Shown here in pieces: positions 1 through 64,000 of a stretch of DNA of 64,000 nucleotides. The translations under genes and the position numbers were made by a program. Where the stretch lies: the NCBI GenBank assembly GCA_949358305.1, contig OX442314.1, forward strand, positions 32,488,001 to 32,552,000, written 5' to 3'. A model generated the notes under the pieces. It had not been told where the DNA came from, searched no databases, and saw only the letters and a list, made by a program, of their open reading frames with translations. Numbering within the stretch: the stretch's first letter is position 1; each line of letters starts with the position of its first letter. Source of the stretch: Strigamia acuminata. Lineage: Eukaryota.

Positions 1-1474
1 CCGGAATAAATGTTATATGTTTTGAGAAAACATCAGGTTTGCATATTTTACATTTTCACACAGATAGTTCACACTTTAGTTTAGCAATTGCTATCTCCAG
101 AAGGTAATCGTCACAACTGCTTTTTCACACATGAACAGAAACATCACACGGATGCTTCACACCATTGCAACTTGAGTGACGTTTATCCATTTTTAGATCT
201 AGAATCAGACGTGTTAGAAATTAAAATTTTGTTTGGTTTTCGGCCAATAAAATATATTGTACTCCCCTAATCTGTGTTCTCGGAGCTCATTTCTACTGAA
301 CAGGTTAGACCGATTTAGTTCATTAAAAGATGATAAAAATTGAACCAAGATGACGCTAAAACATGAATGAAACTATGAAACTATCAAAAGTTCTAGTAAG
401 TGAGAAGAGTAACCGAAAAATGAAAATTAGTTTTTGTACTTTTTTTATTCTACAGTTTTCGTATGGCGAGAAATGAACTTAAAAAAATGTTTGAATGTGA
501 AGCGTGTTTGTCGGAGTTTAGTTATTTCTTCGTCAGATGGCGATACTCGGTTGAACTACACGACAATATGGATGCAGCGAAATTGAGATCGACGAGTTCA
601 ACTTTGGCTGATACAGTAAAGATTGTTCAAAGAAACTGGATCAAACATTTCCTGATGTGATGAAATATTCTATTTTTTAGATTGACTGAGCTGCGTATAA
701 TACATTTCAAGTCTCACGTGGCATTCCGAAGAAGGGTTCAAAACTCGGTCGACTGAAATGACGTGTTAAAATGAACAAGGCTGAACATGTGCTGATTACC
801 CGAGTAAGCAACAAAATTGATACGAAATCAAACATTATTCACAAATTTCAGACTGAATGGATCAACTTTGGTTGTTTTTCCTTTTCCTTTTTATTTGGTT
901 TAGTTGGAAAAATGAGTAGAAGCGACAGTAGGCTTTACTTTTATTTATTACAGGAAAAATATTTACAAAAACAATCTTGTTTCATTTGTCATAGTGTGCC
1001 TGCAAGTAAAACTTTGCACAGTAAATTAATACAAATAATTTTTGAATGATTAATATTTCAAGTTGTGAATGTGGAACCGCGTCTATCTTCTGCTGTACAA
1101 CTATACTGGAATCGGTATCCTTTCACGCTTCGATGTCATTATTCTACGTCATTTCTGCTACAAAAAAAATCGTTACAGCTGTGTTGTTTTCCTTTTCCAG
1201 CGCATATAAAAACGTCAAAAGAAGAAAATTTTGTTATTGGACCCGCCCTCAGGCTCGCTTCCAGGCCTCTGGTTAGAACCTTGGACATTCACGACATGTT
1301 TGTTGATTGTAGACTCCGCATGCCAATTATTTCATAACTTATTAATTTAAATCGAGTTAACTGGGCAACAGTTGCCAAAGCAAATCACCAGCAAATGAAT
1401 AATTAACATAGTGTGGTCGTGTATTTTGTATCGTGCATGTTGTGATTAACGATCAGACGTGGACAACTTGGATA

Positions 1475-4400
1475 ATGAACGTTCTAAGGATTTGTTTCGT
1501 TTGCTTCTTTTCTGGATTTATCGGCATTTCAAACAGTAATCTTTTAAGATTTATATAAATTGAAAAATAATCAGGAAATTTAAAGAAATTCTGGCAACTA
1601 ATCAGGGTATGTGTACATTTACCTTTAATTTTAGCACGGGAAAACACTTCTTTAGCTAACTTACACTTTGCTGACTATGATGAACTCGATTTTCATTTAT
1701 CTAAAATTGTACAAATCACAAACACGAGAAGAATACACATTATTTATAATCAGGATGATTATGGTTAGTAAAAATCCCAAATTTTATTTAGGTTTATGTT
1801 TTTAATTATCTTCTGTTCCTATTTTAGTTTTAAACTGTTTGACGAAATTAATCCGTTTTAATTGGATTGGAAAAATTCAAATGTCAGCACAACGATTCAG
1901 TAATGCGTCATTGGATTTCGATTATACTCCTTTTCAGCTGATTCTCATCTGGATAGAAAGTTTTGAGCAGGTAAAATTCTAATCATCATTCTAGTTATAT
2001 TTGTCGACCGACTGCCACGAATGTGTGACTGGTATGGTCTTCTCCATGCCAGGCGAGAGACTGATTACCATGGGGTGGGGAGCATACTCACTTAAATAAA
2101 ACAAGGAACTCCAGATTGTTGGGTTGTTGGCCTTTCTTAGTCTAGTTGTTTAGGGGTTGGAGACTCCCATCTACCCACATGTTGGCGGTGTTGCGAAAGC
2201 ACTTTTTTCTAGTTCTACTTCTAACAGTACACACTTGTTTTACATTTTAAAATAAATCTTTATTTCAGCTTGCCCAGTATTCTTTTTCATCAATTGAAAA
2301 CAAAGTGTTGATATTTGTCATCAAGGAAACACGTGGAACTCCAAATCCAAAGCATGATCTAGATTTGCCCGTATTACAGGATCTCATCATATGGAGACAG
2401 AATACAGTTTACTTATTCACATATGCTCAACACAGTAATGTATGAGTCAATAGTTTAAGTATTATTAACTGTATGTTTGCAGAATGTTCATTTTGTTCTT
2501 AATTAACACCGTTTATCTTCAACACATCTAAAAGTACGTGGTGTATACAAATCTGCTCGTTCAAAACGATACAGGGTCATTAATTGATGACACCAAAATG
2601 AAAACCACCGTTACGGATTAAAGATTGGTGCAATTTTTGTCTACAAAGATTAACATTCAATATATTTGATTTTTAAAATATATTAACTACCGTATATCTG
2701 CAAATAGCACACCCGTGCGCTATTTGCAAAAAAATTTTTTATTCCGAATTAGAAAAAATTATAACTTTGCATCGGCCAATTTGCGACGAAAATCACCAAA
2801 ACAGTGTGATAAATGGAACGTTTTGCATATGTTTTGGTAATTTCTACTGAAACATATGCAAAACGTTTCATTTATCATCCTTTTTCGGCACATTTCAAAA
2901 ATTTTGTTACGTTTCGGAAACGTAACAATTGGCCCCGCGCGCTAAATAAGGTTCGCGCCTTATTTGTAAAAACCATTTTGAGCCCGCGTGTTAATTAAGG
3001 TCCGCGGGCTAATAAAGGCCCGCGTAGTAATCGACAATATACGGTATATAATTTAAAATAAGGAAGTTTATTTATTTTGTACATATTTTTTTAATTTGAT
3101 ATTACAGAATTTTAGCTTGCAGTTATTGAAATATCAATCAGATGGGAACATTTTCCAAACAACCAACTTAGGGATAAATTGTGCGGAGCAACAAAAATGT
3201 CAATTTGAAAAGATTTCTCAAACACCAGTGATTCTGAAAAAACAAAATTTTACTGTAGCCAAGGTAAAGCATGCAACTACAATTGAAATAGTAATTACAA
3301 ATAATATTGCATGGCAGATTTATGGGGACAACTAATAGGGAGGAGGTAAAGCTGAATGGTGCAAGTGTGTCACGAAAGGTCCAGTGTAAATCTACCCAGC
3401 ACAGAAAGCAGTGTTTAATGGGTCTTCCCACAGAGGAAGACCAATGTTGACTATTTGGGGGACTGTTCCCAGCGAAAACAAAGACAATTCAATCCCTCTG
3501 TGATTAACCCTATCCATGACTATGGTATAACAGTGTGACGGCATGATCTTATCCATGGCAACTTGGGGACTTGTTACCATGGGGTAGGACGCATGCTCAC
3601 GTAAATAAAGATAGGAACTGCAGATTGTTGGGTGATTGGCCTTTATTAATCTGTTTGTCTAGGGGTTGGTCTCCCAGCTACCCATGTGCTTGCAGTGCCG
3701 CGAAGACACGCCACACCAGCAACCGGCCCGTCACGCACAGGGAGGGATCCCCATGTATGACGTGGTCAGTTAGCTTTAATTATTCTGCTGTTTTTACCCA
3801 TACGACCCATGCAATCGCTCATGGAGGCTGGTGGAGAGTAGGTCACATCAATGAACTACAATTGGAAAGGCCTGAGAACACTGACCCTTAGACAACTTAT
3901 AGTAACGGTTATTAACTATTGAATGCAGCGTCTTGAGTCTTTATTCTCGTGTTATGGGAGAGGAAAATATGCTGTGATTAGATGTAGGGGTGTCTTTAGG
4001 TTTGTACAGTAAAGTACAACTTAAATCCCATACAGGCCCAAACAGAAAGTAATGACCAAACAGAAAATACTGAGAATAGTAATCGACTTAACGTCAACAA
4101 AGAAATCATTAAATACAGTCTCTTGTGCCCATTTCTATCAATGTGTTGTGCGTCCGGCCCTGTTTATGCATTCCTGTGCGCTATTTGTGTCCGTCCTTTC
4201 TCGCAACATGACAGTTTCATTGGTGATGTGTTGTGGAATAAGGTTGAGGGATGGTTTTTTGCGGTGTCAAGTACACTCCTATCCCATACTTGGCCAAAGC
4301 AAAATTAATAATCAAAAAAGAAAATAGTGAAAATGATAATCGAACACAAATTAACGACGAAATTATCTTGATTTTTATAGGCTGTAAAAGTAAAAGTAAC

Positions 4401-7337
4401 ATTTTCCGAGATGCTTGATCACGTATTGGAGAAATTCAGTAACATTTGGTAAAGTTTTTGTTGTTTGGTAAACTATACTTTCATCACTTGGTTGACAAAA
4501 ACCTTTCTAAATTTCTAGCTCAATAGTAAATATTACCATTAAGCTTGACAATAATATGGTTACAAATCTGAAGAAGAAAGTAAGTGTGTTAATTAAAACG
4601 TTGTGATATTAGTAAGTTTGCACAAGGTTACTATTCCTTATATGGTTAGTACAGGATAGCTGGAAGTACAGTCGGTTCCAATAAGTTGAGACTAACCTGA
4701 AATTTTTGTGAGCAAATTTATTTTGTCACAATTATAAACGAGAAAAAAGCAAACAAACTGGCTTGGCAGATTGAAATCTGAATAAAGAATCAATTACCGT
4801 TTATAATCTCTCCTACCCGCAACAATAATGTTTAGGAAATTAACTTCAGCTTTCTCAAAGGGACTCATGTTTAGCTTTAATTATTCAAGTCAGAAAGCTA
4901 GTTTAGAGATATCTGGCATTTAACTAAAACTCATAAAATAATTATCACTTACATGCTTTTGTTCAATACAATCTTAATTCTAAAATAAATAACGTAATTG
5001 AAAATAATTTAAGTTATTACCACAACATAACTTACAAGTTAGGCATATGCCTAAGTTATGTTATGATAATTACTGAGCTCATGCCTGTCCATGCACTAGA
5101 AGGTAGTTGCTAGTTTGGGAACTCTAGAAAAACTGACCTTAATTACATCACAGTGGCAAACGCCATCTGTTGAGCTTTTATTGCCCTGTACCAGCTGAAA
5201 TGAAGTGCAGAAGCCTGTGACTGGGCTATGGTCTTACCCGCGCAGTATGGGGAATTACTGAGCGAGAGGGACGCATACCTTTACGTAAAACAAGACAGGA
5301 GACTCAGATTGTTGGGGTTGGCCTTTAATCAGTTGTCTAGGGGTTAGGTCACCTATCCTACTGTGCTGTAGTGCCAGTAGGCACGCTCCGACCCGTCACA
5401 CACAGGGCGGAAGCCCCATGAGTGACGTGGTCGGTCGCATTGGACAAACATTCTGTCATACTCACCTGTACGACCCATGTAGCCGCTCACGGTACTGCAG
5501 CAGTCATCTCTGGATTTGCCACTAAGCGTTACAGTGGTGAATGGTGAGAGCAGCAGAGCTGAGCAGAGTTGGCAGTTGTCTCTACCAGCGTTTGAACCGT
5601 GGCAGCTCGCATTAGACACGTCCTCACCCTCGGCTGTCCTCACAACGTCTCTCTCTCACCACACCACTCTGCTCGTACCGCCCCTGCTAGGCCGGTCCAC
5701 TCCTCCGTGAGGGGGACGGCTTGGGGCCACCAGATGGTGTGTGGAGTGACGTAGGCCACTAGGGTGGCCAAACGGTCACAAGCCAGCCAATTCACGGGAT
5801 CGCTTATACAAGAGGACAAAATCATTTTCTCTAGAAATTATGTATGTAATTGATTTTAATCCAAAGAAATTGCACGCTTTAATATATGTTAACACACAAC
5901 AATTTTCAGAATTCATTTTTTATTCAACTTGCCTATTTTTTTTTCAGCAATATGACATCGTCAGAATGATATTTGGAATGAGTACAGAACGTGTGCTGAA
6001 TTTCGACTTTGTCAATTTTCCGAGCTACAGAGGCACATTTGCATTCGTCATGCGACAGGACAGTGTCATCAAAGAATACTTATGGTTGACATTTTTCAAA
6101 CCGTTTTCTATGGTTGTTTGGTTGTGTATTTTAGCTACTTATTTCTTGATCGCGCTGTCTCTTGGTTCGATGACCCAAAACCACAAAAGCAAACCCTCAA
6201 GTTCAGGTAAATACACTTCAATGAGATTACTAATCAATGTACAAGTCATGTTTACAAGTACCATCAACTTCAAATAATTTTTATTGTACGTTAAAGCTAT
6301 TACTGGAACAGAAAACTTGTTTTGTTTGCTAATCATTTCAAGCTACAGTGCGGTACTGTATACATCACTCACTGTTACAACATCACGCCTGCAATACAAC
6401 AGCATTCAAGACGTATTGTTAGACGAAAGAGTTAATCTTTACGCTTTTGGAGTGTGGTTCCCTTACAAGCTTATTAAGGTAATGGATAGAAATGTCAAAA
6501 CACCGCCTGACTTGAATTGTTACACTATTAAAATATCAAAAGGTGCCTGTAAAACATACTTAAGCGGTTATGAATGCAATCTTTTTATGCCTTTTTTTTG
6601 GAATTGTGCACCCATGTAGATAGAGTTTAGTACAGACCAACAAATGATAGTGTATGGATTTGAAATTTGTAGGTGGTACTTGTAATAGCATAGGATGTTC
6701 TTATTTTTCTATGGCAGAATGCAGAAACAAATCTTACACGGGAAATTTGGCATCGGATGGAAAAAAGTCCCGGAGAAGGAAGCATTTCTTTGACTGATGC
6801 TCCAAAACTACTTTCGACGAACAAAAATGCCATCATCCACTTGTACAATATCCTCAAACAGATGTACGGACAAAACTGTACGTTTAGTTTTATACAAATT
6901 CCCATGGGGGATATTTCAACTTATTTCATGTTTAATAAAAAATCCAAATATGTTGAGTTATTTAATCAGAAGTGAGTACTGTAGTAGTAAATTTGTAAAG
7001 GTTTTAAAATTCAACTTCAATTATACGTTTTAGCATTTTGAACCAAAACGAAAAAGGAATCGTAAAAAGACTCGACGATAAATACAAAACATCAACATTT
7101 TGTCAGACAAGAAATTATGACTGCAAACCCATCTCTATTTACCACACAATCACAGCATTTCTGATTTTAATTGGAGGAATTTTCTGCTCTGGAATTATAT
7201 TTCTCGTGGAATTTTTTTATTGGAACAAGTTTGAAACTGACAATGTGCGCACAAATCCACATCCACCTGTTATCGTAGCAACTGAGAGCGTAGAAGCTGA
7301 AGCTGACTCATGTCATGTCTTAGTGTCAGCAAGTTAA
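1475..7337 (+). CDS. Divergent ionotropic receptor (IR/iGluR-family) gene, tandem copy 1 (multi-exon)
   Basis: The 3' exons splice in frame at GT-AG sites: 5948-6206 (S1/M1: ERVLNFDF...FFKPFSMVVWLCILATY), 6297-6478 (M3: LLIISSYSAVLYTSLT...YNSIQDVL), 6718-6971 (S2: EIWHRM...ELFNQ) and 7034-7337 (EKGIVKRL..C..KPISIYHTITAFLILIGG). AATAAA follows the stop. The 5' exons ~1635-1762, 1828-1970 and 2269-2439 also join in frame. The start codon and exons between ~2480 and 5940 are unresolved. Confidence 0.8.
2690..3044. mobile_element. Tc1/mariner-pogo-type MITE
   Basis: CCGTATA...TATACGG termini with TA duplication and GC-rich subterminal repeats (ggcccgcg/taataagg). Absent at the same position in copy 3 (~20215). 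Confidence 0.75.
5216..5780. mobile_element. Solo LTR (565 bp)
   Basis: TGTGAC...GTCACA termini and 4-bp TSD AGCC (5212-5215 / 5781-5784). Empty site in copy 4 (~62435). Degenerate relatives at ~2023-2200, ~3534-3890, ~20855-21120 and ~32997-33145. Confidence 0.75.
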
Positions 7338-9419
7338 ACTCTTAATAAAGCAACATTAATGACCTACACTTACTCAAATGTAAAATAATAAATATTTTGA
7401 CTGTATTGGGTAGTTTCTACACACATTTAGCAACTGCTTTTGCACACATGAACATAAACATCACCCGGATGCTTCACAACATTGCTACTTGAGTGACATT
7501 TTTATATTTTTAGATCTAGAATCAGACCTGTTAAAAATTAAAATTTTATTTGGTTACCGGCCAATAAAATATATTGTACTCCCCTAATCTGTGTTCTCGG
7601 AGCTCATTTCTACTGAATCGGTTAGGCCGATTTAGTTCATGAAAAGATGATGAAAATTGTCAATTCCAGTTGGTGAAACTGACATGAACCAAGATGACGC
7701 TGAAACCAGCATGAAACTATGAGACTATCAAAAGGTCTAGTAAGTGAGAAGAGTAACCGAAAAAAGGAAATTAGTTTTTGTACTTTTTTTTTATTCTACA
7801 GTTTTCGTATCGCGAGAAATAAACTTGAAAAAATGTTTGAATTTGGAGCGTGATTGTCGGAGTTTAGTTATTTCTTCGCCAGATGGCGATACTCGGTTGA
7901 CCTACACGACAACATGGATGCAGCGAGATCGAGATCGACGAGTTCAACTTGGCGGAAAGAGTAAAGATTTTTCATAGAAACTTGATCATACATTTCGTTA
8001 TGTGATGAAATATTCCGTCTTTTAGATTGACTGAGCTGCGTATAATACATTTCAAGTCTCACGTGGCATTTAACCGAAGGATGGGTTCAAAACTCGGTCG
8101 ATTGAAATGACGTGTTAAAATGCAACTTGTGCTGATTGCTCGGGTAAGCAACAAAATTGATACGAAATCAAACATTATTCACAAATTTCAGACTTTGGTC
8201 GTTTTTAATGACTAATGAAAATCAGTGCTGGATTTAAATATTGCCAGGCCGAATGCTGCGACAAATATGGGGCCTTTATCTGTCGTGAATAAGTATAGTC
8301 TATCGAATTACACGGAAACTTGAGATAATTTAGAGAACTGCACACCGTTTTTTTCCGTGGGTTTCCAACATGATTCCTTTGCTGCTTGGTTTAAGTAAGA
8401 AATTTTCTGCCTGCATCTCCCGTTTGTAACCTCAAAGGCATATACAGTATTTCCACTTGCTTCGACGTGTTAGTCAACCACCTTGAAGCCACTGCTGTGC
8501 ACACTGCTGTGTATTTCTGATGATTTTCTAACAACATTAGACGAAGCTAATGGTCAGATAAATGCTGTATACCGCATTGAGATATATAATCCGAGAGACG
8601 TTCGGTCTTGCATTCCGTTTCAGGTGACTTTATAATACAATTTAACTTGAACACAATAAAGTCACCTCGTACTTGTTTATTATTTTTTTTAAAAAAATAT
8701 TTGCATACAGTACAAATGCATGGATATCAAATTCGTTTTGGCTAATGGGTCTGTTGAATTCCAGTGTAGCAGGGTTGTAGTGGCGGGTACACGCGATGTC
8801 GTTTAGTGTTTGTTGCAGTGGTACAAAGTGTGCTTTTCCTTTTTATTTGGCTGGGTTGGAAAAATGAGTAGAAGCGACAGTAGTCTTTACTTTTATTTAT
8901 TACAGGAAAAATATTTACGAAAAGAATCTTGTTTCATTTGTCATAGTGTACCTGCAAGTAAAACTTTGTACAGTAAATCAATACAAATAATTTTTGAATG
9001 ATGAATATTTCAACTTGTGAATGTGGAGCCGCGTCTATCTTCTACTGTTCAACTATACTGGAATTGGGATCCTTTCACGTTTCAACGTCATTATTGTACG
9101 TCATTTTTGCTACAAAGAAAATCGTTACTGCTGTGTTGTTTTCCTTTTCCAGCACATAGAAAAACGTCAAAAGAAGAAAATTTTGTTATTGGACCCGCCC
9201 TCAGGCTCGCCTCCAGGCCTTGGACAGTCACGACATGTTTGTGGATGTAGATTGAAGACACCGCATGCCAATTATTTTATAACTTATTAATTTAAATCGA
9301 GTTAACTGGGCAACAGTTGCCAAAGCAAATCACCAACAAATGAATAATTAACATAGTGTGGTCGTGTATTTTGTATCGTGCATGTTGTGATTAACGACCA
9401 GACGTGGACAACTTGGAGA

Positions 9420-12400
9420 ATGAACGTTCTAAGAGTTTGCTTCGTTTGCTTCTTTTCTGGATTTATCGGCATTTTAAACAGTAATCTTTTAAAAATTATA
9501 TAACTTGAAAAATAATCAGGAAATTTAAAGAAATTATGGCAACTAATCAGGGTATGTGTACATTTACCTTTGGTTTTTAGCACGGGAAAAAACTTCTTTA
9601 GCAAACTTATCCTTTGCTGACTATAATGAACTCGATTTTCATTTATCTAAAATTGTACAAATCACAAACACGAGAAGAATACACATTATTTATTATCAGG
9701 ATGATTATGGTTAGTAAAAATCCCAAATTGTATTTAGGTTTATGTATTTATTTATCTTCTGTTCCTATTCTAGTTTTAAACTGTTTGACGAAATTAATCC
9801 GTTTCAATTGGATTGGAAAAATTCAAATGTCAGCACAACGATTCAGTAATGCGTCATTAGATTTCGATTATACTCCTTTCCAGCTGATTCTCATCTGGAT
9901 AGAAAGTTTTGAGCAGGTAAAGATCTAATTATCATTCTGGTTATATTTGTTGACCGACTGCCATGAATGCTTGTTGGTCTTGACAGATCTTCTTTTTATT
10001 TCTAATTCTAACAGTATACGCTTGTTTTACATTTTAAAATAAATCTTTGTTTCAGCTTGCCCAGTATGCTTTCTTATCAATTGAAAACAAAGTGTTGATA
10101 TTTGTCATCCAGGAAACACGAGGAACTCCAAATCCAAAGCATGATCTAGATTTGCCCGTATTACAGGATCTAATCATATGGAGACAGAATAAAGTTTACT
10201 TATTCACATATGCTCAACACAGTAATGTATGAGTCAATAGTTTAAGTATTATTAACTGTATGTTTGCAGAATGTTCATTTTGTTCTTAATTAAAACCGTT
10301 TATTTCAAAACATCTAAAAGTACATGGTGTATCCAAATCTACCACGTTCAAAACGATACAGGGTCATTAATTGATGACACCAAAATGAAAACCACCGTTG
10401 CAGGTTAACGATTGGTGCAATTTTTGTCTACAAAGATTAACATTCAATATATTTGATTTTTAAAATATATAACCTGTATATTTAAAAATAAGGAAGGTTA
10501 TATATATGTACTGTACATATTTTTTTATCGTATATTACAGAATTTTAGTTTGCGGTTAGTGAAACATCAATCTGAGGGGACCATTTTCCAAACAACCAAC
10601 TTAAGGATAAATTGTGCGGAGCAACAAAAATGTCAATTTGAAAAGATTTCTCAAACAACAGTGATTCTGAAAAAACAAAATTTTACTGTAGCCAAGGTTA
10701 TGCAAGCAACTACAATTGAAATAGTAATTATAAATAATATTGCATGGCAGATTTATGGGGACAACTAATAGTGAGGAGGTAAAGCTGAATGGTGCAAGAG
10801 TGTCACAAAAGGTCCAGTGTAAATCTACCCAGCACAGAAAGCAGTTTTTAATGGGTCTTCCACAGCGGAAGACCAATGTTGACTATTTGGTGGACTGTTC
10901 CCAGAGAAAACAAAGACAATCCAATCCCTCTGTGATAACCGTTTATTTATAAACTAAATTTGCTTTAAGTTCACTAAAAATCTCACTGTTAGTCACATTT
11001 AAACTTTCTGTTGCCCCCAGGAAAAGTAGGCTGCTCTAGCCGCCGGTGGCAAAAAAATTAACTGCTCATTTTGAGCTGAAGCAGCGTGGCAGCATGTGAA
11101 GATTTTTTTGTCCATAGGTGTACAACTTATATCCCACACAGACCCAAACAGAAAGTAACAACCAAAGAGAAAATACTGAGAATAGTAATCGACTTAACGT
11201 CAACAAAGAAATGATTAAATACAGTCTCTTGTGCTCATTTCTATCAACGTGTTGTGCGTTCGGCGCTGTTTATGCATTCCTGTGCGCTATTTGTGTCTGT
11301 CCATTCTCACAACATTGACAGTTTCATTGGTGATGTGTTGTGGGATGAGGTTGAGGGATGGTTCTTTGGGGTGTCAACTACACTCCTATCTCATACTTGC
11401 CCAAAGAAAAATTAATAATCAAAAAAGAAAATAGTGAAAACGATAATCGAACACAAGTTAACTAGGAAATCATCTTGATTTTTATAGGTTGAAATAAAAC
11501 CGAAATACGGTTTTCTATTAAAAATTTTCGAAATTCTTGATCACGTATTGGAGAAATTCAGTAACATTTGGTAAATTTTTTGTTGCTTGGTAAACTATAC
11601 TTTCAGTTGGTTGACAAAAACTTTTCTACATTTCTAGCTCAATAGTAAATATTACCATTAAGGATGACAATAATAAACTTAAAAATCTGAAGAAGAACGT
11701 AAGTGTGTTAATTACAACGTTGTGATAATAGAGAGTTTGCGGGATGCATTTTTCCCTTATTTTGTGCCACGTTACACTATTTTAGTGCCTTATCGTAAAG
11801 GAAAAATCTTTAGTGTATCGTTTCCAACACTAAATTAAAATATAGCGCAGCCAATCAGAATTGAGAACACTATATTGGTAGCTCCGCCCATTGCAAATGG
11901 CGATTATTTTGTTGTCCCGATCAAACACATCAGTCATAGGTACATAGATTGAATGACAAGTGAGGCCCAAAATTGAATTTTAGGCCCAAAATCATACTTT
12001 ATAGGCATAATAATGGAATTTTATGCAGAAATTTGCACATTTACGCCCTCAAATTAAATTTTTAGGCCCAAAATTACTAACTGTCAGTAGTTGGCTGAAA
12101 TAGTGTAGTGATAAGGGAAAAGTGCAGCCCGCAAAAACTTAATTTATCATTTTTCCCTTACACTATTTTTATACCGTATAGTGTTTAACTGTAAGGGAAA
12201 AATGCATCCCGCAAACTCTCTATAAGGAAGTTTGCACAAATCACTATTCCTTATATGGTTCGTACAGGAAAGCTGGAAGTACAGTTGGTTCCAATAAGTT
12301 GAGACTACCCTGAAGTTTTTGTGAGCAAATTAATTTTGTCACAATTATAAACGAGAAAAAAAGCAAACAAACTGGCTTGGCAGATTGAAATCTGAATAAA

Positions 12401-14734
12401 GAATCAATTACCCTTTATAATCTCTTTTACCCGCAACAATGGTTTAACAAAGGGACTCATGTTTAGCTTTAATTATTCAAGTCAGAAATCTAGTTTACAG
12501 ATATCTGGCATTTAACTTAAACTCATAAAATAATTATCACTTACATGCTTTTGTTCAATACAAACAATATGTCTTACCTCTATCTTAATTCTAAAATAAA
12601 TAACATAAATGAAAATAATTTACGTTACTGTATTATCATAACATAACTTACAAGTTAGGCATATGTCTAAGTTATGTTATGATGATAACTAGCTCATGCC
12701 TGTCCATTCACTAGAAGGCAGTTGCTAGTTTGGGAACTCCAGAAGAACTGACCTTAATGGGAAATTTCTGTTACTAACAAGTTAACTCCTATTCCCCCTG
12801 TTAACTTCAATAGCTCAAACCGGTTACGTCCCAGTGGCAAACGCCATCTGTTGAGCTTTTATTGCACTGTTCCAGCTGAAATGAAGTGCAGAAGCCACCC
12901 AATTCACGGTATCGCTTAAACATGAGACAAAATCATTTTCTCTAGAAATTCTGTTGTGATTGATTTTAATCCAAAGAAATTGCACACTTTAATGGATCTC
13001 CATCATTTTAGCGACGCTCATTTTAGCGAAAAAGTCCCATTTTAGCGAACATGTCATTTTAGCGACACAAAAACCTAGGTTTAATTCCTAAGAAGGGCTA
13101 ACAAGGGGGGGCGCAGCCCCCCCTTGACCCCCCGCGAACCTAACCTTACTGGTTTTTTGATGAAAACCACTTTTTTATCGTGTCGCGTCGCTAAAACCTT
13201 GGTTTTTGTGCCGCTAAAATGACATGTTCGCTAAAATGGGACTTTTTCGCTAAAATGAGCGTCGCTAAAATGACGCTAACCGACTTTAATATATGTTAAC
13301 ACACAACATTTTTCAGAATTCATTTTTTATTCAACTTGCCTATTCCTTTTATCAGCAATATGACTTCGTCAGAATCATGTTTGGAATAAGTACAGAACGT
13401 GTGCTGAATTTCGACTTTGTCAATTATCCGATCGACAGAGACACATTTGCATTCGTCATACGAGAGGACAGTGTCATCAAAGAATACTTATGGTTGACAT
13501 TTTTCAAACCGTTTTCTATGGTTGTTTGGTTGTGTATTTTAGCTACTTATTTCTTGATCGCGCTATCTCTTGCTTTGATCACCCAATACCGCAAAAGCAA
13601 ACCCTCAACTTCAGGTAAATACACTTCAAAAGATTACTAATCAATTTACAAGCAATAATACTTTTATTGTACATCAAAGGTTATACTATTACTGGAACGG
13701 AAAACTTGTTTCGTTTGCTAATTATTTCAAGCTACAGTGTGGTACTATATGCATCACTCACTGTTACAACATCACGCCTGCAATACAACAGCATTCAAGA
13801 CGTATTGTTAGACGACAGAGTCAACCTTTACGCTTTTGGAGTGCGGTTCCCTTACAAGCTTATTAAGGTAATGGACTAATGGATAGAAATGTCAAAACAC
13901 CTCCTGACTTCAATTGTTACACTATTTAAATATCAAAAGGTGCCTGTTAAACTTACTTATGCGGTTAAGAATACAATCTTTTTATGCTTTTTTTTTGGAA
14001 TTGTGTACCCAGGTAGGTAGAGTTTAGTACAGACCAACAAATGAAAGTGTATGGATTTGGAATTTGTAGGTGATACTTGTAATTGCATAGTGTGTTCTTA
14101 TTTTTCTATGGCAGAAGGCAGAAACAAATCTTACACGGGAAATTTGGCATCGGATGGAAAAAGGTCCCGGTGAAGGAAACATTTCCTTGACTGATGGTCC
14201 AAAACTACTTTTGAAGAACAAAAATGCCATCATCCACTTGTACAATATCCTCAAACAGATGTACGGACAAAACTGTATGTTTAGTTTTATAAAAATTCCC
14301 ATTGGGGATCGTTCAACTTATTTCATGTTTAATAAAAAATCCAAATATGTTGAGTTATTTAATCAGAAGTGAGTACTGTAGTAGTAAATTTGTAAAGGTT
14401 TTAAAATTCAACTTCAATTGTACGTTTTAGCATTTTGAACCTAAACGAAAAAGGAATCGTAAACAGACTCGACGATAAATACAAAACATCAACATTTTGC
14501 GAAACAGGAAATTATGACTGCAAACCCATCTCTATGTACCACACAATCACCGCATTTCTGATTTTAATTGGAGGAACTTTCTGCTCTGGAATTATATTTT
14601 TCGTGGAATTTCTTTATCGGAACAAGTTTGAAACTGACAGTGTGCGCACAAATTCACAACCACCTGTTATCGTAGCAACTGAGAGCGTAGAAGCTGAAGC
14701 TGACTCATGTCATGTCTTAGTTTCAGCAAGTTAA
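9420..14734 (+). CDS. Divergent IR gene, tandem copy 2
   Basis: Same exon series as copy 1: S1/M1 exon 13356-13614, M3 exon from 13680, last exon ending at 14734. Splice sites and frames of the 3' exons are conserved. Middle exons unresolved. Confidence 0.8.
11729..12222. mobile_element. MITE with 3-bp TAA TSD (PIF/Harbinger-like)
   Basis: ~31-bp TIR TAGAGAGTTTGCGGGATGCATTTTTCCCTTA, flanked by TAA on both sides. Absent from the other units. Confidence 0.7.
12994..13282. mobile_element. Foldback MITE with 8-bp TSD (Merlin- or Mutator-like)
   Basis: ACTTTAAT duplicated (12986-12993 / 13283-13290). Long inverted arms built of CATTTTAGCGA repeats. Empty site in copies 1, 3 and 4. Confidence 0.7.
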
Positions 14735-14916
14735 ACTCTTAATAAAGCAACATTATTGGCCTACACTTACTCAAATATAAAATAATAAATATTTTGACTG
14801 TATTGGGTAGTTTCTACACCACATTTAGCAACTGCTTTTGCACACATGAACAGAAACATCACACGGATGCTTCACAACATTGCTACTTGAGTGACATTTT
14901 TACATTTTTAGATCTA

Positions 14917-15544
14917 TACTCGAGTTGCACTCAAAAAGGGACCTCACAATGTGTGCTGCCATTGGTCGAGCCAGTTTACTACTAACTCCTGACTATTAGG
15001 AGAAGTAGTTTTGTTTTTTATTTATTGTTGTGATTGTTTTGACTAATTTAGTTTGTTATTTTGATTTTACTTAATAAAAAATGTTATTTCCATCATTAAA
15101 ATGAAGTTTCACACATTAAAAAATGTCAAACTCATGTTTGTTGTGTTTATTGCTTACATCGTCTGGATAAAAAAAAATTTAAGAATTATTTATTGGTTAA
15201 TTCAGTCTGGATCGTAAACAACTTTTTTATTACTTATTGGTTACTTTGTCCAGAAGCAGAATATAAAGCAGAAATAGCAGAAATATACCAGAAATATACC
15301 AGAATATAGCAGAAATAAAATTGTGTAGTTTAAGTCGTTTTAACTCGCCTGGTTTCCAAAATTTGGGTCTGAAAGGCAACAGATCTTGCTTCAACTTGTG
15401 GGCAGCCATCTTTGTTTAGCCTTGACAATGCAGACATTGTAATCGATGAGCTTGGGTCTACTTTTGTGGCTCACTACACCAGTAAACTGGCTCGACCAAT
15501 GGGAGCACACATTGTGAGGTCCCTTTTTGAGTGCAACTCGAGTA
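14917..15544. mobile_element. MITE inserted at TA (Tc1/mariner-like)
   Basis: ~40-bp TIR TACTCGAGTTGCACTCAAAAAGGGACCTCACAATGTGTGC. Other units show the empty site TAGATCTAGA. A degenerate relative ends near 60000. Confidence 0.7.
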
Positions 15545-16054
15545 CAGAATCAGACCTGTTAGAAATTAAAATTTTGTTTGGTTATCGGTCAATAAAATAT
15601 ATTGTACTCCCCTAATCTGTGTTCTCGGAGCTCATTTCTACTGAATCGGTTAGGCCAATTTAGTTCATGAAAAGTTAATGAAAATTGTCAATTCCATTTG
15701 GTGAAACCATAATGGTGAAACCGACATGAACCAAGATGACGCTAAAACCAGCATGAAACTATGAGACTACCAAAAGTTTTAGTAAGTGAGAAGAGTAGCC
15801 GAAAAGAGGAAATTAGTTTTTGTACTTTTTTTATTGTGCAGTTTTCGTATGGCGAGAAATGAACTTGAAAAAATGCTTGAATGTGGAGCGTATTTGACGG
15901 AGTTTAGTTATTTCTTCGCCAGACGGCGACACTCGGTTGAACTACACGACAACATGGATGCAGCGAGATCAAGATCGACGAGTTCAACTTGCCGGAAACA
16001 GTAATGATTGTTCAAAGAAACTGGATCAAACATTTCCTTATATGATGAAATATT

Positions 16055-16259
16055 GGCAGAATGACGGTTTACGGGCGACCCGAAAAAGAAGTGGTTTGCA
16101 TAAAAAAACCAGCAAGGTGAGGTTCGCGGGGGGGTCAAGGGGGGGCGCAGCCCCCCCATTGTTAGCCCTTCTTGGGGTTTTAATTTTTAATTTTTTCTTT
16201 AATTTGAACTGAATTTAATAAACTTGATTTTCGGGTCGCCCGTAAACCGTCATTCTACC
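16055..16259. mobile_element. MITE with 8-bp TSD and GG..CC ends (Merlin-like)
   Basis: GAAATATT duplicated (16047-16054 / 16260-16267). 32-bp TIR GG(C/T)AGAATGACGGTTTACGGGCGACCCGAAAA. Confidence 0.7.
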
Positions 16260-17179
16260 GAAATATTCCGTGTTTTAGATTGACTGAGCTGCGTAGAATA
16301 CATTTCAAGTCTCACGTGGCATTCAACCGAAGGAAGGGTTTAAAGCTCGGTCGATTGAAATGACGTGTTAAAATGCAACTTGTGCTGATTGCTCGGGTAA
16401 GCAACAAAATTGATACGAAATCAAACATTATTCACAAATTTCAGACTTTGGTCGTTTTTAATGACCAGTGAAAATCAGAGCTGGATTTAAGTATTGCCAG
16501 GCCGAATGCTGCGACAAATATGTCGTGAATAAGTATAGTCTATCGAATTACACAGAAACTTGAGTTGATTTTGAGAACTGCACACCGTTTTTTCCGTGGG
16601 TTTCCAATATGATTCCTTTGTGGCTTTCATTTCCTTCCTCGTCTCGATTAGACGTGAAAATAGACGGGTATTGTGACGAGACAAACTCAATTCCATCAAC
16701 ATCAGCATGTCGCCATGCAGTGACGAATACTCTTTATCGTCATCAATTTTTTAGTTGAAGCAAACGGTTTCCGCTTTGCGCATGGCAATTGGTGATGGCG
16801 CACGTAGCACGCACTAACAACAGAAACTTTGACGCGCCTATTATCCCACGTAAAATGAAAATGAACATTTGTTTAAATCAATAACATGCCAAGCAAGAAT
16901 ACAACTTACACAAAATCCACCCCTCGCTGGGCCCTTTAAAAAAAGAAGAAAACGTCAATTCAATTTCCACTCCTCGTGGTTTAAGTAAGAAATTTTCTGC
17001 CTGCATCTCGCGTTTGTAACTTCAAAGGCATATATTTCCATCCGTTCGATGTGTTAGTCCTTGGAACCGCCTTGAAGCCACTGCTTTGCACACCGCTGTG
17101 TATTTCTGCTGATTTTCTAACAACATTATACGAAGCTAATGGTCAGATAAATGCTGTATGTATACCGCATTGAGATATA

Positions 17180-17833
17180 AAGGGTGTCCCAAAAAGAACG
17201 CAAGATTTGAATTTGCTGCCATTTGTGCAGTAAATTTTTGGCAACCCTGAAATAACAACAGTTTGACAGCTGAGAGGTTAGGGTTAGGTTTAGGATTAAT
17301 GAAAATGAAGTGTTACACGATACAACAACATGTTTAGGCTTAGTAAAAATGGAGCGTTACACAAGACAACAACGCGGTTTCATTATTGAACAATATATCA
17401 AAAATAACGCATGATTTGAATTAAATAAAAAACACAGTTTTTATTCTTTGAACGGCTTGTTTTTGGACGACCCATGATTTTAGCGTCTCCAACTGATCCA
17501 GTCTCCCTGAATTTTTCAATTAATCTCTTCACAGTTGACGAAGTTAAAACACTATTCCGACCATATTTTGTATGAAATTTTCGAACTGTGGTTGCCAAAC
17601 TTTTATTATTTTTGAGATATTGTTCAATAATGAAACCGCGTTGTTGTCTTGTGTAACGCTCCATTTTTACTAAGCCTAAACATGTTGTTGTATCGTGTAA
17701 CACTTCATTTTCATTAATCCTAAACCTAACCCTAACCTCTCAGCTGTCAAACTGTTGTTATTTCAGGGTTGCCAAAAATTTACTGCACAAATGGCAGCAA
17801 ATTCAAATCTTGCGTTCTTTTTGGGACACCCTT
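17180..17833 (-). mobile_element. Foldback derivative of a Tc1/mariner element with an N-terminal transposase fragment
   Basis: TA TSD, with the empty site at ~8580. Inverted arms of ~220 bp. The - strand ORF MERYTRQQRGFIIEQY...RLIEKFRETGSVGD..GRPKTSR resembles the DUF4817-type HTH of rosa/DD41D-like transposases. No catalytic domain. Confidence 0.8.
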
Positions 17834-19165
17834 TATAATCCGAGAGACGTTCTGTCTTGCATTCCGTTCCAGGAGACTTAATACAATTTAAGTTGAACAC
17901 AATAATGTCACCTCGTACTTGTTTATTATTTTTTAAAAAGAATATTTGCACACACTACAAATGCATGGATATCAAATTCCGAAATTGATAACTAATAATT
18001 ATTAGAAATTAATTGGGAACCGCATGCTGAAAATATGTCACTATCTTCAGAGATAAACGTGCCATGCACTTTTGGGTTGACCGCTGGACACGCGTACGTC
18101 GTGTGTGAGTGCAAAATAAACGTTTTTACCAGTTTAAACAAGATGAATTGTCTTTCATCATTGAAAATTGCCAACAAAGGGTTATTGGCACCAACACGTC
18201 CAGTTGCGTGGGTTTTTAGTCTCAACGTAAGTCAAATTCGGGCATTTTCAGACACCAAACCGCCGACCTGACCACGAGGCGTTAGGCCTAATCAAAATTG
18301 AGAAGAATTGGTGGTAATTCATAAAAAAGACCTAGGAAATGACGGACCAGCAAACTGGGCAGCGGCGGGCATCAGACGTGCATGGCGTGGCAAGGACGAG
18401 AAGGCTATGAATGCAATTCGTATTTTAGCATTTCTTCATCACTCATACCGAAGTTGTCATTTTCATATCCTATATGAGTACAGTACACCGCAGGATGATG
18501 CTCATGATGCTGTGCTGATGATTCGACGATGCTGTAGGTATTAAGGCGTTTTGGCTTCTGGTTCTGTTGAATTCCAGTGTTGTAGTGGAGGGTATACGCA
18601 ATGTCGTTTAGTGATTGTTGCAGTGGTATTACAAAGTGTGCTTTTCCTTTTTAATTGGTTCGGTTGGAAACGTGTAGAAAAGACAGTAGTCTTTATGTTT
18701 ACTTATTACCGGAAAAATATGCCTGCAAGTAAAAACATTGTACAGTACATCGATACATATTAATTTTTAATGATGAATATTTCAAGTTGTGAATATGGGG
18801 TCGTGGCAACCTTTCGCTGTACAACTGAACTGGAATTGAGATCCGTTCAACGTCATTATTCTACGTCATTTCTGCGGCAACGAAAATCGTTTCAGCTGTG
18901 TTGTTTTTCTTATCCAGCGCATAGAAAAGCGACAAAAGAAAATAATCTCATTAGTGGACCTGCCCCCTCAAGGTTCTGTCAGCTGGCCAAGGCCTTGGAC
19001 TGTCACGACACGTTTGCAAGTGTAGATACCACATTTCAATCAATACAGTAATCTGGGCAACAGTCGCCAAAGCAAATCTCCAACAAAAGAATAATTAACA
19101 TAGCGTGGTCGTGTGTTTTGTATCGTGTATGTTGTGATTAACGATCAGACGGGACAACTTGGAGA

Positions 19166-22100
19166 ATGAACGTTCTAAGAGTTCTAAGAGTTTGTTTCGT
19201 TTGTTTCTTTTCTGGATTTATCGGCATTTCAAACAGTAATCTTTTGAGAATTATATAAATTGAAAATTCTTAAGCAATTTTAAAAAAATTATGGCAACTA
19301 AACAGGGTATGTGTACATTTATCTTTAATTTTAGCAGGGGAAGACACTTCTTTAGCTGACTCATCCTTTGCTGACTATAATGAACTCGATTTTCATTTAT
19401 CTAAAATTGTACAAATCACAAACACGAGAAGAATACACATTATTTATTATCAAGATGATTATGGTTAGTAAAAATCCCAAATTTTATTTAGGTTTATGTA
19501 TTTATTTATCTTCTGTTCCTATTTTAGTTTCAAACTGTTTGACGAAATTAACCCGTTACAATTGGATTGGAAAAATTCAAATGTCCGCACAACGATTCAG
19601 TAATGCGTCATTAGATTTCGATTATACTTCTTTCCAGCTGATTCTCATTTGGATAGAAAGTTTTGAGCAGGTAAACATCTAATCACCATTCTAGTTATAT
19701 TTCTCGACCGACTGCCAGGAATGCTTGTTGGTCTTGACAGCACTTCTTTCTAGTTCTAATTCTAACAGTACAGTACACACTTGTTTTACATTTTAAAATA
19801 AATCTTTATTTCAGCTTGCCCAGTATTCTTTCTCATCAATTGAAAAACAAAGTGTTGATATTTGTCTTCAAAGAAACACGTGGAACTGCAAATCCTAAGC
19901 ATGATTTAGATTTGTCCTTATTACAGGATCTCATCATATGGAGACAGAATAAAGTTTACTTATTCACGTATGCTGAACACAGTAATGTATGAGTCAATAG
20001 TTAAAGTATTATTAACATTATGTTTGCAGAATGTTCATTTTGTTCTTAATTAACACCGTTTATTTCAACACATCTAAAAGTACAAATCTGCTCGTTCAAA
20101 ACGATACAGGGTCATTAATTGATGACACCAAAATGAAAACCACTGTTACAGATTAAAGATTGTTGCAATTTTTGTCTATAAAGATTCAATATATTTGATT
20201 TTTAAAATATATTAACTATATAATTTAAAATAAGGAAGTTTATTTATACTGTGCATATTTTTTTAAATCTGATATTACAGAATTTTAGCTTGCAGTTATT
20301 GAAACATCAATCTGAGGGGAACATTTTCCAAACAACCAACTTAGGGATAAATTGTGCGGAGCAACAAAAATGTCAATTTGAAAAGATTTCTCAAACACCA
20401 GTGATTCTGAAAAAACAAAATTTTACTGTAGCCAAGGTAAAGCATGCAACTACAATTGAAATAGTAATTACAAATAATATTGCATGGCAGATTTATGGGG
20501 ACAACTAATAGGGAGGAGGTAAAGCTGAATGGTGCGAGTGTATTACGAAACGTCCAGTGTAAATCTCCCCAGCACAGAAAGCAGTTGTGGATGGGTCTTC
20601 CACAGAGGAAAACCAATGTTCACTAGGGGTGGACTTTTCTAGAGAAAACAAAGACAATCCAACTCCCCTCTGTAATTTGACCCTATCCATTTTTGTCAAT
20701 GCCTATGGTCTACCGGTTTGACCAGGGCCGTTTCGACCTATGAGGCGAAGAGGCGGCCGCCAGGTGGCCATGCCGTGGTAAGTAACTTTACTAAGGCATG
20801 GCCACCTGGCGGCCGCCTCTTCGCCTCATAGGTCGAAACGGCCCTGGGTTTGACGGCATGATCTTATCTATGGCAACTTGGGGACGAGTTACCATGGGGT
20901 AGGACGCATGCTCATGTAAATAAAGATAGGGACTCCAGATTGTAGGGTGATTGGCCTTTATTAATTTGTTTGTCTAGGGGTCGGTCTCCCATCTACTCAT
21001 GTGCTTGCTGTGCCGTGAAGACACGCCACACCAGCAACCGGCCCGTCACGCACAGGGAGGGATCCCCATGTATAACGTGGTCAGTTGGCCTTAATTATTC
21101 CGCCGTTTTTACCCATACGGCCTATGCAAGTACACTCCTATCCCATACTTGCCCAAAGCAAAATTAATAACCAAAAAAGAAAATAGTGAAAACGATAATC
21201 GAACACAAGTTAACTACGAAATCTTCTTGATTTTTATAGCTTGAAATAAAACCGAAATACGGTTTTCAATTAAAACTTTTCGAAATGCTTGATCACGTAT
21301 TGGAGAAATTCAGTAACATTTGGTAAAGTTTTTGTTGCTTGGTAAACTATACTTTCAGTTGGTTGACAAAACCCTTTCTACATTTCTAGCTCAATAGTAA
21401 ATATTACCATTAAGCTTGACAATAATATGGTTACAAATCTGAAGAAGAAAGTAAGTGTGTTAATTAAAACGTTGTGATATTAGTAAGTTTGCACAAGGTT
21501 ACTATTCCTTATATGGTTTGTAAATTGCGCTGCATTTGAGCGACGTCGCTCTTTTCAGCGTCGCTATTCTGGTGTTTTCCGATTTGTAAGACTATACAGG
21601 ATAGCTACAAGTACAGTCGATTCCATTAAGTTGAGCAAATTTATTTTGTCACAATTATAAACGAGAAAAAAAGCAAACAAAATGGCTTGGCAGATTGAAA
21701 TCTGAATAAAGAATCAATTACCGTTTATAATCAATCCTTCCCGCAACAACGGTTTAACAAAGGGACTCATGTTTAGGAAATTAACTTAAAGGTCATGGGA
21801 AGAGAAATGAAAATTTTCTCTCAAGTGTTTGAAATAGCCTAAAAAAAGGTTATGTACCCACTTTAGTTGACAAACTTACGTGGTATTGTTTAAAACCGCT
21901 GTTTAAATTCGAACCGAACAGTAATTGTTCCGCCATTACGATTTTCCAAAGTTTATACATACCGCCACTAGGCGGCATTATTTTTACGTCATCGACGACA
22001 AACAAGCACGGGAATTCCAGCACCAATTTGCGATTTCAGCATGTTTTTTAGTGAAAATTACCAGAAAAATAGAAAATTACAGCAAATAACAAAAAATCAC

Positions 22101-25100
22101 AGCAAATAATCAAAAATACCAGCAACCAAAAATTTTAAAAAAAATTAAAAAAAATAAAAATAGCCGAAAATTACCAAAATAACCAATAGTACCACCAAAT
22201 AACAACAAAAAAATACCGAAAATAACAGAAAATCATCAAAAATTACCAAAAAAATAGGAAAGAACAGCTAATAACAAAAAAATTAGGCACGTGCAATTCC
22301 AAATTGCCAAAATCCGATTTCAAAAACTTGATTACAGAATCGGTTTTTAACTTTGAACGAGTTAAAAACCGATACTATAATCAAGTTTTTGATTTTCTAT
22401 TGAAATTATTATTTATTTATTTATTTATTTAAGACTGAGAATCGACCAAACACCGCCCGCATTTGTGCGATCGAATGCGGCGGGTGTTTGGCCGCATTCG
22501 ATCGCGCAAATGCAGCCAAACACATGCCGCATTTGTGCGATCGAATGCAGCCAAACACCCGCCGTATTCGATCGCACAAATACGGCGGGTGTTTGGCTGT
22601 ATTCGATCGCGCAAATGCGGGAGGTGTAAAAATCGTTCGGTACTGTGTTATATAAAAAAAATTTCCGAGGTTGGCACCTCTAAAAGCCATATTTTATTGC
22701 CAAAATATGCTGGTACCAGTTATTTTTTAAAATTTCCCGGGGGTCGGAACTTCTAAAATAAATGTTTTTTGGCCTAAAATTGGCTGGCAACAATTGAATC
22801 AATGTGAGTAACACTACTTCGAATGTATGTGGTGTTGTTGTTTTCAAATCATGTCGTCGATGATGTAGAAATCCCACAATGCATTGCACAAAATGGTTCC
22901 CTTTTTGAAATGGTAAAAACAAGATTTCATTGTTTAAAACAACAAATACTTTATTATTTCTTAAGTTTGTCAAGGAAAGTGGGTACATAACCTTTTTTTA
23001 GGCTATTTCAAACACTTGAGAGAAAATTTTCATTTCTCTTCCCATGACCTTTAAGCTTTAATTATTCAAGTCGGAAATCTAGTTTCCATATATCTGGCAT
23101 TTAACTCATAAAATAATTATCACTTACATGCTTTAGTTCAATATAAACTATATGTCTTACCTCTATCTTAATTCTAAAATAAATAACATAAATGAAAATA
23201 ATTTAAGTTTTTATCATAACACAACTTACAAGTTAGGCATATGTCTAAGTTATGTTATGATAATAACTGAGCTCATCCCTGTCCATGCACTAGAAAGCAG
23301 TTGCTAGTTTGGGAACTCTAGAAGAACTGACCTTAATGGGAAGCTTCTGTTACTAACAAGTTAACTCCTATTCTCCCTGTTAGCTTCAATAGCTTAAACC
23401 GATTATACCACAGTGGCAAACGCCATCTGTTGAGCTTTTATTGAACTGTACCAGCTGAAATGAAGTGCAGAAGCAAGCCGATTCACGGTATCGCTTAAAC
23501 ACGAGACAAAATCATTTTCTCTAGAAATTCTGTATGTAATTGATTTTAATCCAAAGAAATTGCACACTTTAATTTATGTTAACACACAACATTTTTCAGA
23601 ATTTATTTTTTATTCAACTTGCCTATTCTTTTATCAGCAATATGACATCGTCAGAACGATGTTTGGAATGAGTACAGAACGTGTCCTGAATTTCGACTTC
23701 GTCAATTTTCCGACCTTTAGAGACACATTTGCATTCGTCATACGAGAGGACAGTGTCATCAAAGAATACTTATGGTTGACATTTTTCAAACCGTTTTCTA
23801 TGGTTGTTTGGTTGTGTATTTTAGCTACTTATTTGATCATTGCGCTATCTGTTGCTTCGATCACCCAAAACCACAAAAGCAAACCCTCAACTTCGGGTAA
23901 AGACACTTCAATGAGATTACTAACCAATTTACAAGTCATGTTTACCATCAATTACAAATAATTTTTTTTGTACGTTAAAGCTTATACTATTACTGGAACG
24001 GAAAACTTGTTTCGTTTGCTAATCATTTCAAGCTACAGTGTGGTACTATATGCATCACTCACTGTTACAACATCACGCCTGCAATACAACAGCATTCAAG
24101 ACGTATTGTTAGACGACCGAGTTAACCTTTACGCTTTTGGAGTGTTGTTTCCTTACAAGCTTATTAAGGTAATGGATGGAAATGTCAAAACACCTCCTGA
24201 CCAGTGTTTTTCATTGGCGAAAAAACTGTACCCGTTACCCACCCGTTACCCGTCTCCAAAAAAATTGTCTACCCGTACCCGCTCGTACCCGACCTGTACC
24301 CGTCCCGTACCCCGGCGTTAACGTCATAAAATAAATATGTACGCTGTACGTTGTACGACAAAACGTGTCGTACATATTTACATTTTGCACGACAACGCGT
24401 ACCCGCGCGTACCCGTGAGACCTGTACCCGTACCCGCCCGTACCCTACGGTCACGGGCGGGTACGGGTATGGGTACGGGTACGGGTACCCAATGAAAAAC
24501 TCTGCTCCTGACTTCAATTGTTACACTATTAAAATATCAAAAGGTACCTTTTAAACATACTTACTGTGTGCGGTTCAGAATGCAATCTTTTTATGCCTTT
24601 TTTTGGTTGGAATTGTGCAGCCAGGTACATAAAGTTTAGTACAGATCAACAAATGAAAGTGTATGGATTTGGAATTTGTAGGTGGTACTTGTAATTGCGT
24701 AGTGTGTTCTTATTTTTCTATGGCAGAAGGCAGAAACAAATCTTACACGGGAAATTTTGCATCGGATGGAAAAAAGTCCCGGAGAAGGAAAAGTTTCCTC
24801 CACTGAAGGTCTAAAACTACTTTCAAAGAACAAAAATGCCATCATCGACACGTACAATGTCCTCAAAGAGAAGTACGGACAAAACTGTACGTTTAGTTTT
24901 ATAAAAATTCCCATTGGGGATATTTCAGGTTATTACATGTTTAATAAAAAATCCAAATATGTTGAGTTATTTAATCAGAAGTGAGTACTGTAGTAGTAAA
25001 TTTGTAAAGGTTTTAAAATTCAACTTCAATTATATACGTTTTAGCATTTTGAACCTAAACGAAAAAGGAATCGTAAACAGACTCGACGATAAATACAAAA

Positions 25101-25348
25101 CATCAACATTTTGCCAGACAAGAAATTATGACTGCAAACCCATCTCTATTTACCACACAATCACCGCATTTCTGATTTTAATTGGAGGAGTTTTCTGCTC
25201 TGGAATTATATTTCTCGTGGAATTTCTTTATCGGAACAAGTTTGAAACTGGCAGTGTGCCCACAAATCCAAATCCACCTGTTATCGTAACAACTGAGAGC
25301 GTAGAAGCTGAAGCAGACTCATCTCATGTCTTAGCTGCAGCAAGTTAA
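19166..25348 (+). CDS. Divergent IR gene, tandem copy 3 (possible frameshift)
   Basis: Same exon series, with intact 3' exons. One extra A at ~19843-19847 (GAAAAAC vs GAAAAC in the other copies) shifts the frame of an early exon; this is either a pseudogene lesion or a homopolymer error. Confidence 0.7.
20723..20846. mobile_element. hAT-type palindromic MITE (124 bp)
   Basis: CAG...CTG ends, perfect 52-bp inverted arms, 8-bp TSD GGTTTGAC (20715-20722 / 20847-20854). Confidence 0.85.
21790..23050. mobile_element. Non-autonomous TTAA-targeting DNA transposon (Kolobok-like)
   Basis: TTAA on both sides and a ~70-bp TIR beginning AGGTCATGGGAAGAG. The purine-purine start fits Kolobok rather than piggyBac (CCC). 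Empty site in copy 4 (~62012). Confidence 0.75.
22446..22622. repeat. Array of alternating inverted repeats (GCATTTGTGCGATCGAATGC / CCAAACAC units)
   Basis: Several direct and inverted copies are visible, nested inside the TTAA element. Confidence 0.75.
24202..24504. mobile_element. hAT MITE with (TACCCG)n subterminal repeats
   Basis: CAG...CTG ends, 8-bp TSD CTCCTGAC (24194-24201 / 24505-24512), TACCCG/CGGGTA arrays at both ends. Lies in an IR intron; empty in the other copies. Confidence 0.85.
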
Positions 25349-26840
25349 ACTTTTAATAAAGCAACATATTTTGACTGTATTGGGTAGTTTCTACCCACAT
25401 TTAGAAACTGCTTTTGCACATATGAACAGAAACATTACACGGATGCTTCACAACATTGCTACTTGAGTGACATTTTTACATTTTTAGATCTAGAGTCAGA
25501 CCTGTTAGAAATTAAAATTTTGTTTGGTTACCGGCCAATAAAATATATTGTACTCCCCTAATCTGTGTTCTCGGAGCTCATTTCTACTGAATCGGTTAGG
25601 CCGATTTAGTTCACGAAAGAATGAAGAAAATTCTCGATTTCAGTTGGAGAAACCTACATGGACCAAGATGACGCTAAAACCAGCATTAAACTATGAGACT
25701 ATCAAAAGTTCTAGTACGTGAGAAGAGTAACCGAAAAAAGGAAATTAGTTTTTGTACTTTCTTTTATTCTACAGTTTTCGTATGGCGAGAAATAAACTTG
25801 AAAAAATACTTGAATGTGATTGTGAAGCGTGTTTATCGGAGTTTAGTTATTTCTTCGTCAGATGGCGATACTCGGTTGAACCACACGACAACATGGATGC
25901 AGCGAGATCGAGATCGACGAGTTCAACTTTGGCGGAAACAGTAAACATTGTTCAAAGAAACTCGATCAAACATTCCCTTATGTGATGAAATATTCCGTTT
26001 TTCAGATTGACTGAACTGCGTATAATACACTTCAAATCTCACGTGGTATTCAACCGAAGGAAGGGTCAAAACTCGGTCGACTGAAATGACGTGTTAAAAT
26101 GCACGAAGCTGAACTTGTGCTGATTGCTCGGGTAAGCAACAAAATTGATACGAAATCATACATTATTCACAAATTTCAGAGTTTGGTCGTTTTTAATGAC
26201 CAATGAAAATCAGAGCTGGTCAAGCTGGATTTAAGTATTGCCAGGCCGAATGCTGCGACAAATGTGGGGCCTTTACCTCTCGTGAATAAGTATAGTGTAT
26301 CGAATTACACAGAAACTTGAGATGATTTTGAGAACTGCATACCGATTTTTCTGTGGGTTTCCAATATGATTCTTTTGCTGCTTTCATTTTCTTCCTCGTC
26401 TCGATTAGACGTGATTAGAGACGGGGATTGTGACGAGACAAACTCAATTCTTCAATGTGTGTCACCACATATGGCGCACGTAGCACGCACTAACAACTGA
26501 AACTTTGACGCGCCTATTATCCCACGTAAAATGAAAATGAACATTTGTTTAAATAAATAACATGCCAAGCAAGAATAAAAAGTACACAAAATCCACCCCT
26601 CGCTGGGTCCTTTAATAAAAAGAAGAAAACGTCAATACATTTCCACTCCTCCTGGTTTAAGTAAGAAATTTTCTGCCTGCATCTTCCGGTTGTAATTTCA
26701 AAGGCATATATCTCCAATTGCTTCGACGTGTTAGTCAACCACCTTGTAACCACTGCTTTGCAAACCGCTGGATTTAAGGATTGCCAGGTTGTATGCTTTT
26801 GAGTCAAACTCAATTCCATCTAACATCAGTTGAGTACTCG

Positions 26841-28058
26841 TGTGACGATGACGGCTCGAGATAGGAATTATTAACAATTACTGGTGCTGAAACACTGTAT
26901 GTGAGATATGGTCTCGCTCAAATTGGTTCCCGTGGTTCTATTTGGTGCAATGGAATTAATTAACAAATATTATCCGGGATATGTGGTTGTCTTTTATTGC
27001 ATCGTCACAACTTTGGGAGATCATTGGTTTAAATATCTGCTAGCAGATATTTACCAATTGATCAGTTTATAATTAGCGAAATAATTATAAAGTAAGTTGG
27101 AAAGTGGAAAATGTCACATTTATAAATAATCAACTCATAGCTTGTACACAAGTATGGTTGAAATTATTTTCTTGGGGTTCCTGGTCTGGTTGTTTACAAA
27201 CTTATAACTCGTTTTCAAGTTATAGCTTGTAAGAGAGAATAGACCTCGAGTGCGCGCATCGGATTCATGCCAAATTTACTAATAAATCTGGCCATGAAAT
27301 GTAGGGATTTGTTTAATTAGATTACTAATAATCTAATTGCCAAATCTGGAAATCTATGAAATAAATATTAAATTAGTAACTGGTGACTTCAATAGCCTAT
27401 AGCTATCAATTGTCCTTACGTGCAACAAACTGTACTAAATACAGCAAAGTGAACTGAAATTCACCAAAGCGGCCCTAAGTTCACCAAATTGTATTGCAAC
27501 AGCAAAACTGAAGCGAAGCGAAGCATAGAAATAGGGCTCAAGTAATATCAGAAATCAGAAAACAAAACAAGAGCTCTGTATTTCCGGTTGCACGGAAATA
27601 TATACTCTTCTTGAAGAATGAGTTGGCCATTGCTCCAATAGGAACACTGGTCACTCACATTTGTCCAATCCTAGGAAATAGGAAGTGGTTAACTGAGACA
27701 TAGTCTTCTTCTAAGTCAGCCCAGGAACTGGATATGGAGGACACATTCGAGATTAAGTCTTTTTTCTTAACTGGAAAAGTGGCTCAAACACTCGGTGGAT
27801 TGGGAAAGGTGACTTAATCCTTTGACAAGTTTAAGTTATAATTTGTCTAGAATCATAACAGAACTGGTTAAATAGTCACACAAATATATTATATTAATCT
27901 ATATAATATAATGTTTGGAGACAGGGGAAATTATATAAAACCTTGATTTTATATAATTAACACATGAATGATGTACAAATTCGAATTTACCGCTAAAAGG
28001 ATAAATCGCGCTATTTATTGGTGAACTTATCTTTTAATATGACGTCGTAACCGTCACA
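26841..28058. mobile_element. Possible LTR-like or TIR-bounded insertion
   Basis: Bounded by TGTGACGATGACG / CGTAACCGTCACA imperfect inverted ends. The flanks CTCG/CTCT match only partly. Lies in sequence absent from the other units. Confidence 0.3.
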
Positions 28059-28597
28059 CTCTTTATCGTCATCAATTATTAAATCTTTGCAACGGATTAC
28101 ATGTCTTTCGGTCGTTGTTTCTCTCTTTCTGAGCTCTCCTTTAATTTTTGTTTTGATTAACTGCTTGAGCGAAATCCTATTGTTGTTCCTCAATTGGCTG
28201 AGTGGTCTTTGCCTTTTTCCGGATCGGGATCACTTGGGCGGATTCCTTCCTTTTGACCCTCTGCTTTTCGACTCATTGTTGATAATTAAACTTTCTGTGA
28301 GCAAATAGCTTGATCGATCAAAGATGAAATTATCTGCTAGTTTCAATTAGCCGGAATTAGTTCAATTAACGAATTAACCCAGGTCAAAGGTGATCTTTTT
28401 TTTTCTAGAACTGTTTGCGAGTGATTATCTCGGTAGCAGGAAACCAAGAAATTGATCGAGTAAATGGAAAACCTGGAATTGATTTGATTTACGGTAAAAC
28501 TCGAAATTTATGTGGTAACAATGACGAAACTGTACATTAATCACTTCCTACAATTAAGACTGTCTTAGTACCTAATAAGCTGAAGGAGAAATGATTA

Positions 28598-31448
28598 TGT
28601 AGAATAGTTTCTGGAGTGTTTTACATTTTGATATTCTATTGATATTGTGTGACGCACGTCAAGCACGTCGTGTTCCCACGACGTGCGAGAGCGCATGTTG
28701 TGCCACCTTTGATTTCTATGCAAATAAACATTCATGCAAATTTCCCTACAACAACCACCTCGTGTCCGACTCCAATCCAAGAATATCCATGCAATCCAAG
28801 TACATCCAGCTTCCATCCAACAATCCGATACATTCCAAAGCACAGAACACACCAAATTGGCGGTGACGAGAGGATTCGAAACCACACTACTTTAAGTTCA
28901 GTAACTTTGTCGTGTTTTTTGTGTGTTTTTTCGACCATTTCCGGCCTTCGACCATGCTGACCACGCTGACCATGCTGTCCACCATGCTGCCCTTCGACTA
29001 TAGTGATGTTCATACTCTTAAATCATTTTTGGGTATGGTAACATACTATGTTTCTTTTGTACCCCACATGGCACATATTGCTGCTCCCTTGTACATCCTT
29101 TTACAGAAGGACGAGCCGTGGAGGTAGACTTTGGTACAACAGGTGGCTTTTGATAAAATTAAAGCCATATTGGTTTCTGCAAATGTGCTAACATTTTATG
29201 ATGTTCACAAGCCACTGAGTCTTGCTTGCAATGCCTCCTCTTATGGGCTGGGAGCAGTCCTTGTTCATCGCATGAATGATGGTTTTGAGCGTCCAATTGC
29301 ATTTGCTTCCAGGACCTTGTCTTCTGCGGAAAGGAACTACTCTCAACTAGACAAGGAAGCAGCAGCCATTATTTTTGGTATAAAACGTTTTCATAGTTAC
29401 TTGTCGGGTCGCAAATTCATCATTAACACCGATCACAAACCCCTGTTGGGCATATTTACCTTGGACAAGCCAATCCCAAATATCATAAGTCCACGTTTGT
29501 TGAGGTGGGCCTTGTTGTTGTCTATCTACGATTACACGTTGATGTATCGACCAGGTGACAAGCTAAGAGAGGCAGATGCCCTCAGTCGGTCACCTTTGCC
29601 GACCAAGGAGTTTGACGTTGAAAGTGATGATGCGGCATACCCAGTGGATCTTCACTTTTTAAGTGCAGCAGATCCGGACCCCTTAACCAGAGTGGATTTG
29701 GTTGAGGGGACTCTAGCGGACCCGCTCCTTCAGCGTTTGCGCCATCTCATTGTTACAACGTGGCCGCCCGCCCGGACTGTGGACATCCCTGCGCCATATT
29801 GGCAGGTGCGTAGAGACATGTCAACTTCACACCAATTGGTGTATTTGAGGGATAGGATAGTCATTCCAATCAATCTCGTCCCTTTGGTGCTGCATCTTTT
29901 ACATGAACACCATATTGGTGTGGTCGGAATGAAGCATCGTGCTCGCGCAATGGTGTGGTGGCCTGGTTTAACTGCGTCAATTGAGCTGCATGTGGCCAAT
30001 TGCATGGCATGCCAGCAAACACGACCACTGTCTCCTCATGCAGCTCCAGTTCCTTGGCCCATACCAATAGCACCATGGGCTAGAGTTCACGCAGACTTTG
30101 CGGGCTCCATCTCAGGCACTATGTTCTTAGTTTTAGTCGATGCTTACTCAGCCTGGGTGGAGGTCATGGCAATGAGAGTGGTGACATCAGCAACGGTAAT
30201 AAAAGCTTTGCGTATTATTTTTGCGACACATGGTTTGCCACACACCTTCGTCACGGATAATGGCCCTCAGTTTGCCTCGGCTGAAATGAAGGTATTTATG
30301 GTCAAAAACTTTATTATTCATTTGTTTTTACCTCCATACAGTGCCCCGTCCAATGGAGCTGCTGAGCGTGCGGTTCGGACAATCAAGGAGCAGCTGGCCA
30401 GAGCGGGGTCAACCAATTGGGATCTTGTGCTGCCTAGGATCTTGCTCACGCAACACGCAACTCCGTCACGGGCTGATGGCTTGTCTCCTTCTGAAAGACT
30501 TTTTAAGCGACAGATTGAAGATGTCTGGCACAGAGCGGTACATCAATGGGCAGAACCACAGCCAGTACCTACCAATCAGGTTGCATTGGCAGCTTCTGTG
30601 TTGCCTGCTTTTAAGTGTCAGGATCAAGTGTGGTATCGCACCTTTTCGAGTGCTGGGCCCAAATGGGCTCTAGCTGCAGTGTCAGACCGTAGGGGTCAAG
30701 TGGTTTATCAGCTGTCCCTCCCCTCAGGTGCATATGTTATCAGGCACGTGAACCATTTATGCAAATATGGGGGGGAGTACGACCACTCACCAACAGCATT
30801 TGGTCAAGTGGATCCACTGGATGGGAATACAAGTCACACAACTGATGTGAAGCAGATCCCCGCGCAACAAAATCAATGCACTTTTGCTCCTTTGGTTCGA
30901 CTTGCCCACCATAATACTCCATTTTGTTTTCCTCCGGTGCACCCCAATGCGTTGCGTGGTTCGCTGATTCCATTCACACTCCCTTCATCATCATCATCAC
31001 CCTCCTCGTCTTCACCTTCACCACCATCATCACCTGCTGTATCAGGGACAACTGGATCATCTCCTCGGTCGCCTGCCGCAACCGGTTCAACTGATGGTGG
31101 AGCAGTTGGTTTGCGTCCCGGTTCAGTCGATCCTGCCGAGCTGACCAGACGTGTAAGAAAACTTGTTAGAACCACACCTGCAGCGGTTCCACCAGTGGGT
31201 GTTGGTCCTACCAGAGTCCAGCCATTTCGTGTAAGAAAGCCACTCGACAGACTCAATTTGTAAAACAACTTAAGGGGGGAGGAATGCTACATCCGACATC
31301 TTTAAGTTTTATAAATCATTATTGTGTAACAATACCCACAGCATAATTACTGTATATTCATATTGCATTGTAAATTGCCAAGGTGAAAACCTTGGCAACT
31401 TTTCTTTTGTCGGGCTAAATAAAGTGAGTCGACTCCTAAATTCTACCA
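28598..31448 (+). mobile_element. Defective Ty3/gypsy (Mag-like) retrotransposon
   Basis: Has an RT-thumb/RNase H/integrase region, a PPT (AAGGGGGGAGGAA, 31272-31284) and a short TG...CA LTR (31285-31448) with AATAAA. The TG-starting LTR-like segment at 28598 does not match that LTR. Gag, PR and the RT core are missing. Confidence 0.7.
29002..31263 (+). pseudogene. Truncated gypsy pol (RT connection-RNase H-integrase)
   Basis: LKSFLGMVTYY, then an in-frame TAG at 29125-29127, then LACNAS (catalytic D>N), [20 protein letters not shown] zinc finger, ADFAG, TDNG and AERAV. Confidence 0.85.
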
Positions 31449-33145
31449 AGTAAAGTCTGCTTTAATCTCATCTCTCTTAATGACAAGAATCAGCCCTATC
31501 CAGGACTGATTCCATATGACATGGAAAATTGTTGAAGTCCCACGGAATGCCAGATGATGTGAGACTTCACAGTTTCCATATAAAAACTTTTGGCACCAAC
31601 GAAGAACAAGGAGTGAAGATTGGGTTGAGTGAATATTTACAGATTTGAAGAGTGTTAGGCGGTCTGATGAATCAAAAATCAATTTATTCAGCCCATAAAA
31701 TGTTATTTGTCAACGTTAGACCTTTTAATTTCAATTTAAAAAGAAATTCCGCACATTTTGCGGGCCACAAATTCGGTTGAGTTTGCTAAAATTGGATGTC
31801 CGGCTTCTCTGCGCGACTCTTTACACGATGTCGTTTAGTGTCGTTTGCAGTGGTATTAAAAAGTGTGCTTTTCCTTTTTATATGGTTTGTTTGGAAAAAT
31901 GAGTAGAAGCGACGGCAGTCTTTACTTTTATTTATTACAGGAAAAATATTTACAAAAACAATCTTGTTTTATTTGTCATTGTGTGCCTGCAAATAAAACT
32001 TTGCACATAAAATCAATACAAATAATTCTTGAATGATTAATATTTTAAGTTGTGAATATGGAGCCGCGTCTGTCTTCTGCTGTACAACTATACTGGAATT
32101 GGGATCCTTTCACGTATCAACGTCATATTCTACGTCATTTCTGCTACAAAGAAAATCGTTGCAGCTGTGTTGTTTTCCTTTTCCAGCGCATAGAAAAAGG
32201 TCAAAAGAAGCACATTTTGTTATTGGACCCGCCTCCAGGCCTCTGGTCAAGACCTTGGACATTCACGACATGTTTGTTGATTGTAGACTCCGCATGCCAA
32301 TTAATTCATAACTTATTAATTTAAATCGAGTTAACTGGGCAACAGTTGCCAAAGCAAATCACCAGCAAATGAATAATTAACATAGTGTGGTCGTGTATTT
32401 TGTATCGTGCATGTTGTGATTAACGACCAGACGTGGACAACTCGGAGAATGAACGTTCTAAGTCTTTCCTTCGTTTGCTTCTTTTCTGGATTCATCGGCA
32501 TTTCAAACAGTAATCTTTTGAGAATTATATAAATTGAAAAATAATCAGGAAATTTAAAGAAATTATGGCAACTAATCAGGGTATGTGTACATATACCTTT
32601 AATTATAGCACGGGAAAACACTTCTTTAGCTAACTTACACTTTGCTGACTACGATGAACTCGATTTTCATTTATCCAAAATTGTACAAATCACAAACACG
32701 AGAAGAATACACATTATTTATTATCAGGATGAATACGGTTATTGAAAATCTCAAATTTTAGTCAGGATTATGTTTTTATTTACTTTCTGTTTTTATTCTA
32801 GTGTTAAACTGTTTGACGAAATTAATCCGTTTTAATTGGATTGGAAAAATTCAAATGTCAGCACAACGATTCAGTAATGCGTCATTAGATTTCGATTATA
32901 CTCCTTTCCAGCTGATTCTCATTTGGATAGAAAGTTTTGAGCAGGTAAAGATCTAATCACCATTCTAGTTATATTTGTCGACCGACTGTCATGAATGTGT
33001 GACTGCTATGGTCTTCTCCATGGCAGCCTGGGGACTGGTTACCGTGATGTGGGGAGCATACTCACTTAAATAAGACAAGGAACTCCAGATTGTTGGGTTC
33101 TTGGCCTTTCTTAGTCTCGTTGTTTAGGGGTTGGATACTCACATC

Positions 33146-34108
33146 TGCTGCGATCCGGGTTTTTATCTACTTAATTTCTAATAAATTAAGCAGAAACCGC
33201 AGGTGAATGCTTAACAAGACTTATATCGCGGCCGAAACTTGTCTAGGGTTAAGTTTATGGAAATAAAGGCACAATTTAATATGGTAATAAAAATCACACA
33301 AATATTTATTCTTTAAATTACAATATATATTAAAAACGATGGAAATATCACAGAATGCGACAAGTCGCAAGAATAAATGAGCGGGAACAATGGAAGGGCT
33401 TGCAACGACTGTTGCAAGCTACAAAGCGTCAGAAATGGCGCTTAAACAACGTGATGTTGTTGAGCGAAGGCAAATGTCTTCGTTTTCGGCAAACTCACGA
33501 ACGATGGTCGAAGACGATGGTTCTCGTGGGTTTCTTCTACGGCTCGTGCGACGGCTCGGCGGCGGTGGTTGACGGCTGTAGGCGTCTGGTCCAGGTACGA
33601 TGGCGATGGTTGCCGTTCGCGCGGCAACGATGGCGATGGTTCACTTGGATCAGGAAACTTCTACTTCTCGATAGCTGGAATTAGCGACGGCTAATTCAAG
33701 CTGAATTGCTGGCTTTGTGCGTTTGATACACAAAGATAGCAGGCGAAACTGAGTTACAACGGTCCTCTATCAATACGTATTGTCGGAGCAAATATCGCAG
33801 TGATGTTGAGGTTGTTGTTGTATTTTTCAGAGTCCTGATTTGAGCCAAGACGCGAGCCCAGCACGCTTCAATATTGCGCAGAAAACCTGCGCACTTAGCT
33901 CAAATGGGTGCAACTAGTGGTTATTACACCATATTGCACCATAACGGCTAATAACCGTTTTCACCCCGGACAACCTGGGGTGATATGTGCCTAGAGAGGA
34001 TTTCTCCCCTCGGTCACATGATCTGACTTGGCGTGTGCCACAGTCAAATTAATTAGAAGACAATTAATTTTATCTTCTAAGTTGGTGAAATATTTTGAGA
34101 TCACCACA
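33146..34108 (-). repeat. Gypsy 3' LTR
   Basis: Direct repeat of 56909-57871 with no differences found by eye. Preceded on the - strand by the PPT AAATGGGGGGATG (34109-34121). Confidence 0.95.
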
Positions 34109-34160
34109 CATCCCCCCATTTAAGACGAATCTTACATGGAGAGAAAATGAACGAACCAAT

Positions 34161-37100
34161 TTATGATTCGTCCATGTTCTGAGTTCGCTCAGGCGTCAAC
34201 GGGCGCATCATATCCGTGGTGTCGTCCCTCGGGTTGGACCGCTCGTTAACCGTACACAGGTCGCGACCTGCGTTTGGTCCGGAGACCATTCCAGGGTTGA
34301 CATGAAGCCAAACCTGGATGATTCTTGCCGAGTTCGCTCGGTTGAAAAATCCTAGCGCCGCAAACTCTATCGGATCCTCTGGCGCTAATCGTGCTCTCAG
34401 GAGTCGATCATGGAGCACCGATGGTGGGCTTAACACCCGAATGTGGTCTTCGAGCCACATAAACACCTGCCTCGACAACTTGTGGTTGTTGCTAAGCAGT
34501 GTTCGCGTATCCGGCGTCAAATAGAAGTGCGGATACAGGCGCATCAGGGTCTTGAAAGCCGACTCCTTCTTCAGCGGCTTGACCTTCGTCTCCGGCTTGG
34601 CTGGCGGCGGCGGCGGCGGTGGACGTGAGTCTTCCGTCGTGGCATCGTCAAAATGGCTCGGCGAGCCCAAGAAAACCAACGCGGGTGCGGAGGTTGACGA
34701 GGGTGTGACGCCTCGTCCCTGCGCTCGACCCACACCGGGGAGCTGACGGGTTTCGACTTCCCGTTGAACTCCGGCGGGAGTTGGAGAACTTCTCGGGTTC
34801 TCTTGCCAAAACGAGCATCCAGCGCCTTCTTGGGCCGACTGAAAAACAGCCAGTGACGCAGCTGCTGTGGCGCTTGTAACTGGAAGCGGTGGTCTTCCGG
34901 CTATTCGCGCCGTGGCCTTCGCAAAGGACCACTCGGTTCGCAACCGAACGGCGGCCTCTTCTTCGGTCTCACCGTTTGCTACGACTTGCTTTATTAGCTC
35001 GGCTAAGATCGTAGGCGGGTCGAGCCTGAGGTGGTACCACAGCTCGACTTTCTTCTCCGACAGGCCCATCGGCGCGGTCCAAAAGTACGTAATGGCCGCT
35101 AACGCCTGTCCTGGCGAAGGAAGAACACCAGGGTACAACACCCTAGTCATCCCCGGAATTAGCTGACGCTGAAAATCCATCAGGCGGGGATCATCAATGG
35201 TATTGATGTCGGAGACTTCTAGCCTTTCAGCTAGTCTCTGCCAGTCCTTCTGCGACTCGGCGATCTGGGCGCTTTGGTATGCGTCCAGCTTCTGGAGCAC
35301 TTCCTGCTGCGCTCTAATGGGTTGCTGCTCGTAGCAGGTCCATTGTGGGCCGAATAACTCACTGAAAAATGGCCGGAGTTGCAGGTTGCTAACTCCAGCC
35401 GGCAAGCGGGAAACATATCCTTGTTCGGGCAAGCGGCTAGCGTGTCTAGGTACAGGCACACTACAGTCGGGAGAAATATCACCGACGACACGTCTCATGG
35501 CGTATGGAGTAGCCGGGTTGTCCACTTTGAACGTGGAGACGGTTCGGCTACTTCGGGCGGACTGGATTGTGGAGTCCGATTCGAAACTCAGCGAAGACGA
35601 CGAGCCAAACGACTCTGGTGTCCGTCCTCGTCGCGACTGCGGGCGTGACGGCTGCACGTCAGTCGAATACGGGCGCGATCGCCTCTGTCGCTCCTCTCGA
35701 TCGCGGCTCGATTCGCGGAACATTGGTCTGACTGGAACCGGCGGAGGGAGTTGCCCCACCCTCAAATCTGAAGAGTTGCAATGGCCTGTGCGCTGTCGAA
35801 ATAACTCGGAAACATCATTTTGGCTGGGCGGATAAATCGGACACGCGTCCGCCATCTTTTATTACAAAAGTATGTGTCTTACATAAAAACCCGGTTCGAG
35901 GCTAATCGCCCTCGATCTCAAACACAATGAAATCATAGAACAAATCATTGTTTCAATACACTGACTTGTTCTTTACAGAAAGACAAAACTAATGGATAAA
36001 ACAAACAGAACAACATAAACAATAAGTGCTCATTTGAGCAGATGACAGGTTGTGTGTGTTGTCACGTAATAGGAGTCGGTTGCGGTACAAAACCAGCATT
36101 GGGATTAAAAATCAGAATCAACCGACTGCGATACGGGACATCAACATGGCAACACACTGATTGCATTTATCCACAATATGCAATCCGATAATCTACGCGG
36201 ATGCGAGGACAAACAGGAAAACGTCAACCTAACAAATCCCCCTTCGTTTAGCTATTTGTCAATTACAAAGATGTATTCGCATAGCGCGTTCAATCTGGAT
36301 TTAGCTAACCACTTCGTCAGAATATCCGCGACATTTAATTCGCCGGAAACATGCTCGATCAAAAACGTTCCTTTCTCAAACCAATCTCTAACGAAATGGA
36401 GCTTCACGTCTATATGTTTATTTGCCCTGTTCTCGATCCTATTCTTACAGTATTGGATAGCCGGCTGGCTATCCGCAAAAACACAGGGCGTATTTCGCTC
36501 GAGACGAAACATTATCTTCGCGTCGTAAAGGCGCTCGAGCCAAATAACTTCTTTCACCCCATCGACCACGGCGAGAAATTCGCTCTCCATGATCGACAGG
36601 GAGGTCATCGATTGTTTGTGGCAATTCCACGAGATGGGAATGCCACCCATATAGACAATATGTCCCCCAAAGCTTCGTCGTCTGTCTTGATCCAGGGCAA
36701 ACGACGCGTCGGTGTAAACTGTCAAATTCTCGTTTTTACAGTTCGATAAGTTAATCGAATAATTCGACGTGGTGGCCAAATATCGCAGGACCTGCAGTAA
36801 CATATTGACATGGCGCGTCGAATGCGTCTCGTTATACTGGGAAAGCACTATTACTGAAAACAGTATGTCGGGTCTGGTTCGGCTGGCGATGAACAACAGA
36901 CTTCCGACCAGAGATCTGTACGGGAATGAGGTGTCGGCTTTTTCCCCGGTTCTTACACCTTGAATCATGGTTCCCGGGGTTACTGGAACCTTTACTCGAT
37001 GGCACGAGTCAATCCCGTACGCTTTACAAAGCTTTTCAATATATTTCCGTTGGTGGATTTTAATCATGCCCCCGGACCTATCAAACTCAATTCCTAAAAG

Positions 37101-40100
37101 TAAAGTTACGGGCCCCAGACTCACTACTTCAAACGATTCCCGTAACCACTTCAAGACGCATTGTTCCACATAGTCATCCTTGGAAAACAACACGATATCG
37201 TCCACGTAAAAGATGACTATTGCATCGTTGTCTAGGGCATAGACACAGTTTAAACCCAACAACGGTTGAAAGCCCAATTCAAGTAGTCGTATGTGGAGGA
37301 CCTGGTACCACATACGACCGGACTGGTGTAATCCATAAAGTGCTTTTAAAAGCATCCAGCATTTATGCTTATTATGGGCGGTACGATATCCCTTAGGGAT
37401 CTCCATGTACTGTACCGTATCGAGGTCCCCGTAAAGGTACGCGGCCTTGATATCCAGGTGTAAATCCCGCCATCCCTTGAGTATCACCAAAGTGCAAAAG
37501 AACACTATCACTAGCACAAAGTTGACGACGGGGGAGAACACCTCCGTAAAGTCAACTCCGGGCTTTTGCTTAAAGCCCTGTGCGACGAGTCGGGCTCGGT
37601 AGCGTTGGATAACACCCGTGTGGTCGCGCTTCATTTTGTATATCCATTTCGATCCCAAGAGAGTCGTACCCTCGTCTAAAGTTGTTTTGTCAACTTCCTT
37701 GTAAACCGTTCTTTCATCGAACACATCAATCTCCTCTCTCATGGCTTTTATCCAATCAGGACGCTTGATGTGGTACATGGCTTCTTCGTAGGTTTCTGGC
37801 TCGACGGCACAGAAACCTGCAAACCCTAACGGTTCACCGTCCCCCTCTAATGTCTTAAAGTCAAATAAGGTCGCATCATATGCGTACCCTTCTTCATCGC
37901 ACCACCGTGCGATATCAACTCGACTTCTTATCTTATCCTTTAAGGGCGTGATGTAAACAACATCTATTTGTCCCGCCGTCGCTCCGTCTTTACGGACGGA
38001 TGCGCGTCGTTCCCATTCCGCCATGTTTAACGGCAGTAGTTCCGGATGTAACATCACGTTCCCTTGCTTTTTCCTTGATCGTGATCCACGCCGTGTTTGA
38101 ATCCCAGGAGGAATTTCAGGTTCCCCATCATTGTCAGGATAGATGTTGAAGTAATTCCCATCATCCCCCTTCGCCCCACCAATTTCTTCAACAGGCTCAT
38201 CCCCTGTATCCCCGTCCCCAAGAATGGGGTTCCCCTCAACGGGCATGAGTGGGGGTTGCTGAGCTGCCTGTTTAGCGACTGGCCTCAATTCAGGTCTCAG
38301 AGTAGGCTTTGGGGTCGTGGGCAATGCGGGTTTCACTTTCTGCTGCGGAGCAGGTTGTGGAACCTCCTGTATCGCAGGAGGGGGTTCCGGGGTTTCCGCC
38401 GGAATTGGGTCACCGACAACACTGTCGTCGTCAGAAAATGACCCATTGAACGAGTCCGAACTCGAAGTATCAAAGTCATTCTCCAATTCAGGCGACGTAA
38501 CCGTCCCTAATTCAAACCAGAAATTGTTTTCAAAAATTTTGACGTGTTTAGACAAAAACACCTGATTTTTATTCGGATCCCAAATTCTATAGCCGCGTGT
38601 AGAAGCGGCGTATCCAATTAATGCCCCAGCCCATGCCCTGTCTTGTAATTTCCCACCCCGAGTCTGAGATGGGATATGGACATAAGTCAATGAGCCAATG
38701 CACTTGACATGGCGAAGGGACAATTTCTTATTGTAAAACACAGAATAAGGTGTTTTTCCCCCAATTCCCGTATGTGGAAAACGGTTTTTCAGATATACAA
38801 CTGAAACGGCAAGCTCTGCCCATAGAGTGGCGGGAAATTTATTCTCAAAAAGAAGTGCCCGAGTACCATTAAGAATGGTACGGTTCGCCCGTTCGGCGAC
38901 CGAATTCATTTCTGGGCTGTATGCATTAGTCCTCATACACTTAAGCCCAATTGTCGCCACATAATCGTCCCATTGTCTAGATATGAACTCCCCTCCATTA
39001 TCAGTTTTTATAGCCTTTACCTTCTTAGAGGTCGTTCGCTCAACTTCAAGTAGCCACCGCTTGAAATGTCCTAAAACGTCACTTTTCCGTTTCATGATAA
39101 TTATCCACATAAAGCGGGAAAAATCATCAATGAGAATGAGATAATAGTACGCCCCACCCAATGTTTGAACTGGCGCGGGGCCCCACACGTCTAAGTGCAC
39201 TATTTCCAAAATACTTTTTGTCGTAATTCCAATTATTGGGGGAAAACTAGCACGTGTACTTTTCGCCCTGGCGCAAAAGTCACACGTCGACAACTCCTTA
39301 TTCGAGAGTTTCAGCCCAAAAACATCAGTTGACTTTTCTAACCCCGCAATTCCCTTTGCATTTAAATGCCCTAGGCGGGAGTGCCAAATGTCCATCGTTT
39401 GAGCCTTATCTTTCTTGTCAAAAGTTTTAACCCCATCAGTAGAATTGTTCCCATTCTCTGCTTTGTCTGCATTGTTCTGCACAATTGAACTTGCCTCCTT
39501 AGAGGCATTGGCAATCTTTGCCTTAATTTTATTCGAAACATTCGCTTGCGCATTAGTCGTAACATTCGCAGGCGCGTTGTTCGCAACACTCGCTTGCCCC
39601 TTTATCGCTGGTGCAGGTTTCCCTGACTCACTCGAATTTTGGGTTAATGCGTCCTTAAAACTAGGGTATGTTAGTATCGAATTTACAACTTCATCGCCTT
39701 TTATAAGCGGACTAGAAGACACTGTCGCAGCCTGTTGCGCAGGTAATGCGGCAGTGTTCACAGGAGAAATACGACAATTGACCTTATACATCCGATCACT
39801 CGTGCGTTCCGCAGTGATGGAAGGGTCATCAATTTTGTCGTTATAAATAACCATTTTGCCATTTTTAATCATGGTCGTTGCCCCAGCTTCATCCGTGCGA
39901 CCCAACGAAATCAAATTCTTCCTAAAGTTGGGTGCATAAAATACATTATGCAATGTAATTGCACGGGTGCGGGTTCCATAAATCGATGTCAACGTCACAT
40001 TTCCTATTCCTTCGATTCTCGACTTTCCTTCTCCCTGTTGCACGTGGCCAGTTAATGGCTTGAAGTCGGAGAACCAGTCTTTGTTGAAGGAGAAATGGTC

Positions 40101-43100
40101 CGTCGCCCCTGTGTCGACGTACCATTGCGAATCATAATTCGCGTGAGACACGTGGGAAGCCGGCACAGGGGGTTGTTGTTGAAGCCAAATTGCCGCGGAG
40201 TAATAAGAGACTGGAGAGTCGCTGAATATGTCAGCCTGTGTGACAGCGGCCTTTTGCTGGCCCCTTCCACGTCCCTTGCCCCGTGGATTGCCTCTAAATT
40301 GTCCAGTTTGGTTCCCTTTCGGTTGGAATTGCTGTTTCGGCGGAGTAGGGCATTCACGGGCGAAGTGGCCCGTCCCACCGCAAGTAAAACAGATGCGTGT
40401 GCCGCCGGGTGCATTTCCACCACGTCCGCGTTGTCTTCCGCCTTGGTTAAAGAAGGCACCAGTGTTCTCCAATGGCGCCTTGGAAGGCACGCCAAACTCG
40501 TCGGTTGTTACATGTAGGCGGTTGTATTCGCCTACCAGGCGTTCCTTGACCGCTGCTGCCGTGAACTCTGTGTCACCCCAGTGATAAACCGTCTGCTTGA
40601 CCGGTTCGTATTGGGGTGGCAGTAGGTCAAGATATTGAAAGGCGTGAAACTCATCAGAAATTTGAATCTTGACATCTGCAAGCTGTACTACTTTCCGATC
40701 AACACGTGCGGTGAAAACAAACATCTCTTCGTTTTCATGCAACCGCATGTCTAAAAATTCCCTGCGAAGACGGGCTTTACGTGCCCGGGTCGTGGGCTGG
40801 TAGGCAGCTTTCAGTGCCTCCCACACTTCTTTAGCAGTGGCCTGGGCAACCGCCACGACCTGTTGGGCCTCGCCGCAAGCCAAACAAATGGTGGAGCGGG
40901 CCCTTTCTTCGCCTTTCTCAAAATCCCTTGTCTCTCGAAACGGTGATCCGGCCGGCGGCTCTTTTGTCTTGCCGGTCACGTGGCCCCAAACACCGTACGA
41001 TTGGAGGAGGAGCTGTACCTGTACGCTCCAGGTCGGATAGTTGGTTCCGTCCAACTTTTTCACGTCCTTGTAATCATCATGGCGGTCGTAGGACGCCATT
41101 TCGGGAAATTTGCGACGAAATTTAGTGAAGAACCGAAGCACAAGTCACACAAACCACGTAAATTCGTCGCACGGATGCAGAATTCCCCCAAAAGTGAAGG
41201 CGAATAATGCACACAACCCGGGGAATCTCAATAAGTGAGATTGAAAAACCTTGACTAGCAATCCCCCAACTCTTCCGTTCGCGCCTCCTGGGGCCCGCGG
41301 GATGGTTGGGTGGCCGTGGATAAGCCTAGCCAAGAATACAGTGCTACGTGCCCGACTGGACGTAGGGTAGCACCGATTCTAACAGGGGACCACAACAAAA
41401 CCTTAAAACTAACAGAGTTTCACGACAGTAAATTATATTACACTTTTTGATGTGAAGCTGGTAAAGTTGCGGCGAATTGCGGGTGCAAAGCGTCGCAATA
41501 ACGTCCTTCGAGGACGAAACGTTGCTCCCACGTCGTCGTACGCACGGAAAATGGGCTGTCGTGCCGTCCGCGTGCACACTTCCGTGCGATCGCGGGAAAA
41601 TCAACGTCGCGCTCGTCCGCGCCTTCGTGAGACGGACTCCGGGGTTCGAAACACGGAAAATAACGCCTGCACACACGCTTAACGTGTGCAGGACTTCTCG
41701 GTGACCGCAGACTTCTCTGCGTGTTGCAAAAATCGTCGGTCGCGACGATTTATCCAAAAAGAAAATGGCCGCCGTCGCGAAAATCTTCGATGACGACGTC
41801 CAAACGTGCTTATTTCGCACGGAAATCGACAATAAATGTTCCTACCGTCGAAAAAGATCCTGTTGTGGGTGTAATTGACCACACAACACTGCTGAAAAAT
41901 CCCACGAAGCGCTGGCACTTGCAGCCACTCGTAGAATACACAAAACACAAATTTCGACCGTCGTTTATTTCCACGACGTCGAAACGACGAAAAATACCGA
42001 TTTTCGTGACGAAAACGTATCCAAATGTTCCGCTGATGGCGAGGAATCCTCCGCACACGTTGTGGCGACGATTCCACGTAGAAATCCGCACCGAAAACTC
42101 GTTTTTACGACGAGCTGGGCGGGCGCACACTCGGCGACTTCTCGTAGTCGCAAAATGGCCGTTTCTTCTCCAAAAACGTCGTTGCCAGATCGTTTTTACC
42201 TTCTGCTACCACTTTGAAGAGTTGCAATGGCCTGTGCGCTGTCGAAATAACTCGGAAACATCATTTTGGCTGGGCGGATAAATCGGACACGCGTCCGCCA
42301 TCTTTTATTACAAAAGTATGTGTCTTACATAAAAACCCGGTTCGAGGCTAATCGCCCTCGATCTCAAACACAATGAAATCATAGAACAAATCATTGTTTC
42401 AATACACTGACTTGTTCTTTACAGAAAGACAAAACTAATGGATAAAACAAACAGAACAACATAAACAATAAGTGCTCATTTGAGCAGATGACAGGTTGTG
42501 TGTGTTGTCACGTAATAGGAGTCGGTTGCGGTACAAAACCAGCATTGGGATTAAAAATCAGAATCAACCGACTGCGATACGGGACATCAACATGGCAACA
42601 CACTGATTGCATTTATCCACAATATGCAATCCGATAATCTACGCGGATGCGAGGACAAACAGGAAAACGTCAACCTAACAAAATCCTCGTCTTGCGGCGG
42701 AGGATTGATGGCCGCTGGGGCCGGAATTTCATCTTCTCGATAAAAAGGGAGAGCGCAACGCGCTTGCTCCTCTGCCTCGTGAGCCAGTTGTCGATTTTCG
42801 TCGACGCGAAGCTGCACTGCGGCAGCTCGGAGTGCTTTCGACGGGAAGAATCCCGGAAAATCGTTGAAACACCCGGCGAGCGCCAACTGGTGGAGCTCGG
42901 TTTGTGTGACGGGAAATTGCGGGTTCCCGTCACGAACGGACTTGCGGTACCGTTGCACGACTTCGCGTTGAGTCGTTTTTGACGATGATAAGTGAAGTTG
43001 TCAACGCCGGGAAATAAACTGGAGACGAAACGAAAGTCATTTTGTGCCTGAAAACCGCACAAACGCGTCGGCCATCTTTATTCAGGCAAGAACAGGTGAG

Positions 43101-46100
43101 CAAGTGAATATGTACAGGTGTCGAGGCTATTTGCCCTCGATCTAAAAGTAGAACAAATCATCCTGATGGAAAGGTTGATTTGTTCTTTACATAACCAAAG
43201 TAAAGATAACTCAAAGCCAGCATTAACACTGGATAATGCACTGGGGGAAATAATAGATAAACTAAATCATAGCAGACGACAACTCGAAATCCATTGATAA
43301 ACATGAGCCAACTGTAGTATTTAACACGCATTGCGACAGTCAGATGCAGTTGGCTCTCGATTCCAGTACAGTAAACAATGCGACCCGAATTTCGCCTTTA
43401 ACGCACTTAGCCAGAAAAGGTGCGCCGTTAATACGTGAAATGAAAAACTGCTTTGACCCAACAGAACCCCCTCTAAACAGTTATCCATTTCAGTCAAAAA
43501 TGTGATCGCATAATGCGTCAAGACGTGGGCGGGAAACCCACTTGGTCATAATGTCTGCGCTGTTCAGCGCGGACTTTATTCCGATCGAAGATGTAAATCC
43601 CCTTAACCATTTCCTTGCCCCAATCCTCATTGCTGAGACCAGTCATGGTATCTCCTAAGGTACCTTGTCTTAAGTAACAAAAACTCGCAAATGGTGGAGG
43701 AACTTGTGCCCGCGGTTTCGCTTTAAAATCGAATAACCCTGCATCATATTCGTAGTCCTCCTCCTCACACCACCTCACTACATCGATACGACTTCTAAAT
43801 CGAGTGCCCGTTGGTGCAATGTAGTGAATGAAAACATGTCCGGCTTGTGCTCCGGATTTCCTAATGTATTCTACTCGTTTCCATTTCGTGATATCAATTT
43901 GTTGTAATTCAACTCCCCCAACTGCCCCAGTATGCCTGCCCCTTACATTAGGAGACTGTGCCACTGCCTCTTCATATCTGGCATCATCGTCACTGCCTTC
44001 ACTTGGAGTAGCATCTCCTGCAGTGTGAGCGACATCCTCTGGTAAATTAGGGTCTAATTGGGGTAATGGAGCAGGCTGAGACGTAGATGCCTCATCCTCT
44101 GGCTCCGTCGTCGTTGCAGGAATAGTCTGCTGCGTAGGAGGTTCAACAGTTTGTTGTGTTGTCGACACAGGGGGACTTTGGGGAATTTCCTCCTCTTCTG
44201 CTTCGGATTCGCTAATTAGATGAATATAATCATCAGATCCAAACCCCCTCTTAGCCTCAACACTTCCCAATCCTTTTGAAACTGTTTGTGTTCCCTCGTA
44301 CCAATATTGATTCTCATCAATTTTTACATGTTTTGATGCAAAGACTTTGTTCTTGTGTGGGTCCCAAATCCTGTATCCAGCTGTGGTTATTGCATAACCA
44401 ATTAGGGCCCCCGACCAAGCTCTACTGTCTAGTTTGCTTTTCCGAGTTTGCGCTGGGATGTGCACATACACTTTCGACCCAATACAGCGCAAATGTCGCA
44501 CCGACATACGACGTCCGAAAAATACATTATAGGGAGTCCGTCCCTGTAAACTCGAGTGAGGGTATCTATTCTTCAAATACACAATGGTATTTGCCAACTC
44601 AGCCCATAAGAAGTGTGGAAACCCATTTTCCAATTCCATAGCTCGCACCCCCTCTATGATGGTGCGATTCGATCGCTCCGCGACCGAATTCATCTCGGGG
44701 CTGTAGGCGTTGGTCCGTTCACACTTGATTCCGCAAGATTTAGTATAATTATCCCATTCTTTGGACACAAACTCACCCCCCCTATCTGTGCGGATCGTTT
44801 TAACCTTTCTAGAAGTCGCACGCTCGACTTCTGCTTGCCATGCTTTAAAATGGGCAAAAGTTTCACTTTTATGCTTTAAAAAACTGATCCACATATATCT
44901 AGAGTGGTCGTCCACAATAATGAGATAATACTCAGCCCCCCCTAAAGATTTGCATGATGCGGCCCCCCAAAGATCCATATGAATTAAATCTAAGATTCCC
45001 TTGGATTTGATCTCGGCTATTGGAGAAAAGGTTGCTCTAACCCGCTTCGCCCTATTGCACGCATCACAAGGAGAAGCCAACTCATTGCTTAATTTAACGC
45101 CAAAAATTTCTGTGGATTTTTGCATCATCACAATGCCCTTTGAGTTTAGGTGGCCCATTCTGCCATGCCAAAAATCCATCGGTATTGCTTTATCATTGTC
45201 TAATCTCTTCCCATTAGTATTATTATTAGCCGTTAAAGCCGTTTTAATCGGTCCCATCACTGTAGGTTTAGTCTGTTTCACTCCCGTCTGATTAACCCCC
45301 TGTACCACATTACTAAACGTGCGCGCATTGTTCGCATTGCTCGCATTATTCGCTGCGCCATTTGTTGCAACAATCGTTTTCCCATTCGATTGCACATTAG
45401 AAGTGGTTAGTTCACACTTAACTCTAGGCATGGTTAATACAGTTTGTTTTACACAATTAGTTATGCCAACTGCCTCCTTCTGCGCAGGGATGGCAGTTGC
45501 ATTCACAGAGGTGACAGACACATGTCCGTTAACCTTATACAAGCGATTGCTGAGTCGTACAGCTGTTAACGATGGGTCTTCAATCTTTGCCCGAAATAGA
45601 GTCATTTTGCCGTCTGCAACGTAAGTGCGTAAGCCAGCCTCATCAGTGCGCCCGAGAGAGATAAGATTCTTCCGAAAATTCGGAGCATAATAGACGTTGT
45701 TCAAAGTAACAACTCTACTCCTGTTGCCATATGTGGAAATTAACTCCACAGATCCAATCCCTTCTATTTTAGAGGTCCCTTCCCCTAGCTGCACTGTGTA
45801 ATTGAGAGGCTTAAAATTTGCAAACCACTCTTTGCAAAAGGCAAAATGGTCAGTAGCACCGGTATCCACGTACCAAGCGGTGTCTACTGGTCCATTCGAC
45901 AAAAATGACGATACAGGAGGCGGCGGCTCCTCCACTTCCATGTAGAGTGAGTCCGGGTCGTCAATCCAATTGTCGACTAAGTTGGCTTTACGCCCACCAC
46001 GTCCTCCTTTTCCACGATTTTTCCCACGTGGCTGTCCTCTAAATTGAGACGTTGGTCCAACGTTGGACGACTGAGGATTCTGTCCAGTTTTGCGTTGCGA

Positions 46101-49100
46101 GGGACATTCTCTCGAGAAGTGACCCGAACCGCCGCAATTATAACACACACCTTGTTGTGCTGTTGTAGAACCCGGTTTGTTAAATTTCCAGGGTTGTTTT
46201 GCCGTAAAAGCACTGGTATCCGGTTGTCCGCTGGCCCCAAACGTTGAATCATACGCGTGCATGCGGTTATACTCGGCGAGTAAACGTTCACGCACTTTGA
46301 CCACGGTAAAATCCGTATCATCCCAATGATACAGTCCCTGTTTTAAGTTCTCATATTGGGGATCCAAAAAATCGAGATATTGAAATGCTATCTCCTCATC
46401 AGTGAGTGTAATCTGCACTTCTTTCAACTCGAGCGCCTTTCGATCGACGCGAGATGTAAATACGACCATCTCTTCGTTAGCATTCAGTTTGAGCTGGAGA
46501 AACTCCCGACGCAGTCTGGCTTTCCTAGCCCGGGTCGTGGGTCGATAAGCCTCTTTTAGCGCTTCCCACACCTCGCTCGCGGTGTCTTTGGCGACAGCGA
46601 CTGACTGCTGGGCTTCATTGCAGCTCAGGCAAAGCGTAGAATGTGCTTTTGCCTCTCTCGTCTCGTATTCACGTTTTTCACGCGCCGTTGCGCTTGAAGG
46701 CAGGCACGGCTCAGTGCCCATCACGTGAGCCCAAACTCCTTGCTGCTTTAGAATGAGGGCAATTTGTACACTCCACGTTTCATAGTTCAATCCATTCAGT
46801 TTCTTAATCGATTGTCCAAACGATTTATAAACATCGCCATCCGAATCGTCTGCCATTTCGGATTTTTGGAGAAAATGCAGCACAAAACACAAAATTCACA
46901 CAATTCGTAGCACTTTGCACACAAACAAATACACTTTCCCACCAAAATGAAGGCGAATGCAATACACTACTTCCCGGGGTACAGCTCAATAAGTGAGCAC
47001 AACTAACTTGACCAGTCGCTACAAGGGCTTCCGTCCGACACACCTGGGGTCGCGGGATCGCCCCCTTGCTTCGAGCAAGCCTGGCCAAGAATAGGATGAC
47101 ACTAGGCGAATGCCTAAAGGGTGCCAAACAAACAAAAGGTCCCAAAAGCAAAAACTTAAATTTATACAAAGTAATTCCGACCCCGAAAATGCAATAAATA
47201 ATACGTTGTGAAGGTGGCACGTTGTTTTCCGTTGTTGGCGGGACAAATTCGTCGCCAAAATTCCAACGGCGATCCACCGACGACGTACGGTGCTCCAACG
47301 TTACAAACGGGCGTGCGCGTATGCACTAACCCGCCCAGAATACGAATTTAGCGTGTATTCTGGTTCCACCAACTTCCTGGTCTTCACTATTGCACTCGTA
47401 CGTGCAAATAGTGGCTCTTGATCCCGACAATAAACGTCGTTTGCGCGTGCTCGTCTCGTACGATGCAGCGCACACGTAACTCGCTTCGAAAATGTCCGTC
47501 CCGTTCGTTTCGCCAAAATTCCGCTTCAAAATAAATGCCTGCTTGTTCCAGACGATTCCCACGACGATAATTAGTCGCCACGTTGTGTTTTCCTTCGCTG
47601 GAAAACTCCACGACGTGAAGAAACGGCCCAAACTCTGCTTAAACTCGCATCGCACTGGGGGCCGCCATCTTGGAAATGGTCGGCAGCGAAGCTCGACGAA
47701 TGGCCATTTTCGCTTGAAATGAGCCAAAAATACACGATTAATATTCGAAATAAATTCCTTACTGTTCGTAAATGTCCTTTCCAACGCCCAAACACTCGTT
47801 GGAACACAGAATCGGCGATGTGAACGTAAATACGACGTTCGCTCGTCGCGTCAAAGCGCGGATACGGTTCCGCCCAAATTGACGTGTCCGGCGTCGATTT
47901 CGTTATGAAATCCGCTGGAAAACTTCACGATTCGGCCATCAACCATCCTCTGCTACCACTGACGATGATAAGTGAAGTTGTCAACGCCGGGAAATAAACT
48001 GGAGACGAAACGAAAGTCATTTTGTGCCTGAAAACCGCACAAACGCGTCGGCCATCTTTATTCAGGCAAGAACAGGTGAGCAAGTGAATATGTACAGGTG
48101 TCGAGGCTATTTGCCCTCGATCTAAAAGTAGAACAAATCATCCTGATGGAAAGGTTGATTTGTTCTTTACATAACCAAAGTAAAGATAACTCAAAGCCAG
48201 CATTAACACTGGATAATGCACTGGGGGAAATAATAGATAAACTAAATCATAGCAGACGACAACTCGAAATCCATTGATAAACATGAGCCAACTGTAGTAT
48301 TTAACACGCATTGCGACAGTCAGATGCAGTTGGCTCTCGATTCCAGTACAGTAAACAATGCGACCCGAATTTCGCCTTTAACGCACTTAGCCAGAAAAGG
48401 TGCGCCGTTAATACGTGAAATGAAAAACTGCTTTGACCCAACAGTTTTGAGGTTCTTCCTCAATTGGGTGAGAGCACCGTAATTAATTCCGGTACTCTTT
48501 AGCGCTCTTCTGCGCTCGTGACGCTCTCGGGGCGTCACTGGCCACTGGTTGTGCAACAACTCTGCTGCAAGTGGTCCTGGGGGGCTCTCGTCGAGCGTCC
48601 ACTCGATTTCGTCAACTCCGTTGACGTGAAGGCGCTCGATGAACCGGCCTCTTGCTCCGAATCCTTGCAGCGCTGATCTGCTGAAGTCGTGGCGCAACTT
48701 CCACCACGTGTTGTTTGCCGTCTTCAGTCTTCTGATTTTTTCGGGCAACGCCGCTCGAAAAATCAGCGGGTGCTGAGTCGGCACATGATCGGGAAGCGCG
48801 AATGGCGTTTCTCGATCTCTCTCGATCTATATTCGAAGAAAAATAAATAAATTAGTTTATTTAAAATAAACAAATAATTTCTTATTTGAAATATTTTTTA
48901 AGCTTAGCGCTTGTGGCTGTGAGTCACTAAGGGATGTTGGTTGTCATGGCAACTCCCTTCGCACATGCTTGAAGCACGTGACTTTTATAGCCGCCATTTT
49001 TATTTTTTAGCGGCTTGTGTTTGAAGTCAGGAAAAGTGAATTTTCTCAATTTTTCTGACTGAAACACCAAGTGAAAATTATTTTAATAATTTACCCTCTC

Positions 49101-49184
49101 TTGTAACGATAATTGGGCATCGTTACCGGCTCCTTCCATCGGCGCTTCATCGTCCGCATGGAGGTTGACTTCGTCGTCTGCCAT
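34161..49184 (-). CDS. Spliced extra gene (ORF3) of the gypsy element, unknown function, interrupted by two copia insertions; reconstructed length 789 aa
   Basis: Segments 49184-49095 (MADDEV...SLQER), GT-AG intron 49094-48827, 48826-48444, 42974-42681 and 35763-34161 join into one stop-free frame once each copia and one TSD copy are removed (junctions ..LKT|TQRE.. and ..QDED|LRVG..). A 66-nt GT-AG intron (49288-49223) lies in the 5' UTR. Confidence 0.8.
36252..41099 (-). CDS. Copia polyprotein Gag-PR-IN-MBD-RT-RNase H
   Basis: CFTCGGTGHFAREC knuckle; WYVDTGATDH protease; WHSRLGH..CDFC; HLDVWGP, TDNGGEF and AERANRT (integrase); MBD; RARLVAQGF and FYVDD (RT); YTDAS and ADILTK (RNase H). First ATG at 41099. 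Confidence 0.95.
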   Translation of the reverse strand: MASYDRHDDYKDVKKLDGTNYPTWSVQVQLLLQSYGVWGHVTGKTKEPPAGSPFRETRDFEKGEERARSTICLACGEAQQVVAVAQATAKEVWEALKAAYQPTTRARKARLRREFLDMRLHENEEMFVFTARVDRKVVQLADVKIQISDEFHAFQYLDLLPPQYEPVKQTVYHWGDTEFTAAAVKERLVGEYNRLHVTTDEFGVPSKAPLENTGAFFNQGGRQRGRGGNAPGGTRICFTCGGTGHFARECPTPPKQQFQPKGNQTGQFRGNPRGKGRGRGQQKAAVTQADIFSDSPVSYYSAAIWLQQQPPVPASHVSHANYDSQWYVDTGATDHFSFNKDWFSDFKPLTGHVQQGEGKSRIEGIGNVTLTSIYGTRTRAITLHNVFYAPNFRKNLISLGRTDEAGATTMIKNGKMVIYNDKIDDPSITAERTSDRMYKVNCRISPVNTAALPAQQAATVSSSPLIKGDEVVNSILTYPSFKDALTQNSSESGKPAPAIKGQASVANNAPANVTTNAQANVSNKIKAKIANASKEASSIVQNNADKAENGNNSTDGVKTFDKKDKAQTMDIWHSRLGHLNAKGIAGLEKSTDVFGLKLSNKELSTCDFCARAKSTRASFPPIIGITTKSILEIVHLDVWGPAPVQTLGGAYYYLILIDDFSRFMWIIIMKRKSDVLGHFKRWLLEVERTTSKKVKAIKTDNGGEFISRQWDDYVATIGLKCMRTNAYSPEMNSVAERANRTILNGTRALLFENKFPATLWAELAVSVVYLKNRFPHTGIGGKTPYSVFYNKKLSLRHVKCIGSLTYVHIPSQTRGGKLQDRAWAGALIGYAASTRGYRIWDPNKNQVFLSKHVKIFENNFWFELGTVTSPELENDFDTSSSDSFNGSFSDDDSVVGDPIPAETPEPPPAIQEVPQPAPQQKVKPALPTTPKPTLRPELRPVAKQAAQQPPLMPVEGNPILGDGDTGDEPVEEIGGAKGDDGNYFNIYPDNDGEPEIPPGIQTRRGSRSRKKQGNVMLHPELLPLNMAEWERRASVRKDGATAGQIDVVYITPLKDKIRSRVDIARWCDEEGYAYDATLFDFKTLEGDGEPLGFAGFCAVEPETYEEAMYHIKRPDWIKAMREEIDVFDERTVYKEVDKTTLDEGTTLLGSKWIYKMKRDHTGVIQRYRARLVAQGFKQKPGVDFTEVFSPVVNFVLVIVFFCTLVILKGWRDLHLDIKAAYLYGDLDTVQYMEIPKGYRTAHNKHKCWMLLKALYGLHQSGRMWYQVLHIRLLELGFQPLLGLNCVYALDNDAIVIFYVDDIVLFSKDDYVEQCVLKWLRESFEVVSLGPVTLLLGIEFDRSGGMIKIHQRKYIEKLCKAYGIDSCHRVKVPVTPGTMIQGVRTGEKADTSFPYRSLVGSLLFIASRTRPDILFSVIVLSQYNETHSTRHVNMLLQVLRYLATTSNYSINLSNCKNENLTVYTDASFALDQDRRRSFGGHIVYMGGIPISWNCHKQSMTSLSIMESEFLAVVDGVKEVIWLERLYDAKIMFRLERNTPCVFADSQPAIQYCKNRIENRANKHIDVKLHFVRDWFEKGTFLIEHVSGELNVADILTKWLAKSRLNALCEYIFVIDK
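37854..38015 (-). other. Methyl-CpG-binding domain in Copia A
   Basis: WERRASVRKDGATAGQIDVVYITPLKDKIRSRVDIARWC...FDFK matches the MBD pattern W.R...RKSG..AG..DV.Y..P.G...RS..E...FDF. Confidence 0.9.
43518..46856 (-). CDS. Copia Gag-PR-IN-MBD polyprotein without RT/RNase H
   Basis: CYNCGGSGHFSREC, WYVDTGATDH, WHGRMGH..CDAC, HMDLWG, TDRGGEF, AERSNRT, then MBD. The ORF ends ~70 aa later with no YxDD motif. An RNase H tail (ADIMTKW..RLDALCDHIF, 43490-43558) survives in another frame. Confidence 0.9.
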   Translation of the reverse strand: MADDSDGDVYKSFGQSIKKLNGLNYETWSVQIALILKQQGVWAHVMGTEPCLPSSATAREKREYETREAKAHSTLCLSCNEAQQSVAVAKDTASEVWEALKEAYRPTTRARKARLRREFLQLKLNANEEMVVFTSRVDRKALELKEVQITLTDEEIAFQYLDFLDPQYENLKQGLYHWDDTDFTVVKVRERLLAEYNRMHAYDSTFGASGQPDTSAFTAKQPWKFNKPGSTTAQQGVCYNCGGSGHFSRECPSQRKTGQNPQSSNVGPTSQFRGQPRGKNRGKGGRGGRKANLVDNWIDDPDSLYMEVEEPPPPVSSFLSNGPVDTAWYVDTGATDHFAFCKEWFANFKPLNYTVQLGEGTSKIEGIGSVELISTYGNRSRVVTLNNVYYAPNFRKNLISLGRTDEAGLRTYVADGKMTLFRAKIEDPSLTAVRLSNRLYKVNGHVSVTSVNATAIPAQKEAVGITNCVKQTVLTMPRVKCELTTSNVQSNGKTIVATNGAANNASNANNARTFSNVVQGVNQTGVKQTKPTVMGPIKTALTANNNTNGKRLDNDKAIPMDFWHGRMGHLNSKGIVMMQKSTEIFGVKLSNELASPCDACNRAKRVRATFSPIAEIKSKGILDLIHMDLWGAASCKSLGGAEYYLIIVDDHSRYMWISFLKHKSETFAHFKAWQAEVERATSRKVKTIRTDRGGEFVSKEWDNYTKSCGIKCERTNAYSPEMNSVAERSNRTIIEGVRAMELENGFPHFLWAELANTIVYLKNRYPHSSLQGRTPYNVFFGRRMSVRHLRCIGSKVYVHIPAQTRKSKLDSRAWSGALIGYAITTAGYRIWDPHKNKVFASKHVKIDENQYWYEGTQTVSKGLGSVEAKRGFGSDDYIHLISESEAEEEEIPQSPPVSTTQQTVEPPTQQTIPATTTEPEDEASTSQPAPLPQLDPNLPEDVAHTAGDATPSEGSDDDARYEEAVAQSPNVRGRHTGAVGGVELQQIDITKWKRVEYIRKSGAQAGHVFIHYIAPTGTRFRSRIDVVRWCEEEDYEYDAGLFDFKAKPRAQVPPPFASFCYLRQGTLGDTMTGLSNEDWGKEMVKGIYIFDRNKVRAEQRRHYDQVGFPPTS
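43722..43883 (-). other. Methyl-CpG-binding domain in Copia B
   Basis: WKRVEYIRKSGAQAGHVFIHYIAPTGTRFRSRIDVVRWC...FDFK. Confidence 0.9.
47941..47958 (-). promoter_or_regulatory. Primer-binding site, tRNA-iMet (Copia B)
   Basis: The + strand reads AACCATCCTCTGCTACCA, the 3' end of animal initiator tRNA-Met, 1 nt from the LTR. Confidence 0.9.
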
Positions 49185-49406
49185 TCGTTTTCTTTTTCGC
49201 GTCGGAAAAGAAATTCTTTCGGCTAGAAAGAATTAATAAACTATATTAAATATATTTATCGAATTTTTCTTTCAGAAAAATAACTTACAGTTTGCTGAAT
49301 CAATAAAAACTGTCGTGTTGTATCGGAGTCGATGCATCCACTTCAAAACTTATCGGAAAAGTGGCTAAGTTCGTTGATTGGAGCAACGAACTTGTTTCGG
49401 TGACAC

Positions 49407-49475
49407 CGAATGACGTCACAAGTTATAACGCATTGTGAACGTTGTCATTCGAGTATTTACTACGAATGACGTCAC
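49407..49475. promoter_or_regulatory. Putative internal promoter of ORF3
   Basis: CGAATGACGTCAC occurs twice (49407-49419, 49463-49475) and contains the CRE palindrome TGACGTCA. An inverted variant lies at 49441-49451 and TTATAA at 49423-49428. All lie between the pol stop and the ORF3 5'-UTR intron. Confidence 0.4.
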
Positions 49476-49526
49476 GAGATTGCTCTCTCGGATCTTTCGG
49501 GTAAACCCAAAAGGTGAAAGTCAACG

Positions 49527-52500
49527 CTATGTCTTGACTCGCGGAACGCGAGATCTCAAGTTGTACTTTGACTTTCGCGAAGTACAATCCAACTTGTTTA
49601 GATTGTCATCAGCATCGTCTCCAATGTCAGATGAGTTATTTTCTTCATTGTTTGAAATTTTCTCTTTTTCTAAAAACATTTCCTTTTCTAGATTTTCATC
49701 AAGAGAAACATTTTCAAGTCGCTTGTTTATTTCATCGACTTCGTTATTTTTGAGTTTCGATTTTTCACTCGATTCCGTGTTTTCGACAGGAATTTTGGAT
49801 AATTCAACATCATCCAAGGTATTAACAATATTTTTTGTTTTTTGACCCACTTCCTCCCCTTCCAGCCAAATTTCTTGGTTGAAAACGGGAAAGTACGGCA
49901 TTAATTCAGTGCCGTGAACAGCTGGATAAATTTTATTATCACTCAGCCGTCGAAGTTGAAAGGCGCCTCCTTGTAATCTTTTGACAATTACATAAGGCCC
50001 ATTCCTTTTCGGTGAAATGCCTGCTGCTATTCCTTTAGCGGCATTTGAGAGAATATGAGACTCTCGCCAGACTAAATCATTCTGTCTGAAGTTATCGAAT
50101 TTTTTGTCTGATTTTTCAGCTTCGACACGGCGTCTCAAATCTAAGACGTGAGACATCATATGCTGATACGTCTCTGCAATTATTGCTTCTAATTTCTGAA
50201 CATATAAATGCGGATTTTTTGGGTCAATGACTAAAATTCCTTCCGGAATTCTTGGATCCCAAGGAATTCTTAATTCTCGGAAAAAATTCAAGAAAGCTAG
50301 AGAATAATCTCTGCCTCTTGTTACAGTTGTTCTCAAACTGAATGCAAATTCGCGTAGATACTCATCCCATTGGTCGTGAATATCTAAATAAATCGAAACT
50401 AAATATTTAATATCTCGATTGGTTCTCTCCACAGGATTGCTTTGTGGATGATAAATCGATGTCGGTGTTCGCGACATGTCGAATTTTTTGCAAAATTCTT
50501 TATAGACCTGTGATCGAAATTGTGGTCCATTATCACTTATGATTTGTCTCGGAAATCCGAAAGTTATTGATAAGTGATAAATTGTGTTGGCAACTTTCAT
50601 TGCCGTTGGATTACACATTGGGAATAATTCTGGCCAATGCGTAGCGACATCTACGATGACGCAAATGTGGGTATTGTTTCTTCTGGTTCTTGGTTTGGGA
50701 CCAGACAAATCCACACTGAGGCAGTCAAATGGTCCAAATGGTCCAATTTGAGCGCCTTCAATTTCGGTCTTTGATCTCGGCTTGCATGCCTGACATCCTT
50801 GACAATGTTGAATAAAACGTGTAATATCACGTTTCATACCTTTCCAGGTATAAACTCTTCGAGTTCTGTACATTGTCCTCGCAATGCCTGGGTGGCCGGA
50901 CAGTGGATGTCCGTGCATCAACCATATGATTTTATAAATCAATTTCTTTGGCACAACAACTTTAAGCGCCCTACCATCCTCTCCTAATTCATCGGTAGAG
51001 GTAGGATGATAATGGAGTAACATATCTTCTTCAATGAGATAAGTACTCGCGTGTCTTTCAAAATTTCTTCTTTGAAGACGAGTTACTATGTAACTTGGAT
51101 ATTGCTTGTTTAACAAGTAATTGCGAATATGTTGGCAAAATTTGTCTGCTTTTTGCGCCGCAATAATGTCATCTCTCGTTGGAGGATCACATTCTAATTG
51201 CTTCGCAATTTTAGCCGCAAATGCTTTTATTAAAACATTTGTTGTTGGCAGCTCGAATTTTTTAGCCATCATGGCTCTTAATTCGACGTCAGGGGTTCCT
51301 GACGGATCATGCATTTTAATACAAAAATTAATTAATGCTTGATCGTCTTCATTAACTATTATTGACTTGGGTAATTCATTCAATTTTCCCATTTGCCAAC
51401 TTCGGCAAGGAGATGGGCAATATGATAATAAATCATCATTATCGCCATCGTCTTCTGGTTCGTCAGGTGCGCTGACAGGTGCACGTGACAATGCGTCTGC
51501 TATTACATTCAGCGGACTTTTGACGTACTGTATTTCGAACGAATACGCCATCAGCTCCATTTGCCAACGAGCTAATCTGCCCGACGGGTCAGATAACGAC
51601 ATCAACCATTTAAGTGCTTGGTGATCTGTTTGTACAGTGAATGTAGTGTACTCTAAGTATGGGCGAAATTTGCGCAAACCCCATACTACTGCGAGACATT
51701 CCAATTCTGTCACAGTATAATTTTTTTCTGCGGGCTGCAAGCTTCTGCTTGCATACACGCATGGCATTTCGACTTCTTGGCCATCCACATTTTTCTTTTG
51801 TGTAAGGGCTGCACCCAACCCTTGTTTACTGGCGTCAGTATGAACAATAAATGGCATGTACAAGTCAGGCATCTTCATTGTTTCAGCATTCGTAAGCAAG
51901 TCTTTTATTGCGTCGAATGCTGCCTGATGATGCAGTTCCCAATCGAACTCCGCATCTTTCTTCAAGAGTGGCCTTAGTGGTTCTGCCACTGTGGCCAAAT
52001 TCTTGATTAGGCGGTGAAAGAAATTCACCATGCCTAGAAATCTTTGTAATTCCTTAAGATTGGTAGGAGCAGGAAATTGCGTAATTGCAGCGACTTTTTT
52101 AGGGTCTACTGCAAGTCCTTCTACTCCTACTTTGTAGCCTAGAAAAATTAATTCCTTTCTACAGAGATGCGTCTTGCCAGGGTGCGCATGTAAATTAGCT
52201 TCTGCCAATTTTTTAAACACTATATCTAAATGTTTAAGGTGTTCTTCGAACGATTTGGATACAACAATTATGTCATCCAAATATGCCCATGCAAATTTTC
52301 TGTAAACGTCACCCAAAACCTTTTCCATCAATTCTTGGAAAGTAGTTGGTGCGTTTACTAATCCGAAAGGCATGACTAAAAACATTAGTCTTCCCATTGG
52401 GCTCCAGAAGGCAGTCTTTTCTCTGTCTTCAGGTCGCAATTCTATCTGCCAATATCCCTTGGTCAGATCTATAGTACTGACCCACTCGAATTCTCCGATT

Positions 52501-53786
52501 TCTCGCAGAATTTCCTCAATTGTTGGCATTTGAGGTGGGTTGTACTTAGTATGTGTATTGATGGGGCGAAAATCAATGCACAAGCGTGGGTCGTTTCCTG
52601 GTCGCATGACTAGGACTGGCCGCATTCCGTAATCGCCTTCAGCTTTGACGACTACGCCTTTGTCAATCATGTCTTGACAAAGTTGTCTGATTATTTCCCT
52701 TTTTTGAGGGTTTATGCTCTTAAAGGGGACACGGATGGGTTTCTCCGTGTCAAGCTCAATTTTGTGCTTAACCAGGTGTGTTTTACCTGGATCTTTAGAA
52801 ATAATCCTTTTATGTTTGGATAACATCTTTTCTAATAATTTGGATTGCTCCAAATTTAAGTTAGCTTCTTCGACTAACTTTTGGATGAAATTCTCTTCGT
52901 CAATTTTGCCTTGAGTTACACTTGCAGCGTAAGCTTTTGCAAAGGTCACAAATGAGGAATCGGGTTCCTCCACTTTCTCCAAATAACGTTCCAGCAACGC
53001 TTGTGGAATGTAGGGTAAATCTGCATCCACAGGTTGCGTGAAATTCCAAGACATCGTCTGTGGATTAGGTTGGATTTTTAATTTATTCATAAAATCGCAA
53101 CCCAATAGTACCATTGGATACTTATTTGGTATTACGATGAACGGATGACGTAACGTGCCATGTGTCCATCGAAATGAAAGATGGATTGTTCCATCTGGAG
53201 TGACTTCTTCACTAGCCGTCGTAACTCTGACACCAGGTCCGATAGGTCGTAGATATTTTTCTAGACCTAATTGATTAATAACTGAAGTGGCTAGGAAGCT
53301 CTTATTTGCTCCTGAGTCCAACATACCAGTTATTACACCTTTTAACGTTTCTAACTTTAACGTTGGAAGGTCATGGCTGTTTGGTATTCCAGCCACTTTG
53401 CACTCAAACTTGCGCAATTTATGATGAACTGTAATTGGAAGCTCCAAAGGCAGTTCGTCTAATAACTCATTGGTATCAAGAGTTGTAGCTGCAAATAACT
53501 TAATGCACTCCTCAATTCCAGGTGTCTCTGGAACTGAGCTTGGTCTATCATCTTTAATTTCGACTTTATCTTGAATATTGGAAGTGTCTTCTTCAGTCGG
53601 AGTTTCGCCGACAATCTCCTTTTTTAACTCAAGAGATTCTTTTTCTTTTAGTTCTGTTTGACGAATTAATTCATCAATAACTCCTCCAACATCTTCCATT
53701 ATCTTCAGATTTTCATTCTCTGATTCCGATTTCGGAGGTGACGCAGCGTCCACTAGACCTGATGGATCTGCGTCTACAAGTTTTTT
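49527..53786 (-). CDS. pol: Gypsy pol (PR-RT-RNase H-IN), reached by -1 frameshift
   Basis: MLDSGA, YLDD, HTDAS/ELECLAV/TDHQAL, HHCC finger, VDL-SDNG-VER, GPY motif. The frame is open back to the slippery site. Confidence 0.95.
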   Translation of the reverse strand, partial: KKLVDADPSGLVDAASPPKSESENENLKIMEDVGGVIDELIRQTELKEKESLELKKEIVGETPTEEDTSNIQDKVEIKDDRPSSVPETPGIEECIKLFAATTLDTNELLDELPLELPITVHHKLRKFECKVAGIPNSHDLPTLKLETLKGVITGMLDSGANKSFLATSVINQLGLEKYLRPIGPGVRVTTASEEVTPDGTIHLSFRWTHGTLRHPFIVIPNKYPMVLLGCDFMNKLKIQPNPQTMSWNFTQPVDADLPYIPQALLERYLEKVEEPDSSFVTFAKAYAASVTQGKIDEENFIQKLVEEANLNLEQSKLLEKMLSKHKRIISKDPGKTHLVKHKIELDTEKPIRVPFKSINPQKREIIRQLCQDMIDKGVVVKAEGDYGMRPVLVMRPGNDPRLCIDFRPINTHTKYNPPQMPTIEEILREIGEFEWVSTIDLTKGYWQIELRPEDREKTAFWSPMGRLMFLVMPFGLVNAPTTFQELMEKVLGDVYRKFAWAYLDDIIVVSKSFEEHLKHLDIVFKKLAEANLHAHPGKTHLCRKELIFLGYKVGVEGLAVDPKKVAAITQFPAPTNLKELQRFLGMVNFFHRLIKNLATVAEPLRPLLKKDAEFDWELHHQAAFDAIKDLLTNAETMKMPDLYMPFIVHTDASKQGLGAALTQKKNVDGQEVEMPCVYASRSLQPAEKNYTVTELECLAVVWGLRKFRPYLEYTTFTVQTDHQALKWLMSLSDPSGRLARWQMELMAYSFEIQYVKSPLNVIADALSRAPVSAPDEPEDDGDNDDLLSYCPSPCRSWQMGKLNELPKSIIVNEDDQALINFCIKMHDPSGTPDVELRAMMAKKFELPTTNVLIKAFAAKIAKQLECDPPTRDDIIAAQKADKFCQHIRNYLLNKQYPSYIVTRLQRRNFERHASTYLIEEDMLLHYHPTSTDELGEDGRALKVVVPKKLIYKIIWLMHGHPLSGHPGIARTMYRTRRVYTWKGMKRDITRFIQHCQGCQACKPRSKTEIEGAQIGPFGPFDCLSVDLSGPKPRTRRNNTHICVIVDVATHWPELFPMCNPTAMKVANTIYHLSITFGFPRQIISDNGPQFRSQVYKEFCKKFDMSRTPTSIYHPQSNPVERTNRDIKYLVSIYLDIHDQWDEYLREFAFSLRTTVTRGRDYSLAFLNFFRELRIPWDPRIPEGILVIDPKNPHLYVQKLEAIIAETYQHMMSHVLDLRRRVEAEKSDKKFDNFRQNDLVWRESHILSNAAKGIAAGISPKRNGPYVIVKRLQGGAFQLRRLSDNKIYPAVHGTELMPYFPVFNQEIWLEGEEVGQKTKNIVNTLDDVELSKIPVENTESSEKSKLKNNEVDEINKRLENVSLDENLEKEMFLEKEKISNNEENNSSDIGDDADDNLNKLDCTSRKSKYNLRSRVPRVKT
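53740..53786 (-). promoter_or_regulatory. -1 ribosomal frameshift signal
   Basis: A_AAA_AAC in the gag frame (53786-53780), a 5-nt spacer, then the hairpin GACGCAG-A-TCCA...TGGA-CG-CTGCGTC. The -1 frame is the pol frame. Confidence 0.85.
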
Positions 53787-56700
53787 CGAAACATGTCAGT
53801 TATGATCTTGACTGCTTTTTCAAACTCAGCTGTTGACACTGGTTTGTCCTTTTTAGAGGATGGGCAGTCTTTTTGCCAATGCCCTAATTTTTTGCATAAA
53901 TTGCATGGATCAGTGGCAGGCGATTTCTTTTTCGTTGCTGCTGGCGAGGCAGAACGAGAACGAGCGTCAGACCGGCGCTCTGGCGACACCGCGGGTGATT
54001 TTGAATTCCTTTCGGTATTCACCTTTGATGCGTCAAATGAAACATTTTTTGATTTCATTTTTGGCTTCCATTTGCCTGCAACGGGGTTATTTTTTGCTAA
54101 AAACGCCGCTGCTTTGGCCAATAAAGCCAACGTCTCATCTCCTGCTTCCTCCTCCTCTTCAGCTTCTTCAGCTTCAGACGACGGAGTTTCAGCTCCAGTT
54201 ATATTTGCGTGTAACTTAGGAACTGAATGAGGATTTTTGACGTCCTTTTTGGAAGATTCTTTTTTCGAACTCTTCCCTTCCACCTCGTCTAGAAAGTCTT
54301 CGTAACTAGGTGGCTGCAACAATTTCAAACCATTAAAGGTTTCATTGTTTTGCTCAGCGAGTCTTTTCTCTCGCTTTAAGTACGCTGACCTTTCGGCCTC
54401 TGTAAGGTAAGCTTTGTACTTTTCGTCAATGCGCAATTGATTGACCTCCATGAACTCATTTAACTCGGAGAATTTCCCCGGGTCGGGAGCGTCCGACATC
54501 ATCAGAATATTTTTACTATATTCTGTGAGACCAGCTCTGAACTGATCATCTGCTGTTGCATCAGTAACAGCATGTGGCATTCTGCCAAGCAGATTCTCTG
54601 CTCTTAGCATGTACGAATGTAAGCTTTCGCCTTTTCGTTGCTTAAGACATCGCCAGAGCGTCTTGATGTCTTCGCTTGATTCACCAAATTTAAACATAAA
54701 TTGTTTAACGAAGTCATCCCACTTCGTGAAGTCTTTCCTGCGAAACCACTCCTTGACACCGCCAACTAGTATTCTTGGTACTAGATGGGCCAATGCACCT
54801 TCACAGCCAAAACTGTGAACCTTGCCTAGTTCAAATATTTCCAGCAAGAGGTTTGACCCTGCTTGCCAATTTCCATTATAGGCATGTGGGATAACTCGAT
54901 CCCATCTAATGAACTTTTCATCTGTTGTTTGATGAGTCCATTTATCAGAAGTAAATTCACTTATTTTTTGCAAAATAATTTTATCCCTTCTGCTTTTTCG
55001 CTGTTGTTGAGCATTTTGCCTCAACAACTGGTCAATCTCATCTTTCGTGTAGAAATCGGGTCTTTGAGTTCTACTACGTGTTCTGTGACGAGATCGCCCT
55101 CTCACACTGGGACGTGAGGAATCTGTATCTGACGCAGATTCATGATTCGGATTTGGCGGCGGATCAGGGTCCGGAGGATCGTCGCCATCTGGCGGACGAC
55201 GGTCTCCATTTGGTGGTCCCCTTCCATTTCGATTGCCATTCGAATTGTGGTCACGTGTGTGGCCACCTCCATGTCCATCTGAACTGTCTCCACCTGGTGG
55301 GTCACCACCTGGTGGGTTTCCACGGTATCTCGGTCCATCACGGATGTCGTTATGACAATCTCGTTTTGGTGAACCTTCTCGTGGATTATCGTGTGACCGT
55401 CCACGATCGTGTGGTTTCTCACGTTCTTTATTCTTTCTCTCTAGCAATCCGATTAATCGGTCGCTATTGCTAAAGAATCGATCCGAATCTTGCGTAACTT
55501 TTGGGGAATGATATTCGGTCGGGTCTGGTTGTCGCTTTCGCTTTTTGCGACTGTGATGACTATTACGGCTTCCACGACTACTGCGTGAGTCATCACTGTC
55601 AGTCCAGCTTGATTGTCGACTGACTTTTGGTTTAGCTGATGTTAAATCAATCAACTCAGGTGATTTGGAAGCACCTTTTTGCAAAACTGGGGCTGGCTTT
55701 GCAAAATTATCTTCGCCGCAAACGTCTTGTACTTTTTGTACGACTACTGCAAAATTTTCTTGCACCGTCAATAGATCTGCGCGAAGAATTTCGTTTTCAC
55801 GAGCTTGCGCAGCTAAGTCGGCACGTAATAACTGCTCTGCAGTACTTTGACTTTTGGCGGCTTGACCAGCATCAATTACAGACTGCTGTCGAGCGAGAAA
55901 TACTTCATTTTCTCGTTGCGCTAATCTCTTAGCTCTTGCTGCTTGTTCTGCAGCATAATTCTCGTAATTTCGAGAAGTGGAGGGAATTTCTTCCCTCGCT
56001 CGAACTGGGGCGGTTAGTTCGGCAGTCATTAAATTTGTGTTGGCTTCTCGCAAATTTGCGTTGGCCAATCTCAAATTTTCATTAGCAATCTCTAAATCTT
56101 TTTGTGCTTGATTTAGTTGCTCGAGCCTTTGTTGTTGCTCTTCGTCAGTAATTAGCCAGGAAGCTTTTTCCTGCTCTAATTGTAACAACTTAACATGATC
56201 ATTCGCACGTTGTTGTTTTAGTTCGGCATTTTGCTGATGCATTTCTGCATGCATTCGCTCGAACTCTGCTTGCAAGCTTGTTCTGACGATTTCAACGTCT
56301 TTTTGGCTTTGTTTGCGAACCATAGCTTTGTGGATTTGTTCCACAGTCATTTCGCTAGTGACTTTTACTCCCTCGAGCCTAGCTTGCTCACGGAGTGCGT
56401 CCATCATGGTAACACGCACGGGAGAATGAGAAACTTCCATATTGGAGTTCTCCGAATCTTGCTGTGCTGCACCTTGAACCGGTGATGAATTCAGCGAGTG
56501 CTCTGCACTTGATGATTGAATTCGTAAATTCAAATCATCGTTTTGCGACTTGGAACGGCCACTTCCAGTTGGATTGTTTAAGTCCAACTGGCCGCTTGGC
56601 GGGGATGGCTGTTGTCGCTCCAACGCTTGCGTGAATTCATTCACGATTAACTGTGCCGAGTTACAGTTAGCTGTTTGATCCATGGCTTCAAACAATTCTT

Positions 56701-56797
56701 GTGACTCAGTCACTTCTTGATCCACGACTGGTAGATCGATCGCCACTCGTCTCTTCGCCGGCCTTCCTCTCGGTCTCTTCTCTGAAGGAGTCGCCAT
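53774..56797 (-). CDS. gag: Gypsy gag (1007 aa)
   Basis: Coiled-coil-like N-terminus, capsid-like region (WFRR..KWDDFVKQF..KQRKGESL) and a CNLCKKLGHWQKDC knuckle. Starts just after the PBS. Confidence 0.9.
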   Translation of the reverse strand: MATPSEKRPRGRPAKRRVAIDLPVVDQEVTESQELFEAMDQTANCNSAQLIVNEFTQALERQQPSPPSGQLDLNNPTGSGRSKSQNDDLNLRIQSSSAEHSLNSSPVQGAAQQDSENSNMEVSHSPVRVTMMDALREQARLEGVKVTSEMTVEQIHKAMVRKQSQKDVEIVRTSLQAEFERMHAEMHQQNAELKQQRANDHVKLLQLEQEKASWLITDEEQQQRLEQLNQAQKDLEIANENLRLANANLREANTNLMTAELTAPVRAREEIPSTSRNYENYAAEQAARAKRLAQRENEVFLARQQSVIDAGQAAKSQSTAEQLLRADLAAQARENEILRADLLTVQENFAVVVQKVQDVCGEDNFAKPAPVLQKGASKSPELIDLTSAKPKVSRQSSWTDSDDSRSSRGSRNSHHSRKKRKRQPDPTEYHSPKVTQDSDRFFSNSDRLIGLLERKNKEREKPHDRGRSHDNPREGSPKRDCHNDIRDGPRYRGNPPGGDPPGGDSSDGHGGGHTRDHNSNGNRNGRGPPNGDRRPPDGDDPPDPDPPPNPNHESASDTDSSRPSVRGRSRHRTRSRTQRPDFYTKDEIDQLLRQNAQQQRKSRRDKIILQKISEFTSDKWTHQTTDEKFIRWDRVIPHAYNGNWQAGSNLLLEIFELGKVHSFGCEGALAHLVPRILVGGVKEWFRRKDFTKWDDFVKQFMFKFGESSEDIKTLWRCLKQRKGESLHSYMLRAENLLGRMPHAVTDATADDQFRAGLTEYSKNILMMSDAPDPGKFSELNEFMEVNQLRIDEKYKAYLTEAERSAYLKREKRLAEQNNETFNGLKLLQPPSYEDFLDEVEGKSSKKESSKKDVKNPHSVPKLHANITGAETPSSEAEEAEEEEEAGDETLALLAKAAAFLAKNNPVAGKWKPKMKSKNVSFDASKVNTERNSKSPAVSPERRSDARSRSASPAATKKKSPATDPCNLCKKLGHWQKDCPSSKKDKPVSTAEFEKAVKIITDMFRKNL

Positions 56798-56888
56798 TTT
56801 TCAATGAGGATTTAGAAAGGATAGAGAAGAAAGATAAGCAAGATAAAAATGGCGGGTAAATTTTAACTAACAAAGTTATACAATGACT

Positions 56889-56906
56889 ATCCCGGACGGG
56901 CCCCCA
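56889..56906 (-). promoter_or_regulatory. Primer-binding site, tRNA-Pro (gypsy)
   Basis: TGGGGGCCCGTCCGGGAT, one mismatch from the canonical tRNA-Pro PBS TGGGGGCTCGTCCGGGAT, 2 nt from the LTR. Confidence 0.9.
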
Positions 56907-56908
56907 CG

Positions 56909-57871
56909 TGCTGCGATCCGGGTTTTTATCTACTTAATTTCTAATAAATTAAGCAGAAACCGCAGGTGAATGCTTAACAAGACTTATATCGCGGCCGAAA
57001 CTTGTCTAGGGTTAAGTTTATGGAAATAAAGGCACAATTTAATATGGTAATAAAAATCACACAAATATTTATTCTTTAAATTACAATATATATTAAAAAC
57101 GATGGAAATATCACAGAATGCGACAAGTCGCAAGAATAAATGAGCGGGAACAATGGAAGGGCTTGCAACGACTGTTGCAAGCTACAAAGCGTCAGAAATG
57201 GCGCTTAAACAACGTGATGTTGTTGAGCGAAGGCAAATGTCTTCGTTTTCGGCAAACTCACGAACGATGGTCGAAGACGATGGTTCTCGTGGGTTTCTTC
57301 TACGGCTCGTGCGACGGCTCGGCGGCGGTGGTTGACGGCTGTAGGCGTCTGGTCCAGGTACGATGGCGATGGTTGCCGTTCGCGCGGCAACGATGGCGAT
57401 GGTTCACTTGGATCAGGAAACTTCTACTTCTCGATAGCTGGAATTAGCGACGGCTAATTCAAGCTGAATTGCTGGCTTTGTGCGTTTGATACACAAAGAT
57501 AGCAGGCGAAACTGAGTTACAACGGTCCTCTATCAATACGTATTGTCGGAGCAAATATCGCAGTGATGTTGAGGTTGTTGTTGTATTTTTCAGAGTCCTG
57601 ATTTGAGCCAAGACGCGAGCCCAGCACGCTTCAATATTGCGCAGAAAACCTGCGCACTTAGCTCAAATGGGTGCAACTAGTGGTTATTACACCATATTGC
57701 ACCATAACGGCTAATAACCGTTTTCACCCCGGACAACCTGGGGTGATATGTGCCTAGAGAGGATTTCTCCCCTCGGTCACATGATCTGACTTGGCGTGTG
57801 CCACAGTCAAATTAATTAGAAGACAATTAATTTTATCTTCTAAGTTGGTGAAATATTTTGAGATCACCACA
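56909..57871 (-). repeat. Gypsy 5' LTR
   Basis: 963-bp direct repeat of 33146-34108, adjacent to the PBS. Confidence 0.95.
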
Positions 57872-60661
57872 CATCTACCCACGTGTTGGCGGTGTTGCAA
57901 AAGCACTTTTTTCTAGTTCTAATTCTAACAGTGCACACTTGTTTTACATTTTAAAATTAATCATTATTTCAGCTTGCCCAGTATACTTTCTCATCAATTG
58001 AAAACAAAGTGTTGATATTTGTCATCAAGGAAACACGTGGTGGAACTCCAAATCCAAAGCATAATCTAGATTTGCCCGTATTACAGGATCTCATCATATG
58101 GAGACAGAATAAAGTTTACTTATTCACGTATTCTCAACACAGTAATGTATGAGTCAATAGTTTAAGTATGTTTGCAGAATGTTCATTTTGTTCTTAATTA
58201 ACACCGTTTATTTCAACACATCTAAAAGTACATGGTGTATTCAAATCTGCTCGTTCAAAACGATACAGGGTCATTAATTGATGACACCAAAATGAAAACC
58301 ACCGTTACGGATTAAAGATTGGTGCAATTTTCGTCTACAAAGATTAATATTCAATATATTTGATTTTTAAAATATATAAACTGTATATTTAAAAATAATG
58401 AAGATTATATCTACTGTACATATTTTTTTATCGTATATTACAGAATTTTAGCTTGCAGTTAGTGAAACATCCATCTGATGGGAACATTTTCCAAACAACC
58501 AATTTAGGGATAAATTGTGCGGAGCAACAAAAATGTCAATTTGAAAAGTTTTCTCAAACACCAGTGATTCTGAAAAAACAAAATTTTACTGTAGCGGAGG
58601 TAAAGCATGCTACTACAATTGAAATACTGTAGCTATTACAAATAATATTGCGTGACGGATTTATGGGGATTACTAATAGGGAGGAGGTAAAGCCGAATGG
58701 TGCAAGTGTGTCAAGAAAGGTCCAGTATAAATCTACCCAGCACAGAAAGCAGTTGTGGACGGGTCTTCCACAGAGGAAGACCAATGTTCACTATGGCTGG
58801 ACTTTTCCAGAGAAAACAAAGACAATCCAACCCCCTTGTGTGATTAACCCTATCCATTTTGGTCAATGCTTATGGTCTAACGGTGTGGCGGAAGTATGCT
58901 GTGATTACAACCCGCACCCATGTGTATTGAGCCGCTTCTATTTTTTATGTTCAAAAAATAAAATCATAAAATTCGAACCCTAAAAAATGTTTTTAATCAA
59001 AATAAATAAATGCAACTTATAGAACAAATATTGGGCTTTATTTAAAAAAAAATGAAATTTTAATTGAAATGGGTCAAAAGTTATGACCGTTTGAATTTGC
59101 GCTACTTGGCACAAGTGTATTAGGCTACCAGGCTAATTGCCTCAAGTGAGTTGGGCCGGCAGAAAAACCTTAGCACCACATTAAGAAAATCACGAAAAAA
59201 AGCGGTTTCTTCAGAAAATCATTGTTTATTTGAACAATACTTTACAATATTTTGTTGGATAACCAAAATTTTGTATGTGATTGTGGACGCCAAGTCAAAA
59301 CCTAAATGTGATGGGTTTGGAAAACTGAGCAATTGATTTGGCTTTATGTTTAGAATCATTTTCCTGCTGATACTGTATATCCATGTCAAAGGCAGTTTAT
59401 CATCTGCAAATATAAGCATAACAATCCTCCAATACTTTTTTATAAGTACAGAATATATTGGTCCATGATACCCTTAATTTAATCTTGTGGACCGATATAC
59501 ACACAGGAAACCATCCCCAAGCCATTTTACTCTTGGGATGGCTTTAGTTAATGTAATTTTGATTTTTCTTATTAAAAAATATTATGTCTATCATTGAAAT
59601 GAAGTTTTATGCACATATAAATGTCAAACTCATGTTTGTGATGTTTGTCTGGCTGTTGCCTAGGCACTTTCACTTGTGTCAAATAACTCAACTGAAATCA
59701 GTCATAACTTTTTTGTTTATTTGTTTATTTTGGTTTTTTTTTTTTGAATTAAAGTAAATTCAGTGTATTTTTCAACCCTCATGTGCAAATTTATTTATTT
59801 ATTACACTAAACCTGAAAAACTTGAAATAAACATTTGATTACACACTGAAAAGAGGTGACCACTTACACCTGGGTTTGAGTAGTACAATGTCTGTACATT
59901 GCTTGCAATTCTGGAGTTTGGCCCTACTTTTACGAATTACTACACCAGTAAACTGGCTTGACCAATAGAACTGTGTGTCCTTTTTGAGTGCGACTAGAGT
60001 ATATTCTCCAAATTTGAAAGCTCTGACAACATTTACTGAAGTGCGATAGTGCAGTGTAACAAAAATGTGGAATCACTTATATTGACTTAGGTTGCATTGC
60101 GTCAAGGCATTCCGGAAAACAATTTCAATAATAATTAAGGGTTTCCAATGTCCATTGCAGGGACGATGTAAGGCTGAATGGTGCAACTGTGTTAAGAACT
60201 CTTGTTATCACCATGGTGATGCTAAAGGATACAGTTTTACCGTATGTGACATTGCCGAGTCACCTTTTATTGTAAATGTATTCTTTGTACCATGTTACCC
60301 CAGGGGAAGATGTGGTGATAACAGGGAATGTGCGAGTACGCCATTCTCAGTGCCATGAGTAATCCATGGGTTAAGGGACTGAGTCCTGGATGAACAACAG
60401 ACCGATCTTGCAGCACACACTAACCACACGTGCTGCATGTGGTTGCAGGTGCGCTGCAGCCGGGGGCGGATTAAGCCTTTTGGGGGCCCTGGGCTTGAGG
60501 TTTTTTCGGGGTTCCTTTATCAAAATTTTTAATAGCAACCTTTTTTTTTTATTACATGCGTTGTGTCTTGGGGTGTAGATCCGCCCGTGGCTTAGGCGTA
60601 GCAGTAGCAATAGGAGAGGCAAGAGGTAGTGACTCCTATACACAGAATAAAGGCCTTAAAC

Positions 60662-60973
60662 CAAGGTTTCCCAAACGGTGAGGCACGCCTCACTGGTGGG
60701 GCGCGAGCTGATTATTGGTGGGGCGCAACCCATCATACATGCCTAAATAAAACGAGCTTATTTTGCAAACTTTTGTAAATTTTTAAGCAAAATGATATAA
60801 AATTATATAAAAAATTATACAAAGTTTTATGCAAAATTATATAAAAATTTCTTTTTTTCTTTTTAGTAGTATATTTTTTTAAAAATTTAATGCACTGGTA
60901 GATGAAGTGGGGCGCAGAAGACCGCCTTGCTAAAAAAAGTGGGGCGCGATGCTAAGAAGTTTGGGAACCCCTG
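60662..60973. mobile_element. hAT (Charlie-like) MITE
   Basis: CAAGGTTTCCCAAAC / GTTTGGGAACCCCTG termini, 8-bp TSD CCTTAAAC, internal GTGGGGCGC repeats. Confidence 0.8.
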
Positions 60974-61563
60974 CCTTAAACTATTAAATACAGTCTCTTG
61001 TGCTCGTTTCTATCAACGTGTTGTACAGTGAAGTATGTACAACTTACATCCCATACAGTCCTAAACAGAAAGCAATAACCGAAGAGAAAATAGTGAGAAT
61101 AGTAATCGACTTAACGTCAACAAAGAAATCATTAAATACAGTCTCTTGTGCTCATTTCTATCAATGTGTTGTGCGTCCGGCCCTGTTTATGCATTCCTGT
61201 GCGCTATTTGTGTCCGTCCGTTCTCACAACATGACAATTTCATTGGTGATGTGTTGTGGGATGAGGTTGAGGGATGGTTTTTTGCGGTGTCAAGTACACT
61301 CCTATCCCATAATCGAACACAAGTTAACTACGAAATCATCTTGATTGTTATAGATTGAAAGAAGGATGAAATATGAATCAAAATGGAGCGAGGTTGTTGA
61401 TCACATATTGCAGAAAATGAGTAACATTTGGTAAAGTTTTTGTTGCGTGGTAAACTATACTTTCAGTTGGTTGACAAAAACCTTTCTACATTTCTAGCTC
61501 AATAGTGAATATTACCATTGAGGATAACAATAATAAACTTAAGAATCTGAAGAAGAAAGTAAG

Positions 61564-61724
61564 TAGGTGCATTCAAAAATTATAAAACGTATGCAAAACT
61601 ATTTCGTGTTTGAACTTGACGTCATTCCCATTGAATAACATGGGAATGTTATTCAATGGGAATGACGTCACGTGCAAACACGAAACGAGTTTTGCATATG
61701 TTTTAGAGTTTTTGAATGCACCTA
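61564..61724. mobile_element. Palindromic MITE-like insertion
   Basis: Near-perfect hairpin TAGGTGCATTCAAAAA...TTTTTGAATGCACCTA, absent from the other units. TSD unclear. Confidence 0.65.
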
Positions 61725-64000
61725 CTGTTTTAATTAAAACGTTGTGATATTAGTAAGTTTGCACAAGGTTACTATTCCTTATAAGGTTTGTAAGACTATA
61801 CAGGATAGCTACAAGTACAGTCGGTTCCAATAAGTTGAGACTACCCTGAAATTTTTGTGAGCAAATTTATTTTGTTACAATTATAAACGAGAAAAAAAGC
61901 AAACAAACTGGCTTAGCAGATTGAAATCTAAATAAAGAATCAATTACCGTTTATAATCGCTCCTACCCGCAACAATGGTTTAACAAAGGGACTCATCTTT
62001 AGGAAATTAACTTAAACTTTAATTATTCAAGTCAGAAATCTAGTTTACAGATATCTGGCATTTAACTAAAACTCATAAAATAATTATCACTTACACGCTT
62101 TTGTTCAATACAAACTATATGTCTTACCTCTATCTTAATTCTAAAATAAATAACACAAATGAAAACAATTTAAGTTATTATCATAACATAACTTACAAGT
62201 TAGGCATATGCCTAAGTTTTGTTATGATAATACCTAAGCTCATGCCTGTCCATGCACTAGAAAGCAGTTGCTAGTTTGGGAACTCTAGGAGAACTGATCT
62301 TATTAGGAAGCTTCTGTTACTAAGTTAACTTCTATTCCCCCTGTTAACTTCAATAGCTCAAACCGATTACATCACAATGCAAACGCCATCTGTTGAGCTT
62401 TTATTGCACTGTACCAGCTGAAATGAAGCACAGAAGCCAGCCAATTCACGGTATGGCTTAAACACGAGACAAAATCATTTTCTCTAGAAATTCTGTATGT
62501 AATTGATCTTAATCCAAATAAATTGCTCACTTCAATATATGTTAACACCCAACATTTTTCAGAATTCATTTTTTATTCAAGTTGCCTATTCTTTTATCAG
62601 CAATATGACTTCGTCAGAACGATATTTGGAATGAGTACAGAACGTGTGCTGAATTTCGACTTTGTCAATTCTCCGATCTACAGAGACACATTTGCATTCG
62701 TCATACGAGAGGACAGTGTCATCAAAGAATACTTATGGTTGACATTTTTCAAACCGTTTTCTGTGGTTGTTTGGTTGTGTATTTTAGCTACTTATTTGAT
62801 CATCGCGCTATCTCTTGCTTCGATCACCCAAAACCACAAAGGTAAACCCTCAACTTCAGGTAAATACACTTCAAAAGATTACTAATCAATTTACAAGCAA
62901 TATTACTTTTATTGTACATCAAAGGTTATACTATTACTGGAACGGAAAACTTGTTTCGTTTGCTAATCATTTCAAGCTACAGTGTGGTACTGTATTCATC
63001 ACTCACTGTTACAACATCACGCCTGCAATACAACAGCATTCAAGACGTATTGTTAGACGACCGAGTCAACCTTTATGCTTTTGGAGTGCGGTTCCCTTAC
63101 ATGCTAATTAAGGTAATGGATAGAAATGTCAAAACAGCTGACTTGAATTGTTACACTATTAAAATATCAAAAGGTGCCTGTTAAACATACTTATGCGGTT
63201 CAGAATGCAATATTTTATGCCTTTTTTTTGGTTGGAATTGTGCACCCATGTATGATAGAGTTTAGTACAGACCAACAAATGAAAGTGTATGGATTTGGAA
63301 TTTGTAGGTGGTACTTGTAATTGCATAGTGTGTTCTTATTTTTCTATGGCAGAATGCAGAAACAAATCTTACACGGGAAATTTGGCATCGGATGGAAAAA
63401 AGTCCCGGAGAAGGAAACATTTCCTTCACTGATGCTCCAAAACTACTTTCGAAGAACAAAAACGCCATCATCGAAATGTACATTCAACTCAAACAGATGT
63501 ACGGACAAAACTGTACGTTTAGTTTTATAAAAATTCCCATTGGGGATATGTCAGCTTATTTCATGTTTAATAAAAAATCTAAATATGTTGACTTATTATT
63601 AATCCGTTTAACCTACGTGCCGGATGTGCCGCAAAGGCACGCTACACCAGCAACCGAACTGAACTCTATCTGCCCAGAAAAGCATTAAAATCTGTAATTT
63701 CTTTTTGGGGGGAAGTTCAGTTATTTGGAGGCAAAAGATGTTTTTTGGGGAGTTAAGGAGTTTTTTTGTTTAATTTTCTTTGGGGGCGAAAACAGTTTTT
63801 TTCGGGGGGGGAACCATTATTTTTGGGAGGCCATTAAATCAAATCTTAAAAGAATTGGGTGTACTAGTAGTATACTTCTGGTACTCACTGTACAAATAAG
63901 CTTTCCTTGACGGGCAGAATTGCAATAGATTTTAGGCCACGTAAACATTACAATAGCAAATTATGGTCATATTTTTATTGTAGAATTCACAAACAAATCT

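Follow-up and report, generated by a model that had tools for sequence, protein, structure and literature searches.

A Gypsy element with a third frame behind pol

The window analysed here is a 64,000-nt stretch of Strigamia acuminata contig OX442314.1 (positions 32,488,001-32,552,000, forward strand), and all coordinates below are positions in this window. Its minus strand carries a retrotransposon whose two LTRs (5' LTR, 56909..57871; 3' LTR, 33146..34108) begin and end with TG..CA and form a 967-nt match at 100% identity. The element is flanked by the 4-bp target duplication GATG, which was identified because another unit of the large host repeat has the site without the insertion; with identical LTRs and this duplication, the copy is very young. 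A primer binding site (56889..56906), which we take to be tRNA-Pro-like, and a polypurine tract (34109..34120) complete the features of a Ty3/Gypsy element. The gag gene (53774..56797, 1007 aa) matches the Retrotrans_gag profile and has one CCHC knuckle near its C-terminus. It overlaps pol (49527..53795) at an A6C run, where a -1 frameshift is likely. Profile matches place the pol domains in the order PR-RT-RH-IN (PR 146-241, RT 403-556, RH 619-751, IN 948-1117). Identity to the closest pol relatives is 32-46%, and as these are not labelled by lineage, no Gypsy lineage name is attached. Donor-like sequences occur inside the 5' LTR (TTC/GTGAGT, near 57258) and, in phase 0, in gag (AAG/GTGAAT, 54022). 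Downstream of pol, two CRE-like TGACGTCA sites, each followed by TT(C), lie within 49411..49474 and form a candidate internal promoter; the loose contig end of a diverged sister at 49397 likewise contains TGACGTCA. Rfam returned no match across 33000-58000.

Between pol and the 3' LTR, in the place of env, lies a third gene. A preliminary description of this DNA had read three ORF fragments (48320-48784, 42587-42958 and 34161-35855) as one frame cut by two copia insertions, and arithmetic bears this out, the phases being concordant at both breaks; the fragments are parts of that frame, but their ends extend into the copia LTRs. The frame itself consists of piece A (48444..48826, 383 nt, 127 codons), piece B (42681..42974, 294 nt) and piece C (34161..35763, 1603 nt, 533 codons and a stop). 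LTR and profile comparison delimits both insertions on the minus strand, each bearing an MBD: the first (35769..42680) has a 1630-aa ORF, LTRs 99.8% identical and the target duplication GATTT, and the second (42980..48443) has LTRs 100% identical, the target duplication AAAAC and no RT match in the profile search. While the third gene is thus interrupted twice in this copy, gag and pol are still open.

Upstream of piece A, an exon (49095..49222) contains the basic run RKRKR (49199-49185) directly before an ATG at 49184, which opens an acidic stretch of 30 codons. Together with the 759 codons of A, B and C these give 789 codons, the product length proposed earlier. A further ATG at 49337 heads a 49-nt segment (49289..49337) that is in frame with ATG 49184 across a 66-nt intron and runs into a stop if unspliced. 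As read from the sequence, a start at 49337 may give a protein of 818 instead of 789 aa, add the NLS-like RKRKR and make the 66-nt intron coding; the earlier placement of this intron in the 5' UTR therefore holds if ATG 49184 is the start, but not if ATG 49337 is.

Composition sets the gene apart from its surroundings. Exons have 54-58% GC, compared with 31% in a 268-nt intron and less than 25% in the 66-nt intron, and the third gene (56-58% GC, 9-12 CpG per 100 nt) differs from pol (40% GC, 3.8 CpG per 100 nt). Piece C stays open over 533 codons, where the maximum in 1000 shuffles was 291. We consider the third gene almost certainly real.

Introns and selection in sister copies

The 66-nt intron (49223..49288) is a GT-AG intron, AT-rich, of the form GTAAGT..TTTCTAG. 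The second, also GT-AG (48827..49094), is a hairpin-rich, phase-0 coding intron of 268 nt between the donor AGG/GTAAAT, which lacks a G at +5, and the acceptor at 48827. Exon, donor, acceptor and 66-nt intron are present in the sequence as first described, and the integrated copy analysed here retains both introns.

Sister copies were available as contigs from two sequencing runs of one study, X1 and X2, probably of DNA. In both runs a joint from 49222 to 49289, with ends CT..AC, skips exactly 66 nt, at depths of 501 and 121.5 (depth is not equal to copy number), and separate contig records terminate exactly at 49289 (X1 record 8) and 49222 (X2 record 13). The joint is found in one contig per run, with a short side of 29 letters aligned at 80% likeness and the state between given as 'not known', and contig joints of such kind can arise from repeats. 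None of the three listed joints crosses the 268-nt intron. An apparent 289-nt skip (49067-49357, X2 record 16) was rejected as a deletion, being a diverged stretch of the same length. Contigs support splicing at both exact sites of the 66-nt intron but not of the 268-nt intron. The third frame nevertheless needs splicing, because A and B contain no Met and a stop stands before A: TAG immediately precedes A, and the first Met of the A-B-C frame is residue 14 of C. Splicing of the 268-nt intron, which we regard as highly probable, is supported by this arrangement and by the tolerance of indels in the intron; of the 12 indels listed, six fall in the two introns, five in the leader and one in A. 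The third gene thus probably has two introns of its own. As to hiding of splice sites in hairpins, predicted pairing is 0.49-0.72 at the four sites, close to the mean of 0.64 for the region, and the pyrimidine tract of the 66-nt intron alone is higher (0.86).

Selection was assessed on listed variants, the best-supported 40 of 122, with piece A as the part of the A-B-C frame compared among sisters. Among those listed, 11 of 13 in piece A are synonymous, where a fraction of 0.28 is expected (P 3e-5, pN/pS about 0.07); this is similar to gag (11/12) and pol (15/23). On these listed variants, piece A is under purifying selection as strong as in gag. Both listed variants of the 30-codon exon are non-synonymous, and the sister variant of RKRKR keeps its basic character (K to R, with one R silent). 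A 1-nt gap interrupts A at 48677 in one contig of X2. Sister contigs with loose ends at 48447 (five in X1, two in X2) continue from A into B-like sequence. Together with the selection on A, they agree with the earlier view that the gene is maintained. A non-env third gene, maintained and splice-dependent, in the env slot between pol and the 3' LTR is therefore well supported.

The product and its possible role

Over exon, A, B and C the highest 19-residue Kyte-Doolittle mean is 1.01, leaving no hydrophobic segment; with the acidic N-terminus (9 of 30 residues D or E in the first exon), this confirms the reported lack of a signal peptide and transmembrane segment. All pieces together hold six Cys, one N-glycosylation site and no Cys finger. 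In piece C, two regions predicted to be ordered are set among linkers rich in Pro, Ser and Arg, which include a 7-Pro run. NLS-like motifs (1, shuffle mean 0.56) and NES-like motifs (4, shuffle mean 5.5) are not enriched. The product is likely an intracellular helper protein and not an envelope.

Database searches found neither a family nor a homolog. Pfam and NCBIfam gave no family on any piece, and PDB sequences none for B. Piece C had no homolog among 1.84 billion protein representatives or among 7,995 candidates, no usable match in the ESM Atlas and, like pol, no locus in the viral contig search; piece A had none among 452 longer candidates. Two hits were rejected. TrwC relaxase matches to A in the ESM Atlas (0.87-0.90) had low recognition, with 95-115 shared features, and are attributed to chance; the one metagenome match lay antisense to a ribokinase-like ORF of bacterial type and was reached via a Ser/Arg-rich stretch. 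The AlphaFold model of C by itself was too poor to use (pLDDT 40.6). The single-sequence model of the C-terminal region (pLDDT 65) runs helix-strand-three helices-two strands and has no match in PDB, VIA-wide or BFVD, an absence that does not prove a new fold. The motifs LALAGCFN and FAALGFFN, noted earlier as loosely similar, do look alike by eye, but BLAST did not pair them, and the best B-C matches (E 0.49-0.50) lie elsewhere. Such an LA.GF-like pair might hint at a BIR or BIR-like domain; for BIR, Pfam searched to an E of 10 and PDB sequences gave no match, the Cys are too few for zinc binding, and the weak model shows no such fold.

Our preferred reading, by analogy and with a probability of roughly 0.38, is that the product is a Rev/CERV-like nuclear helper that keeps full-length RNA unspliced and exported. 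The third gene would be read from a spliced subgenomic RNA, started at the CRE-like sites or using the LTR donor; RKRKR would drive nuclear import, and the product would then hold full-length RNA unspliced and export it for packaging. On this logic every new copy comes from intron-keeping RNA and the protein only from intron-less RNA, the same switch as that solved by CERV in Cer1. Pfam, Foldseek, structure and protein searches connected the product neither by sequence nor by fold with CERV, with Rev or with a family of RNA-binding proteins. Against this reading, simple retroelements can keep introns through weak or structured splice sites, with no protein needed. We hold only tentatively the wider picture of an arthropod-type Gypsy lineage with its own complex-retrovirus-like switch, in which a multi-intron env-slot gene under an internal CRE promoter would encode a nuclear orphan protein of 800 aa, with a new fold, that blocks splicing and exports genomic RNA, with sense introns surviving and intron-less copies rare.

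The product may instead be a nuclear transcription or chromatin factor made from the internal promoter, acting either against silencing or as a Tas-like transactivator of the LTR and of that promoter, a possibility we find doubtful but worth keeping in view. Consistent with it are the CRE-like sites 3' of pol, one also in the diverged sister, the acidic exon after an NLS-like run and the winged-helix-like order of the C-terminal model. The MBD-bearing copias suggest a CpG-methylating host (compare PMC6673714), and, in the accessible parts of the sources, foamy virus Tas/Bet has an internal promoter and involves splicing (PMC13220597), and Tor env is driven by such a promoter (PMC4402516). However, comparison of that model with known structures gave neither a winged helix nor any other fold (Foldseek E values of 3 or worse; a best Z of 3.0 over 48,161 chains), the co-repressor and Argonaute-hook motifs PxVxL, PxDLS and GW/WG are all absent, and such a factor alone leaves intron survival through reverse transcription unexplained.

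A cytoplasmic or particle protein, serving in piRNA or deaminase counter-defence, particle transport or integration and possibly fused to Gag, appears unlikely. The gag donor at 54022 is in phase with acceptor 48827, Pro-rich linkers would suit such a protein, CERV shares gag exons (PMC10309623, as far as accessible), and rotifer ORF3s in the same slot include enzymes (PMC5408684, likewise). Yet a gag-to-A joint is absent among the 15 of 32 joints listed, the third gene has an ATG exon and a donor to itself, and no enzyme family matches.

Capture of a host or viral gene with its original introns, as a passenger or for the host's use and not for replication, would explain the exon-intron GC contrast and a GC and CpG content far from that of gag-pol; it is improbable, since neither 1.84 billion representatives, searched with piece C, nor 5.8 billion clusters yielded a donor, and A is under selection equal to that on gag, which retrotransposon passengers do not keep. 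Least probable are chance splice motifs, with the frame being either an unrelated ORF or the remains of an env and read unspliced: the uncrossed coding intron, its donor without +5 G and the repeat-prone 66-nt joint speak for this, but the selected codons of A precede the frame's first Met, right behind a stop, and env features are absent.

ORF-based repeat annotation misses genes in the env slot that are broken up by introns, and Gypsy accessory genes are therefore probably undercounted. A sense intron in a retrotransposon must outlast every RNA round, and this high-copy family, in which forms that keep the introns occur beside what the contigs indicate are rare forms without them, offers a natural test of genomic-RNA splicing control. 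If the product is Rev/CERV-like, that function was invented independently; should it counter silencing, few such factors are known from animal LTR elements. Its domains, being without detectable relatives, are structure targets.

Comparison with known systems

The literature searched, with Repbase, GyDB and most subscription papers outside the search, held no published description of this element or its layout. Accessory genes beyond gag-pol are known from other Gypsy elements, a part of them nuclear and a part intron-bearing, and the comparisons below rest on the accessible parts of the papers cited. The 412/MDG1 genes sORF1 and sORF2 encode 70-110 aa, lie 5' of gag and are read from unspliced RNA, and sORF2 has a membrane helix (10.1101/2025.03.14.642691); unlike sORF2 and FAST-like fusogens (60-210 aa, one transmembrane helix, a myristoylation motif), the product here has 789 or more aa and no hydrophobic helix. 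Grande gene23 and the Retand ORFs of plant Gypsy elements are antisense (PMC7264820), and antisense genes hold introns without conflict, whereas the third gene here is sense.

Genes of the third slot with internal promoters, located behind or inside pol/env, as our candidate sites would provide, include Tor Penv of Oikopleura (PMC4402516) and foamy-virus Tas/Bet, which are intracellular and splice-regulated (PMC13220597). Tor, however, makes an unspliced membrane Env, and foamy viruses are Retroviridae with env. Bdelloid rotifer ORF3s (DEDDy, GDSL, CC, TM) are likewise family-specific non-env genes in the env slot, but they are recognisable enzymes or membrane proteins whereas ours is an orphan, with no Pfam or NCBIfam match to the DEDDy or GDSL catalytic motifs on any piece; in the available text of that paper the word 'intron' occurs 0 times (PMC5408684). 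Errantivirus env, of F or gB type, shares position between pol and 3' LTR, sense orientation, splice dependence and comparable size (PMC13524379). It differs in having a signal peptide, transmembrane segment and Cys-rich ectodomain, and its mRNA loses one large gag-pol intron where the introns here are small and belong to the third gene itself; no errantivirus env, F or gB family in Pfam matched the pieces.

The closest parallel is CERV, an orphan of 517 aa in which flexible linkers join three structured domains, made from a spliced Cer1 mRNA (PMC10309623) and required for export of Cer1 genomic RNA (PMC10309623, PMC3315495). Its five-exon sense mRNA is a precedent for a retrotransposon with sense introns, against the idea that there is none (PMC10309623, PMC3315495). 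Both genes are sense, non-env orphans of a Gypsy element, multi-exon in Cer1 and probably so here, both products would place structured domains on flexible linkers and carry a basic NLS-like run, and in both elements genomic RNA must bypass consensus splice sites. The domains of CERV are H, M with a Cys loop, and G, a GTPase mimic; the product here, of 789-818 aa with six Cys and no Cys finger, shows no similarity, although its models are weak. The exons of CERV overlap gag and share its start, while here the exons and both introns lie entirely between pol and the 3' LTR. Cer1 thus shows that Gypsy elements can have spliced genes other than env, and the variant described here is one with introns inside a sense-strand gene in the env slot.

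A third frame in the env position of a Gypsy element

The Gypsy element lies on the minus strand between LTRs at 57871-56909 and 34108-33146, which were placed by self-comparison and junction sequences. The LTRs match over 967 nt at 100% identity in the self-comparison, and a 4-bp target duplication is apparent from comparison with a different unit of the host's long degenerate repeat, where the site is empty. The element's own sequence (~12.3 kb in total) includes gag (56797-53774, minus strand; 1007 aa with Retrotrans_gag and CCHC matches) and pol (53795-49527, minus strand; domain order PR-RT-RH-IN), whose overlap sits at an A6C run, by its sequence a likely -1 frameshift site. Gag is unusually long: a long, coiled-coil-like and Gly/Pro/Arg-rich N-terminal half precedes the capsid domain, and the single CCHC knuckle is at its end. 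The best relatives of pol are only 32-46% identical, so the lineage appears poorly sampled, which may account for the orphan status of the third protein. The host DNA (1-33146 and 57872-64000) consists of 7-10 kb units repeated in tandem, degenerate and ~90% identical, and contains many inverted-repeat elements; the insertion lies within one unit. A plus-strand Gypsy pol fragment (29128-31263; RH-IN, 711 aa), CpG-depleted (o/e 0.6), is older than the main element.

Between pol and the 3' LTR, minus-strand pieces A (48826-48444), B (42974-42681) and C (35763-34161) form one frame cut by two copia insertions, as the preliminary description proposed, although the limits it gave to the three ORFs included read-through into the copia LTRs. 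Its restored frame holds at both breaks, where phases agree; the pieces sum to 759 codons and, with a 30-codon ATG exon, to the 789 residues it had estimated. Piece C is open for 533 codons versus at most 291 in 1000 shuffles, and the third frame is a real feature of the element.

Copia 2 (48443-42980) and copia 1 (42680-35769), both on the minus strand, have near-identical LTRs, 5-bp duplications and an MBD after the integrase, in common with the CopiaMBD family of a centipede and a spider (PMC6673714), a likeness suggestive of an arthropod host. Their insertion sites are <300 nt apart, where the Gypsy element is richest in CpG (9-12 CpG per 100 nt versus 3.8 in pol), a pattern consistent with the MBD guiding them to a methylated copy. 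Copia 2 carries gag, protease, integrase and MBD (46895-43518) with stops upstream of the ORF, and no RT match was found before its 3' LTR; from its sequence it is read as a recently mobile, non-autonomous CopiaMBD derivative.

Probable splicing and candidate promoter of the third gene

Pieces A and B contain no Met codon and the TAG of the 48827 acceptor is a stop just before A, so the selected codons are reachable only via a splice. Among the phase-0 donors preceded by an open ATG is 49094 (from ATG 49184 or 49139), a boundary at which GC drops from 54% to 31%. Of the two junctions that the preliminary description named for checking, 49289/49222 is joined in both of two public sequencing runs (X1 and X2), and 49095/48826, over the 268-nt coding intron (49094-48827), is absent from the three listed joints. 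One contig per run joins 49222 to 49289, skipping the 66 nt (49288-49223; ends CT..AC). The shorter flank of the joint measures 29 letters, likeness is 80%, the letters between are not known, and both contigs are from one study. Two records break off precisely at the intron borders, one in X1 at 49289 (depth 468, close to the joint depth of 501) and one in X2 at 49222, the pattern expected of branch points in an assembly graph. On a DNA origin of the runs, the skip would be an uncommon genomic copy whose intron was lost through a spliced RNA; on an RNA origin, it would be a spliced transcript.

The same intron had been placed in the 5' UTR, a position made uncertain by ATG 49337, which shares its frame with ATG 49184 over the spliced intron and without splicing runs into a stop. 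Starting there would add 29 residues, the last RKRKR; this run stays basic in a sister variant, and a motif of this kind, taken by itself, is not unusual by chance. Two CRE-like TGACGTCA sites 3' of pol, with one more in the loose end of a diverged sister, are a candidate internal promoter. The alternatives are donor-like sequences in the 5' LTR and, in phase 0, in gag. Within the 268-nt intron, AAAATGGCG, TATAAA and CACGTG follow in succession at 49000-48975 as promoter-like motifs.

Minus-strand RNA of pol (53774-49527) and leader (49527-48827) is predicted to be dense in stable local hairpins (lowest z -6.4), more so than the copias and the second Gypsy fragment. Against shuffles, mean z is -3.4 in pol (14 windows) and -3.9 in the leader/intron region (4 windows); the copias give -1.0 to -1.6 and host DNA -2.05. 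Pairing at the splice sites is not clearly above that of their surroundings; a cis contribution is possible.

Sister copies and selection

The two runs come from one study and their kind (DNA or RNA) is not on record; the even depth of diverged contigs (~250 and ~110) and records of up to 29-37 kb suggest DNA. X2 depths near 10,000 alongside others near 110 suggest a high-copy family, depth itself being no copy number. Loose contig ends at 48447 (five contigs in X1, two in X2) run on into B-like sequence and therefore represent sisters without copia 2. Among the best-supported 40 of 122 variants in 48430-49560, 11/13 in piece A are synonymous (expected 0.28; P 3e-5; pN/pS 0.07), and both in the ATG exon are non-synonymous. 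Synonymous changes make up 11/12 in gag and 15/23 in pol among 40 of 484 variants. The 12 of 20 indels shown fall in introns (6), leader (5) and piece A (1). For B and C, selection is suggested by the open frame.

In X2, one deep contig (486 nt, depth 5964) matches both flanks of 49068-49356 and not these 289 nt, with equal spacing. It represents a major subfamily in which leader, small intron and ATG exon are strongly diverged; the 289-nt "skip" was rejected as a deletion, being a diverged stretch of equal length, and is a caution for the 66-nt joint.

Proposed roles of the third protein and known systems

The third protein has no hydrophobic segment, in agreement with the lack of a transmembrane segment noted before, six Cys and one N-glycosylation site. 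On these features, env and FAST-like (small fusogen) identities were rejected, by criteria taken from PMC13524379 and 10.1101/2025.03.14.642691. Pfam, NCBIfam and PDB gave no sequence match of note; no homolog of C was found among 1.84 billion representatives or by word search, and none of A by word search; an Atlas search of A and C was uninformative. Single-sequence models suggest ordered helical blocks separated by disordered Pro/Ser/Arg linkers, and at the C-terminus a domain of alpha/beta type (pLDDT 65) for which structure searches gave no fold match.

Each integrated copy comes from RNA in which both introns were retained, and the third protein requires both removed. We favour, at a probability of about 0.38, a Rev/CERV-like protein that would govern the fate of unspliced genomic RNA. 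Somewhat less probable is a transactivator like foamy-virus Tas or an anti-silencing factor, for which speak the acidic exon, the CRE-like sites, a modelled winged-helix-like order of elements, the foamy-virus analogy (PMC13220597) and the Tor internal promoter (PMC4402516). A cytoplasmic or particle role is unlikely, a captured passenger gene improbable, and the lack of any real spliced gene the least credible reading.

Spliced non-env Gypsy genes (CERV; PMC10309623, PMC3315495), non-env ORF3s (PMC5408684) and antisense accessory genes (PMC7264820) are already in print. The literature searched holds no description of an env-slot gene on the sense strand that has an ATG exon of its own and small introns inside it; the family may be present, annotated otherwise, in repeat databases or supplements, outside that scope. 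We favour the Rev/CERV-like role because Cer1, a Caenorhabditis Gypsy element, faces the same conflict, and its spliced orphan product CERV is described as needed for genomic RNA export (PMC10309623, PMC3315495).
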